Part shown: piece after piece, positions 1 to 64,000 of the stretch | Layout of the letters: every line of letters starts with the position of its first letter | How positions within the stretch are numbered: the stretch's first letter is position 1 | Source of the DNA: Hormiphora californensis | Taxonomy: Eukaryota > Animalia > Ctenophora | Length of the DNA: 64,000 nt | Direction: 5' to 3' | Assembly: GCA_020137815.1 (NCBI GenBank) | Contig: CM035351.1 | Coordinates: forward strand, 1,674,001 to 1,738,000 | Translations under genes and position numbers: made by a program | Notes under the pieces: model-generated | Seen by the model: the letters and a program-made list of their open reading frames with translations, nothing else | Database searches by the model: none | Told to the model about the DNA's origin: nothing

Positions 1-9481
<9,481 letters not shown>

Positions 9482-9513
9482 CTTGCTGACTATTAGGGGA
9501 TGGAAAGGTAATA

Positions 9514-10178
9514 GGGTAGCGACTGGCTATTTGAAATGGCGGCTAATTTGAAACACCCCCTCTACAGGCCAGCAGGTGCACCAGATTTGGATTTTTCCCT
9601 GCCCGGGTGAATGCCTTCGGCATTCACCCGGATGCCTTTTTACTTTGTAAAAAGGCATAGCAGGGTTAGAATTCGAAAACGACATTTTGGTATACCAACT
9701 AATCGGTAGAGGGACCATTTTGGTCACACTTTCGTTGCGAGGGGCAACCTCGCGGCGCGCGCGATCTGACACTTGCGGAGTAACATGCGCGCGCGCAAAC
9801 AATTGAAATTTTATGAGGGGCGCACGGCTATAAACTGTAACGGGCGGCAAAATTTGTTTTATATCGGCTGCACGTTTTGATCGGGGAAAATGGAGAAATT
9901 GAAAAATCTGTTCTGCGTTTTGTTCAAAAATTCGAAAAACACAAATCCCCATTTTGCGGACAGCTTACTCGTTGGGCGAGTTGAATGGCAAATCGAAGAG
10001 GGCAGGGAAACGTAGCATTATGGATACATAATGCAAATAATTCTTGTTAGACATCAGTGGGCTTGGCATGAGTTTTGACTAGCCCACTGATGTCTAAAAA
10101 TCCAAATCTGGTGCACCTGCTGGCCTGTAGAGGTGGTGTTTCAAATTAGCCGCCATTTCAAATAGCCAGTCGCTACCC
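9514..10178. mobile_element. 665-bp MITE with ~85-bp TIRs between two divergent genes
   Basis: GGGTAGCGACTGGCTATTTGAAATGGCGGC...GGATTTTT is inverted at ~10096-10178; TA on both flanks; internal hairpins at 9602-9631 and 10047-10097. Confidence 0.9.
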
Positions 10179-10346
10179 TATACTTATATCAACAACATGT
10201 ATTAGGGTGTTTGTTTGCACATCTGTCTGTCTGAAATCTGCAAGTTTACATGGAAGATCTGAGTGAGTGTGTGTGAGCTACGCTAGCACACTGTACTAGA
10301 GAGAAGTAGACATTGTAGAGAGTGGTAGACAGTCTCTCTTTCCAAC

Positions 10347-13300
10347 ATGTTTCGTTATCTCCTTCTTCTTCTCGTCTTCCTGCCAGGTAACATTGTCATT
10401 CTTTATTACTTTTAACTGTCCCAATTTGTCACTGTTGTGTTATCGTATTCTCTCTCGCATCTTTGTCTTGTTTGTCTTGTTCCACCACCAACTGTGTCCA
10501 TCGTTATACCGTGTCCGCCAGGTGCGGTGAGGTGTGGGGACCTGATCAGTTACTGGAGGTTGGACAGCGAGGTTCTGACTCTAAAGGACCATGTCAGGGA
10601 GGCTAACTGCAGTGGGTACTACCAAACATTCGTCCTGCGACCCTTCCCCAGTACCTATCTATCCAACGAGAAGAAGTCTTTCATTGAGGTAAGAAGGGAG
10701 TTGTCTCTCAAAATAGTGTCCTGGTAAGTTGTCTAATCGGCTCTCTCCTCGTGCGGCGTGACGATTGAGAGATACTGACGTACGATTCACCTTGCCCTCT
10801 CTCTCCTGCTGACTTTGAATGATGGATCGTTGTTATTTCGTTGCAGACAAACTCAGAGATAGCAATGACTAATGCCAACTTTACGATTATCTTGGACCTA
10901 AAGATAGCCGATACAGATGCGGGATACATTCTACAGTGGGAGAACTACTACTTCAAGTTCGCCATTTATCAATTAGACTCGCAGTTGCTACAGTTTATCT
11001 GGATAGACAAAGGTTAGACTAACGATCAGTATGTAATGTCAAACAGTTTGTTTTATAAGCAGGATTAACTAGTAAGGACCGACTAAGGTGATACCAAACT
11101 AAACCAACCCAATATGAGTGATCCCGACTACTGTTCTTCAGGCGGTGAGCGAGTGAAGGTGACGGAAGAAAAGGTAGAATGGTTGGATCACAGTAGGATC
11201 TCAATAACGTATGATAGGAAGGATATCTCCCTGTACATCAACGAGATACTGACATACACCACCACCATAGAACGTAATGAGCATCACAATATCTTCTAAC
11301 TAATGCATCTTTACAACCTGATGAGCTTCTTTTTTTCTGAGTGTTTTAATTCGAGCCTGGCTACTACCTTCACAACTCAATTTTAACTTTCGTCTTGCCT
11401 CTGAATGCTATCTTCAAATTTAACTAATTCTCTCTCCCTTCCTGCAGTTCCCAGGACTCTGACCAATACGGACTACAAGTTCCAGCTGGGTCAGAATACT
11501 GAGTGTTACATTAAGTCGTGTGCACTGTTTGATAAGGTCCTGAATCTGGCGGAAAGGAACTCTGAGACAACACGTCTAGATAAAGGTAAGGGGGAAGCTA
11601 TTATCTAGAAGGGTTAGTAACACTGTTACTTTGATTAAAACTTAGTTTGATAAGAGTTGAAAAAGTTACCAAGCTGGGCAAATTCATTTAAACACCAGGT
11701 TGTTCGGGGAAGTTGAAGATCAATGGGATGGAGGTACCTGGAAACCAGTACGCAGTGTACCGACAGTGCATGCAGGGAGGCTTCCTAGAGTACCTTTGTA
11801 AATACGATGATGATAAGAGCTGGTGGCAGGGATCTGGACCTAATCCTTGTGATTTTAGTGGTACGTCCGAGAGTTAATTATTAACAGATTAAGTGGCTCA
11901 TGTGACTGTAACAATCAGTTATTAGTAGAGAGAGTTCATGTCCTTGTTAGAATCAGCCGTTGCCATAGCTACAAGAACGATTTAAATCTTATTCAGGGAT
12001 CTATGCGCCGGACCGGGCTGTTAGGGTGGGTAATGATGTTGTATTGATTGGGAACAGAGAGAACTCGACAATTGATCATCAAAGTGTGTCCTGGTATTTC
12101 CCAAACGGTACCAAGATTGTCAGTGATAATGACAAGTATGTGATAACATATGGAAATGAGATCTCAGAGAGGAACCTAGATTGGACCCAGCTGCTGATAA
12201 AAGACACCACGTATCAAGATGAGCTGGTCTATAGGGTGGAATTTGCTTTTAGTTCCGGTGTAAAACTAACGGAATACGTCAAGCTGGATGTCGTAGGTAG
12301 GACTCTCGACTTCCACATCACCTTTCTGTCCAACTCACCCTTAGAATCATTAATTCCTGAACCAGATAGTAAAATGTAACACTTCCCCACAGAGGTAGTG
12401 TTTCCGAATCCTCCTTGTAAAACATAATACTTCCCCCTCCCCACAGAGGCAGTGTTTCCGAACCAGATAGTAACACAAGATACCAACATGTCGGTTAGCT
12501 ACCGAGTTTGGAACAATGCGGACGAGGTCACTAAAGCTAACTGGGTGGTGTCTGATGAGGATCTGTTTGTGTCAACAGAAGATACAACCGTGTTAGGAAC
12601 CTCGGTTTCAACAAAGGATAATAAAAGTAACGGAACGAGAGTCGTTTACACGTTCTTTGATACAACGTCAAGAGTCAAAGAACCCGTCTACAAATCAGGT
12701 ATCAAATTTACTGGGTTACCTTGCTCAACCCTACTTCCGCACGTTTGAACCAAACAAAACACTGGGCTAACTCAAGAAGTACAGCTCAGTAAATCTATGT
12801 ACAATATGTAGAGGGCAGTATGCAGTAGGGGCTGGTGGTCATTAGTGAAACACAAGTCATTCGATACCCGATACGTGTTATGTGTCGAGGGGCAGCTCGA
12901 TGTAGTATCTATGTAGGAGCAGAATCTTGGATGTCAATTACCTAAGTACACAAGTTTCCAGCTCTAGAAACAAGCAATAATTTCAGTTACAATAACGAGA
13001 GTATCTAATGGGACAGAATTCATAGGATGTAGGATCGAGGGTCTAATTGAGGAACCCATTTGTGCTCAGTGGTTCGACACTGCTGGAATCTGTATCGACC
13101 AGGTGAGAAAAATAGTATATTATCTAGTGAAGTACACTAGTGAAGACGCCTTAAAATTCCAGAAGTGAGAATTGAACAACTTCATTTCAGGATGATCAGG
13201 AGACTGTGAGTGGAATCACAACCACCTACCTCAACATTACTGAAAGGGACGACACAGTGTTCTACTGCAACTTTACCATAAACCCCAACTCCATCTCTAC

Positions 13301-16300
13301 AAACAAACTGAAACTAACGGGTAAGCTGTACACACCTTCCAATTCCTCCAAAAGAGGGAATGGGAAAACATATTGCTGCAGCTTTATGATAGTCCTTCCC
13401 CCTTTCTTAGAGGTTGAGCACAGCTTGAGATCGAGGATATTGTACGAATCGAGTGAGAGAGTGATCAGGGCGGATTATGATACAGATCGGAATCTAACGT
13501 TCTACTTGAATGGGTTTACTGAAGATGGCAAGATTGGGGCCCAGATGTACCTCGGTTACAACAACTCAAACCTTTACTCGAATGCTACCATCGACTTTGT
13601 AGGTACGTGACAAATGGTCTCTCTCTCAACAAAGGAGTGTTAAAACTTTACAGTGCAACATATTGGTCCAAATGCTTGTGCAAGCTTTATCAAATAACCT
13701 AAAATGTCAGTATAACAAGATAAGTAAAAGCATATGGCTCAGATTTCAATAGATCTAACCAGTTGTTCCAAACCTTCCTAGAGATAAGAGGAAAATCAAA
13801 AGGTTTGCTGCGCCAGAGTTTTCTGGGCTGTATGCTACATGATATAACCCTAAGCACTACAATTGCATCTAAAGTGCTGTGGAGAAACAGATATGGGCAA
13901 CAAGTTGTAAACAATGCCACTCACAAATACGTCTACGGTAAGAATCATCTCTTTAGAGAGACAGCATGTCTGAGATAACGAGTTACTTCCGGTTAGCAAA
14001 CAATAGGGGAAGCAGTTAAGAATGTAGACTCTGAATCAAGAACACCAATTACAGGTCTCACTGTAACCATGGTAACATTTCAGATTTGACTTCTCCAGAA
14101 TGGTATTCAACCAATCTGACAATTGATAACCTCTACCAACAAGACTACACCTGCAGGTTCTACTTTGATCCCTTGGTCTACATTGAGCTAACCCAAACTG
14201 CTAATGTTGGTAAGTAACTTTTAGACTATATCTGGATAAAATACAGCTAGCTAGAAGATGGCACATTGAACCTCCCATATGAGCTGTTGAAATTTGTGAT
14301 TTCTTTCTCTCCTCTTTCAAAGTGCCATCTTCTAGCTCCGTCCTTGTTGGGAGTGGCACCTGGAAGAGGAGAGAAAGCGTTGTGTGAAGATTCAACTACA
14401 ACGTTTTCCCTCTTCTTTCAGGCTGGTGGGCTCTCCTTCTTGGGACCTTTACCCTGGGAGTACTGACTTACATTGCCGCTGTCTTGATTGTGCTGTACAT
14501 GAAACTACGTATCAGAGGACCGTATTACTCTGATGAGCCAGCTTTGACAGACGTCAATGTCACATCATTTACCAGTGGATCTCATGTTGATAGTTCCCTG
14601 AGGGACACAGTGTCGGTAATGGACAGATTCAGGACACAGGATGAACAATCAATTGACCAGTCAATATCGCAAATTGGAACAAAAGTTGGGTCTCTAATGA
14701 ACAGATCTCTCTCCAACTCCTCCCCGAGGTCTGATACCCAGGCTAGGACACTATCTCAGATGATCGACGAGGATAGGAAACAAGCAGCGTTCCTCCCCCA
14801 GCGAACACTAAAAGACCGAGTTTATGATTTCTTCAGGAAGTCTGTGGGCCGTGCCCCGGGTGATATAAGCCCCGAGGGTGTGGAACGTTCCGACATGTTA
14901 TCGGATGTTCCAGGAGGTATTTCATCAGCTAGCCAGGGTCTCCGACAGAGGAAGATCAACACTGTTCGACTCAGTAGCATCGGGAGGAGTGAAAACTGGA
15001 ATAGCAACACGACCACCAACTGTAACAGACAGAAGTAACATCTCACTGAGCTCACAAGAGCTGTCTTCATTTAGCGCTGTTACAGCAGCACCAAAATCAA
15101 CTGCAACAGCACCTGGTGGAGGGGAATATGATGTGTTAGACCCCTCAGAGGTATACGATGTTGTCCAGCCTACCAGTACCGCAGCTGATCAATCTCATGA
15201 TGGGGACATCTGTACAGGCCAGTCTAGGCGAGTTCTGAAGACAGAGACTACACTGCCATCAGTGAGGGTCCTGTGTATGACACGATCACCCCAGGACTCA
15301 TCAAGTCCACGCTGAAGGACACCACTCAGGGAGGAATGAGCGCCAAGGATCTGAGGAACAACCTGGCTGCGTTGAGGGGAACAGAACCAGCTCCCACAAG
15401 AGGTGGATCAGGAGGGGTAACTTACGACTTCCTGACAGAGAATGATGTCCGGTCCATAATCTCCAAGATATCGGACTATTCAGAGATTCACCCTGAGGAT
15501 TCCGTTAGTCAGGTAGGAGCTTATCAGACCTTCCAAGCGAAGAGATCGAGAACAGAAACACCTGTCACCAAAGCACCTGCCACTGTACAGGAGGAGGAAG
15601 AAGAGCTGAAATCAATTTACAAATCTATCAGTGCTTACAGTCCTAAACCCACAGAAGAAGAAGAGGAAGAGGAAGGGCCAGCGAGGGTATACCAACCGCT
15701 CTCATCCGCCTCTGCTAAATCAAGGGTCAGTTTCCACTTGGGACCTGATCACGATGAGACTAAGTACTCGCTGGGATCCAATATGAGCAGAATGAGAAGG
15801 AAAAATAAACAGCAACAAGCCAGCAAAGCTTCCTCTAAAAAAGCAGCTAGCAAAGCAGCAAGTAAAGCAGCAAGTAAGGCGGCAAGTAAAGCGGCAAGCA
15901 AAGCGGCAAGCAAAGCGGCTAGTATGGTATCTGATAAGGCAGCAAGTATGACACCCAGTGACCCAGGAGATCGGAATTCCAGTTTGATGTATAGTAAACC
16001 AGTTAAGAAAGTGGAATCAGAAGTATCTAGCCAGGAAACACCTTCAACTGTGAGAAGAGCAACTTCACAACACAGCACCCTGGCTCCCTCTTTCCACAGT
16101 TATCAGCCTACTGAGTCAACGCTTAGAGCCGAATCTCAAGTGGTCTCTGAACCTGGATCTTCACTTGGGTCCGTCAAGTCGAGGATTGCTCAATTTGAAC
16201 AAACAGCTTCAGAACAACCTGCAACAGTTGATAGACTGCAGAGGAGCGTGTCAAACGAATCTGTTGTTCATCCTTCAATTATTCCAACGGAAGAATCAAT

Positions 16301-17855
16301 TTACGATCAGATTTATTCTTCTCAACCTCCTGAGGAAGAAGTTCACGAATCTTCGAAATTGTCGACCAAACAATCTTCTCGAAAGAGTAGCAAGAAATCT
16401 AAATCTTCCAAGTCATCCAGGAAGTCATCCAAGAAACAGGATGAAGTGGAGTACAGTCTGGAAGATGATGAGACTTATGACATTCCAGCACAGGAATCGT
16501 CAACGAAAGATACAAGTACCAAACGATCAGTTGAACATAAATCTCGCTCATCACGGTCAAAATATTCAAAACCTTCCACATCAGATATCAATTCTCCTGA
16601 ACAAGAACCAGAATCGTCAACAAGAGAATCAAAATCAGAAGACCGTGTTTACAAACCACAATCAGCGGAGGCCCCAACTAGCAAAACCTACAGCTCCCTT
16701 CACACATCAGAAAAGTCAGAGGGGGCAAAGAGCAAATCTAGTAAAGTACAATCTACTAGCAGCAGCCACAAAGACGTTACTAGAGAAAAGTCTCCCTCCG
16801 CTACAGTTGACCCCACCACTACCCAGATCCCTACTGAACCTATCACTATTGACAAGGATCCCAAAACGACTGAAGAACCAGCTTATAGCTTGGGAAAAGT
16901 ACCGGAGTACAATATAGACGAGCAGGATGAAGAGGTTGTTGAACCAGAGCCACCAGTGAAGAAAGAGGGCAAGTTTGCCAAGTTCCAACGTCTGATGCGA
17001 CCATCGGAGAAACCTAAACCGGCTGTGGAACCAGAGGAATCGTCAGAAGAATCATTGGAAGATGATGAAGAGTCGTCAGAAGATGAATTGTATGATGTCA
17101 TAAAGACCACAGAGCCAGATGAAGAGAGCAGTGAAGGAGAAGAAGAGAAGGCACCAGAAAAACCGGGGAAGAAACCTGGACTTGCAAAACAGCTCTTTGG
17201 AAAGTTCAAAAAGACACCAAAGCAGCCTTCAAAACCAGCGGATGCAATAGAGCCTGATCAAGAGGAGGAACCAGAAACCACAGAACAACAAACAACGGAA
17301 AAACCATCCAAGAAGTTCCGCACTCTCGGATCCTTCGTGGGCAGTGAACCTGTCCTTTACAGCGAGACATCCTCCTCGGAGCTGAGTGAGAGTTCTTACA
17401 ATGACGATGATTACAGTTACTACTTCTCAGACTCAACTGTTGCAGCGTTGATGAAGGAGCAACCCGGAGAGACCAAGTTCGATACTCCCTCCACGGCAGA
17501 GCAGGATGTCGTCTGGCCTGAAGATGAGCCATCTCCCACTTACTCCTCATCCTCTTCCCGATCTAGCGAGTCTACACGAACCTCCAGCGAGTCGGCATCG
17601 TCCTCGAGAACTTCCTCATCACGTACCTCCTCCTCCAGCTACACCGTGACAAGTAGCAGCAGCAGCACGGAATCCTCCACAGATGTCCCTGATGATAGGA
17701 CATCAGTGGTGTCCGGACAGACCCTGACATCAATCACTAGCGTGGAATATGGAATAGATAGTAGAGCCACCGGACTGACAATTAGTACTGAGACTGAGAG
17801 TGAATCTGATAGTGAGAGTGATACTTACTATAGTCCAAGAAGAGCCAAGCGGTAG
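10347..17855 (+). CDS. Type I membrane receptor, module/isoform A: signal peptide-LamG/pentraxin-like-CCP(sushi)-like-~5 Ig-like-TM-~1100-aa disordered Tyr-motif tail
   Basis: Exons 10347-10386 (MFRYLLLLLVFLP), 10522-10688 (LISYWRLD), 10847-11012, 11142-11273, 11448-11585, 11699-11860 (4-Cys CCP-like), 11997-12296, 12447-12698, 12987-13102, 13191-13320, 13411-13602, 13782-13937, 14084-14209, and terminal exon 14422-17855 (TM WWALLLGTFTLGVLTYIAAVLIVLY). Splice phases are consistent. Apparent frameshifts lie between ~14930 and ~15230. Confidence 0.8.
15818..15945 (+). repeat. Coding 12-bp repeat encoding (SKAA)n in tail A
   Basis: SKASSKKAASKAASKAASKAASKAASKAASKAASM with synonymous variation among units. 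Confidence 0.85.
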
Positions 17856-17978
17856 AATTATTTGAATTAGTTTTTTAACCTTTTGACCCTGGTGTTCACT
17901 GTTCAGCAATTAATTAGAAACAAACATCAGTGTATTATTTTCGGTGTACCAAAAATATCTATCTAACCTATTACCTAG

Positions 17979-20900
17979 CCGACAACCCAAGTCTGATTGG
18001 GTTCTGGAAGTTTAATGAGGACTCAGTGCTTATAAACTGGGCTGGAAATATTGATATTAACAAAGTTGCCGCAACCTCAAAACGACGCCGACGACGTTCA
18101 ACTGACTCCACACCTGAATACACGGTAAGTGAAATTGACTCATTCAACTGTCAATTTGCAAAATGTTTCAGGATAAAGGCGAACTTACTAATTTCAGACC
18201 ACGCAAGACATGCCACTGAGTGATACACAGTTCACCCTTGTGTTCGGGTTTACAGCTCCTTTGGCTGGCACAGGGGAGTTAGTAACCTGGGACAGTTACT
18301 ACTTTTCTCTAAACATCTCACTGGACAACAAGGGATCATTAACCTGGGGTTATAAAGATGCGGGAGTGGAAGGAAGTGGGAGTGTGCCCATCCCGGACAA
18401 CCTGAACCTTCTTGCTATTTCTTATGACAGAGAAACATTCAGGGGCTACAATCTGGAAACGTTAGCTAGCGTATGGACGCACACATTCACAGGTAAAAGT
18501 AATTGTTATCAGTACTTTCTAAGTCTAACAAACAGTAATTGTGAAATTCAAATAAGAGACATACCTACAAGTTGAAAAAGTATCATTTTTCAGGTTCATC
18601 CCTTGCAAACTACAACGATAATAACCAGCTTCTGAAGATTGGCCTCTTGACCGGTACTAGAGTCAGTGAGGTTTATATTTTCGATACGGTACAATCGACA
18701 ACTCGGGACACCATCACCAGACTAAATGAAGGTAAGAACGAGTTATTCATTGGTAGAAGTAAAGTTTCATCTATGTTGTCGTTATGATAATAATTCGTAT
18801 TTAGGTTGTTCGTTATTATCATATGACGGCGTTGTGATCTCTACCAGCAAGGAGACAGTTCTGGTAAACTGCAACAATGGGGAGGTAGTGAATGCCACGT
18901 GCAAGTATAATGACACTGCATCTTACTGGGATGGACAGTTACCCAACAGTTGTGATATCAGTGGTAAGTAAGGAAATGGGACGGTAAATCAGGGTAAATG
19001 GATAGTATACTTGACAATTTCCAAGCAAAGAAAATTGGGGAGAAAGAGATAGCTATGCCCACAAAGAAATCTAAGTTTAACACCAAAGATTTCAGTGGTA
19101 TATGGATCAGTAAGTGCGGCTCTGACTGGAAGCTCAACAACCCTCACATGCACTAGACGTAACGCTACTGTTACCGTGACTGGAACTAACTGGAAACTAC
19201 CCAACGGTATAAGACTCTCTCTCCGTCCTTTGCACTAGTTTTGTTATAATGTGGTTACAAATGGTAAATCAAAATGATGAACAAATTTTTTCCAGGAACT
19301 GAAATAAACTTTGAAACCGTTGATGTAATTGATGGGAACAAAGAGCAAAAGGCAACGCTTATTTTGACTGGTCTAACAAGCAGTGACTCTGGAACATACG
19401 AGTGTAGTTTTGAGTTCGAAGAAGGAAATATCGCCGGAGAAGCTAAATTAGATGCGCTAGGTAGGTATTTAGAAAGGAAAACAATCTCAAGCATCATAAG
19501 ATTTCACCCACTTCTAATAAGTATCTTGCGTAATTTCCATGAATCAAATCTATTTCTGTACTTCAGATCTGATCGGACCGGACGTCATTGCCGTGAGGGG
19601 AGAGAGCGCAACCGTATCTTGTACCCTCTCACCGGGTCAATTTACTAAAGCCACCACTGCATACTGGCTAGATGCTACGGGCAATGCTCTACAGAAAACC
19701 AGCACAAGTACAAACATCAAGTGGGTGGTATACGAGGCAACGAAGGATGATTCCTTCACCTGTGATTACACGGTTGGAGGTGTCTCTCTGAACCACACTG
19801 TACAGCTGAATGTAGCTGGTGTAACGGTAACAAATGGTGTGTGTTCAGAGGGGGAGGGTACAGCTGTCAGTATCACCTGGAGTGAGTTACAGTACCCCAT
19901 TATCAATGTGACATGGTACAGCGAGGAGGGGATAGTTGCAGATGATACAGGACTCTATAGCTCAACTCTAACAGCTACTAATGTCAGTTTATTGGTTACC
20001 AAGGCAACACCTGGAATGCAGGGGCAGCACATGGCAGAGATCAGTTTTGGAAATGGCCAGCAAATAAACATTACATCGATTGTTGACGTCATTACGACTC
20101 CTGGGTCTGTACAACTTGTGGGAGACTCCTGGACAGAAACTAGAGTCCTGGGGCTCGTCAAGGATCTCTCTGTGTCTGTGTGGCAGGTCTATGTGACGGG
20201 ACCGTTAGGAGACAGTGACGCAGTAAGGGTGAAAGTGAGATTGAGCAAAGATTTCACAGCTGATACCGTAACAATTTTAACTCTTGACGGAGAAACTGAA
20301 CAGTTAGGTAAGTACGATTATGCTTAATATTTTTTCCAACCAATCTTTCTATTTTTTTCATCTTCACTGTGGGGCGATTGAGTGAATGAAAGTTCCAAAT
20401 ATTTAAACCAATTATGAACAGGCATTACATGTGACACAAACCTGTCGTTGGTACAATGTAAAGTGGGCACAGAGTTACAATCAGAATACATAAATGAAAT
20501 GAAATGGTTACTAGAGGACAATTCTGTGGTAGCAGAAGGAGCCAGAATTGGCTTCACTGCAACAGTCCCTAAATCTTCAAATCCAGTCTTCTTCGAGTTA
20601 AATATTGGAACTACTGAATCTTGGAGCATAGAAGGTAACATTTAGTTTTGTATCTAGACAGTGGCACTTCCAAGCTGTGATGACTAGTTGCCCTGCTCGA
20701 ACCTGTGCCCAACCCTTTAGTGATATAGGTCGAATTGCCCCAGTTTACACTTAACCCCATACTTCAAGTGACCACAATTTTAGGTGCACTGATATCCCCT
20801 GAAGTAGAGATGACAGCGGATAAAGCGTTTACCCTGCGTCACACTGGTAGTGTAACAGATCTTGTGCTAAAGGGTTACATAACATCTGATACGGTGGTAA

Positions 20901-23097
20901 CAATGCTGTATAATATCGAGGGATACCAATCAGAGGCACAACACATCCTCAGAAAATTAGGTTCGGAAAATAATCGAGGGTTATGTACTGTGGGATTTAC
21001 TAATCCAATAGTAGGTATAGCTATTATTATCAGTAAGCATCTATAAAAACACCAACCTCTAACATCGACAACCCCCAATATATTTTAGATGTTACATCAA
21101 ATGATGTCATCACATCCAGTACGGAGGCAGTCACACTAAGTTGCACGGTGATACCAATGAGTTTACAACTCAACACTTCCCTCTGGGTTTACAACGACCA
21201 AACAAACCTACAAAACTCGGTAGGCAACACATTTGGCAACGCCTTATTTAGATGCACATTTAGTCGTTGATTTTTAAACTCTCGTCCCAAAATTCTACAT
21301 TGCAGGACCTATTGGTTACTGAAAACGAGATTAAAAGTGAGATTGAGATCAGCAAAGTTGATTCCAGTACCGAGGGTCAATACGAGTGTGTCATGAACTT
21401 TGGATCGTCAGGAACGATGCGAAACCCTGTGAATCTAGACTTCATAGGTATTAATACTCATTACGTTTGGGAGAGGTTTAATTGAGCTAGGGTGTTTATA
21501 CTTCAGTCACAATTTTGACCTGAGCCCAAGCCGGGTTCGCATGAAACCACTTGAACAACTTACAAAACGAATTACTGCTGGATTGGTTTATAAATGTCCC
21601 GGGTTGAGACCTGTTATAGTTAGAAGGAGCTAGGCATACAAACACAAACGATCGTAACTGGATTTGTTAGCGCCATCATAAGATCGGATGTTGTTGTGCA
21701 GGGAGGAGGTATAATAAGATTCACCCCGACACAGTTAACAAAATCAATTCCCTCCTTCTCTCTCGATTTAGAGATCAATTCGGTGAGCTCCCAAGATAGT
21801 CAGGACGGGACGACGGTAAACTGCACCCTAATTGGATCGGAATCCGAGCCAGTTAATATTGGGTGGAATGTTGATGGACAGTTTATGACTGGTTCTAGCG
21901 ATATTCACATAGGTACAGGTAATTTTCAGCGAGCTGTGTTTCTGGTATCACATGAACATTTGCTGTTTTTAAACCCTTTCTCCCGTAATTGTTGCCTAGC
22001 TAGACTGTGTTTCGCGCGCCCCGCCCGTAAAGGAGTTTACAAGTTTACAAGTTTACAAAATTAGATTCGGGATACAATGCATAAATACAAATATACCACG
22101 TTCTCAGCATGTTGCTTCTACGTACAATGATGTGAGGGTTAGAACATAACAACGTAATTGATGAAAAGTTCCAAGTACGAACGAACAGATGATATTCTAT
22201 TTCAGAAATTTCGAAGAGCAAGGAAGCTTGGACGAGTGCACGGTTGACTGGCGACGGTTACAAACCGTCTCTTGAGTGTGTCTTTATGTTTGAAAATGGC
22301 TACACTGCTACCGCTCAACCTGCATACCAGTTGAAAGGTAAGATACACAGTCAGGTATATTGTCTGAAGTTGAAACTTAACTCGAATGTTTCTTTTCAGA
22401 TTCAGAAAGTGTGTCAGCAGTATCAATCCTCATCTTTCTGATTCTTGCCCTGGCCATTCTTTCACTAGCAGCTGGGTTTATCTACCTGAAAACCAAGAAG
22501 CCAGAATCCCTGAACCGGATCACATCTAGTGTCAAGGAGTCAACTCTAAAGAGGATCAGAAGACGGAGGGAGGATACAGATATTGAGGATGAGAGATATG
22601 ACATGGCTCCGGATGATAGGATTAAACTACCAGTGATCGCAGAAACCAGCCCAACTCAAAGTTCCATTTATGATACCTGGGATGTGTTTAGCGAGACATA
22701 CCAGAACCAATCTGTTGCACACAGCCCGGGACAACCTATTGCTCCTCAACAGATGTCAGAACCATTAGCTACCTACCAAAACCAGGTCCCAGCAGTTGCT
22801 GCGGCTGTCTACCAAAATCAAGAGACCTCCTCCCCAGAATTACCGAACTATGCCAATATGCCAGCTTCATCCCCTGATTCACCAAGCTACACTAACCAAG
22901 AGGAGGGAGTAGTGTATCAGAATGAGCTATTCTCAGATCATGGGGTGTTGTCAGGCAATGGTCGAACACCCGAAGAGGAGGAGATTCTATCAGCACCGAT
23001 TGCAGAATACGCCAGTTCAGAATCACAAAGTGTGGTAGCCGAGAGTGTGCTGTATGACAACCCCGTTGTCAGTTACTCAAACATCCTTGACAATTAA
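17979..23097 (+). CDS. Module/isoform B: LamG/pentraxin-like-CCP-like-multiple Ig-like-TM-~200-aa YxN-rich tail; no ATG or signal exon of its own
   Basis: Exons 17979-18124 (LIGFWKFNE), 18198-18492, 18594-18731, 18805-18963, 19096-19206, 19296-19460 (DSGTYEC), 19567-20307, 20422-20634, 20784-21014, 21089-21219, 21306-21447 (EGQYEC), 21772-~21915, 22206-22337, 22400-23097 (TM ILIFLILALAILSLAAGFIYL). Homologous to module A (FTIIL..LQWENYYF vs FTLVF..VTWDSYYF; CKYDD..W.G..PN.CD vs CKYND..WDG..PNSCD). Confidence 0.8.
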
Positions 23098-24565
23098 TGA
23101 TGTATGTTGTCAAATCCGTTGTTTCTTTGTTTCTTTGTAAAGTAAATTTGTGTCTACTGTCTTAGATGAAATACCATAAAATTCAAACGATGCAAATTGG
23201 GCGTCTACTGTCCGGTAAACATCTAATTTTTTAGTCAAGTCAAGTTTTTTTTCGGCTAATGTGTCCTTCATACTGCCAAAATTCAAACCCTGCGGTTTGG
23301 GTCGACCGTCCAGAAATCAAATGGCTCGTTAACAATCGAGGGTAAATTCATGATTCAAAATTTAATGGAAATTTGTCGTCCAGTGAATTAGGAGACATGT
23401 TTAAAGGAGCTATTTTTACAGAAGTAGGAAGTCATAGCAAAAATCTAAATTTTTGAAAATGTGAAAAACGGCCATCTTGAAAATACCAAACCATTTTTGA
23501 AATTTCATTTATAAGTGGCAATTTTCGCGCCGCGCAGAAGTATGCGCGGCGTGATATTTGCGCGTGACATTTTGCGTCCTTCAAATTTCTGCGCTGACAA
23601 GCACGAAATTAGCCCTATTTACATGTAACTTATTGTCTACTAAAGCTTATAAAGATCATTTTCTTAAACGTATGAATTACTTTTAGAAATATAACGACAC
23701 GTTCATTCAGGTATTCATAAAAAACATGAATTTAAAATTACAAATTTGAACAAACAACTCTGTTTTGCTCCAAACTTAGTATATCAATAACGGTTGTGTG
23801 CAGCAACAATATCTGCACTGTTTTCATCACAAGAAAATGTATCTGATCAAGCTCGTCCAATAATCCCTGTTATGTAAGGTCTTGCCCTAAACAACTACAC
23901 CTTACTAAGACGTATCTTTTCACCCGATTCTTCTAGTAAAACCACTCTTTCCCAAATACACTCCAATTAATATTATCAAGTTACCTCAGTTAGTTCCAGT
24001 TCAGACACACAGAAACACACCTTAACACACAAGTACTACTAGACAACTCTGACGAATAGACAACCTAAACTCAATACAAAAATAAAGCATACCATCGCCA
24101 GGGTATAGAATATTCCCAATATTCAATCGTCAAACCATATTCAGATATAATTTAGTAAAAACACGATACATGTAAATTCACTAGTTTCTCTATCTCTCCC
24201 TACCTCGCTTTCTAACAAAATATTGTGACAGTATAATAGCAGCCGGGGGTGTGAAAATAGTGTGTGATATATGTACAATGTGTTTACAGTCTTTTGCTCC
24301 CCCAATATAGGAAGAAGGGTAATAGGATCTCTCCGTAAAACGTCATCTGTCTATCTGGTTTATAAATCTCCTATTATTGATCTGGATATAAACGTCCATC
24401 GTGTGCAAATATAAATTTATCCTATAATATTCAATTAATTCCCCTCCCAGTAATGTCCATTAAATTCTTGTTATAATTTCATTGCTGCATCCTGTTCTTC
24501 CCCTGTGTTGCGGTATATCAGCCCCATTATCAGCTAGTACAATCTCTCTCTTGGTGTTGTGTTAT

Positions 24566-27500
24566 TCACGCATCCTTCACGATAAACCACCATTGTGATG
24601 TCTGAAAGGATAGAAAATGTTAAAATAGAGAGACAGGAACAATGATCTAACTAAACACACTACACATAATAAAGTTAGTTAGACGGATGGTAGTTAGTTT
24701 GCTTTACTACAGTTCCCCACACACTCAATTTAGTCCCCACACACACACAATATTTACCTGAGATAGTCCCCTGGAATGAATGGAGCTCCAGGGAAGGGTC
24801 GGTTTGGGTGAGGGTTCTGTCGTTGTAGGGTCATGGTATAGGGGTGTTGTTGTTGGTGTTGTTGGGGGAGTTGCTGCTGACCGGGTAGACCCATTCCTCC
24901 AAAGTTGCGAGGTAACGTCTGAGGAAGGGATGAGGGTTAGAAAAACGAAGTATTAGAGGTATATTAGAGGGATATTAGAAAGAAATTAGAGGGATAATAT
25001 TTTATCGAATAATAAGGAGATGACAGGAATCCAATGGGGAGGACAGACTAGAGAAACCAGGTTCTAACACTCATTACCACTAAATACCCCACAACATACC
25101 TGTGCATTATTGCCATTGAACACATCACTATACATGTTCTCGGTGGGGTCCCGTTGAGGGATGGTCATCTGTAACAACCTCTCATCCTCAGTTGTCATGT
25201 GGCTCCGATAAGGACTGTTACTTGCCACCTTGTCCAGCCCCTCGGGCATGATAAGGGTTGAGGTAGTGTTAGTGGAGCCTGGTCCCATTGTTTCTAGTGT
25301 CGACTTTTTCTGGGGAGGAGGAAGGGTGTTATTATTCAAGGGAAGATCCAAGATAATTTAGGGTTTATACTAGCTAGGATACTAGCTAGGAGGAAAAAAC
25401 TAATGGATGAGACAGTATTTAAACTGTTGATGAGAGATGTGGTAAATCACCACCATCACACTGTCCCAACACTTACCATGTAACTGATGGGTGTATCATG
25501 TATTATGTTATGGGAGTTAACCCGGTCTATATTCCTCTTCTTCAAACTTGAGTTACTGCCACCAGTGTTATCCCTCCGACTAGAGCTCCGTCGAGTATAG
25601 ATCATCAGGAACACTATCAGACAGATAGAGATAACAAAGAGGGAACCAAATACCAGGGCCAGGATTTTAAATAACTTGCTCTCGGATGATCCGCTATACC
25701 GGGCTTCGTTAGCACCTTTATCGCTGACTGGAGAGATGGATGTGTTTATGAAGGAGCACTACAAAACAACACATTTGTAATTGTAACCTACTAGCTAGAA
25801 TTGTAACCTACCGAGATCGACTAAGGATTTGATATGGCGAGCAAGGCAAAGACTTACTTGTAACGTTTTGACTGATTGGCTCTGATTGTCTGGGTTTCCA
25901 TGTTCCGGTAAAGGTACAGTTCCTAGTTTCCCTCTTGATCTCCTTTATTGAAGGGTAGACATCAAATGTCTTGATGGTAGTTAGTCCCTTGGAGCATTTC
26001 TCTGCAGATTCATCACATGTCGGCTCACATTCTCCCTTGTTCACCCATTTATAGGTTGAGATACGGGTGAATACATTGGATAACTTGCCCTCTATTGGAT
26101 CGTTTACACACTGGGCTGCATCACTGAAATTGAAAGGGAGTTAGATGGAGGGAGTTAGGGGGAGGGGAGTTAGAGGGAGGGTGAACTAACTAGAAATTCA
26201 AATAGAATGTTACGTAACCATCACCCACTTTACCAAATCAAATCTAGAACTCTACTCCCCCTATGACCTCTTGTAACTCTGTTTGTTTCTTGCCACTTAA
26301 TCTAAGTACCCACTAAGTACCACTACTGCAGGCAGTGATATAATCCATCACTACGTAACCCCAGATAATTCACTCACCAATCGTTCACATTACTACAGGA
26401 ATGTGAGGTCATACACCAGCAACAGTGGGGGTCTCGCTCCACAATACACTGGTTCAGTCCTGTAAAGGCTTTACACTGGGAGACAGGGAACCGAGTCATG
26501 CTCTCCGGGGAGGCGGCTATCAGCACACGATTCTGAAACAACAGACACCAGTTAGACTGGGTTTAACTAGAGCTGTGTAGTAATTTCCAAAAATTTAACT
26601 ACTTTAGTAATTTCAACCCCCCCCCCTGACTGACGCCACCAGATTGGACAAGATAAGAGCCGGGTCACACCACCACCACCACCCTGACCTCGCGCGCCCC
26701 CTGAGTCTGTTCCGCGCGCCAGTGCCAACGAGACTCTCTGAAGATTACACCAGCGCGTTACATCAGGTCACAGCACCCTTCCGCAAGTTATTAAAACAGG
26801 GGGCTTGGCTGAGACCTGATACTTTAGTCAAGGCACTGACGTCACAGGTCATAGATTACACCCTGATTACACGATATGACATCAGTCCTCAGTGTGACTT
26901 AGCCTCTCTCGAGAGGGGACATGATAAGGAGCCTGGAGCCTATCGATATACCCTGACTGTGTGCCGTAACATGTGATATCGGTACTCGTGAGTGTGTACT
27001 GAGTACTGAGTGTACTGTACTCTCTCTCTTTCTTACCTCACTGTTGGTAAACTTGAGCATGGTAACGGGTGAGTGAGTATCAGCCACCACGAACTCAGAA
27101 ATCAGGACGACTTTGTTGGTTTTGGGGGTCAGGGATAACTTTTGAACACTTCCACTGTCAGTCCCAAGATAGATCACGGTCATCTGTCCTATATTATCCG
27201 TCAGGATAGATGTGAACCTGAGAGAGAGAGAGAGAGAGAGAGGGAGGGATTATTAGCAGCTATCTATAGTGCATGGAGCTATAAGAGAGAGAGTCTATGT
27301 TTGTCCCCCCCCACCACACGAGCTAATATTATAACTAATGGCTCCCTCTCTCCACTCATTATAGGAGCACTTAGTTTCCTTGTGTTGTGAGTCTCTAGAG
27401 AGGGATAGATAGAGGGATGGATGGAGGGGATAGAGAGGAACCATGAGATTATGTGATTTCGAATAAAGAGGGATTTACGGATTTTGTCTACTGAAAAGTA

Positions 27501-27914
27501 GCCGTAATGACCCCCTCCTCTTGCATCAGAGTGTGTGTAAGGGTACACAAAAGAACGGAGGGAGGGAGACATAAAGAGAGAGAGAGACATAGAGAAAGAG
27601 AGAGAGAGATAGAGAGGGAGAGAGAAACATAGAGAGGCAGAGAAAATAAATAATTCAAACGCGAGAGGGGGCGCATTTCCGTATGTGAGTGTGTGAGAAT
27701 ACTATGGGGCCGCTGTCTCGGCTTCCTTTAGACACTCATGTGTGTTCTAGCACGTCTCTCTAGTTTTCTCCTTCTCTCTCTCCAAAAAAGAGAGTGGGTG
27801 GTCATGTGTGAAAATTGAGGGCTCACTTCTCAAGAAGTATCTCAGAACTATTCCGGATATAAAATTTACCAGGGATACCTCATTTCTGAACTTGGACGTT
27901 TGCTCGACCCTCTA

Positions 27915-27975
<61 letters not shown>

Positions 27976-28412
27976 ACAAACGTGAAACGAATAAAAGCTG
28001 ACTCAGCTCACTCAACTCATAACAATCTCAGAACCTCAAACAAACAATAAGGATAACTTACTTTTTCAGAGCGTAGTACAGGGGATATTTGGTAAGCTGG
28101 CTGACTGGGGTACTTGCTTCGAACATAGATGTCATCATCACAGGTTCCCTGGGTTTCTTGCACTGTGGAGAGTTAGTTGCGGTTAGTTACTTGGATCATA
28201 ACAAGCAGGGGGATCATTCTAGAAACAATATACCAACATTATATGGGATTATGTGTGGGATGAATTATTTCGTTTCAAGCCCTGGCAGTTATTATAGGCG
28301 TTAGGGTGGGGACGATTGGTAAAAGGCAATTTCTCTCCATCAGCCCATAGGATATAATATAACGTTTCTATTTCCGGCGATGACTGACCCTCCATCACCA
28401 ACAACAAGACGC

Positions 28413-28480
<68 letters not shown>

Positions 28481-28694
28481 TAAGAGAGAGATATGAAAGT
28501 TCATGCATGCAAGGGGGGACTTTGTTACATGTCAGCAAGGTCCCCTGTGCAAGTGAATAAAACGGGATGTTAGCCAGATTATTTTCTTCTCTTTTCTTCA
28601 AAACAACAGAAACACACATGTTTGTCTGTCTGATGTGTGGAGGTGCTGCAGAAAAGTGTGTCTTTGAAGGTGTCACCAGTGCCAATTTACACTG

Positions 28695-28726
<32 letters not shown>

Positions 28727-29440
28727 CCTCATTCTCTCTCTCACCAGATCTTTCTTTGAAGGCATTAGCAGCGAATTTTGGGAGTCGGAAAAGTTGAGGA
28801 AAATCAAATCAGGGTTTTTGGATTTTATGCAGCGTATGAATATTTAGTATTTTAATACCGAATAAATCAGCTGAGGGAGCTCTAGAAGAGCCGATACTTA
28901 GTGAAACATACTGACAGACAGACAGTTTCCGGACAGATTAGAGCTATTTGAAGAGAGGACAAGTAATCAGTTATCCATCGGCAATAGAAGCCTCTGTGGA
29001 GGACAGATGACAGATATCACTTTCACTTCACTTTCACTCTGCAATATCCCATCGTTCACACACAGAGAGGATCTGGGATTGCTTGCGATGTTGGGAGACA
29101 CATACACCACAAAGAAAGAGAGAGGAAGAGGTTGTGTCAGTGAGAGAGAGATGAAGAGGTTGTGTCAGAGAGAGGGTGGAAGGGGCACAGTTCTGAGGCA
29201 ATTTGCCAACTTACCATCTGTGTGCATGTCACCCCCCCCCCCTCTCTCCGATGAACGTTAGCAGCACCCACCCCGCCTTTTTCTCCAATATATGACCATG
29301 ATAAGGTGAAATTATTCAAGGTAGTAACTGAGTGAAGGACGTGGGAACTTCGGCAAAAGATAACATTTTATCCGCTGACTTCTGCTACTTTTTGTTGTCT
29401 TATCCCTCTCTTCCTTATATCATATTTTTCTCATAATGCA

Positions 29441-29516
<76 letters not shown>

Positions 29517-29906
29517 GGGGGGAGGGGAGAGGGGAGAGAGGGGGAGAGAGTGAAGGAAAGAAAGGAAAAAAGAAAAAGAGGGGGAAAAAAACAAAAAGAT
29601 TTTTGGGTTTACCACTCCAATAACCTGCATCCGGGGGGTTTCCCGAAGAGAGAAAAAGAGAGAAATATGCGATGGTAGGGTACACACTTGGACATTTCTT
29701 CTCGAATGGTAGCTTTTAACGGAAAACCCCGGGCAGTTCTCTCCATTTTCTTTTAAACCTTTTTCTCTTCTCTCCCCTTTCCCTCTCTCTATTCTTTTCT
29801 CTTCTTTGCTCTCTTCCCAGCCTTTTTCTTTTTCACTCCCAAATGATGCACTATCACCGATAGTTAGTATCGATGAGGTGCCATTTTAGATACAAAACAA
29901 ACCACA

Positions 29907-29943
<37 letters not shown>

Positions 29944-30555
29944 GATACTAAAACACAGATCTCTCCCAGATACTAACTACCACCGAGCACGGTACTAAAT
30001 TTAGATCCCCGGTAATTCTCTTGCAGCCAAATTTTAAACTCCCTCTATTCACACAACAAGGGGGGGGGGATGTCCTGTAAAATCTGCATGACAAGGAGTC
30101 ACGTGATCCTCTCAGATATACAGAGAGCTCCCCCTGCTAATGCTCGCTGGTGGGCAAAACCGCACATATATTGGCCACCACCCTCCCGAGACACTGTCAT
30201 GGACCAGGGAGTTAGAAAGAGAAGGATCGAGATAGAGTGAGAGAGAGAGAGATAATAATATTGCTAACATGTGTGGACACTGGTGCATATCAATACACAA
30301 CTCAGGCCGTTTCAAACTGGCATGGCGGGGATCCGGACAAGGGTCCTTTGGCAAAGGACCCTTGTCCGGATCCCCGCCTGTTTGAGACGATCTGAGTTAG
30401 CCTCAATCTTTAGTCGTCTGAAAACCCAGCAATTAAATCCATTTTGAATGAATGCACAGTTCAATTCGTCCCAACTGCCATGTTTCATAGGAATTCGAAA
30501 ATTACGGCGATGAAACACACGTCTAAATAGTGATATGAGTAGAAGTAGAGTAAAA

Positions 30556-30586
<31 letters not shown>

Positions 30587-31150
30587 GATAGAGAGAGGAA
30601 GGAGGACACAGATAGAGAGAAACTCTTTATGACGCATGGGCGTGTCACTGGCTAATTCACCAAGAGAAAGGCCCGATACAGAGAGGAAAAAGCTGAGCTG
30701 TTCTCCCCCTCTCAACCCTATTCAGCTTGCTGAAAGCTTTCAACTAACCCAGCTGTAGTACAGTAATGTAGGGGGATGTAGAACAGACTGTCCGGTGTCT
30801 AATACCAATTACTGGCCATTCAACACCATTGAAAGTTGGGACAATACTACTACCAGAGAGGAATCAGCTGTTGTTGTGGTGAGGAACTTGTACCAACCTA
30901 CTACTCACTGCTGCTCAAGAAGCTGGCGTGAAGCGGTATAAATGTACCGGGATCTCTCATCGCTATGCAGCACTCTCTTGGGAGTTGGGATGTGACACAC
31001 ACACTGCTCATAAGGATGTTTGTGACACTGTTTTTCCACACATGCGTGGGTGGGGTGCCCTTTAAAACATTTTCACTATATTTGAGTAGACTGAGGAGAT
31101 TTCGAAGAAATTGTCAGTTGAAAGATAGTACTTGCTTCAGAAGAGAGAGA

Positions 31151-31215
<65 letters not shown>

Positions 31216-31562
31216 CATAGATTAGATCCAGAATGAAATAATTAAACGTACGTCACCTTGCGACCTACTTGTTGAAGTACATGCTCTTGCACAGTACTAC
31301 ACGTGTCTCTATGAGGGGGAGAACTGTCTCTATGAACTATTTCAGGACATTATGTTCATTGTAAAACGTGTGTTGAATGGTGGTCAATAATAGCCACCAG
31401 TATAGTTTCTCCAAAGGTACTATTATCAAGAGTTTTATCACTTTTGTTCACTTGCCACTTCCAGATCTAAAACTGTAACACGCTGCATGCATTGTGAGGG
31501 CATGGGAAAGAAAGGAGCTGGCTTTATAAGAGAAAGGTGGAGAGAGAGATCAGGGAGAGAGA

Positions 31563-31641
<79 letters not shown>

Positions 31642-34600
31642 TTGGAGCAAGTCTCAAGTTGGTAATAATTGAACAATAAAACACCGGAAATATAGGCTCA
31701 CCCGGTCACCCCACGCAGGCCCAAACCTACTTCCTATTGTGGGTACAACACTTCGAGAAAAGTGTAATTTTTCCCAGATTTAAAAAGAAGAAGGTATAGA
31801 ATAAAGAAGACCTGGTGAAAATAAGGTCTGTATGTATTTCTAATATATTAGAATATATTAGAATATATAACCGACCGTGTGTCTTGAAATAATGAACTGT
31901 CATCAAATGAAAGGCATGCTAGATATATCCCTCACATCTTACTTACGTTCATCATAATATATCATCCCTATATATCTTCATTTCCTATCCTGTTCATTAT
32001 TTCATTCTCTCTCCTTTCTTTCCTCTAAATCTCTCTCTCTCCCTCTCTTTCTTTAGTTCTAATTTCTCCCTGATAGCTCATCTCATCAATGATCGTTATG
32101 GAACATCATAGAATGTTCTGGAACTGTGGTCAGTGAGCTTCTTTGTTTCAAGTATTTGGTTTTCTTTTCACATGGTTTTGTGGTAGGAACCTCCTGAGGC
32201 CGCTATCGCTTAAATCCACACTACTGTTGGAAAATTGCCAGGGCCGGAGGTAAAGTTCTCCCTCTATCTCTCACTCCGTCTCACTTTCTCTCTCTCTCCT
32301 TACCCCTCACGTGGGTTGGTAACACTGACAAATGAGCTGACGAGAAAGCTGAGTTGTATACGGATGTGAGACATATTATTATGTGTATGCAAAACAAACA
32401 TACCCTAGCTGGGGCTGGGAGCGGGCTCCAATGGGTGCCCAGCTGAGCTGCAATACACTGCCAATAGGACGTGCACCTCCTGCAATACACACTTGGAGTT
32501 GTGATAGGTAATCCGAGTATACGTGACACTTGCGTGTGATTGGTGAGCTTTACAGACGAACTAACAGTCACTAGATCATGATGATATTTTATCATGAAAA
32601 ACAAAAACATAAATATTATATCATTCAACTTACGTCGAAGGGGTATCGAGGTGACTCTTCCACCTTGGCGCCATCACTATCATATACGTAGTAGTTACCA
32701 GCAAAACTAGCGTCTATATCTTCCAATGAGTAGCTGCAGACTGCATAGCTGAAAATAGAACTCTTGATAAAAAACAAATCATCAAGAGATATTGATATTG
32801 TACTTTTTAGTATTTTAGAGGCAGGAAGAATAATATCACTCAACTATCAATGTCGATCTGAATATGAGGACAGAGTGTCTACTGTCTGTGTTGTCTATCA
32901 CTCGTGTCTTGTCTGTCATGTCTGTCATGTCTGTCATGTCTGTCATGTCTGTCATGTCTGTCTTGTCTGTCTATACTCTATATATTCTTGTCTTGTCTGT
33001 CATCCTTACCCGACAATAACGACATCAAGGTACTGGGTAAATGTAGCATAGAGTCTCTGGCTTTCTGCGTTGAATGTTGCAGAATAGACGACCTCAAAAT
33101 CAAGGTTGACCTTAGCGGAAACCTGCATCTCGCAGGTAACTTCAGTCTTAATGAACGATAGGAACATCGTATTGACTATATTCGACTGAGGGGGAGATCT
33201 GGTTAGAGGGGGTTGGAGGGATCGGGTTCTACTTGGGTTCATGGAACATGTCGGTACTTCAAACAGTGTGGATATTTGTTTGTTTGTGTGTTCGAATGCT
33301 GCGGACAACTTGTAGAGCTGTGTGAAACAGGCTCACACTTAGCTTTAATCCTAAACCATTCTCTCTCTTTGCTTTTATCAGGGTGTGAACTGCATGTCGT
33401 GTTTGCTAGTCGCGAGCGCGCTTGCGAGACAAGCAAACACGTCAAGGTTCATTAACAAGCATGCTGCTCAGTCATTTTAGATTTAATACACAATGTAAGG
33501 ATACCATGTAATAGGTGAGACTCTTGCCGTCACCCTCGTTCAAGTCCCGTGAAAAACGGAGCAGTACACGCAAACTGATGCCCATTTTCCTCGCGTGACC
33601 CCGATTACACATTTCCCCCCCCCCTTTTTCCCCCCCAAATTTTCCCCCCCCCTTGGTTTACACAATTTTTAAAAAATGTACCCCTTTTCCACCCCAAAGG
33701 ATCCGACAATTGACAACAAAAAAAAGATCTTTGCGTAGGAGTAAAAATGATGCACCTTTTTTTTTCACCCAAAAAAATTTGAATAGGGGGCTGTTGGGGA
33801 GGAGGCTGCTAGGAGGGGGCCAATAAAATTTTTAAAGTAAAATTGGACTTCTAAAGCACGCTCCCCATTTTGAAAAATTTAAAAAGGTTTTCGAAGAAAG
33901 AGAAAACCGGGAAGAGGGGGGAGGGAAAAGAGAAGAGAGAGGGGAAGAGGGGGAAAAAAGAGGAGAAAAAAGGGAAAAAAAGGGAAAGAAATTTGGGGGG
34001 GAAAAATGGGAAGTGAAAAAGGGGCCCTTTTTTTTCCATGGCTCGTTTTATTCCATTTTTAGTTTTTTAAAATTTGGTAGATAAAATTAAAAGCCTAAAA
34101 TAAGATTTTGTCAAAAAATGGGTGTTTTTAAAAGGGGTTGAAATTCCCCTAAAAAATTACCCCCCTTTCCCTTTTTTCCAGCCCCTTTTTTAAAACTTTA
34201 AATTTAATTGAAAATTTTTTTTAAAAAGTTTGCAAATGGAACACCCCTAAAAATGTTTAAACCCCTGGGGGGTGGGTTTTCCCTTCCCCCAAAAATTGAA
34301 AAACCACCTAGAGTTTTCCCCCGCGGGGTTCCTTTTTATTCATATTTCCCCCCCAAGTGGAAAATTCCCTTTTCAAACTCTTTTCCGGGGCTAAAATTAG
34401 GGTTCCAGGGCCGGGTAATGAGAAAATTTAAAGGGGGAAAAGGGGAATTTAAATTTGGGCCCCCCCAACCCCCCCGGGTTTAGCGGGCCCGGCCCTTAAG
34501 AGTTTGGGCCGAGGGATTTTAGGGGGCCAAGTATGGGGTGAGAAGGGGTTAAAATTCATTTGGGGAACCCAGGAGAAAAAATTGGTTTGTGAATAGATAT

Positions 34601-37600
34601 TGAAGTGGGGAAGAAGAATTTAGGAAGGGAGGAGAAAAGAGAGAGGGGTTTACCTTTTTTGGTCCTTTTTTGGGGGGGGTTTCCCTTTTTTTTTTTGGGG
34701 GCCCCCCCCCCTTTTTTTTTTTTTTTCCCCCCCTGGGGGGGGGGAAAAGGGGGAAAAAAGGGGGGGGGTTTAAATCCTGGATACCATCCCCCCCCCAAAA
34801 AATCTGCCCACTCACCAAACCCCTTTTTTTCCCAAAAGTGCACCCCTACACCCCGGGGCTGCGGCTGCGCCCGGCAGGTAATTCTCAGGGTTTTAATTTT
34901 TTTTTTAAAAAGAACCTCTCTTCCCCCTCCTTACAAATTTCTCTGGCTCTCTCCCCCCTCCCTCTTCCCCCCCCAATTAAACAAAACTTTTATTTCCCCT
35001 GACAAAAATCAATAATCCCTTCCCCGTGCCCCCCGGGGTTCCCTGATTAAATCTGACAAAAAATTTTGTCCATTTTTAAAAAAGATAAAAAATTTGCTTA
35101 AAATTTTTTGGGGGGGGGGGGTTTTTTTCCCCCCCCCCGGGGGGGAAAACTAGTTTTAACCCCAAAATAAATAATTAAACTACGCCCCACCTTTTCACCT
35201 ATTTGTTGAAGTACATGCTCTTGCCCTACTACACTTGTCTCTATGAGGGGAAAAACGCCCCCCTCTTTGAACTTTTTTCGGGCATTATTTTCCCATTGAA
35301 AAACGTGTTTTTTAAAAGGGGGGGGTCAATAAAAAGCCACCAGTATAGTTTTTTTTCCAAAAGGTTTATTTATTATCAAAAGATTTTTTATCACTTTTTT
35401 TTTCCCTTCCCCATTTCCCCTAATCTAAAACTGCCCACGCTGCATCCCATTGTGGGGGCAGGGGAAAAGAAGGGTTTGGTTTTTATAAGAAAAGGTGGAA
35501 GAGAGATCGGGGAGAGAGAGGGGGAGAAAAGAGAAAAGGGGAGAGAGAGAGAGAGAGAGAGAAAAGGAGAGAGAGAGGAGAGAGAGGGGAAGAGAAAATT
35601 TGGGAGCAAGTCTCAAGTTGGTAAAAAATTAAAACAAAAAAAAACCCCGGAAATATAGGCTCACCCTCCCCCACCCCCAAGGGCCCAAACCTATTTCCCT
35701 ATTGGGGGTAAAACCCCCTTGGGAAAAAGGGGAAATTTTTTTCCCAGTTTTAAAAAAAGGAAGTTATAGAATAAAGAAACCGGTGAAAATGGTTTTTTAT
35801 GTATTTCAAATATATTAGAAATTTAGAATATATAACCGACCGTGTGCTTAAAATAATGAACTTCATCAAATAAAAGGCATGCTAGATATTCCCTCACATC
35901 TTACTTACTTTTAAATCAAATAATCATCCCTATAATCTTCTTTTTCCTATCCTTTTCATTTTTTTCATTCCTCCCCCTTTCTTTCCTCAAAAATCTCTCC
36001 TCTTCCCCCTTTCTTTTTCTTTGTTCAAATTTTCCCTCCCTGAAAAGCTCATCTCATCAATGATCTTTATGGAATCAAAATGTTCTGGAACTTTGGTCAT
36101 TGAGCTTCTTTTTTTCCCAAGTTTTTGGGTTTTTTTTTCCATGGTTTTGGGGTGGGAAACCCTCCGGGCCGCTATCGTTTAAAAACCCAAACACTACTTT
36201 TGGGAAAAATTTGCCGGGGCCCGGGAGGAAAATTTCTCCCTCATCTCTCACCCCCCGTCTCACTTTTCTCTCTCCTCTCCCCTTTAACCCCCCCCCACTT
36301 TGGGTTGGTAAAAACTCAAATAAAGCTGACGAAAAAGCTGATTTTGTTAGGAGGGAACATATTATTATTTTGTATGCAAAAAAAAACATACCCTAGTTTT
36401 GGGGCGGGAGCGGGCTCCAATGGGTGCCCAGCTGGCTGCAATCCACTGGGAAAATTTTTTGGGGGGAATTTGGGGGGCCCCTTCCCTTGAAATACACATT
36501 TGGGAGTTGTGAAAAAGGGTAAAAAAAACCCGGGGTATCGTGACCTTGCGTGTGATTGGTGAGTTTTTTACAGACAACTAACGTCACAGACCCAATGTTT
36601 ATATTTTACCCATAAAAAACAAAAACAAAAAATATTAAAATTCATTCAACTTAGGGTCGAAGGGGAAATCGAGGTGACTTTTTCCCACCTTGGGGGGCCA
36701 CACATCATTACGTAGTAGTTCCAGAAAAACACGTCTATATTTTCCCCAATTTAGTAGCGGGCAGATGCTTTCCTGAAAATAAACTTGAAAAAAAACAAAT
36801 CATAAAGAGATTTTTGAAAATTGTACTTTTTAGTTTTTTAAAGAGGCAGGAAAAAATAATACCCACTCAACTATCAATTCGATCTGAAATTAGGCCCGAG
36901 TGCCCTACTGCCCTGTGTTTCAAATCACTCGTGTCTTGTCTGTCATGTCTTCTGCCCTGTCATGTCTGCCCAATGTCTGTCAGGGTCGTCTTGTCTGTTA
37001 TCTCATATTTTTTGGGTCTTTTTCTGTCATCCTTCCCCGAAAAATAACCTCAAGGAAACGGGTAAATGTAGCTAGGTCCCCCTTCCTGGTTTTCCCTGCG
37101 TTGAATTTTTGGCAGAATAGCCCCGACCTAAAAATCAAGGTTGACCTTAGCGGAAACCTCCCATCTGCAGGAAACTTCAGTTTTAAATGAACAAGGGAAC
37201 CCTCGTTTTGGGCAAATTTTCCGACTAAAAAGGGGGAGATCGGGTTAGGGGGGGTTGGCGGGATGGGTTTCCTTTTGGGGTTTCATGGAACATTTCGGTA
37301 CTTAAAACCCTTGGGGAAATATTTGTTTTTTTGTGTGTTCGAATGCGGGCGGACAATTTGTAGATTTGTGTGAAACAGGCTCACACTTAGTTTTAAATTT
37401 TCCTAAACCATTCTCTCTCTTTGCTTTTACCCAGGGTGTAAAAACGCATGTTTTGTTTTTCTAATTTGCGAGCGCGCTTTCGAGACAAACAAAAACGTCA
37501 AGGGTTCCCCCAACAAGGGAAAGCTGCTCATTTATTTTTGATTTTTAAAACCAAAGTTTAAAGGGTACCATGTAATAGGTGAGCCCCTTTGCCTCACCCC

Positions 37601-40600
37601 GTTCAAATTCCCCTGAAAAAAAGGGGCGTACCGCAACTATGCCCCTTTTCCTTTTTCCCCCGTGACCCCCCCCTTTACAAATTTTTAGACAAAAACTCTT
37701 TAGGGGGCCTATCCAGGGCCCAGAAAAAATAGGAAAAAATCGCCGTCCAATGAGGCCTTAAAAGTTTTTAAATTTTAGTTTAAAACCCCTTTTACCGGCC
37801 CCTTTTTACTCTCCGACCTAAAAAAAAAATCGCAAACCCCCCAAAACTTCAAAATAATGAATTCGCAAACTGCCCTGTCGTGTTTCTGTCGTGGGGGGGG
37901 GGGGCCCTTTTTGACCGCCCGCGTTCAAAATCTCACACAGCACTGCAAACATTCGGGAAAAATCGAGGGGTAGAGAATGGTCGGTTCCGAATCAAAATTT
38001 CTTGATCTTTACTATTCCATCTCTCCGCTATCCTACCCCCCCATCAACCGATCTCTCAGTAACCCCACCCCCCCATCTACTCATCTTTCACACCCCAACC
38101 CCTTTTTCTAGTCCATCTCTCCCTACCCCAATCCTCATCTACTCCATCTCTCAGTTTTTCCCTATTAGGGAAGCATAAAGATTGGGAAAAATTAGGGGGA
38201 GGGAACCCTATCCATAATCGTTTTTAAACTCTATCTTTCCCCGCCCCCATCAACTTTCCTCTTTTAAACTACCCTACCCCTAATCTAAATCCATCTCTCC
38301 CACCCTTCCCCCCTCCTCATTTTACTCCCCTCTCTCAGCTACCCTACCTCCCATTTTACCCCCATCTCCCCAGCTTCCCAAACCCCCCATTTACTCCATC
38401 TCTCAGCTTTCCTACCCCCCCATTTACCCCCATATCTCAGCTTTCCCCACCGCCAAATTTTCTCCCTCTCTCAATAAACCCCACCCCCCCCTTTTCTCCA
38501 TCTCTCAGCTTCCTCCCCCCCATTCCTCCATCTCTCAGGGTTTCCCCACCTCCCTTTACTCCCCTCTTCAGCTTCCCCACCTCCATTTACTCCCATTTCC
38601 CCCAGCTTTTCCCCACCTCCCATTTACTCCATCCCTTTCCCCCCCTTTTGTCCATCTCTTCACCCCACCCCCCCCCACCCCCCCCCCAAATTTACTCCCT
38701 GCTCCCCCCCTAACCTAAACCCCCCTTTACTCCATCTCTCAGCTTCCCTCCCCCCCATTTACTCCCTCTCCCCGTTTCCCCACCTCCCATTTACTCCACC
38801 CTCAGCTTCCCCACCTCCCATTTACCCCCATCTCTCAGCTTTTCCCACCTCCCCTTTACTCCCTCTCTCCTACCCTAAATTCCCTTTCCTTTTCTCTCAG
38901 CCCCTTTCCCCACCCCCCCCATTTTACTCCATCTCTTTAGCTTCCCACCTCCCATTTACTTTCCCCGCTTACCTTTCCCCCCTCCCATTTACTCCCACCT
39001 CAGCTTCCAAAACCTTTCCCCTTTACTCCATCCTCAGCTATCCTACCCCTCAAACAACTCGTCCTCAGCTACCCTAAACCCCCCATCTACTTCCATCTTT
39101 CAGCTACCCTAACCCTTATCTAGTCCTTTTTCCCGCTAAACCCCACTCCCCAACTACTTTCCCTCCCCCAGCTTTCCCCATTAGGGAACTAAAAATGGAA
39201 AAAATTAGGGGGGAGGAATCCCTTCCAATCGTTTCCCCCTCTCTATGCTTCCCCAGCCCTCATCAAACCCCTCTTTTTAGCTACCCCACCCCTAAAACTA
39301 GTTTCCCCCTTTCCCCCCCTTTCCCCTACCCTTCTCCTCATCTACTTTCCCCCCCCTCAGCTACCCTAACCCCCCATTTATCCCTCTCTCAGCTTCCCTT
39401 TCCCCCATTTACTCCTCTTCACTTACCCTACCTCCCATTTTTCTCCTATCTCAGCTTTCCCTCCTGCCTTTAAATCCATCTCTCAGATACCCTAACCTCC
39501 CCTTTCTCCATCTCTCAGCTTTTCCTACCTCCCATTCACTCCCTCCTCAGGTTCCCTACCTCCCATTTTTCCCCCATCCTCAGCTTCCTCCCTCCCCCAT
39601 TTTCCCCCTCCCTTTAACTTTCCCCCACCTCCCCCTTTACCCCCATCCTTTGCCTCCCATTTTTTTCCATTTTTCTCAGCCCCTCCCTTTCCCTTTACTC
39701 CATCTCTCAAATACCCTACCCCCCCTTTCCTCCCCATCCCCCTCGCTTCCCTACCCCCTTTCCCCCCATTCCCCCAGGGTTCCCACCTCCCATTTAAATT
39801 TCCTCCTCAACCTTTTCCCCACCCCCCCATTTTTCTCCCAAACTCTTTAGCTACCCTAAACCCTTTCCCTTTTTCCAAATTCATCTCTCAGCTTTTCTAC
39901 CCCCCATTTTTCTCCTCTCTCACCCCTTTCCCCCTAAAATCCCCAAATTTTCTCCATCGCTTACCTTCCCCACCCCCCCCAATTTTTCTCCCTCCCCCTT
40001 TACTTTTCCTACCTCCCATTTCAAATCCATCTCTCACTACCCTTTCCTCCCCCCCTTCTCCTTTCTTTTCTCAGCTTCCCCAAACCCCTCATTTACTCCA
40101 TCCCCTTTAGCCCCACCCCTACCCCCCATTAAACCATCTCTCACATCCCCAAACCCCCCCTTTACCCCCTCTCTCAGGGGTAGGGAATTTTTAGGATAAA
40201 AAGGGGGATGGAGTAAAAAGGGAGGTGGGAAGGTAAGAATGGAGTAATGGGAGGTAGGGTACTGAAAGGGTGGAGTAAAAGGGAAAAGGGTGCTGAGAAT
40301 TGGGGTAAAAAAGGGAGGTAGGGTTTGCTGAAAAGATTGGGGTGAAGGGAAAGGGAGGGTAGCTGAAAGATGGATAAATGGGAGGTAGGGAACCTGAGAG
40401 AAAGGGGAAATGGGAGGTTTGGGGAAGCGGGGAAAATGGAGTAAAATTGGGGGGGGGGGAGGGGGAGCTGAGAGAGGGGTAAAAAGGGGGGAGGGAAGCT
40501 GAAAGTGAATTTAAAAGGGGGGTAGGGTAGCTGGAGATGGAGTTTAAAAGGGAGGTAGGGAAGCTAGAGATGGGGTAAATGGGAGGAGGGGAGCTTAAGA

Positions 40601-43600
40601 TGGGGTTAAATGGGAGGTAGGGGAGTGAGAGATGGAGTAAATGGGGGGTAGGGTACTGAAAAGATTTGGGTAATGGGAGGTAGGGAAGCTGAAAATGGAT
40701 AAATGGGAGGGAGGGGACGAGAGTTTGGGGTAAATGGGGGGTAGGGGAGCTGAAGATGGGGTAAATGGGAAAGGGAGGGTAGCTGAAGATGGAGTGAAGG
40801 GGGGGTGGGAAGCTGAGAGAAAGGGGTTTAAAGGGGGGTAGGGAAGCTGAAGATGAAATAAAAGGGAGGGGGGGTAGTGAAAAGATGGGTAAATGGGAGG
40901 GAGGGAAACTGAGGATTGGAAATAAATTGGGGGGTAGGGTAGCTGATTGATGGGTAAAGGGAGGGGGGGTAGCTGAAGATGGAGTAAATGGGAGGTTTGG
41001 GTAGCTTAGAGATGGATAAAAGGGAGGGGGGAAGCTGAGGATGGAGAAAAGGAGGTAGGGAAGCTGGAGATGGATTTGGGAAAGGGAGGGTTTAAAAAAG
41101 GGAGGGGTAAATGGGAGGTAGGGTTTTGCTGAAGGGTGGGTGAATGTGAAAGGGAGGGGGCTGAGAGGGTTGGGGTAAAGGGGGGTAGGGTAGTTGGAGT
41201 GGGGTGAATGGGGGTAGGTAGCTGAGAATGGGGGTAAATGGGAGGGAAGGTGGAAATAAAGGGGGGTAGGGGGCCTTTAGGGGTGGAGTAAATGGGAGGT
41301 AGGGAAAACGAGAGTGGAGTAAATGGGAGGTAGGGAAAACCGGAGATGAGAGTGAAAGGGAGGTAGGGGACTGAGAAAATGGAGTAAATGGGGGGGTAGG
41401 GAAGCTGAGAGGGGAGTAAATGGGAGGGAAAGGGAAGCTGAGAGATGGGGTTTAAAAGGAGGTAGGTTTAATTTGAGAGATGGGGGGGAAAAGGGAGGGA
41501 GGGGTTTGGAAAAATGGGGGTAAAAAGGGAGGTAAGGGGGAACTGAGTTTTTGGGGGTTAAATGGGAGGTAGGGGAACTGAGGATGGATAAAAAAGGGGG
41601 GTGGGTAGCGAGAATGGGTAGATGAGGGGTAGGGTTCGGAGAGATGGACCCAGATTTTGGGGTAAAGGGGAAACTGAAAGATGGAGTTTTTGAGGGCCAA
41701 AGGGCCTAGAGATGGAAACGATTATGGATAAAGGGGTTCCCCCACCCCAATCGTTTCCCCTCTCTAGCTTCCCTAATAGGGAAGGGTGAAGTGGAGTAGA
41801 TAGGGAAATAGGGTAAAACTGAGAGTGGACTAATAAAGGGGAGGGTACTAAAGATGGAGTAATGAGGGGTAGGTAGCTTAAAGTGGAGTAGAAAAGGGGT
41901 AGGGGAGCTGAGAGATCGAGTTTAAATTAGGGGTAGGATAGCTAAGGGTGGAAATTGATCAAGGGCAAGAAATATTTGATTTTGGGGACCCCACCCTCTC
42001 TCTACACCTCGTGTTTTTCCCGCCCTGTTTTCCACGGGTGTGTGGGAGTTGAAAGCGAGGGCCCCGTCAATAACATTCACGACATGCCCAAAAACCCTTC
42101 GAGGGTGCGAATTTTTAATTTTTTGAAATTTTTTTGGGGGTTTCGATTTTTTTTTTTAGGTCGGAAAAGTGAAACGGCCCGGGGACAGTGGTTAAAAATA
42201 ATTTAAACTGTACCCTCATTAGACGGGGATTTTTCCTACTTTTCTGGTTCCTGAGATAAAGGGCCCCCCAAAAAGTTTTGGGGTCCCCAAACTGCTGAAT
42301 CGGGGGCCCCCGCGAGGGAAAAAGGGGGTAGTTTGCGGGGTACTTTCTCCTTTTTTTACGGGGCTTGAACAAAGGGGGACCGGCAAAAGTCCCCACCTAT
42401 TTCATGGTAAACCCTTTCCTTGTTTATTAAAACTAAAAAGATGAGAGGGAAGGCCCTTTTTAAAGAAACCTTTACGTGTTTTTCCCTTTTCCCCGCAAGC
42501 GCGCCCCGCCCCACTAGCAAACACGACATGCAGTTTTCCCCAAAACCCCGTTTATAGCCGCCAAGCAATTTTTTCTATTCTCTCTTTCCCCTCCCCACCT
42601 TTTTTTCGGAAAAGCCCCTTTTGTAGTGGGGGGATTGTTAAAGGGCGTAGAGATGGGGGGGGGGCACAAAACAAAAGGGGGGCAAATTCGCCCGCAGCTG
42701 ACCTCCTGTGAAAACCCTCCCCCTTTCCCACTTTTTAAAAAACAAAGAAAAGAGAGAGAGAAAAGAAGAGGAGAGAGAGAGAGAGAGTGGGGGAGAAAAG
42801 GAAAAAAAAAAAACAAGGGGGGGGAAAGGACAAGGGGACAGTGGGAAGTTCATGCTCGGAAAGGTTTCACGCTCCGAAAAAAGGGCACACGTTGAAAGAC
42901 AATGCCTCCTCCTCGTGGGGCCCAAACCCGGGGAAAAAAAGAAAATGGGGAATTTGGGAATGGTTAGGACAAAGAGGAAGACGTGTGATGAAATTGGGAA
43001 AAAGTTTTTAAACGGGGTTTTAAATTTTAACGTTTTAAAAATTACTAAATTTTCCCCGGGCGTTGGCGTTTTCCACGATCATCTTTACAGATCCGCCAAA
43101 AGAAACGCATAAACCCCCTCCACAATCCCCTTTCTCTCCCCATTTAGAAATAAACGTAAATTTTTAACCCTCCCAAGAGTAATAATGGGGCCATTTGAGC
43201 AAATAGGTCGTGGGGTTTTACTGAAAAAATTACAAATTTAGTAAATTTGGGGGGAAATTTTTTTTTAGAGGTGGGAAATTTTTGGGGGGGAAACTTTGGG
43301 GTACTTAAAAACCCACAGGGGAGGAGGGAGTGGGTGATGGGCTTTTTAACTTTCTAAATTTTTTCATGTCTCTCTTTTTTTTAAAACTATTTTTTAGATA
43401 CAACGTGTTCTAAAGAGAAGGGGTGCCTCTCCATTTCTCCCCACCCCTCCCCCTCTCTTTCTTTATCCCCCCCTCTTTTCCCCCACATATAGGTTTAACC
43501 TAATAAAAGTTTTCTGGTGTGCGTCCCTTGGGGGTTTTTTTGGGGGGGGGAAGGTTTTGGTTTTGGGAGTCTCCTTTTTTTCTATTTTTTTTTGAGGAAA

Positions 43601-46600
43601 GAACAAAGGCCCGGGGTTTGGGGGAATTTAATTTTTCAGGGGGAACTTGCTTTTTCCCCCTGCCTCCCCTTTTCTGTGGTCTCCAAAAAAACCGTGGGAG
43701 GAGATTTTTTTGGGACCTTCTTTTTAAAGAAAAACACAAATTCCCTTTCTTGTTTCCCCCCCGCACCACTAATTTGGGAGTCCAAAAACTGCCTAATTTT
43801 TCCCCCCCAGAAAAACGGGGATTGGCCCCCCAAAACTTTTGGAAAATTGGTTACACTTTTGTTTTCACCGTACCCTTTTCTTTCCATTCTCTCTCTCTCC
43901 CCCCCCCCATTTTAAAAAAAACCCCCCCTCTCCCCCCAATAACCTTCAAGGATCCACAAAAATGCTCCTAATGTCAATTTGTAAAAAGGGGGGTTCCCCC
44001 TGTTTGCTTCCCCTTCCCTTCCCCCCCCCCTTAAAAAACCCTTCTTTTCTTTTTCCCCCCTCCCCTCCCTTTTTTCTCCCAAATTTATTGGGTCACACCA
44101 AAACCCCCAAAAAACCAAAAAGGAACCGAGAACCCCAAACCCAGGGCCTCAAGTTTTCCCCCACTTCATTCTTTTGGTTTTCCCTCAAAAATTTTAAAAA
44201 AATTTTGTTGCCCTCCCAAGGAACAAAAGGGAAAAAAAGGCAAAAAACGTTTCGGTCTTTTTTTTTTTTTAAAAAATTTTCCCGCCCCTAAATATCATCA
44301 CCCGATCCAGGTAAACTTACCCCCCAGGAACTGACTGGGAGCCCAAAATTTGGGGTAGGTCTTTAGTAACTGACCCTTTTGTTTAAACTGTCAAATCTGG
44401 GGATATTTGGGTTTATTTTAGCGATCATTCGCTTCAAACCAAAAACCCCCGTGACAATTTACAAAAAATAAAAATTTAGTAGATTGTATTCACAAAACTT
44501 GGGCCGTAAAAACCCCCACATCCCCGCTTATACGAAAATTTCCCCTCTAACCAGGAGAGGGCCCTTGCGATAGTAAGGGGACGTTTCAGCGTGCCCCCAA
44601 GGTAGGGGTAACTGCGTTACCAAACATGAGCACAACATGAAAACCCCTAGCATATCACAAAAAAAAAAACTACCCTGGTTGTTACAGTGGGATTCCACTT
44701 AAAACCCCCGGGTTTAAAAATGAAAGGCCCTGGGTTTTGAAACTGATTTACTGCCCCACGCCAGCAAGTTACCCTGGGGTATTTGGGGCACTTGGGTGAT
44801 GATGTTCCCGACCATTCCAAAACTTTTTTTTGGGGAGGGGGAAAAGGGAAACTTTTGGGGGGGGGGGGGGGGGGGGGGGGTGGGGGGGAAGAAAGGGGGT
44901 TGAGGGGGGGGGAAATGGTGGGGGGGTAAAAGGGAAATTTGGGGGAGAGGGGGAACTGGTGGGAAGGTAAAAGGAAAAAGGGGGGAGGGGGGAAGGGGGT
45001 GGGGGGGAAAGGGGGTAAAATGGGGAAAAAATTTTTTTTTTTTCCTTTCAGATCTAAACTGAAACGGGCATGCATTTTTGAGGGGGAGGAGGGAAAGAAA
45101 GGAGTCGGCTTTATAAGAGAAAGGTGGAGAGAGAGAGAGAGAGAGAGAGAAAGTTGGAGCAAGTCTCAAGTTGGTAATAATTGAACAATAAAACACCGGA
45201 AATATAGGCTCACCCGGTCACCCCACGCAGGCCCAAACCTACTTCCTATTGTGGGTACAACACTTCGAGAAAAGTTTAATTCGTCCCAGATTTAGAAAGA
45301 AGAAGGTATAGAATAAAGAAGACCTGGTGAAAATAAGGTCTGTATGTATTTCTAATATAACCCAGCGTGTGTCGTGTGTCTTGAAATAATGAACTGTCAT
45401 CAAATGAAAGGCATGCTAGATATATCCCTCACATCTCTCTTACGTTCATAATATATCATCCCTATATATCTTCATTTCCTATCTTGTTCATTATTTCATT
45501 CTCTCTCTCCTTTCCTTTTTCTAAATCTCTTTCTCTCTCTCCCTCTCTTTCTCTCTTTCTCTCTTCCTTTCTCTCTCTCTCTCTCTTCCTTTATTTCTAA
45601 TTTCTCCCTGATAGCTCATCTCATCAATGATCGTTATGGAACATCATAGAATGTTCTGGAACTGTGGTCAGTGAGCTTCTTTGTTTCAAATACATTTGGT
45701 TTTATTTTCACATGGTTTTGTGGTAGGAACCTCCTGAGGCCGCCATCGCTTAAATCCCCACAACTGTTGGAAAATTGCCAGGGCCGGAGGTAAAGTTCTC
45801 CCTCTATCTCTCTCACTCTCTCTCTCTCTCACTCTTACCCTATCTACTTAGTCATTCTCCCTTTCTCTCCTTACCCCTCACGTGGGTTGGTAACACTGAC
45901 AAATGAGCTGACGAGAAAGCTGAGTTGTATACGGATGTGAGACATATATTATGTGTATGCAAAAACAAACATACCCTAGCTGGGGCTGGGAGCGGGCTCC
46001 AATGGGTGCCCAGCTGCAATACACTGCCAATGGGACGTGCACCTGCTGCAATACACACTTGGAGTTGTGATGGGTAACCCGAGTATTCGTGACACTTGGG
46101 TGAGATTGGTGAGCTTTATACACTATACAGACGAACTGACAAACAGTCACTATAGATCATGATAAATATTATATCATGAAAAACTAAAACATAAATATTA
46201 TATCATTCAACTTACGTCGAAGGGGTATCGAGGTGACTCTTCGACCTTGGCGCCATCGCTATCGTATACGTAGTAGTTACCAGCAAAACTAGCGTCTATA
46301 TCTTCCAATGAGTAGCTGCAGACTGCGTAGCTGAAAATAGAACTCTTGATAAAAACAAATCATCAAGAGATATTGATATTGTACTTTTTAGAAGAATAAT
46401 ATCGCAAATCACTCAACTATCAATTTCGGTCTCTAACTGCGTTTCTGTATGTCTATTATTTTCATTCATGTCTGCCATGTCTATAATCTATATTCTTGTC
46501 ACTACTGTCAATCTTACCCTACAATAACGACATCAAGGTACTGGGTAAATGTAGCATAGAGTCTCTGGCTTTCTGCGTTGAATGTTGCAGAATAGACGAC

Positions 46601-47123
46601 CTCAAAATCAAGATTGACCTTAGCGGAAACCTGCATCTCGCACGTAACTTCAGTCTTAATGAACGATAGAAACATCGTGTTGACTATATTCGACTGAGGG
46701 GGAGATCGTGTTAGAGGGGGTTGGAGTGATCTGGTTAGGGGGGGGGGGGGGGTTGGAGGTATCGGGGATATAGCACTTCTACTTGGGTTCATGGAACATG
46801 TCGGTACTTCAAACAGTGTGGATATTTGTTTGTTTGTGTGTTCGAATGCTGCGTATAACTTGTAGAACTGTGTGAAACAGGCTCACACTTAGCTTTAATC
46901 CTAAACCATTCTCTCTCTCTCTCTCACTCTTTGCTTTTATAGCCGCCAAGCATTTTACATAATTCTCTCTCTTTCTCCCTCTCAGCCTTTTTACGGAATA
47001 GCAGCTTTAGTAGTGGGGTATTGTTAGGTCGTGAGAGATGGGGAGGCACAATACAAAGGGTGGCAGCTTCGCATGCAGCTGACACTACTCTGTGAAAACG
47101 TCACTTTCCCACTTTAGACAAAC

Positions 47124-47183
<60 letters not shown>

Positions 47184-50100
47184 GAGAGAGAGAGAGAACA
47201 GGGGGAGGATGGACAATGTGACAGTGCAAGTTCATGCTCGGAAGTTGCACGCTCCGAAACAAAGACACACGTTGAAAGACAATGCCTCCTCTCGTGGGAC
47301 AAACAAGTGAAAGAAGATGAGGTAGATTGGTAATGGTGAGAGGACAAAGAGGAAGACGTGTGAGTGAAATTGAACGTTTAAACTATTATATTGAAAGTTT
47401 GAAACAATTACTAATTTTACCTGGTCGTTGGCGTTTCCACGATCATCTTTACAGATCCGTCCAATAGAAGCAGCTATACCCCACTCCATCAGTCTCTTTC
47501 TCTCTCATCAGAAAATAAACGTAATTATTAACCTCCCAAGAAGTAATAAACTGGGCCGATTTGAGCAGTAGGTCGTGGGTTGTAACTGAAAAAGTTACAA
47601 GATTTAGTAAAGTGGGGAAATGTTTTTTTGAGAGGTGGGAGTTTTTGGGGGGAAGCTTTGAAGTACTTAAAGCCGACAGAGAGGAGGTAGTGATGATAGG
47701 TCTTTCTAACTTTCTATCTTGTCATGTCTCTCTTTCTTCAATACTATTTTTTAGATACAACGTGTTACTAAAGCAGAGAGGTGTGCCTCTCGATTTCTCT
47801 CCCACCCCTCCCTCTCTCTTTCTCATCCCTCCCTCTCTCTCCACACTATAGGCTTTACCTAATAAAAGTGTCTGTGTGTGTGCGTCAAGCTAGGGCTATC
47901 CGTGGGAAATAGAGAGATAGGTGGGAGCTCTCCACTATATGAGAGAAAGAACAGGCCGTGTCTTGAAATTAATTGCAGACATTGCAGACACTAGCTAAAT
48001 TCTGTGCAGCTCCAGACACTAGCTAAATTCTGTGCAGGTCTCCAGAAAAACGTGGTGTATTGTGCAGCACTTTGGATTGGTTACACTTCGTTTTACACAC
48101 CTACCATCTACTAATTCCATTTCTCTCTCTCCCCACCGCACGCACTAATTAGGGGAGAAAAATGCAAAATAGCTGCCGTCTCTCCACCCTAATAACGTGC
48201 AGAGGCATCCTTACAAAACCACTTGCTTCTGTCGTAATAGTAGCAATTAGCTGGACAATTGGGATGTATCTCTCTCTGTATCTATCTCTCTCTCTCTCTC
48301 TGTATCTCTCTCTCTGCCCTCTCTCTCCCTCTCTCTATCCCGCTCTCTCTCTCTACCCCCCTCTCCCTATTACATTCTATTAGGATCACACATGCAATCA
48401 CTAATGCAGTAGTAACAGTAGTACCACACTGTTGCTTAGGAACCTACATGTGCATCTATAATAGAACTCACTTACTCTCTAAGGATTCTCCTCTCATAAC
48501 AATTCTACCAAAATATCCCAACATGATCGACCAAAAAATCCTAAGAGATACCAAATTGAACCGAGAATAAACCCCAGACATTAAGTTTCCCACTACTCAC
48601 TTGCTCGGTCTGCACTCAGATATGTATCATGGTAGTTGCCTCCAACAGTGAACTTGGTAATGGCAGAGGAAGTCCGGTCTGTGTTTACTCCTGCATAAAT
48701 ATCATCACCCGATCGGAGGTAACTGACCCCCCAGGATGCGGACTGAGAGCACATTCGGGGTAGGTCTGAGTAACTGACCTTCTGTAGAGCTGTCAAATCT
48801 GGGGAATATTGGATTTAGTTTCAGCGATCATACGCTTCAAAACCCGCGTGACAATTATACACGAAAATAAAAGATGGAGTAGATTGTAATCACACACTCA
48901 ACAGTAAAACCCATAGCATGAGCACAACATAAACCCATAGCATGAGCACAACAGTAAAACTACCCTGGTTGTTACAGTGGTATTCCACTTACCAGGCTTA
49001 AGAATAATGGCCTCTGGTTGTGAAACTGAGTTACTGCCACACGCCAGCAAGTTACCCTGGGCTAGTGGGAGCACTTGGGTGATGATGTTCTCCGACCATG
49101 TCAACTGTGGAGAGAGAGGGAACTGGTGAGGTAAGAGTGGAGAGAGGGAACTGGTGAGGTAAGAGTGGAGAGGGAACTGGTGAGGTAAGAGTGGAGAGAG
49201 GGAACTGGTGAGGTAAGAGTGGAGAGAGAGGGAACTGGTGAGGGAAGGGTGGAGAGAGGGAACTGGTGAGGTAAGAGTGGAGAGAGAGGGAACTGGCGAG
49301 GTAAGAGTGGAGAGGGGGAACTGGTGAGGTAAGAGTGGAGAGAGGGAACTGGTGATGTAAGAGTGGAGAGAGGGACCTGTGTGGTACGAGTGGAGGGGGA
49401 ACTGGTGAGGTAGGTGGAGAGAGGGAAGCGGTGTGGGGAGAGCTGGAGAGGGGGAACATTGGTGAGGAAGAGTGCGAGGGCACCTGGTGCGGTCACAGTG
49501 GGCGACGGGAACCTGGTGAGGTAAGAGTGAGAGCGGGGAAACCTGGTTGCGTCAGACGTGGGAGAGGGGAACGCTGGTGAGGTAGAGTGGAGAGAGGGAA
49601 CTGGTGAGGTCGGTTGGAGCAGAGGGAACTGGTGAGGTAAGAGTGGGAGAGAAGGGAACTGGTGAGGTAAGAGTGGAGAGGGGAACTGGTGAGGTAAGAG
49701 TGGAGAGAGGGAACTGGTGAGGTAAGAGTGAGAGAGGGGAACTGGTGAGGTAAGAGTGGAGAGGGACTGGTGAGGAAGAGAGAGGGAACTGGTGAGTACA
49801 GAGTGGAGAGGGGAACTGGTGAGAGTGGAGGTGGGAACTGGTGAGGTAAGAGTGGAGAGGGGAAATTGGTGAGGTAAGAGTGGAGAGGGAACTGGTGAGG
49901 TAAGAGTGGAGAGAGGGGAAATTGGTGAGGTAAGAGTGGAGAGAGGGGGAACTGGTGAGGTAAGAGTGGAGAGAGGGGAACTGGTGAGGTAAGAGTGGAG
50001 AGAGGGAACTGGTGAGGTAAGAGTGGAGAGAGAGGGAACTGGTGAGGTAAGAGTGGAGAGGGGGAACTGGTGAGGTAAGAGTGGAGAGGGGGAACTGGTG

Positions 50101-50566
50101 AGGTAAGAGTGGAGAAGGGGGAACTGGTGAGGTAAGCGGTGCGAGAGGGGGAACTGGTGAGGTAAGAGCGGAGAGAGGGGGGCACTGGTGAGGTTAAGAG
50201 TGGAGAGAGGGAACTGGTGAGGTAAGAGTGGAGAGGGAACTGGTGAGGTAAGAGTGGAGAGAGAGGGAAGTGGTGAGGTAAGAGTGGAGATGGGGAACTG
50301 GTAAAGGGGCCGTGGAGAGGGAAGTTGACGACGATGATCCCTAGTTTAGATTTCAGGAAAGAAGGTTGGATTCGGAGAATGGGGTGGTTTGGGTCTTGGA
50401 AGAGAGGATGATATAGGAAGACCTTGCCTAGTAGGGAGTCATATATCAGGCTATATTTACGACGTGTGTGTGTAGCGATGAAACCAGGGCCGTTAGTGAG
50501 TGGCACGGTTTTAGTTTTACAAGTGGTCTGCAAATTGGGTTTATTGCTCTGTGCAGGATAGAGACT

Positions 50567-50643
<77 letters not shown>

Positions 50644-51363
50644 TAGAGATAGAGTGAGAGAACAGAGAGAGAAAGAGAGAGAGAGAGATGGAATAAGATA
50701 GCTGTTGCTGGAAATGTTCCATGGGGGTAATGAATTTTGGGATGGTTACCATGGTTACGAAAAGGAAGACTGTATCGAATTATGACACATCCTTAATTCT
50801 CTGTTTTTCTCCATCTTTCTGCCTCCGACTCTCCATTATACCCCTCTCTCCCTATCTCTCTCTCTCTGCTCTTCATCATCAATCTCTATTATCCCTCTAT
50901 TCACGCTTAATTTGCCATATTTAATTCATCCGCCATAATATCATGCCCCTTGCTCTCTCCAGATAGATCGAGGTGCAAAAATAGCCATTTCCTTCAGCAA
51001 GAGCACAGCAATAACACCGAGATAGAGTGCTCAATAGAGAAAATAGGAAAGTTTGCTCAAAGTGACAGGAAAATGGAAACCCCAAAATTTAGGACAAAGT
51101 AAAAACCTAACTGAACCGACAGTCGGTAGTCTCTAGTCCAATAAACTTTTGCCGTGTGACAAATATATCATATTCAGTTTGAGAGAGAGAGAGAGAGAGC
51201 ACGCGTGGGGAGAGAGAAAGAGAAGAAAGGGGTACGGAAGCGGCCCTGTTATTGCAGAAAGCTGCTGCTTCCTTCTCGGCACCCCTCCCTCCGCCGAAAC
51301 GTGTGTAAGTTTGTTAAGGGTACAAGTCCCTTTGTAAGGTGATCCCAGCTTCTGTTTCGAGAA

Positions 51364-51421
<58 letters not shown>

Positions 51422-52607
51422 TGAGCAAGAGAGAGAGGTAGGAGAGAGAGACGGAGAGAAGAATAGAGAGAAGAGAAGAGGGAGAGAGAGGGAGAGAGAG
51501 AGAGTGAAGCTCGAAGCAGAAAGAGGAGTAGAGCACCCAGTGTGTGTCCCTCCTACCTTCACTGAGCCTTCTCGATACACACGCAGATTATCTTGCCTAA
51601 TTCCTTTTGAACCCCCTCCGCTTCCGCCTCCTATCCCCTACATAATCACAAGCGGATATATGCTAATTACCATTAAACCCCCCTCTCTCTCGCCGGCAAC
51701 TCCTTATACCCCCTAACAAGGCCAGGAGTAGTAAAGGGAACCAGCAGCCCTCAGGATCACACAAGAGGTATTCAGAATTTATCCAGGTCTCCATTCTTTG
51801 CAGCTTTAAACTAGCTGTTGCAGTGCTTGTTGCATACTAAAAGTCACACACTCACTCGCACACGACACTGTCGAGCTTGCTTGCGAGCTAACGACCCAAT
51901 CAATGAAAGGACCAGATGTTTACACTTTTCACGCACACTGATTGGGCGTGTCGTGCTAATTGGAGGGAGTAATAGAAACCCGGCTCACTGGAGTCAACAT
52001 ATTATTATCAATAGATCTACTTTGAGGGGGTATTGAATCGCCGGTGAAGAATAGATATTAGAGTAGAGGAATTAACTTACAGGTTTGGCAATAAGGCATG
52101 TTTTCATATCAATGGACAACAGTAAACTCCTGAAAATTGAGTCAAATTAGTAGACCTGTAATACAGTAGTACCCCCAATTTAATCGTTGCCCATAAAAGG
52201 CATGATATACTGGGAGAGAGAGAGAAAGAGAAAGAGAGAAAGAGATAGGGACAATAAAAAGACAATTCTAACATGGGTACCTTGCGCCGATGTACAGGGT
52301 CTGCCCATCGCTGGTGAGTAAGATTGAGCTAATATTTTTCAGGCAGTCCACGCAATTTAGTTGCTCAACAACGCTTTGTGGCGTCAACACGCACACATCT
52401 TTACCGAGGTCTGAAGAACAAAGTGTAAAAAGTGGCATAACAACAGTGATAAGAAGATAAAAAAGAGAAAATATCAATCATATGGTTACCTTTCAGTTCA
52501 TATCGATTTTGAAATTGTTTCCCGAACTTTGGAACGCTGATACTGTTCGAGTTATAGAATAATGTTGCAAGTACGTACAACGTACATAACCATGGTTTTA
52601 AAACCAT
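24566..52607 (-). CDS. Transmembrane semaphorin (signal-Sema-PSI-TSP1-like-TM-Pro/Gln-rich tail)
   Basis: Exons 52607-52490 (signal), 52410-52281 (LYIGAR), 52129-52081, 49104-48993 (LLACGSNS), 48798-48601, 47585-47421 ([18 protein letters not shown]; 1-bp frameshift ~47480), 46693-46518 or 33185-33010, 46330-46216 or 32748-32634 ([10 protein letters not shown]), 28162-28062, 27217-27037 ([12 protein letters not shown]), 26532-26378 (PSI: RDPHCCWC), 26123-25858, 25727-25477 (TM), 25309-25100, 24918-24758, 24601-24566. Confidence 0.85.
30324..30378. repeat. Perfect GC-rich palindrome, 27-bp arms, intronic
   Basis: GGCGGGGATCCGGACAAGGGTCCTTTG-G-CAAAGGACCCTTGTCCGGATCCCCGCC; imperfect pairing extends to ~30298-30398. 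Confidence 0.9.
31460..33378. repeat. Copy A of a ~1.9-kb segment duplicated at ~45050-46940 (probably an allelic haplotype)
   Basis: Colinear with 45050-46940. Exon differences I checked are synonymous (e.g. AAT/AAC, TTC/TTT, ACC/ACG); introns carry indels. Confidence 0.85.
33600..45050. other. Low-quality, homopolymer-expanded sequence (probable unpolished long-read fill) re-copying 31220-33600 and 46940-49100
   Basis: 35170-37650 is a noisy copy of 31220-33600, and 42550-44820 is a noisy copy of 46940-49100. Runs of A/C/G/T are systematically lengthened and exon frames are destroyed. Confidence 0.88.
37432..42549. mobile_element. Foldback-type DNA element (~5 kb) with long inverted arms containing ~32-bp minisatellite arrays; accurate left end also at 33379-~33600
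   Basis: Starts CAGGGTGTGAACTGCATGTCG after GCTTTTAT (33379). 37432-37990 is inverted at 41960-42549. A C-rich array at 38010-40175 faces a G-rich array at 40176-41960. The sequence resumes with TTTATAGCCGCCAAG; the empty site is at ~46933-46950. Confidence 0.7.
49107..50320. repeat. Intronic ~26-30-bp minisatellite (GTGGAGAGAGGGAACTGGTGAGGTAAGA) abutting a semaphorin acceptor
   Basis: About 40 tandem units; source of the spurious 49052-50752 ORFs. Confidence 0.95.
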
Positions 52608-53039
52608 CTGAGAGGAGTATACGATTGAATATGGAACACTTTTCTGGTGACGTTTCGAACTGATAAGATCAAAGTTGAAAGACTAAAGAGGTATCCTACT
52701 ACAACTAGCGTGGGTTTAAAAGACAAATCTATAGAATTCGGGGAAAATATAGGAGGACTAAAAAATAGAGGAAAAGGTAGTGGAAATCTACGTTTAAAAT
52801 TAGCTAAACCTTTTAGCCTTATCCAGGGCCCAGGCTTTATACTAAACGTTTTTAGCAGTTGGTTTTCTTATCTTTATTCGAATTTCGATAACAATCTGAG
52901 TACAATGAGTGGTATGCACAATCCTTAGCAACAAATGAGAAAATAATACTAATACTTAAATCACACTAACTAAATCAACAACTTACAAAAAGCTTCTTAA
53001 AGTCCGTTTTTCAACGACTACCACTTAAGTCTTGAATTT

Positions 53040-53320
53040 GGGCATTGCGCGTATTAGTTTACAAAAGGGAAACCTGAATTTCAGAATCTCAGGTCAAGTC
53101 GTTTGAAACGCACTTTAAACTAGGCGGATTTTAATTCTGTAACAAATTTGAAGATAATGAAGTAGAGGAAGCAATGAGTAATGCAATTTCCTTTGTCAAG
53201 CGACTTGACCGGTTCTTGACTAAATGCGCATATTGCGCGTTATTGTACATAAGGGGAAATCCGAATTTCCAGATCTCAGGTCAGTCGTTTTTAACGCACT
53301 TATAAATGTAGATCCGCGGC
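53040..53320. repeat. Diverged direct duplication (~190-bp period) upstream of the semaphorin
   Basis: ATTGCGCG..AAGGGAAA..GAATTTC..ATCTCAGGTCA.GTCGTTT..AACGCACTT occurs at ~53044-53120 and ~53232-53305. Confidence 0.6.
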
Positions 53321-54504
53321 TCAGACGGAAGTAGACCCCGGCGACGATGCAGGTCAGTTAAACCGGCACCGAGGGGGAGCCTCTGGTAAAAATAGAGGCT
53401 GAAAGTGGCAACAAAGTGAAAATTTTGCAAAACTTGTTGAACGGACGCGCGGCTGGAACTTTGCTTTGTAAACAAATCGGATCGCGCGGCGCGGCAGAGG
53501 TTTTGTCCAATTTGTTTGCGCGTTACAAACAACACGCCTTCACTTTTTTATGTCAGCCGAGATGCGCGTTGTTCTATCCAGAGTCAAAATAACTTTGCTC
53601 ACTTTTTCAACCAATCAAAATAGCGCATGGTTCCTTCACGCCTCAGGTGTTCTCCACATCGGTTCGAAGGCCCGGTGCGAAGAGGACGGTCTTATATGAG
53701 ACAACACATCGTAGTGGAAGCTCTCGCGGTATTTCCCACGGACTGTGGGAAAAGAGAGATAGATAGAAATACTAAGAGAGAGAAGTTTTGCTGGAGAAGT
53801 AGGCGGCCAGAAAGATTTGTGACAGGCACCTGGCACAAGTAATCCTACGCTGAAACCATGTCCTTCATGTCATCTGAGAAAAACCAAAAGGTACGGTTTT
53901 ATTATTGAGCCTGCTACAAAGAGATCAAGAGTGACATCAATCACAGTTGAAGATGTGGACTCAAAAGCAATCCGTAAAAAGGTTCAAAGGTGCGTGATAT
54001 TGGGTGTGTCCTAATACTGGTTTCATGTCCTTAAAGGACTCCTTTCATGCACTGTGGCAAGTTTCCTGTATGTCTCTTGTGTCTCCTTTTTACATATGCA
54101 CAATGATCATTGTTCATCTTTAATTCATACACTTTACTGATAGTTTACACTGATTATGTATGTACTGTATGTGAAGATTTTTCAGTTTTCTTAAGTGCAA
54201 TGCAGTGGTGGTATCATGAAAAGCATTTAATCATCCTTAATTTCTTAATTATGTTACCCTCAAGTGGAACTAGGGTATGTCAAATCAGACAGAATGATGG
54301 CTAATGAGATCGATTTATAGTCCTCATAGTTAATACTGTTATGCTGAATGTTTACTTTTTTGGAGTAACGAAGGATGGGAAATCGGTCATTTTAGTTATC
54401 TCCAATTTTAGATTGGTAAAATATTGATAATTCATTTCCAACATAAATAAGACATTAATTAAAAACTACAATCATGCGTTTATAATAGTCCTCACGCTGA
54501 ATGT

Positions 54505-56336
54505 CTATTCTACTTTATCGAAGATAACATGGTAACCCTTGGTTGGGCGAACAATGGTAAAACGATAATCCCAGTCCATTACTTTCTCCTCCCCAGGTAT
54601 CGGCCTCATGTCGTACTCCTTGAAGGTATACACAAGAGCCAGCTTCATACTCAACATAGCCAGATGTTTTCCCATGCACACCCTGGGTCCAGCCACAAAT
54701 GGAAGATAGGTAAAGGGTGTGATATCCTTGGATCCATTCTCCCATCTCTCAGGTATGAACTCCCTCGGGTTCTTCCAGTATTCCGGTAGACGGTGGAGCA
54801 CCAAATGCCCAAAGAATATCATACCCCTCTCCTTGGCGATGAGATCCTTGGTAATTGGTGTTCCTTTTTTGGTGATTGCTCGGATGCCTCTCATCAGTGT
54901 GGGATGGAGTCTCAGTGCTTCAAGAATCACCATCTCTGTGTAAGGGAGGCTCTTATCCATGGACTGTAGAGTACTCAGATCAGCCTGTCTGATCTCCTCG
55001 ACCATTTTCTGGTACACCCGCGGCTCTCTCATCACTCGCACCATCATGTTCGCCAAGGTTTTCCCCATGTTGTCAATTACCAAGAAGATGGTGAAAATGT
55101 CATCTATCATGCAGGTTGTGATCTCTCCCCCGGGCTTGTTAGCCTTTTTACTCATCATGTTAGCATTGATAACATGATGTAAAATGTCGTCCGGTTTCGG
55201 ACCTCCGTTATCCTTGACCTCTTGTCTTTTCACATCCACGATTTTCTTGCAGATGTTTCGTAGTTTGGCGACGTTGCAGATCACTTCATTTACCTCCCCG
55301 CTCATTCTCATTCCCAGTGTTTCCTTGTAGCTTCCAAACTGCTGCGGTGCCCATTTCAAAATGCCCTGGATCACCTGGTTGTGGAACTTGGCATTGGAAG
55401 ATACAAACTCACAATCCAAATCAAATCCGAGAGATCCCAGGAAATACTGGTAGAGCTCTCCGTAAAACTCGACAATATCCACGTGGGTCTTTCCAATCTT
55501 TATCTCAGAAAACTGCTTGTCCAGACCTCGATGGATAAAGCCGTGGCAGTTGTCAAACATGCCAGTGAGATGGATCTTGGAGAAATACGGGGACATTATC
55601 TTCCTTTTTTGGGCCCACTCTGATCCCCCAGTAATGGTCAGGAAACTACTGGTTCCCGTCATCCTCTTTCCAAAGAGGGATCGATTTGGGATGAAGTTGG
55701 ACTTGGTGAACAAGCTGATCTCTGTTAGCATATACCGAACGACATCGGGGTCAACTGTAAAGAACTTAGCTCCGGAGTACCTCCAGAATAGGATGGTCTT
55801 ACCATGTTCAAGCACCCACTCCTCCAGCAGATCAAACAGGGTGTTAGTTTTCTGTGCAGCGGCTAGAGTGTCCCAGTTACCCGCGAAGAAAGATGCTCGT
55901 GGCGGTTGGGGCCAGTCAGAGTATTGAATATGGGCGTCATGAATTGTCAGGGTTAGAGTTATGAAGTAGCTAATCAAACCACAGGCGATAGATCCCAACA
56001 CTCCAAATCTTCGGAGATCACTAAGAGTGTCCACAAACTCGAAATTGTTGATTGCCGACACGATAAGTAAACCAGAACCCACCACTGAAACGAAAACATT
56101 TGATTATTTGATAAGCTGTCTCAGGTATCGCGCTGACCCGTTTTAGATCGAGAAGAGTGGTCACTTATAACCACTCTCCTCGGTCCAAAACGATCCCTAA
56201 CCACTGGTTAGGCATCTTACTGGCAGCTGATAAGGGTCGATCCAATGCAATGTTAATTTAGAAAAAGCATAATATTTATTAATTTACCTGATATAGGGAT
56301 GTATGGGTTCCTCCTAAACACACTGGTGATAAACAT
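54505..56336 (-). CDS. Cytochrome P450, CYP46-clan-like, 2 coding exons, atypical I-helix
   Basis: Exon 56336-56288 joins (phase 1) to exon 56084-54505. It has a TM anchor, PQPPRASFFAGN, WAQKRK (WxxxR), EALR, PERW and FVAGPRVCMG (heme Cys). Confidence 0.93.
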
Positions 56337-56531
56337 ATCACTGCTCTTCTACACAACTAATTCTCAAACAAGGTAAAGAGAATTGAGGTGTCAATATACG
56401 GATCTCAACACACCCACGCACCGTATCGTGGTGTGTGCTTGGTTTGTGTGCAAACATTTAACAAGCCGAGCCTATAATGAGACATTCTCGAATAGCACCA
56501 CATGTGTGATACTGGTCTCAGAAACATAGTA

Positions 56532-56783
56532 GGAGTGGTTAGATCAACACGTGCCAAAAGTCGCGTGACGTGTGCCACTCGAAGTTTAGGACTTAGGTTA
56601 CTGACACTATCCTTCACTTAGCATCGAATCAAAAAATGCCTCTCAAGTCTTTTGTAGATCGCATTGAGATCATTCGAAAACTTGAAGGTCATTTTTTGAT
56701 CGGTTGCGAAATGAAGGAGCTACCTATGACAATGTGCAAAAAGGTGGCACGCGACTTTTGGCACGTGCTGATCTAACCGCTCC
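56532..56783. mobile_element. MITE with ~36-bp TIRs, TA-flanked, upstream of the P450
   Basis: GGAGTGGTTAGATCAACACGTGCCAAAAGTCGCGTG ... CACGCGACTTTTGGCACGTGCTGATCTAACCGCTCC. Confidence 0.85.
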
Positions 56784-57057
56784 TAATAATATGCCATCCC
56801 GAAACCGGCATTTATGCCATCGAAATTGTGGAAGTTCTGTTGCAGTGTGACTGTGTGTCATGTCACATTGTCACACTAGTGTGAGCAAGAAACTGGAACA
56901 CGCGGGACACTTTTTATAACGAAAGGTTCCAAGTGAGCAGCTGGAACGCGCGCTCAACGTGCTTCAGTTCTTCACTCCTGCGCGCAATTTTGCGCTGACA
57001 AGCGATCGCGGGTCGATGAAACCTTACTTAGGCCGAAGTACTGTGTCACACAGTGCC

Positions 57058-57363
57058 CAGGGGTGTAGGAATAGGGGGGGGGGGGCGAGGGGGGCGGCCG
57101 CCCCCCCACTTTTCGCCAGGTTCGCCCCCTCACTTCTGTCGCCACCAGTCAACACTCACTCCCAAATGACGAAATCATGACTTTTTGGCTCAAAACCCTA
57201 AAAATTTTCTCGGGCTCCGCTGTCGCTCCGCCCGATGTATGGTAAATGCAATGGAATAGGTGACTAAATCCTGACCACAAAAATTTTTCTTGGGCGCTTG
57301 TCAGCGCTGAAATTGGTCACGTGACTTCGCCCCCTCACTTTAAAAATCATTCCTACACCCCTG
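57058..57363. mobile_element. hAT-type MITE
   Basis: TIR CAGGGGTGTAGGAAT / ATTCCTACACCCCTG; perfect 8-bp TSD ACAGTGCC on both sides. Confidence 0.92.
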
Positions 57364-58173
57364 ACAGTGCCTGACTGTACAAATGAACCTCAATTTTAGC
57401 CAATGGAGTATCAGGTATATGAAAATAGAGGTCATAATACATCATGATAATGCCCGTTGGTGGATAACACGACATAAAGACAGTGGTGGTGATGGACAAA
57501 TGACAATGGTAAACACTTGGACAAGGCTAACTTGAATTGTAGTCGGTACAATTTAAATACATTCCTCAATCTCTTCAGATGATTATCATATTATTTCATA
57601 TCGAAGCTAGCTTGTAAATTCATGCACGATAACAACATTTCAGAGCGCTATATTAATATATGAGTGGTGAAATAGAACGGGTGTTCATGTGAGAAAGAAA
57701 GAAGACGATGTAAAAAGATAAAGAGAGAGATGTAACACGCAAATTATATGAGATCTGCAGAGTTCTTGTTAAAAGAAGGGACTCAGAGGAACACGCACTG
57801 ATTTGCATAGGTCTGAAACACAATTGTGAATTTATAATCTTCATTTGTTCAACAGCTTGTAAAAACACACGGCCTATCTCTCTCAGTTTCTTCCTCTCTC
57901 TCTCTGTTGGTGCCACATACCGTGCATGATACGTCGAAATATCCTACATTTTTCACTAAATCACATCTGCATGGTTTTCCTGCAGATAATTTAAAAACAC
58001 ATTCAATCATCGTATTGTTTCGTAAGATCTCTGTCTCTCTCAGTATATGACTCACTCTTATTTTAGTCCCTCGATCTCTATCATGTTGCAACCCTCTCTT
58101 AACTATCTATCTGACCTCTCTCAGTACATCCTTCTTTGTATTTTGCGACAAAGTCCAGCAGATAAGCTTCTAT

Positions 58174-58290
<117 letters not shown>

Positions 58291-59000
58291 CGCGTCAACA
58301 ATATGATTGAGTATAACACAGCTTGTCATCACTCTGCTCGCATAATATATGTGTTCATGAATAAGAAAACACATCTTCCGTGCCATCCTTGTGTGTAGAG
58401 TGATGTGGTGGAGTACTGTGAGTTCATGTGTACTTGTGTCCCCCCCCCCCAATTGTATGGGACCCTATACTCCCACTAACATTATGATCTTTCTGCTTTT
58501 ATCTGGGATTGATCTCTTTTGTGAATGGGATTTGTTACGGATTAACACATTCTACTTCTAGCATGCGTCATTAGTTTTTGCTACATTATATATTTCTTTA
58601 TAAGCAATCTTTCCGCACTCCATTCTTCTCTCACTAGCTTCAACTTACTTCCGAACTGATTGTTGTTCTCGGCCACCAGCAGTAGTGTGAGCAACAAATG
58701 ATTAGTGTGCAGCAGTAGTGTGTGTTGTGGTTTTGTTAGCTCGACAAGCAGTTCACTGCAATTGGCGAAAATTTCTTGCTTTTATTCAATCTCTCTCTGT
58801 CCCTTTATCTTTATTGTTTAGTTGTCATGGGCTCCCATCGACCTGATTTGTCACACACGATATACTCGGTAATTGTCAACGATGATTTTGAGTCAATTGT
58901 TGCTCCCACTTTTTTTTAAATTTCAAATCTTTGTCAAGCGAGGTTCTTGTGACGAGCTCATCGATTCACAGTGTAATTCTAATTCCCCTCTCTTTCTCAG

Positions 59001-62000
59001 AGGGTGAAGCAGCTGAAAGCGAGGATAAAGAAAAGGAACTTGGAGGAACAGAAACGAGAGGAGAGGGTGGAACAGGCTAAAAATGCGTTGTGGGAAGAGC
59101 ACCAGAAACAGGTAATACAGGGAGAATCTAGCAACTGCAATTATTGAAGAGGGTGGCAGGGTGAATAATGACCCTCATTTTACCTGTATCATACCTAGTA
59201 CGATACAAACTACGAATTGTTGCCTTGTACACCCATGTCTCCATGTATTTCTCTAACACCGTACTAGCTGGTTCAGTTTGAACAGTACATGCGGCGACTA
59301 CTCTCCTCCCGGACCTCGACTACCCGGACCCGGAGTTGTAGACCCCGGCCCCCTCCTCCCTCTGCTACCCCGTCCACTATGCGGCCGGACACTGCAGTCT
59401 CGGTGATACTACAACAAGAGGATATCGTGTTGGTCGGGAGGAGCAGCTCGACCGAGGTGGTTGAGCAACCCAGAGTAGCATGGGGAGATGGCAGCATCCC
59501 TGGAAGCATAGAGAGCAGCAGCCCCAGTGGGCACCGTCGCAGGGTTGTATGTCAAGTTCTTTCTACGTGTGTTAAACAATGTCTTTTCAGTGCTTTTGTG
59601 GTCTTGTGGAGTTTGCATATACACGCTAGAGGTTCTTATCATGGAATGTGATTATGTTGTACCGTGATACCATGGAATGTCCTAATTGTTCGATAATTAA
59701 CCATCCTAATCCTACAAAACTTATGATAAGTTAATCCTAATCCCTAATATCCCCGTGTATTTTCAGGTTGTGTCACCCAGATCCTGTGGTACGGTTACTA
59801 CTCGTTCATCTCCAGCTTCACTGCTCCTTGCATCACCCTCGGTATATATCAGTAACCATGGTAACCATTCTAGTTACCTACAGCAGCTGATTTATGTTGC
59901 TGATGACAATTGCATGTTACCATGGTAACCCCATGCGATATATGCTAGCATGTTCTCTCTCAGCACTCAGGGCATGTGTTCATTCTCTCTCTCTAGGCAA
60001 GTTCCAATTTGTCCAGCTATGTGGTTGAGAGAGAAGCAGAAGGTAGTAATGAGGCTACGTCACCACCCCGTAGCCCCCTTGATTGGGACAGGCCCCAGGC
60101 AAGTTGCATCACTCGAGTTAATGCATTGAATGTCATACTTCTTCCAGCACACTGTCCTGCACACATGCTGACCTTTTCTTCACATGCCAACCAATGCAAT
60201 GACCAAACACAACCAAATTGTTAATTCCAGGTTGGCGCAGATCAATATTTTGAGCAGTGTGAAAACCTAACTCCATTTTCTACACCCCGTGCCTTCTCTT
60301 CCACATCATCCCTTGACCGCCTGGAAACCCCTGCAACACCCTCTGACAGGAGTGCGGATCCAATTAACTCAGTCTCCCCTGCTCCCCCTCTTAGTCCGAT
60401 ATTCGCGTGTCGTGAAACACCTCCCGCAGAAACTAACTCAGGACTATTCGCACCACCAGTAAGTAACAGCTGTCTGTCGGAATCAAAACGGGGTCTGGTG
60501 CCGCCAGACAATAGCATAGAGATCACCAGCTGTCTGGCGTGGTTACGAAATACCCTCTCAGGGTAAGGGAGGGGTTTACTTCGTTACCAACTGTCTGGCT
60601 GATCCAGACAGCTGATATACCACCTCATCATCATGATACTAACTGTAAATCCCTCCCTGCCAGTCAGATTCAGCTTTACCGGCCATGTCGATAACCAAGC
60701 TAACAACATCACTTAGTGATGTAGAGCCTATCCCTCCAACACCACCTCCTCCGCCTCCCAAAGAGGAGAAGAAACCTCGAGTGAAGGCCAAGAAAACCAA
60801 GAAGAAGATGGGAGGGAAGAAGAAGCAGCAGCCACCCCCGGAGGAGGAGGTTGTGTCGCTACTAACTGCAGCCGACCAAAATGAGGTGGTCTCAAAGAGA
60901 CAGGTATCACATCACCACCATGATAGTTGTTGAGTATTTAAACAAGGGAATGATAGACCCCATAGTCATAGCTGATAGCAGCAAGAACTTTGTCGAGGCG
61001 GGATCACATCACTGCACAGACAAATCCAACGCAACCGAAAGTTAATTCTGGTTGCGTTGGATTTGTCTTGAAATGTGATTCAGAAAAGCTCCGTTCAGTA
61101 GGGGATTTCCAGACCACAGTCAGACACTACTATACGCGGGATCTACTAAGGGGTAAACTTTCAGGCCCAGCAGCAAATCAAAGAGATATTCACTAGTGCC
61201 AACTCCATGGCTGAAGATGAGCTAACAGAGGAGGCATTCGACATGTTCCTTGATACCATCAAACAACTCTCTGAGTACGTGGATGAGGTTAGTCTCTTTC
61301 TCACAGTAGCTCTGTATGAACAATACAAGGTATGAGTGACACGTGGTTATATTTGGTGAAGCTAATATCTCCGTGAATTACAATTGTTTCGCTAAGTAGG
61401 TAGGGCTCACTGCATTTTCTGTTTCAGACTGCAGTCCGGGTAGACTCTAACAACTTTGAAGTTATCGACGACATTTCCTCTGGATTTTCATCCCGTGCTA
61501 ACGATTTTCTAGGGTCGGAGGAAGGGGCCCTTTCTCCGAACAAAATGTTCTCAAACCCCTTCTCACCAGTAGTCCTGCAGAAAAGCGAACGAGTGGAACG
61601 ACAAATGGTAAATTTTGTCAACTTTAGAATTCTCTATCCTCATGTTATACTCTTTTCAGTCTGAAAATGCGAAGAGACGTCAACTCGCGGAAGAGAGAAG
61701 GGCTCAGCGAATCCTGGTTGTCAGAGAGAAACAGGCAGATATAGTGCGTTATCGGAAAGTAACCATGGCAGAACTGAGACTCCGGAGACAGGTAACTACT
61801 GCGTGGTAACCATGGTAACGCGTGAGTACTAACGCGTGACATTTCAGAGAGCCCTAATGAGGGTTCGGTTGAAGTTAGCGGTTGAATCAAAGGAGCGACA
61901 TGACCTGGAGAAGCAGAGGATAAAGTTGTTTGAGTTGGTTCACCTGAACGAGAAGGAACGAAGGGCAAGGATGGAACAATTCGAAAGGGTATGTGTGGGT

Positions 62001-62672
62001 TAAAGTTGCATAAGATTCGACCTTCGTATACCCATTTTGTTTTGTTTGTTGTTTCGTGTCCATTTCATGTTTCAACGCAGGAGGAGGAAGAAAGGCTGAA
62101 GATGGAGGAGGAGATGAGGAAGATGAAGGAGTTGAGAGTCCAGGACGAACTGGCGAGATTGTTAGAACGCAGCAAACAGAGGCAGGAAGAAGATAGACTG
62201 AGAGCAGAGAGACAATCTCGGTATCGAGGTAAATATCGTATGACCATTTGAAATTAAATGTCCTATAATTTATTGACACGCAACCAAATGTAGATACTTT
62301 GACTCCCCCCCCCTAGATAACCTATTGACACGCAACCAAATGTAGATACTTTGACTCCCCCCCCCAGATAACCTACTAGAGGATGAGGAACCTGATAGTG
62401 CCTCTGAGGAGAGTGAGGGAGGGGATGATGGGACTAAAACACGGCAAGTAGCACACTCCTGGCGTCGCAACGCAAAGAGGCAGCACAACAGGGCTACCTT
62501 TGAGAGCATGCTAAAGAAGAACAGTAAAGTTTTGTATAGGACACTGGTTAAAGAGTTAATTGTGAGCAAGCAGGCTGCTATGGTTTCTGACATCCCCGGG
62601 TTTTCTTATTTCTTGTTATTGAAATATACACTTGATGCTGAGGAAATGCATGACATATTGTGTGATATTTGA
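59001..62672 (+). CDS. Multi-exon uncharacterised coiled-coil / Ser-Pro-rich protein; 5' end not located
   Basis: Phase-consistent exons 59001-59111, 59268-~59546, 59767-59841, 59997-60098 (GC donor), 60231-60458, 60664-60903, 61165-61329, 61428-61607, 61660-61791, 62081-62228, 62380-62672. E/R/K-rich helices and poly-Pro; C-terminal ...SDIPGFSYFLLL. Confidence 0.7.
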
Positions 62673-63286
62673 GAGACATATGATCATCAAGGTCACAAGT
62701 TATAAAGCTTTGAAATGCAGTGTCGAATCAGGTTATCAAGTTGCAGTAATGGTGGGTTGATTATTTGCGTTTTACTGTTGTTCAACAGTTTCTACAGAAC
62801 TCTACAAAATTGATGTATGAACACTGAATCTGTATCTGTATCGGTTTGAAATGAAAACGTTGTTGTTTTTTCCCCAGAATTTGTTTGTTCGTTCTCCATA
62901 ATGATATCCTGTGTTTTATAGCGTTCTATATTTTCTGTATTCACTCACGGTCTAGGTTTGTCTGGTACAACACCCCACAGCTCACACTGCTCACATCCAC
63001 ACGTGTATTTCACGAACACAGCTGTGTTATAATACCACCCACGTTAGATTTACAAAGCGGGGCACTTTCACACTACTACCACAAACGTGCGGCATGTTTT
63101 GTACTAATTTTATTTCACGATTCATTCAACAACAAACTCACTATCTCACGCTCAATTGTAAACTACACGCACTATCACGCAATTATTAAATCTACCTACA
63201 TAGTCCTCATTTTACCACGGAGTCCCGGTATGTCACTAATCACTGCATGTGGTGAAATAGTGGTACAATTTTATCCTAACCACCCC

Positions 63287-63513
63287 GATTACCAAAAAGG
63301 ATCCTCGTGGCTTTTCAGAGATTACCAATATACGGGTTCTCGTGGCAGAAGTTAAGATTACCAAACAGGGTTCTCGTGGCTTTTCAGAGATTACCAATAT
63401 ACGGGTTCACGTGGCAGAAGTTAAGATTACCAAACAGGGTTCTCGTGGCTTTTCAGAGATTACCAATATACGGGTTCACGTGGCAGAAGTTAAGATTACC
63501 AAACAGGGTTCTC
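63287..63513. repeat. ~3.3 x 69-bp dimeric tandem repeat overlapping the lectin stop codon and 3' UTR
   Basis: GATTACCAAA recurs at 63287, 63356, 63425 and 63494; each unit consists of two related 33/36-bp halves. Confidence 0.9.
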
Positions 63514-63924
63514 GCATACAAAGTTGCTCTTTACTACGAACTCGTACTGTGGGGCACCCCTGTCTATCCACTTTCCATGTCTCCAGGGTCTCTGGGGGTC
63601 GTAAATTATCTGGACGTAGGAGGCACCGGGCTTCATTCGGTCCGTCTGCAAATGAGAAAAAGAAGGTAGTGAAGGATGAAAAACGTTAACGCATTATTTA
63701 GTGATCCCGGCATGATCTGAGCTACTCTGTGTAGCACCCCCTGATCATGTATCACCTGACACCCTAGCCCATCTAGATCACGTACCATGTTATCAGGTTC
63801 AGGTCTAGATACCCTCCCAAACTTCCTCAGATACCAGTTGGTAAAGGGTGTTATGGTGTTATCACCTAGGCAACGATACACCCCATCCTCATCGACATCA
63901 ACCACACCCAACCACGAGTTACCT
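63496..63924 (-). CDS. Last two exons of a C-type lectin domain protein (gene continues beyond the window)
   Basis: Exon 63924-63786 (SWLGVVDVDEDGVY..FTNW..EPDNM) joins exon 63645-63496 (..GKWIDR..NFVCENPVW*). Confidence 0.82.
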
Positions 63925-64000
63925 CTGTAATGGGGGAGGGGGTTATAGAACATGGAGAGAGGGACTAATAAACAGGGATCATTGTGAACTAGAGAGTCAG

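What the first reader, a model, noticed from the sequence alone, without database searches (positions are those of the whole stretch)
10347..23097. One receptor locus, two ectodomain modules, two mutually exclusive TM+tail exons: candidate tail-switching immune/recognition receptor
Seen: module B begins at a phase-1 acceptor (17979) only ~120 bp after the module A stop. The gap contains no ATG, signal exon or AATAAA, and the first in-frame Met lies mid-domain (18210). The last ectodomain exon of A (ends 14209) and the signal exon (ends 10386) both end in phase 1, so either can splice in frame to 17979 (e.g. ...QTANV-A-DNPSLIGFW). Inference: a single gene makes a short receptor with tail A or, by skipping the 3.4-kb TM/tail exon, a double-length receptor with tail B; alternatively it makes module B alone from a shared leader. 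A LamG-CCP-Ig(n)-TM-pTyr-tail architecture without an enzyme domain resembles in logic paired immune receptors and the Ig-type Alr allorecognition proteins of Hydractinia. I do not recognise a described family with this architecture.
Basis: partly seen in the sequence, partly recalled or inferred. Interest (0 to 1): 0.9.

Follow-up and report, generated by a model that had tools for sequence, protein, structure and literature searches.

The report
Comb jelly receptor with two tails
In a comb jelly, two duplicated cell-surface receptor units sit 123 bases apart and no start codon or leader exon was found for the second in this window, so one gene likely makes either a short receptor with one tyrosine-rich tail or a double-length receptor with a different tail, a splice choice not yet tested in RNA.

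Summary
The locus is from a Pleurobrachia ctenophore. Two paralogous modules (LamG-like, four-cysteine CCP-like, several Ig-like, TM, tyrosine tail; 25% identical over 366 aa) lie in tandem. The gap after A's stop is 123 bp without ATG, one DNA contig spans it, and a relative keeps the stop (TAG/TAA) and the AG at 17977-78. Joining 14209 to 17979 gives an open 1823-aa protein. No leader exon for B was found in the window. Corrections: the '3.4-kb TM/tail exon' has six in-frame stops as assembled (two of three needed single-base losses are seen in other DNA runs); phase match, missing ATG and missing AATAAA are weak evidence; the 17979 acceptor is weak. New: a conserved ~38-bp block in the gap ending in an AG, a furin-like RRRRR site just after the junction, and distinct tails (B: 8 YxN of 12 Tyr; A: 0 of 36). 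No RNA covered the locus, so no junction is shown. Best reading (0.55): alternative terminal exon, as in IgM/IgD and Hydractinia Alr1/Alr6. Immune function is unsupported. No described family with this architecture was found. New variant of a known kind.

The parts
10347..10386 (+). Leader exon of A (ATG, 13 codons, hydrophobic core, phase-1 donor)
   Evidence: the only strong leader-type exon on + in 1-17978 (donor score 9.8, hydropathy 3.7)
10522..11585 (+). Module A LamG-like domain, four exons (10522-10688, 10847-11012, 11142-11273, 11448-11585); first exon also ends the signal peptide
   Evidence: model; homologous to B's LamG-like region by BLASTP; Pfam no hit
11699..11860 (+). Module A four-cysteine CCP-like exon
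   Evidence: 37% identical to B's counterpart, 4 Cys and Trp invariant
11997..14209 (+). Module A Ig-like exons (11997-12296, 12447-12698, 12987-13102, 13191-13320, 13411-13602, 13782-13937, 14084-14209); last donor phase 1
   Evidence: V-set E 0.015 for the first; number of domains (about 5) is my estimate
14422..17855 (+). TM + cytoplasmic tail A, terminal exon; interrupted in the window by six in-frame stops at 15036-15227; inferred 1143 codons; 36 Tyr, 8 YD, no YxN
   Evidence: 875-codon open frame 15228-17855; stop TAG/TAA and 7 of 7 listed changes in 17825-17855 synonymous
17872..17909 (+). Conserved block in the gap, ending in TTCAG; candidate second acceptor, trans-splice site, 3'-end element or promoter element
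   Evidence: X7 contig 17865-17909 has 1 difference in 45 bases (at 17871) against 13 variant sites in the next 64 bases; P about 0.002 uncorrected
17979..18124 (+). First exon of module B (phase 1 in, 0 out), no signal peptide; holds RRRRR-S furin-like site at 18083-18100
18198..18731 (+). Module B LamG-like domain, remaining exons (18198-18492, 18594-18731)
   Evidence: ESM Atlas first hit 0.95, Laminin_G_2/G_3 cluster, 120 of 256 shared features
18805..18963 (+). Module B four-cysteine CCP-like exon
   Evidence: score 0.88, Sushi-bearing clusters among top hits: lead only
19096..22337 (+). Module B Ig-like exons (nine exons; about 8 domains by my estimate)
   Evidence: Pfam V-set E 1.3e-4, Ig_2 E 1.2e-3, all below curated cut-offs; phmmer hits are Ig proteins
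22400..23097 (+). TM + cytoplasmic tail B, terminal exon; about 204-aa tail, 8 YxN among 12 Tyr

Best explanation
A tandem duplicate receptor module (B) has no start codon or leader exon that could be found in this window, so it is likely expressed only from module A's promoter, by a predicted splice from A's last ectodomain exon (14209) that would skip A's membrane-and-tail exon. Shown: two paralogous modules, an open 1823-aa A+B frame, a conserved A stop and a conserved AG at B's edge. Inferred: the default product uses the near, strong acceptor at 14422 and ends in tail A (about 1835 aa, 692-aa ectodomain, long YD-motif tail); when A's 3'-end processing is bypassed, the weak far acceptor at 17979 is used and gives a double ectodomain with tail B (YxN motifs, the Grb2-type SH2 consensus, recalled). 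The same front end would thus feed two different adaptor outputs. Origin (inferred): fixation of a read-through fusion of tandem paralogs with loss of B's promoter and first exon. The biological role is most likely cell-surface adhesion or recognition with signalling through cytoplasmic tyrosine kinases; immune versus neural or epithelial use is undetermined.
For: A+B open frame and GT-AG introns. A and B paralogous, E 5e-28, 25% over 366 aa, alignment starting at matching exon borders, so B's first exon corresponds to A's second. Strict leader scan of 1-17978 found four candidates, of which only A's leader looks like a signal exon; a looser scan of 10388-17930 found three, all overlapping A's own coding exons with weak donors. 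B exon 1 has no hydrophobic core. Gap real in DNA (X2 single contig). In the relative (run X7) the gap is diverged up to 17976, with no listed change in 17977-18024; no listed allele creates an ATG. Coding constraint: 17 of 21 exonic substitutions among the 40 rows shown are synonymous (A 12 of 14, tail A 1 of 1, B 4 of 6); tail A end 7 of 8. Divergent minus-strand coding stretch upstream of A and a minus-strand semaphorin downstream bound the unit. Precedents for the logic: penultimate-to-second-exon read-through (PMC5209911), teleost IGHD starting with an IGHM exon (PMC7287348), Alr1/Alr6 alternative TM and tails (PMC9546547).
Against: No junction is shown in RNA. The 17979 acceptor is among the weakest at the locus (-0.6; one X7 allele 1.0, the other -2.7) and the intron would be 3769 bp against 62-324 bp for the other 26. 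In B exon 1, 10 of 13 listed changes are non-synonymous, close to neutral, although no stop or frameshift is listed and one X7 allele has an in-frame 6-base insertion with the donor kept (read by eye). The conserved block at 17872-17909 is not explained by this model. Eleven of A's 13 donors are phase 1, so which donor is used is not fixed by frame. The substitution tables are truncated to best-supported rows (40 of 1447; 40 of 47). Botryllus fuhc was first described as one alternatively spliced gene and proved to be two genes 227 bp apart (PMC3691228), though there the second gene has its own signal sequence.
Confidence: 0.55

Rival explanations
1. A and B are two messages: B is resolved by spliced-leader trans-splicing or starts from a promoter at the conserved block in the gap, and is translated from Met 18210, a non-AUG codon or a leader my scans missed.
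For: Trans-spliced leaders are on at least 56% of Hormiphora Iso-Seq reads (PMC8527503, passages). The conserved block ends in TTCAG with TTAAC about 27 bases upstream, like an acceptor. B exon 1 tolerates many amino-acid changes. fuhc precedent (PMC3691228).
Against: The leader printed in PMC8527503 has no ATG; no ATG in the gap in any listed allele; Met 18210 follows an out-of-frame ATG, cuts the LamG-like domain and starts no signal peptide, yet B is a type I membrane protein with 12 N-glycosylation sequons and 15 ectodomain Cys.
Confidence: 0.15
2. B belongs to a separate gene whose leader exon lies far upstream, outside the window or unrecognised, with gene A nested in its first intron.
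For: Hormiphora has 2357 nested intronic genes in 1654 hosts, many parallel to the host (PMC8527503, passages). Sequence upstream of the window could not be read (no genome held).
Against: The intron would exceed 18 kb, hold the whole paralog A plus minus-strand coding sequence, and skip 13 stronger acceptors; a tandem duplicate's leader is expected between the copies.
Confidence: 0.12
3. A shared promoter and leader exon splice to either module (10386->10522 or 10386->17979), giving receptor A or receptor B alone, never the double form.
For: Leader+B is an open 1144-aa frame; B has a complete paralogous architecture.
Against: A's signal peptide is completed by exon 2; leader+B gives only 13-14 residues before an acidic stretch, short for a cleavable signal (recalled rule; no signal-peptide predictor was available); the intron would be 7592 bp.
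Confidence: 0.1
4. B is an orphaned duplicate that is no longer expressed.
For: No start, weak first acceptor, near-neutral listed changes in exon 1.
Against: All 14 exons are open with GT-AG introns; the arrangement is shared with a relative about 8-10% diverged; 4 of 6 listed changes in other B exons are synonymous.
Confidence: 0.05
5. A phase-1 GT at 17812 joins tail A in frame to B through a 167-bp intron, giving one giant two-pass protein.
For: The join is in frame and the intron length is typical.
Against: Donor score 0.3 against 1.3-12.0 leave-one-out; the 43 bases after it evolve as coding sequence up to a conserved stop; it would put B's ectodomain in the cytosol.
Confidence: 0.03

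Closest known systems
Hydractinia Alr1 and Alr6 (PMC9546547, passages read)
   Same: Non-bilaterian single-pass Ig receptors with tyrosine-motif tails; alternative splicing to alternative TM and tail exons changes ectodomain length; some isoforms may be secreted.
   Different: Alr proteins have 1-3 Ig domains plus an Fn3-like spacer, one exon per domain, and often ITAM/ITIM. Here LamG-like and CCP-like domains lead, domains are split over exons, there is no ITAM, and the alternative tail comes with a whole second ectodomain. No sequence link found.
Vertebrate IgM/IgD transcription unit; teleost chimeric IGHD (PMC7287348, passages read; general mechanism recalled)
   Same: One promoter and 5' exons serve two downstream blocks, each with its own TM exons; the downstream block has no start of its own.
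   Different: Shown by RNA there, inferred here; unrelated proteins; here the whole first ectodomain would be kept and the tails are long, unrelated signalling tails.
Read-through (transcription-induced) chimeras (PMC5209911, passages read)
   Same: Predicted join is penultimate exon of the upstream gene to the second-exon equivalent of the downstream gene.
   Different: In typical chimeras both parents are expressed independently; here no first exon was found for the downstream copy, so the fusion would be obligatory.
Botryllus fuhc sec / fuhc tm (PMC3691228, abstract and passages read)
   Same: Two units separated by a very short, featureless spacer (227 bp there, 123 bp here) in an animal with trans-splicing; first read as one alternatively spliced receptor gene.
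   Different: It proved to be two genes, and the second has its own first exon and signal sequence; B has none detectable.

Membership tests
Hydractinia Alr family | 1-3 Ig-like domains plus Fn3-like spacer, TM, tail; each domain on one exon | tested here: not met
   LamG-like and four-Cys domains precede about 5 and 8 Ig-like domains; domains split across exons; definition from PMC9546547
Hydractinia Alr family | Sequence homology to Alr ectodomains | tested here: inconclusive
   No Alr among hits; searches used single exons and found only weak generic Ig proteins
Hydractinia Alr family / allodeterminants | Extreme amino-acid polymorphism in the ectodomain | tested here: inconclusive
   17 of 21 listed exonic changes synonymous, but 10 of 13 non-synonymous in B exon 1; tables truncated, three samples only
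Paired immune receptors (ITAM/ITIM type) | ITAM or charged TM residue in one member, ITIMs in the other (definition recalled; ITAM consensus in PMC9546547) | tested here: not met
   No ITAM in either tail, one ITIM-like VTYDFL in A, none in B; neither TM holds a charged residue
Paired immune receptors (ITAM/ITIM type) | Near-identical ectodomains on separate genes | tested here: not met
   A and B are 25% identical; under the best model the shared ectodomain comes from splicing instead
IgM/IgD-type alternative terminal block | Downstream block has its own TM exon but no promoter or leader | tested here: met
   No leader for B found in window 1-17978; sequence upstream of the window not available
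IgM/IgD-type alternative terminal block | Both spliced products exist | not testable with these tools
   No run on record as RNA holds the stretch; the one guessed RNA run did not cover it
Read-through chimera | Penultimate exon of gene 1 compatible with second exon of gene 2 | tested here: met
   14209 is A's penultimate exon; B's first exon matches A's exon 2 in position and phases (direct alignment only 12% identity)
LamG / concanavalin A-like domain | Profile or fold match | tested here: inconclusive
   ESM Atlas 0.95 to a Laminin_G cluster, recognition 3144, but 120 shared features; Pfam and PDB sequence searches gave none on single exons
CCP / Sushi domain | Four Cys and Trp in CCP spacing; profile or fold match | tested here: inconclusive
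   Pattern present in both copies; Atlas 0.88 with low recognition; no Pfam hit; model pLDDT 59 gave no meaningful fold match
Immunoglobulin superfamily | Ig profile match | tested here: met
   Five exons give Ig-clan Pfam hits, best E 1.3e-4, all under curated cut-offs; 5 of 6 phmmer hits at E<=0.001 carry Ig Pfam matches

The most novel reading that the evidence does not exclude
One ctenophore gene yields three products from one ectodomain: a membrane receptor with the long YD tail; a double-length precursor that furin cuts at RRRRR-S just inside module B's LamG-like domain, leaving ectodomain A as a tethered, releasable cap on a Grb2-type receptor B; and a secreted ectodomain A made by splicing 14209 to the conserved AG at 17906, which reads Ala-Ile-Asn-stop (the stop has no listed change in the relative). 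That would be a splice-controlled receptor, pro-receptor and decoy switch built from a fixed read-through of tandem paralogs.
Probability: 0.15. Interest if true: 0.8.

Novelty: new variant of a known kind. Interest (0 to 1): 0.55.

Why it matters
Ctenophore cell-surface recognition receptors are poorly known. This locus gives an undescribed (in the searches run) LamG-like/CCP-like/Ig receptor type with two very different tyrosine tails and a single RT-PCR-testable prediction. If the skip junction exists, tail switching through alternative terminal blocks would be present in ctenophores as well as cnidarians and vertebrates, by convergence, and the locus would show how read-through of tandem duplicates can become obligatory. 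If it does not, the locus shows how a ctenophore expresses a membrane protein with no visible start, which bears on trans-splicing and nested genes.

Tried and rejected
RNA evidence: no RNA holder listed; the guessed RNA run X10 gave only two partial matches; neither says anything on expression. No whole genome held, so paralogs could not be counted; no third copy in the window (tblastn). Run X9 laid nothing on the gap. Homolog searches: B's largest exon among 432-2000 aa proteins, 0 of 4230 candidates; A's first Ig exon among 175-2000 aa proteins, 0 of 75; phmmer over 1.84 billion representatives, 6 weak hits, one a repeat artefact, four generic Ig proteins, one 124-aa unnamed fragment 33-35% identical. 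As a control, the window's P450 found a Pleurobrachia bachei protein at 96% identity, so that proteome is in the collection, but no model of this locus surfaced. Only single exons could be used as queries, which limits sensitivity. PDB sequence searches gave nothing significant. Structure models were poor (pLDDT 34; 59) and fold searches were uninformative. The core of the conserved block has no copy above chance in the window. Missing AATAAA rejected as evidence. Phase match rejected as evidence. Earlier scan findings: none. Literature searches for this architecture or locus found no description: (listings only); most subscription journals are not held, the ctenophore trans-splicing paper PMC2844618 was not held, and no supplements were opened, so a listing in a supplementary gene table is not excluded.
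Full report
Organism. The window's P450 (54505-56103, minus strand) is 96% identical over 60% of its length to a protein named Pleurobrachia bachei in EukProt, so the window comes from a Pleurobrachia ctenophore. No whole genome was held. Much of the window beyond about 33 kb looks low-quality and homopolymer-rich, so small assembly errors are plausible.

Gene model. From three-frame translation and splice signals I modelled 13 exons for module A (10347-14209), a TM+tail exon (14422-17855) and 14 exons for module B (17979-23097). All 26 introns within A and B are GT-AG and 62-324 bp. A's ectodomain with signal is 692 aa. Joining 14209 to 17979 gives an open 1823-aa protein; joining the leader to 17979 gives 1144 aa. 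A and B are paralogs (E 5e-28, 25% identity over 366 aa) with matching early exon phases; B's first exon sits where A's second exon does, though they align directly at only 12%. No third copy is in the window.

Domains. B's exon 18198-18492 matches Laminin_G clusters in the ESM Atlas at 0.95; Pfam on 28 single-exon queries found no LamG or Sushi, and Ig-clan hits under the curated cut-offs on five exons. The next exon in each module keeps four Cys and a Trp (37% identity); CCP remains a lead. The largest B exon finds 6 proteins at E<=0.001 among 1.84 billion, five with Ig matches. Each module has one TM segment. Tails differ sharply: A has 36 Tyr, 8 YD, no YxN, one ITIM-like motif; B has 12 Tyr, 8 YxN; neither has an ITAM. 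That YxN is the Grb2 SH2 consensus and YD motifs bind Nck/Crk/Abl-type SH2 domains is recalled knowledge.

Correction to the observation. The 3.4-kb exon has six in-frame stops at 15036-15227 in the window. Contigs of other DNA runs lack one base at 14952 (X5, X7; not listed for X2) and one at 15227 (X2, X5, X7). These two alone stop at codon 271; one more loss in 15138-15236 opens 1143 codons. The third is inferred, not seen (12 of 328 indel rows shown). An 875-codon open frame follows, and its end is coding: 8 of 8 listed changes in 17810-17855 are at third positions, 7 synonymous, including TAG to TAA. I read the stops as assembly errors, but segregating short-tail alleles are not excluded because the losses are in only part of the summed depth in X2 and X5.

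The gap. It is 123 bp, has no ATG, and lies within one X2 contig. In run X7, coded as another organism and about 8-10% diverged, 17913-17976 has 13 variant sites and an out-of-frame indel, while none is listed in 17977-18024; two to three differences per contig are unplaced. No listed allele makes an ATG. This supports an acceptor at 17979, although it is weak: -0.6 against 14.0 for the TM-A acceptor. Phase match (22 of 26 introns are phase 1), absence of ATG (16% by chance) and absence of AATAAA (also absent after B's stop) carry little weight. What carries weight is that B is an intact type I membrane protein without a signal peptide, and that scans found no leader for it: four candidates in 1-17978 under strict settings, only A's convincing, and three weak ones overlapping A's exons under loose settings in 10388-17930.

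First, 17872-17909 is invariant in X7 (1 difference in a 45-base contig, at 17871; P about 0.002 uncorrected) and ends in TTCAG. It could be a second acceptor (14209->17907 reads A-I-N-stop, a secreted ectodomain), a trans-splice site, a 3'-end element or a promoter element; I cannot tell. Second, B's first exon holds RRRRR-S, a furin-type site absent from A, with no listed change while 10 of 13 listed changes in that exon alter amino acids. In an A+B precursor it would lie about 40 residues after the junction.

Selection. Among the 40 substitution rows shown (of 1447), 21 are exonic and 17 synonymous (A 12 of 14, tail A 1 of 1, B 4 of 6). These are the best-supported rows, not a random sample. 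They argue that both modules are functional and give no sign of allodeterminant-level diversification outside B's first exon.

RNA. No junction could be tested: no listed holder is on record as RNA and the one guessed RNA run did not cover the locus.

Mechanism. Most likely (0.55) one transcription unit with an alternative terminal exon: the near, strong acceptor gives receptor A with the long tail; bypassing it gives A+B with tail B. Rivals: separate B message by trans-splicing or own promoter (0.15), distant leader with A nested (0.12), shared leader only (0.10), silent B (0.05), in-frame fusion through 17812 (0.03). Trans-spliced leaders and nested genes are common in the related Hormiphora (PMC8527503, passages), and Botryllus fuhc shows how such a locus can be misread (PMC3691228, abstract and passages).

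Comparison. It works like the IgM/IgD unit (PMC7287348, passages), like Alr1/Alr6 alternative tails (PMC9546547, passages) and like a fixed read-through chimera (PMC5209911, passages). It is not an Alr or a paired ITAM/ITIM receptor by the features tested. Passages of the Mnemiopsis immune-repertoire paper (PMC11797021, six search terms) did not mention this architecture, and searches (listings only) showed no description; coverage is limited to open-access papers and supplements were not read.

Verdict. A real, conserved and unusual ctenophore receptor locus; the tail-switch model is plausible and cheaply testable but unshown, and its logic has precedents. Novelty: new variant of a known kind. 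Interest 0.55.

Noticed in passing
window 24900-27250 (minus strand), probably extending to about 28200: Semaphorin-like gene tail-to-tail with module B: Sema domain exon (Pfam E 4e-9), PSI exon (E 0.0035), then further exons and a TM with tail.
   Followed up: partly
window 54505-56103 (minus strand): Cytochrome P450 in one long open frame (Pfam E 3e-42); used to place the organism.
   Followed up: yes
window 9509-10183: Repeat element with long terminal inverted repeats (64 of 67 bases match; very high depth), a likely MITE, about 160 bases upstream of A's start codon.
   Followed up: partly
window 21990-22152: High-copy repeat inside a module B intron (depth and many loose ends).
   Followed up: no
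window 11719-11777: A 198-base, depth-4 contig of the guessed RNA run X10 matches A's CCP-like exon at 52 of 59 bases; its loose ends read like a spliced LamG-to-CCP join of a further paralog (read by eye). Weak hint of a larger family.
   Followed up: no
window 11586-11860: Two deeply diverged alleles of the intron and CCP-like exon of A within run X2 (many substitutions and indels), exon changes mostly synonymous.
   Followed up: partly
window 12380-12470: Short tandem duplication of an acceptor and the first bases of the next exon in A's intron; a possible alternative acceptor.
   Followed up: no
window 15820-15925: KAAS tetrapeptide repeat in tail A.
   Followed up: no
window 17876-17890 (minus strand): The conserved block reads on the minus strand like two nuclear-receptor half sites spaced by two bases (consensus recalled); may be chance.
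   Followed up: no
window about 4700-9526 (minus strand): Apparent multi-exon gene divergent from A; three stretches tested gave no Pfam hit.
   Followed up: partly
window about 33500-52000: Long stretches with extreme strand skew and homopolymer runs, suggestive of low-quality sequence or degraded simple repeats.
   Followed up: no

Follow-up and report, generated by a model that had tools for sequence, protein, structure and literature searches.

Does the tyrosine-rich tail of a predicted ctenophore receptor carry a genuine array of phosphotyrosine docking motifs and, if it does, what kind of adaptor would read it? The window, by which we mean the whole stretch of 64,000 nucleotides that was analysed, holds two neighbouring receptor-like genes on the same strand, gene A (10347-17855) and, directly downstream of it, gene B (17979-23097, +). 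The initial annotation had seen in the cytoplasmic tail of gene B, hereafter tail B, an array of YxN motifs of the type bound by the SH2 domain of Grb2, and had read it as a LAT-like signalling tail fused to a receptor in an early-branching animal. Here we ask which parts of that reading hold.

Gene B encodes a predicted single-pass receptor

Gene B, modelled from the DNA alone, has 14 exons and about 3.4 kb of coding sequence, and its 13 GT-AG introns all preserve the frame, the joined exons containing no stop. The last exon (22400-23097, +), which is free of stops in one frame and has 6-16 stops in each of the five others, encodes in order a short linker, a hydrophobic helix and a tail of 202 residues, such that tail B and the one transmembrane helix lie in the same exon. 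The predicted single transmembrane helix (22426-22482, +) has a mean Kyte-Doolittle value of 3.0 over 19 residues, compared with 0.75 for the best window of tail B; it contains no cysteine and is followed by basic residues. The 13 upstream in-phase exons, as spliced from the signals in the DNA, would give an ectodomain of about 900 residues.

We predict that this ectodomain consists of a LamG-like domain, a small cysteine domain and Ig-like repeats. Exons 1-3 (17979-18124, 18198-18492 and 18594-18731, +) encode the predicted LamG/concanavalin-A-like domain; exon 2 has no Pfam match, and in the Atlas it was assigned as LamG/concanavalin-A-like with a score of 0.95, all 10 of the 10 best family matches falling in one clan, from a match with only 120 of 256 features in common. 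Exon 4 (18805-18963, +) encodes a small domain with four cysteines which, from its pattern of Cys and Trp, may be Sushi/CCP-like. A PDB sequence search with this domain returned only four rows, to SH3 at chance level, and Foldseek gave no match at E<=0.001 to its single-exon fold model, itself of unusable quality (pLDDT 50). Exons 5-13 (19096-22337, +; exon 5 ends at 19206) encode the Ig-like repeats. Four of them have Ig-clan Pfam matches, with best E values of 1.3e-4, 1.3e-3, 0.022 and 0.12 that all fall short of the curated cut-offs, and four of the six library matches to the largest exon carry the names of Ig-repeat proteins; the single-exon fold model of the Ig region (pLDDT 34) was unusable. 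The exon lengths suggest six or seven Ig-like domains.

The 5' part of the gene has two further features. The first exon encodes six basic residues (K, then five R) at 18080-18100, a run without counterpart in the matching exon of gene A and which presumably resembles a furin/proprotein-convertase site. Between 18172 and 18198 lie two close splice acceptors, and the frame is kept by 18198 only; the upstream acceptor would fit with one base missing, so that an assembly indel is possible.

Tail B carries a non-random array of eight YxN motifs

Tail B (22489-23094, +) is 202 residues long, contains no cysteine and matches no domain in Pfam or the PDB. It has 11 tyrosines, eight of which are in YxN: YQN at 22699, 22774, 22810 and 22915, YAN at 22849, YTN at 22888, YDN at 23053 and YSN at 23074, which reproduces exactly the list first drawn up for these roughly 200 residues. 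Six consecutive motifs form a core array (22699-22923, +) with spacings of 25, 12, 13, 13 and 9 residues, and a C-terminal pair, YDNP and YSNI (23053-23085, +), follows with 7 residues between its members. Four of the motifs are YxNQ and one is YxNM, and of the 12 Asn that tail B contains, eight are at Y+2.

Shuffled controls, which the initial annotation had proposed as a check, put this excess far above chance: not one of 200,000 composition shuffles of tail B contained more than five YxN. Under a looser test, in which any residue at any of 7 offsets was allowed to count, eight was reached in 8 of 200,000 shuffles. Across six other coding stretches the background was 4 YxN in 45 tyrosines, and in a six-frame scan of the entire window tail B alone had at least 4 YxN per 100 open-frame residues. 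The YxN array of tail B is therefore real, statistically strong and strongly non-random.

A tandem-repeat artefact was ruled out, as none of the 10 TRF rows in 14300-23300 overlaps any YxN site and as the DNA flanking the motifs has 5-14 of 33 bases in common in all 28 pairwise comparisons, which is background identity. A non-coding RNA was rejected as well, with no Rfam match in 17000-24500. Across the eight sites the +1 residues are Q, Q, Q, A, T, Q, D and S, and the +3 residue varies too, with Asn at +2 invariant. Such constancy of one residue amid variable neighbours and variable flanking DNA favours selection for the motif over recent tandem copying.

The [ILVS]xYxx[ILV] pattern has one match in tail B, VSYSNI, near its end; the ending had been described as ITIM-like and it does fit the ITIM pattern, but at least one such match also arises in 8,947 of 20,000 shuffles, so its presence is at chance level. 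An ITAM, defined as two Yxx[LI] 6-9 residues apart, is absent, tail B having one Yxx[LI], and NPxY does not occur. YD occurs at three tyrosines (402 of 20,000 shuffles), including that of YDNP in the C-terminal pair. Sequence context that might name a kinase was looked for as an acidic-upstream excess and as an I/V/L excess at -1, and neither was found in tail B; I, V or L precedes 4 of its 11 tyrosines, a number reached in 2,009 of 20,000 shuffles. No cytoplasmic kinase domain is present, and tail B runs free of domains to the stop at 23095-23097.

Gene A is a tandem paralogue with a differently biased tail

Gene A starts with a signal-peptide exon (10347-10386, +) that ends in phase 1. Its ectodomain exons (10522-14209, +) comprise an N-terminal part paralogous to that of gene B followed by Ig-like repeats, and the remainder (14422-17855, +) encodes a transmembrane helix and a tail of about 1,100 residues, tail A. 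Exon 2 of gene B is homologous to 10847-11012 of gene A (E 4e-6), and exon 4 is 35% identical to 11699-11860 (E 2e-12); for the exon pairs 17981/10524 and 18596/11450 BLAST returned no alignment. On two of the four exon pairs compared, we regard genes A and B as tandem paralogues. Homology between the two tails was considered and rejected, with a best E of only 2.5.

The motif counts for tail A refer to 1,097 residues taken as three separate pieces; the join from 15210 to 15231 is either a short intron or a frameshift. It had been claimed that tail A lacks YxN and that the two tails use non-overlapping SH2 codes. The first statement stands, as none of the 36 tyrosines of tail A is in YxN, but with 0.5 expected, and zero also found in 1,800 of 3,000 shuffles, this absence is at chance level, and tail B itself has YD sites. 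A Fisher test of 8 in 11 tyrosines against 0 in 36 (p 5e-7) is driven by tail B. We therefore consider the codes of the two tails to be biased, not exclusive. The contrast that holds is between YxN in tail B and an enrichment of YDx[VILP] in tail A, with seven against 0.42 expected (0 of 3,000 shuffles); Yxx[LI] is also enriched in tail A (10 against 2.3 expected, 0 of 3,000 shuffles), and both enrichments come from 12 patterns tried and were picked after the sequence had been read. Tail A also contains a 12-bp tandem repeat at 15840-15919 (6.7 copies, 91% matches) that encodes a Lys/Ala/Ser repeat.

The 5' end of gene B

Only 123 bases (17856-17978) separate the stop of gene A from the start of gene B, and this gap contains neither a signal exon nor an A[AT]TAAA signal; ATG is absent from 17850-17980. 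With neither a start codon nor a signal exon in this gap, gene B is possibly incomplete. Among 39 candidate first exons in 8000-17990 the best was the signal-peptide exon of gene A, and the first exon of gene B (17979) begins in the phase in which that exon ends. Gene B may thus share exon 1 of gene A; its 5' end could also be explained by an assembly gap or by 5' truncation.

Sharing of this kind could be taken further, to a single locus in which a common signal-peptide exon is switched between two whole receptor bodies that differ in their tails, a nephrin-like tail for Nck/Crk in A and a LAT-like, eight-valent tail for Grb2 in B. We think this improbable. If it were true, ctenophores would have built both classic phosphotyrosine condensate scaffolds independently of vertebrates, and would have placed both on one paired Ig/LamG receptor, perhaps to signal cell contact or self-recognition.

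Relatives, transcription and genomic surroundings

When the transmembrane helix and tail B were searched against proteins of 406-2000 residues, all longer than the tail itself, none of 7,488 candidates had an orthologous tail. In searches of metagenome contigs, tail B matched none of 367 stretches and an Ig alignment none of 225, and an alignment search with the cysteine domain gave 0 of 23 candidates. The largest exon of gene B, as a single-exon query against 1.84 billion representatives, had six weak matches, none at 1e-10. A protein of 124 residues (P0007), at 33% in its alignment to that exon, may be a true relative. Exact look-ups of four ORFs of the window found none of the four.

No RNA of the same species was found, and no RNA run was listed for 10000-19900. 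The one run considered, X1, comes from a more distant relative; it has no cover on tail B and is uninformative on expression. A 3,000-nt contig of this run aligns to the neighbouring Sema-domain gene as three pieces that are closer together than in the genome, and it looks like spliced RNA of that more distant relative. A 198-nt contig on the cysteine-domain exon of gene A, with 7 differences in 59 bases, a depth of 4 and loose ends that are coding-like, is a weak hint that the receptor family is transcribed in another ctenophore.

The Sema-domain gene (24500-27250, -) is a multi-exon gene convergent with gene B, with a Sema domain (E 5e-9) and a transmembrane exon. Further away, a single ORF at 54505-56100 (-) encodes a cytochrome P450 (E 3e-42) that, across 62% of its length, shares 94% identity with a Pleurobrachia bachei protein, and this match places the window in a Pleurobrachia-like ctenophore, in agreement with the early-branching animal proposed from the letters alone. 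The P450 has only six relatives at E<=1e-40, at 56-94% identity, which suggests a lineage-restricted family. The region 34500-53000 is made up of long, degenerate, purine/pyrimidine-rich stretches of low complexity, with GC skews of -0.83 and +0.65, which resemble a noisy repeat assembly and are the source of many spurious ORFs. A near-identical pair of ORF-like stretches about 13.5 kb apart (33006-33332 and 46514-46882, -) is either a repeat copy or an assembly duplication.

A proposed model of docking on tail B

Our model starts from features that are directly visible in the DNA: the exon chain, the one hydrophobic helix, the excess of YxN, a tail without a catalytic domain and the paralogy with gene A. 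From these we infer the ligand, kinase, reader and output of the receptor. We propose that gene B encodes a predicted kinase-less, single-pass ctenophore receptor and that its eight YxN motifs, once phosphorylated, probably bind a Grb2-type SH2/SH3 adaptor multivalently. The LamG/Ig ectodomain would bind a glycan, matrix or cell-surface ligand, leading to receptor clustering, and a cytoplasmic kinase of the Src, Abl or Syk type would phosphorylate tail B in trans. Several Grb2 molecules could then bind each tail and be bridged by Sos-like, proline-rich partners, such that receptors become cross-linked and the clusters act on Ras/MAPK or actin. As the sister receptor, gene A would have another output, through Nck/Crk-like YDx[VILP] sites.

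The choice of Grb2 follows from the motif. Asn at +2 is reported as the main determinant for the Grb2 SH2 domain, which upholds the initial reading of pY-x-N as its ligand, and pYxN is described as enriched in EGFR-family tails across metazoans (10.1101/273516). Grb2 homologues have been reported from a sponge and from choanoflagellates (PMC7260276); the literature passages retrieved contained no report of Grb2 in a ctenophore. Modelling of trivalent LAT indicates that gel-like aggregates are possible (PMC3291652). The Atlas clusters nearest to the helix plus tail B include SCIMP (0.85), poxvirus A36 and LIME1 (0.81), which at scores below 0.9 we treat as leads only.

One feature of the array speaks against Grb2 as its reader, namely that four of the YxN sites have Gln at +3, a residue that Grb2 does not need. 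Asn at +2 is preferred by other SH2 domains too, and the group is wider than Grb2, including Grb7/Grb10-, Fes/Fer- and tensin-type domains. The motifs might accordingly be under selection for one of these, for a ctenophore-specific SH2 domain or for a PH domain, with an output other than Sos/Ras clustering. Nothing in the sequence of tail B names the reader, and the PH domain of GEP100 is reported to bind the YXNQ sites of EGFR (PMC3507883); since Grb2 is described as older than animals and is the best-documented reader of YxN, we nevertheless hold another reader to be unlikely. The +3 Gln could instead mean that tail B chiefly recruits STAT, or recruits Grb2 and STAT side by side in the manner of EGFR; YxNQ would attract STAT through YxxQ, YANM would add PI3K p85, and the tail would work like that of a cytokine receptor. 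YxxQ occurs four times against 0.7 expected (46 of 20,000 shuffles), each time as YxNQ, +3 Gln is over-represented even when only the YxN sites are counted (post hoc p about 0.001), and pY1068 and pY1086 of EGFR, both YXNQ, are reported to recruit Grb2, Shc and STAT3 (PMC3507883). Yet +2 Asn is found at eight of eight sites and +3 Gln at only four, the lone YxxM is at chance level (3,091 of 20,000 shuffles), and ctenophores are said to keep the fewest conserved Jak-Stat proteins (PMC11193209), all of which makes a STAT dock, whether as the main function or shared with Grb2, similarly doubtful.

Least probable of all, in our opinion, is that there is no present docking role, either because gene B is a duplicate that has lost its 5' end or is not expressed, or because the motifs are left over from old internal repeats. 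The want of a start or signal exon of its own would fit truncation, but some 3.4 kb of exons have stayed open with canonical, in-phase splice sites, and exon 1 of gene A is in the right phase to provide a signal peptide. Likewise YQN is common to four motifs and YQNQ to three, at spacings of 12-25 residues that would suit an ancient repeat, but Tyr and Asn have been kept at eight sites with flanking DNA at background identity. We continue to favour a Grb2-type docking tail.

Comparison with known systems

LAT, NTAL (LAB) and LAX resemble the product of gene B in having a single transmembrane helix and a domain-less tail with several YxN, a description that tail B fits with eight of its 11 tyrosines. 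LAT is reported to have three distal YXNX (PMC3291652), and NTAL 10 tyrosines with five YxN, an exterior of 6 residues and a CxxC site (PMC2196071). The resemblance ends there: the exterior of LAT and NTAL is a few residues, whereas gene B has a predicted ectodomain of about 900, and these adaptors carry a juxtamembrane CxxC palmitoylation site, whereas gene B has no cysteine in the helix or tail. No Pfam match of tail B to LAT, NTAL or LAX was found at E<=1. With its large ectodomain and no cysteine for palmitoylation, gene B is not a member of the LAT family, and the phrase 'LAT-like tail fused to a receptor' has to be reduced to an analogy, there being no sequence link to LAT and no sign of a fusion event. 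LAT homologues are, moreover, reported absent from amphioxus and ascidians (PMC5431462; PMC12582321). The likeness is probably due to convergent use of short motifs, not to descent.

EGFR-family tails are also described as bearing several pYxN, including YXNQ common to Grb2 and STAT3. Unlike them, gene B lacks both a kinase domain and NPxY, and it would thus need a kinase in trans. For tail A the model is nephrin, a kinase-less Ig-superfamily receptor whose tail tyrosines are reported to recruit Nck multivalently (PMC9333988), YDxV being given as the Nck motif (PMC3507883). Nephrin has nine Ig domains and an FN3 domain, and the review that describes it knew of no non-bilaterian orthologue (PMC10084454). 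Nephrin and Kirrel start with Ig domains, whereas the products of genes A and B have a predicted LamG-like domain at the N-terminus, followed in B by the small cysteine domain. Choanoflagellate transmembrane proteins with YxxP arrays, such as PTSG_05573, are, like B, kinase-less, multivalent, built on a single phosphotyrosine code and non-bilaterian, and YxxP peptides are reported to bind the SH2 domain of choanoflagellate Crk (PMC5043372). Their code is YxxP rather than YxN, and from their description the ectodomains are unrelated.

Hydractinia Alr and Botryllus FcoR are described as clustered, fast-diverging invertebrate Ig-superfamily receptors whose tails are unlike one another and bear tyrosine motifs (PMC9546547; PMC12582321), an arrangement that A and B, with their Ig-like repeats, resemble. 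Those motifs are ITAM, hemITAM and ITIM, in contrast to the YxN of B, and the published descriptions set B apart from both: 'YxN' does not occur in the main text on Alr (PMC9546547), and YxNM is stated to be absent from the FcoRs (PMC12582321). There are also only two paralogues here, compared with the clusters of Alr and FcoR. The amphioxus FrLRR, considered as a precedent, was rejected, as it is described as having no cytoplasmic tail (PMC10199209).

Among the literature matches listed, from a library with few subscription papers, none dealt with a YxN array on an Ig receptor of a ctenophore, and the receptor pair is apparently undescribed. It is a variant on a known signalling design, given that a kinase-less receptor with a single-code phosphotyrosine array is already known in nephrin and the choanoflagellate YxxP proteins. 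Vertebrate lymphocytes are the main source of known LAT-type multivalent Grb2 scaffolds, and invertebrate chordates reportedly lack LAT. If our model is correct, the eight YxN of a ctenophore receptor would exceed the three distal sites of LAT and the five of NTAL, and a LAT-type design would have arisen convergently near the base of the animals, directly on a ligand-binding receptor. Gene B also gives studies of ctenophore contact or immune signalling a specific candidate receptor.
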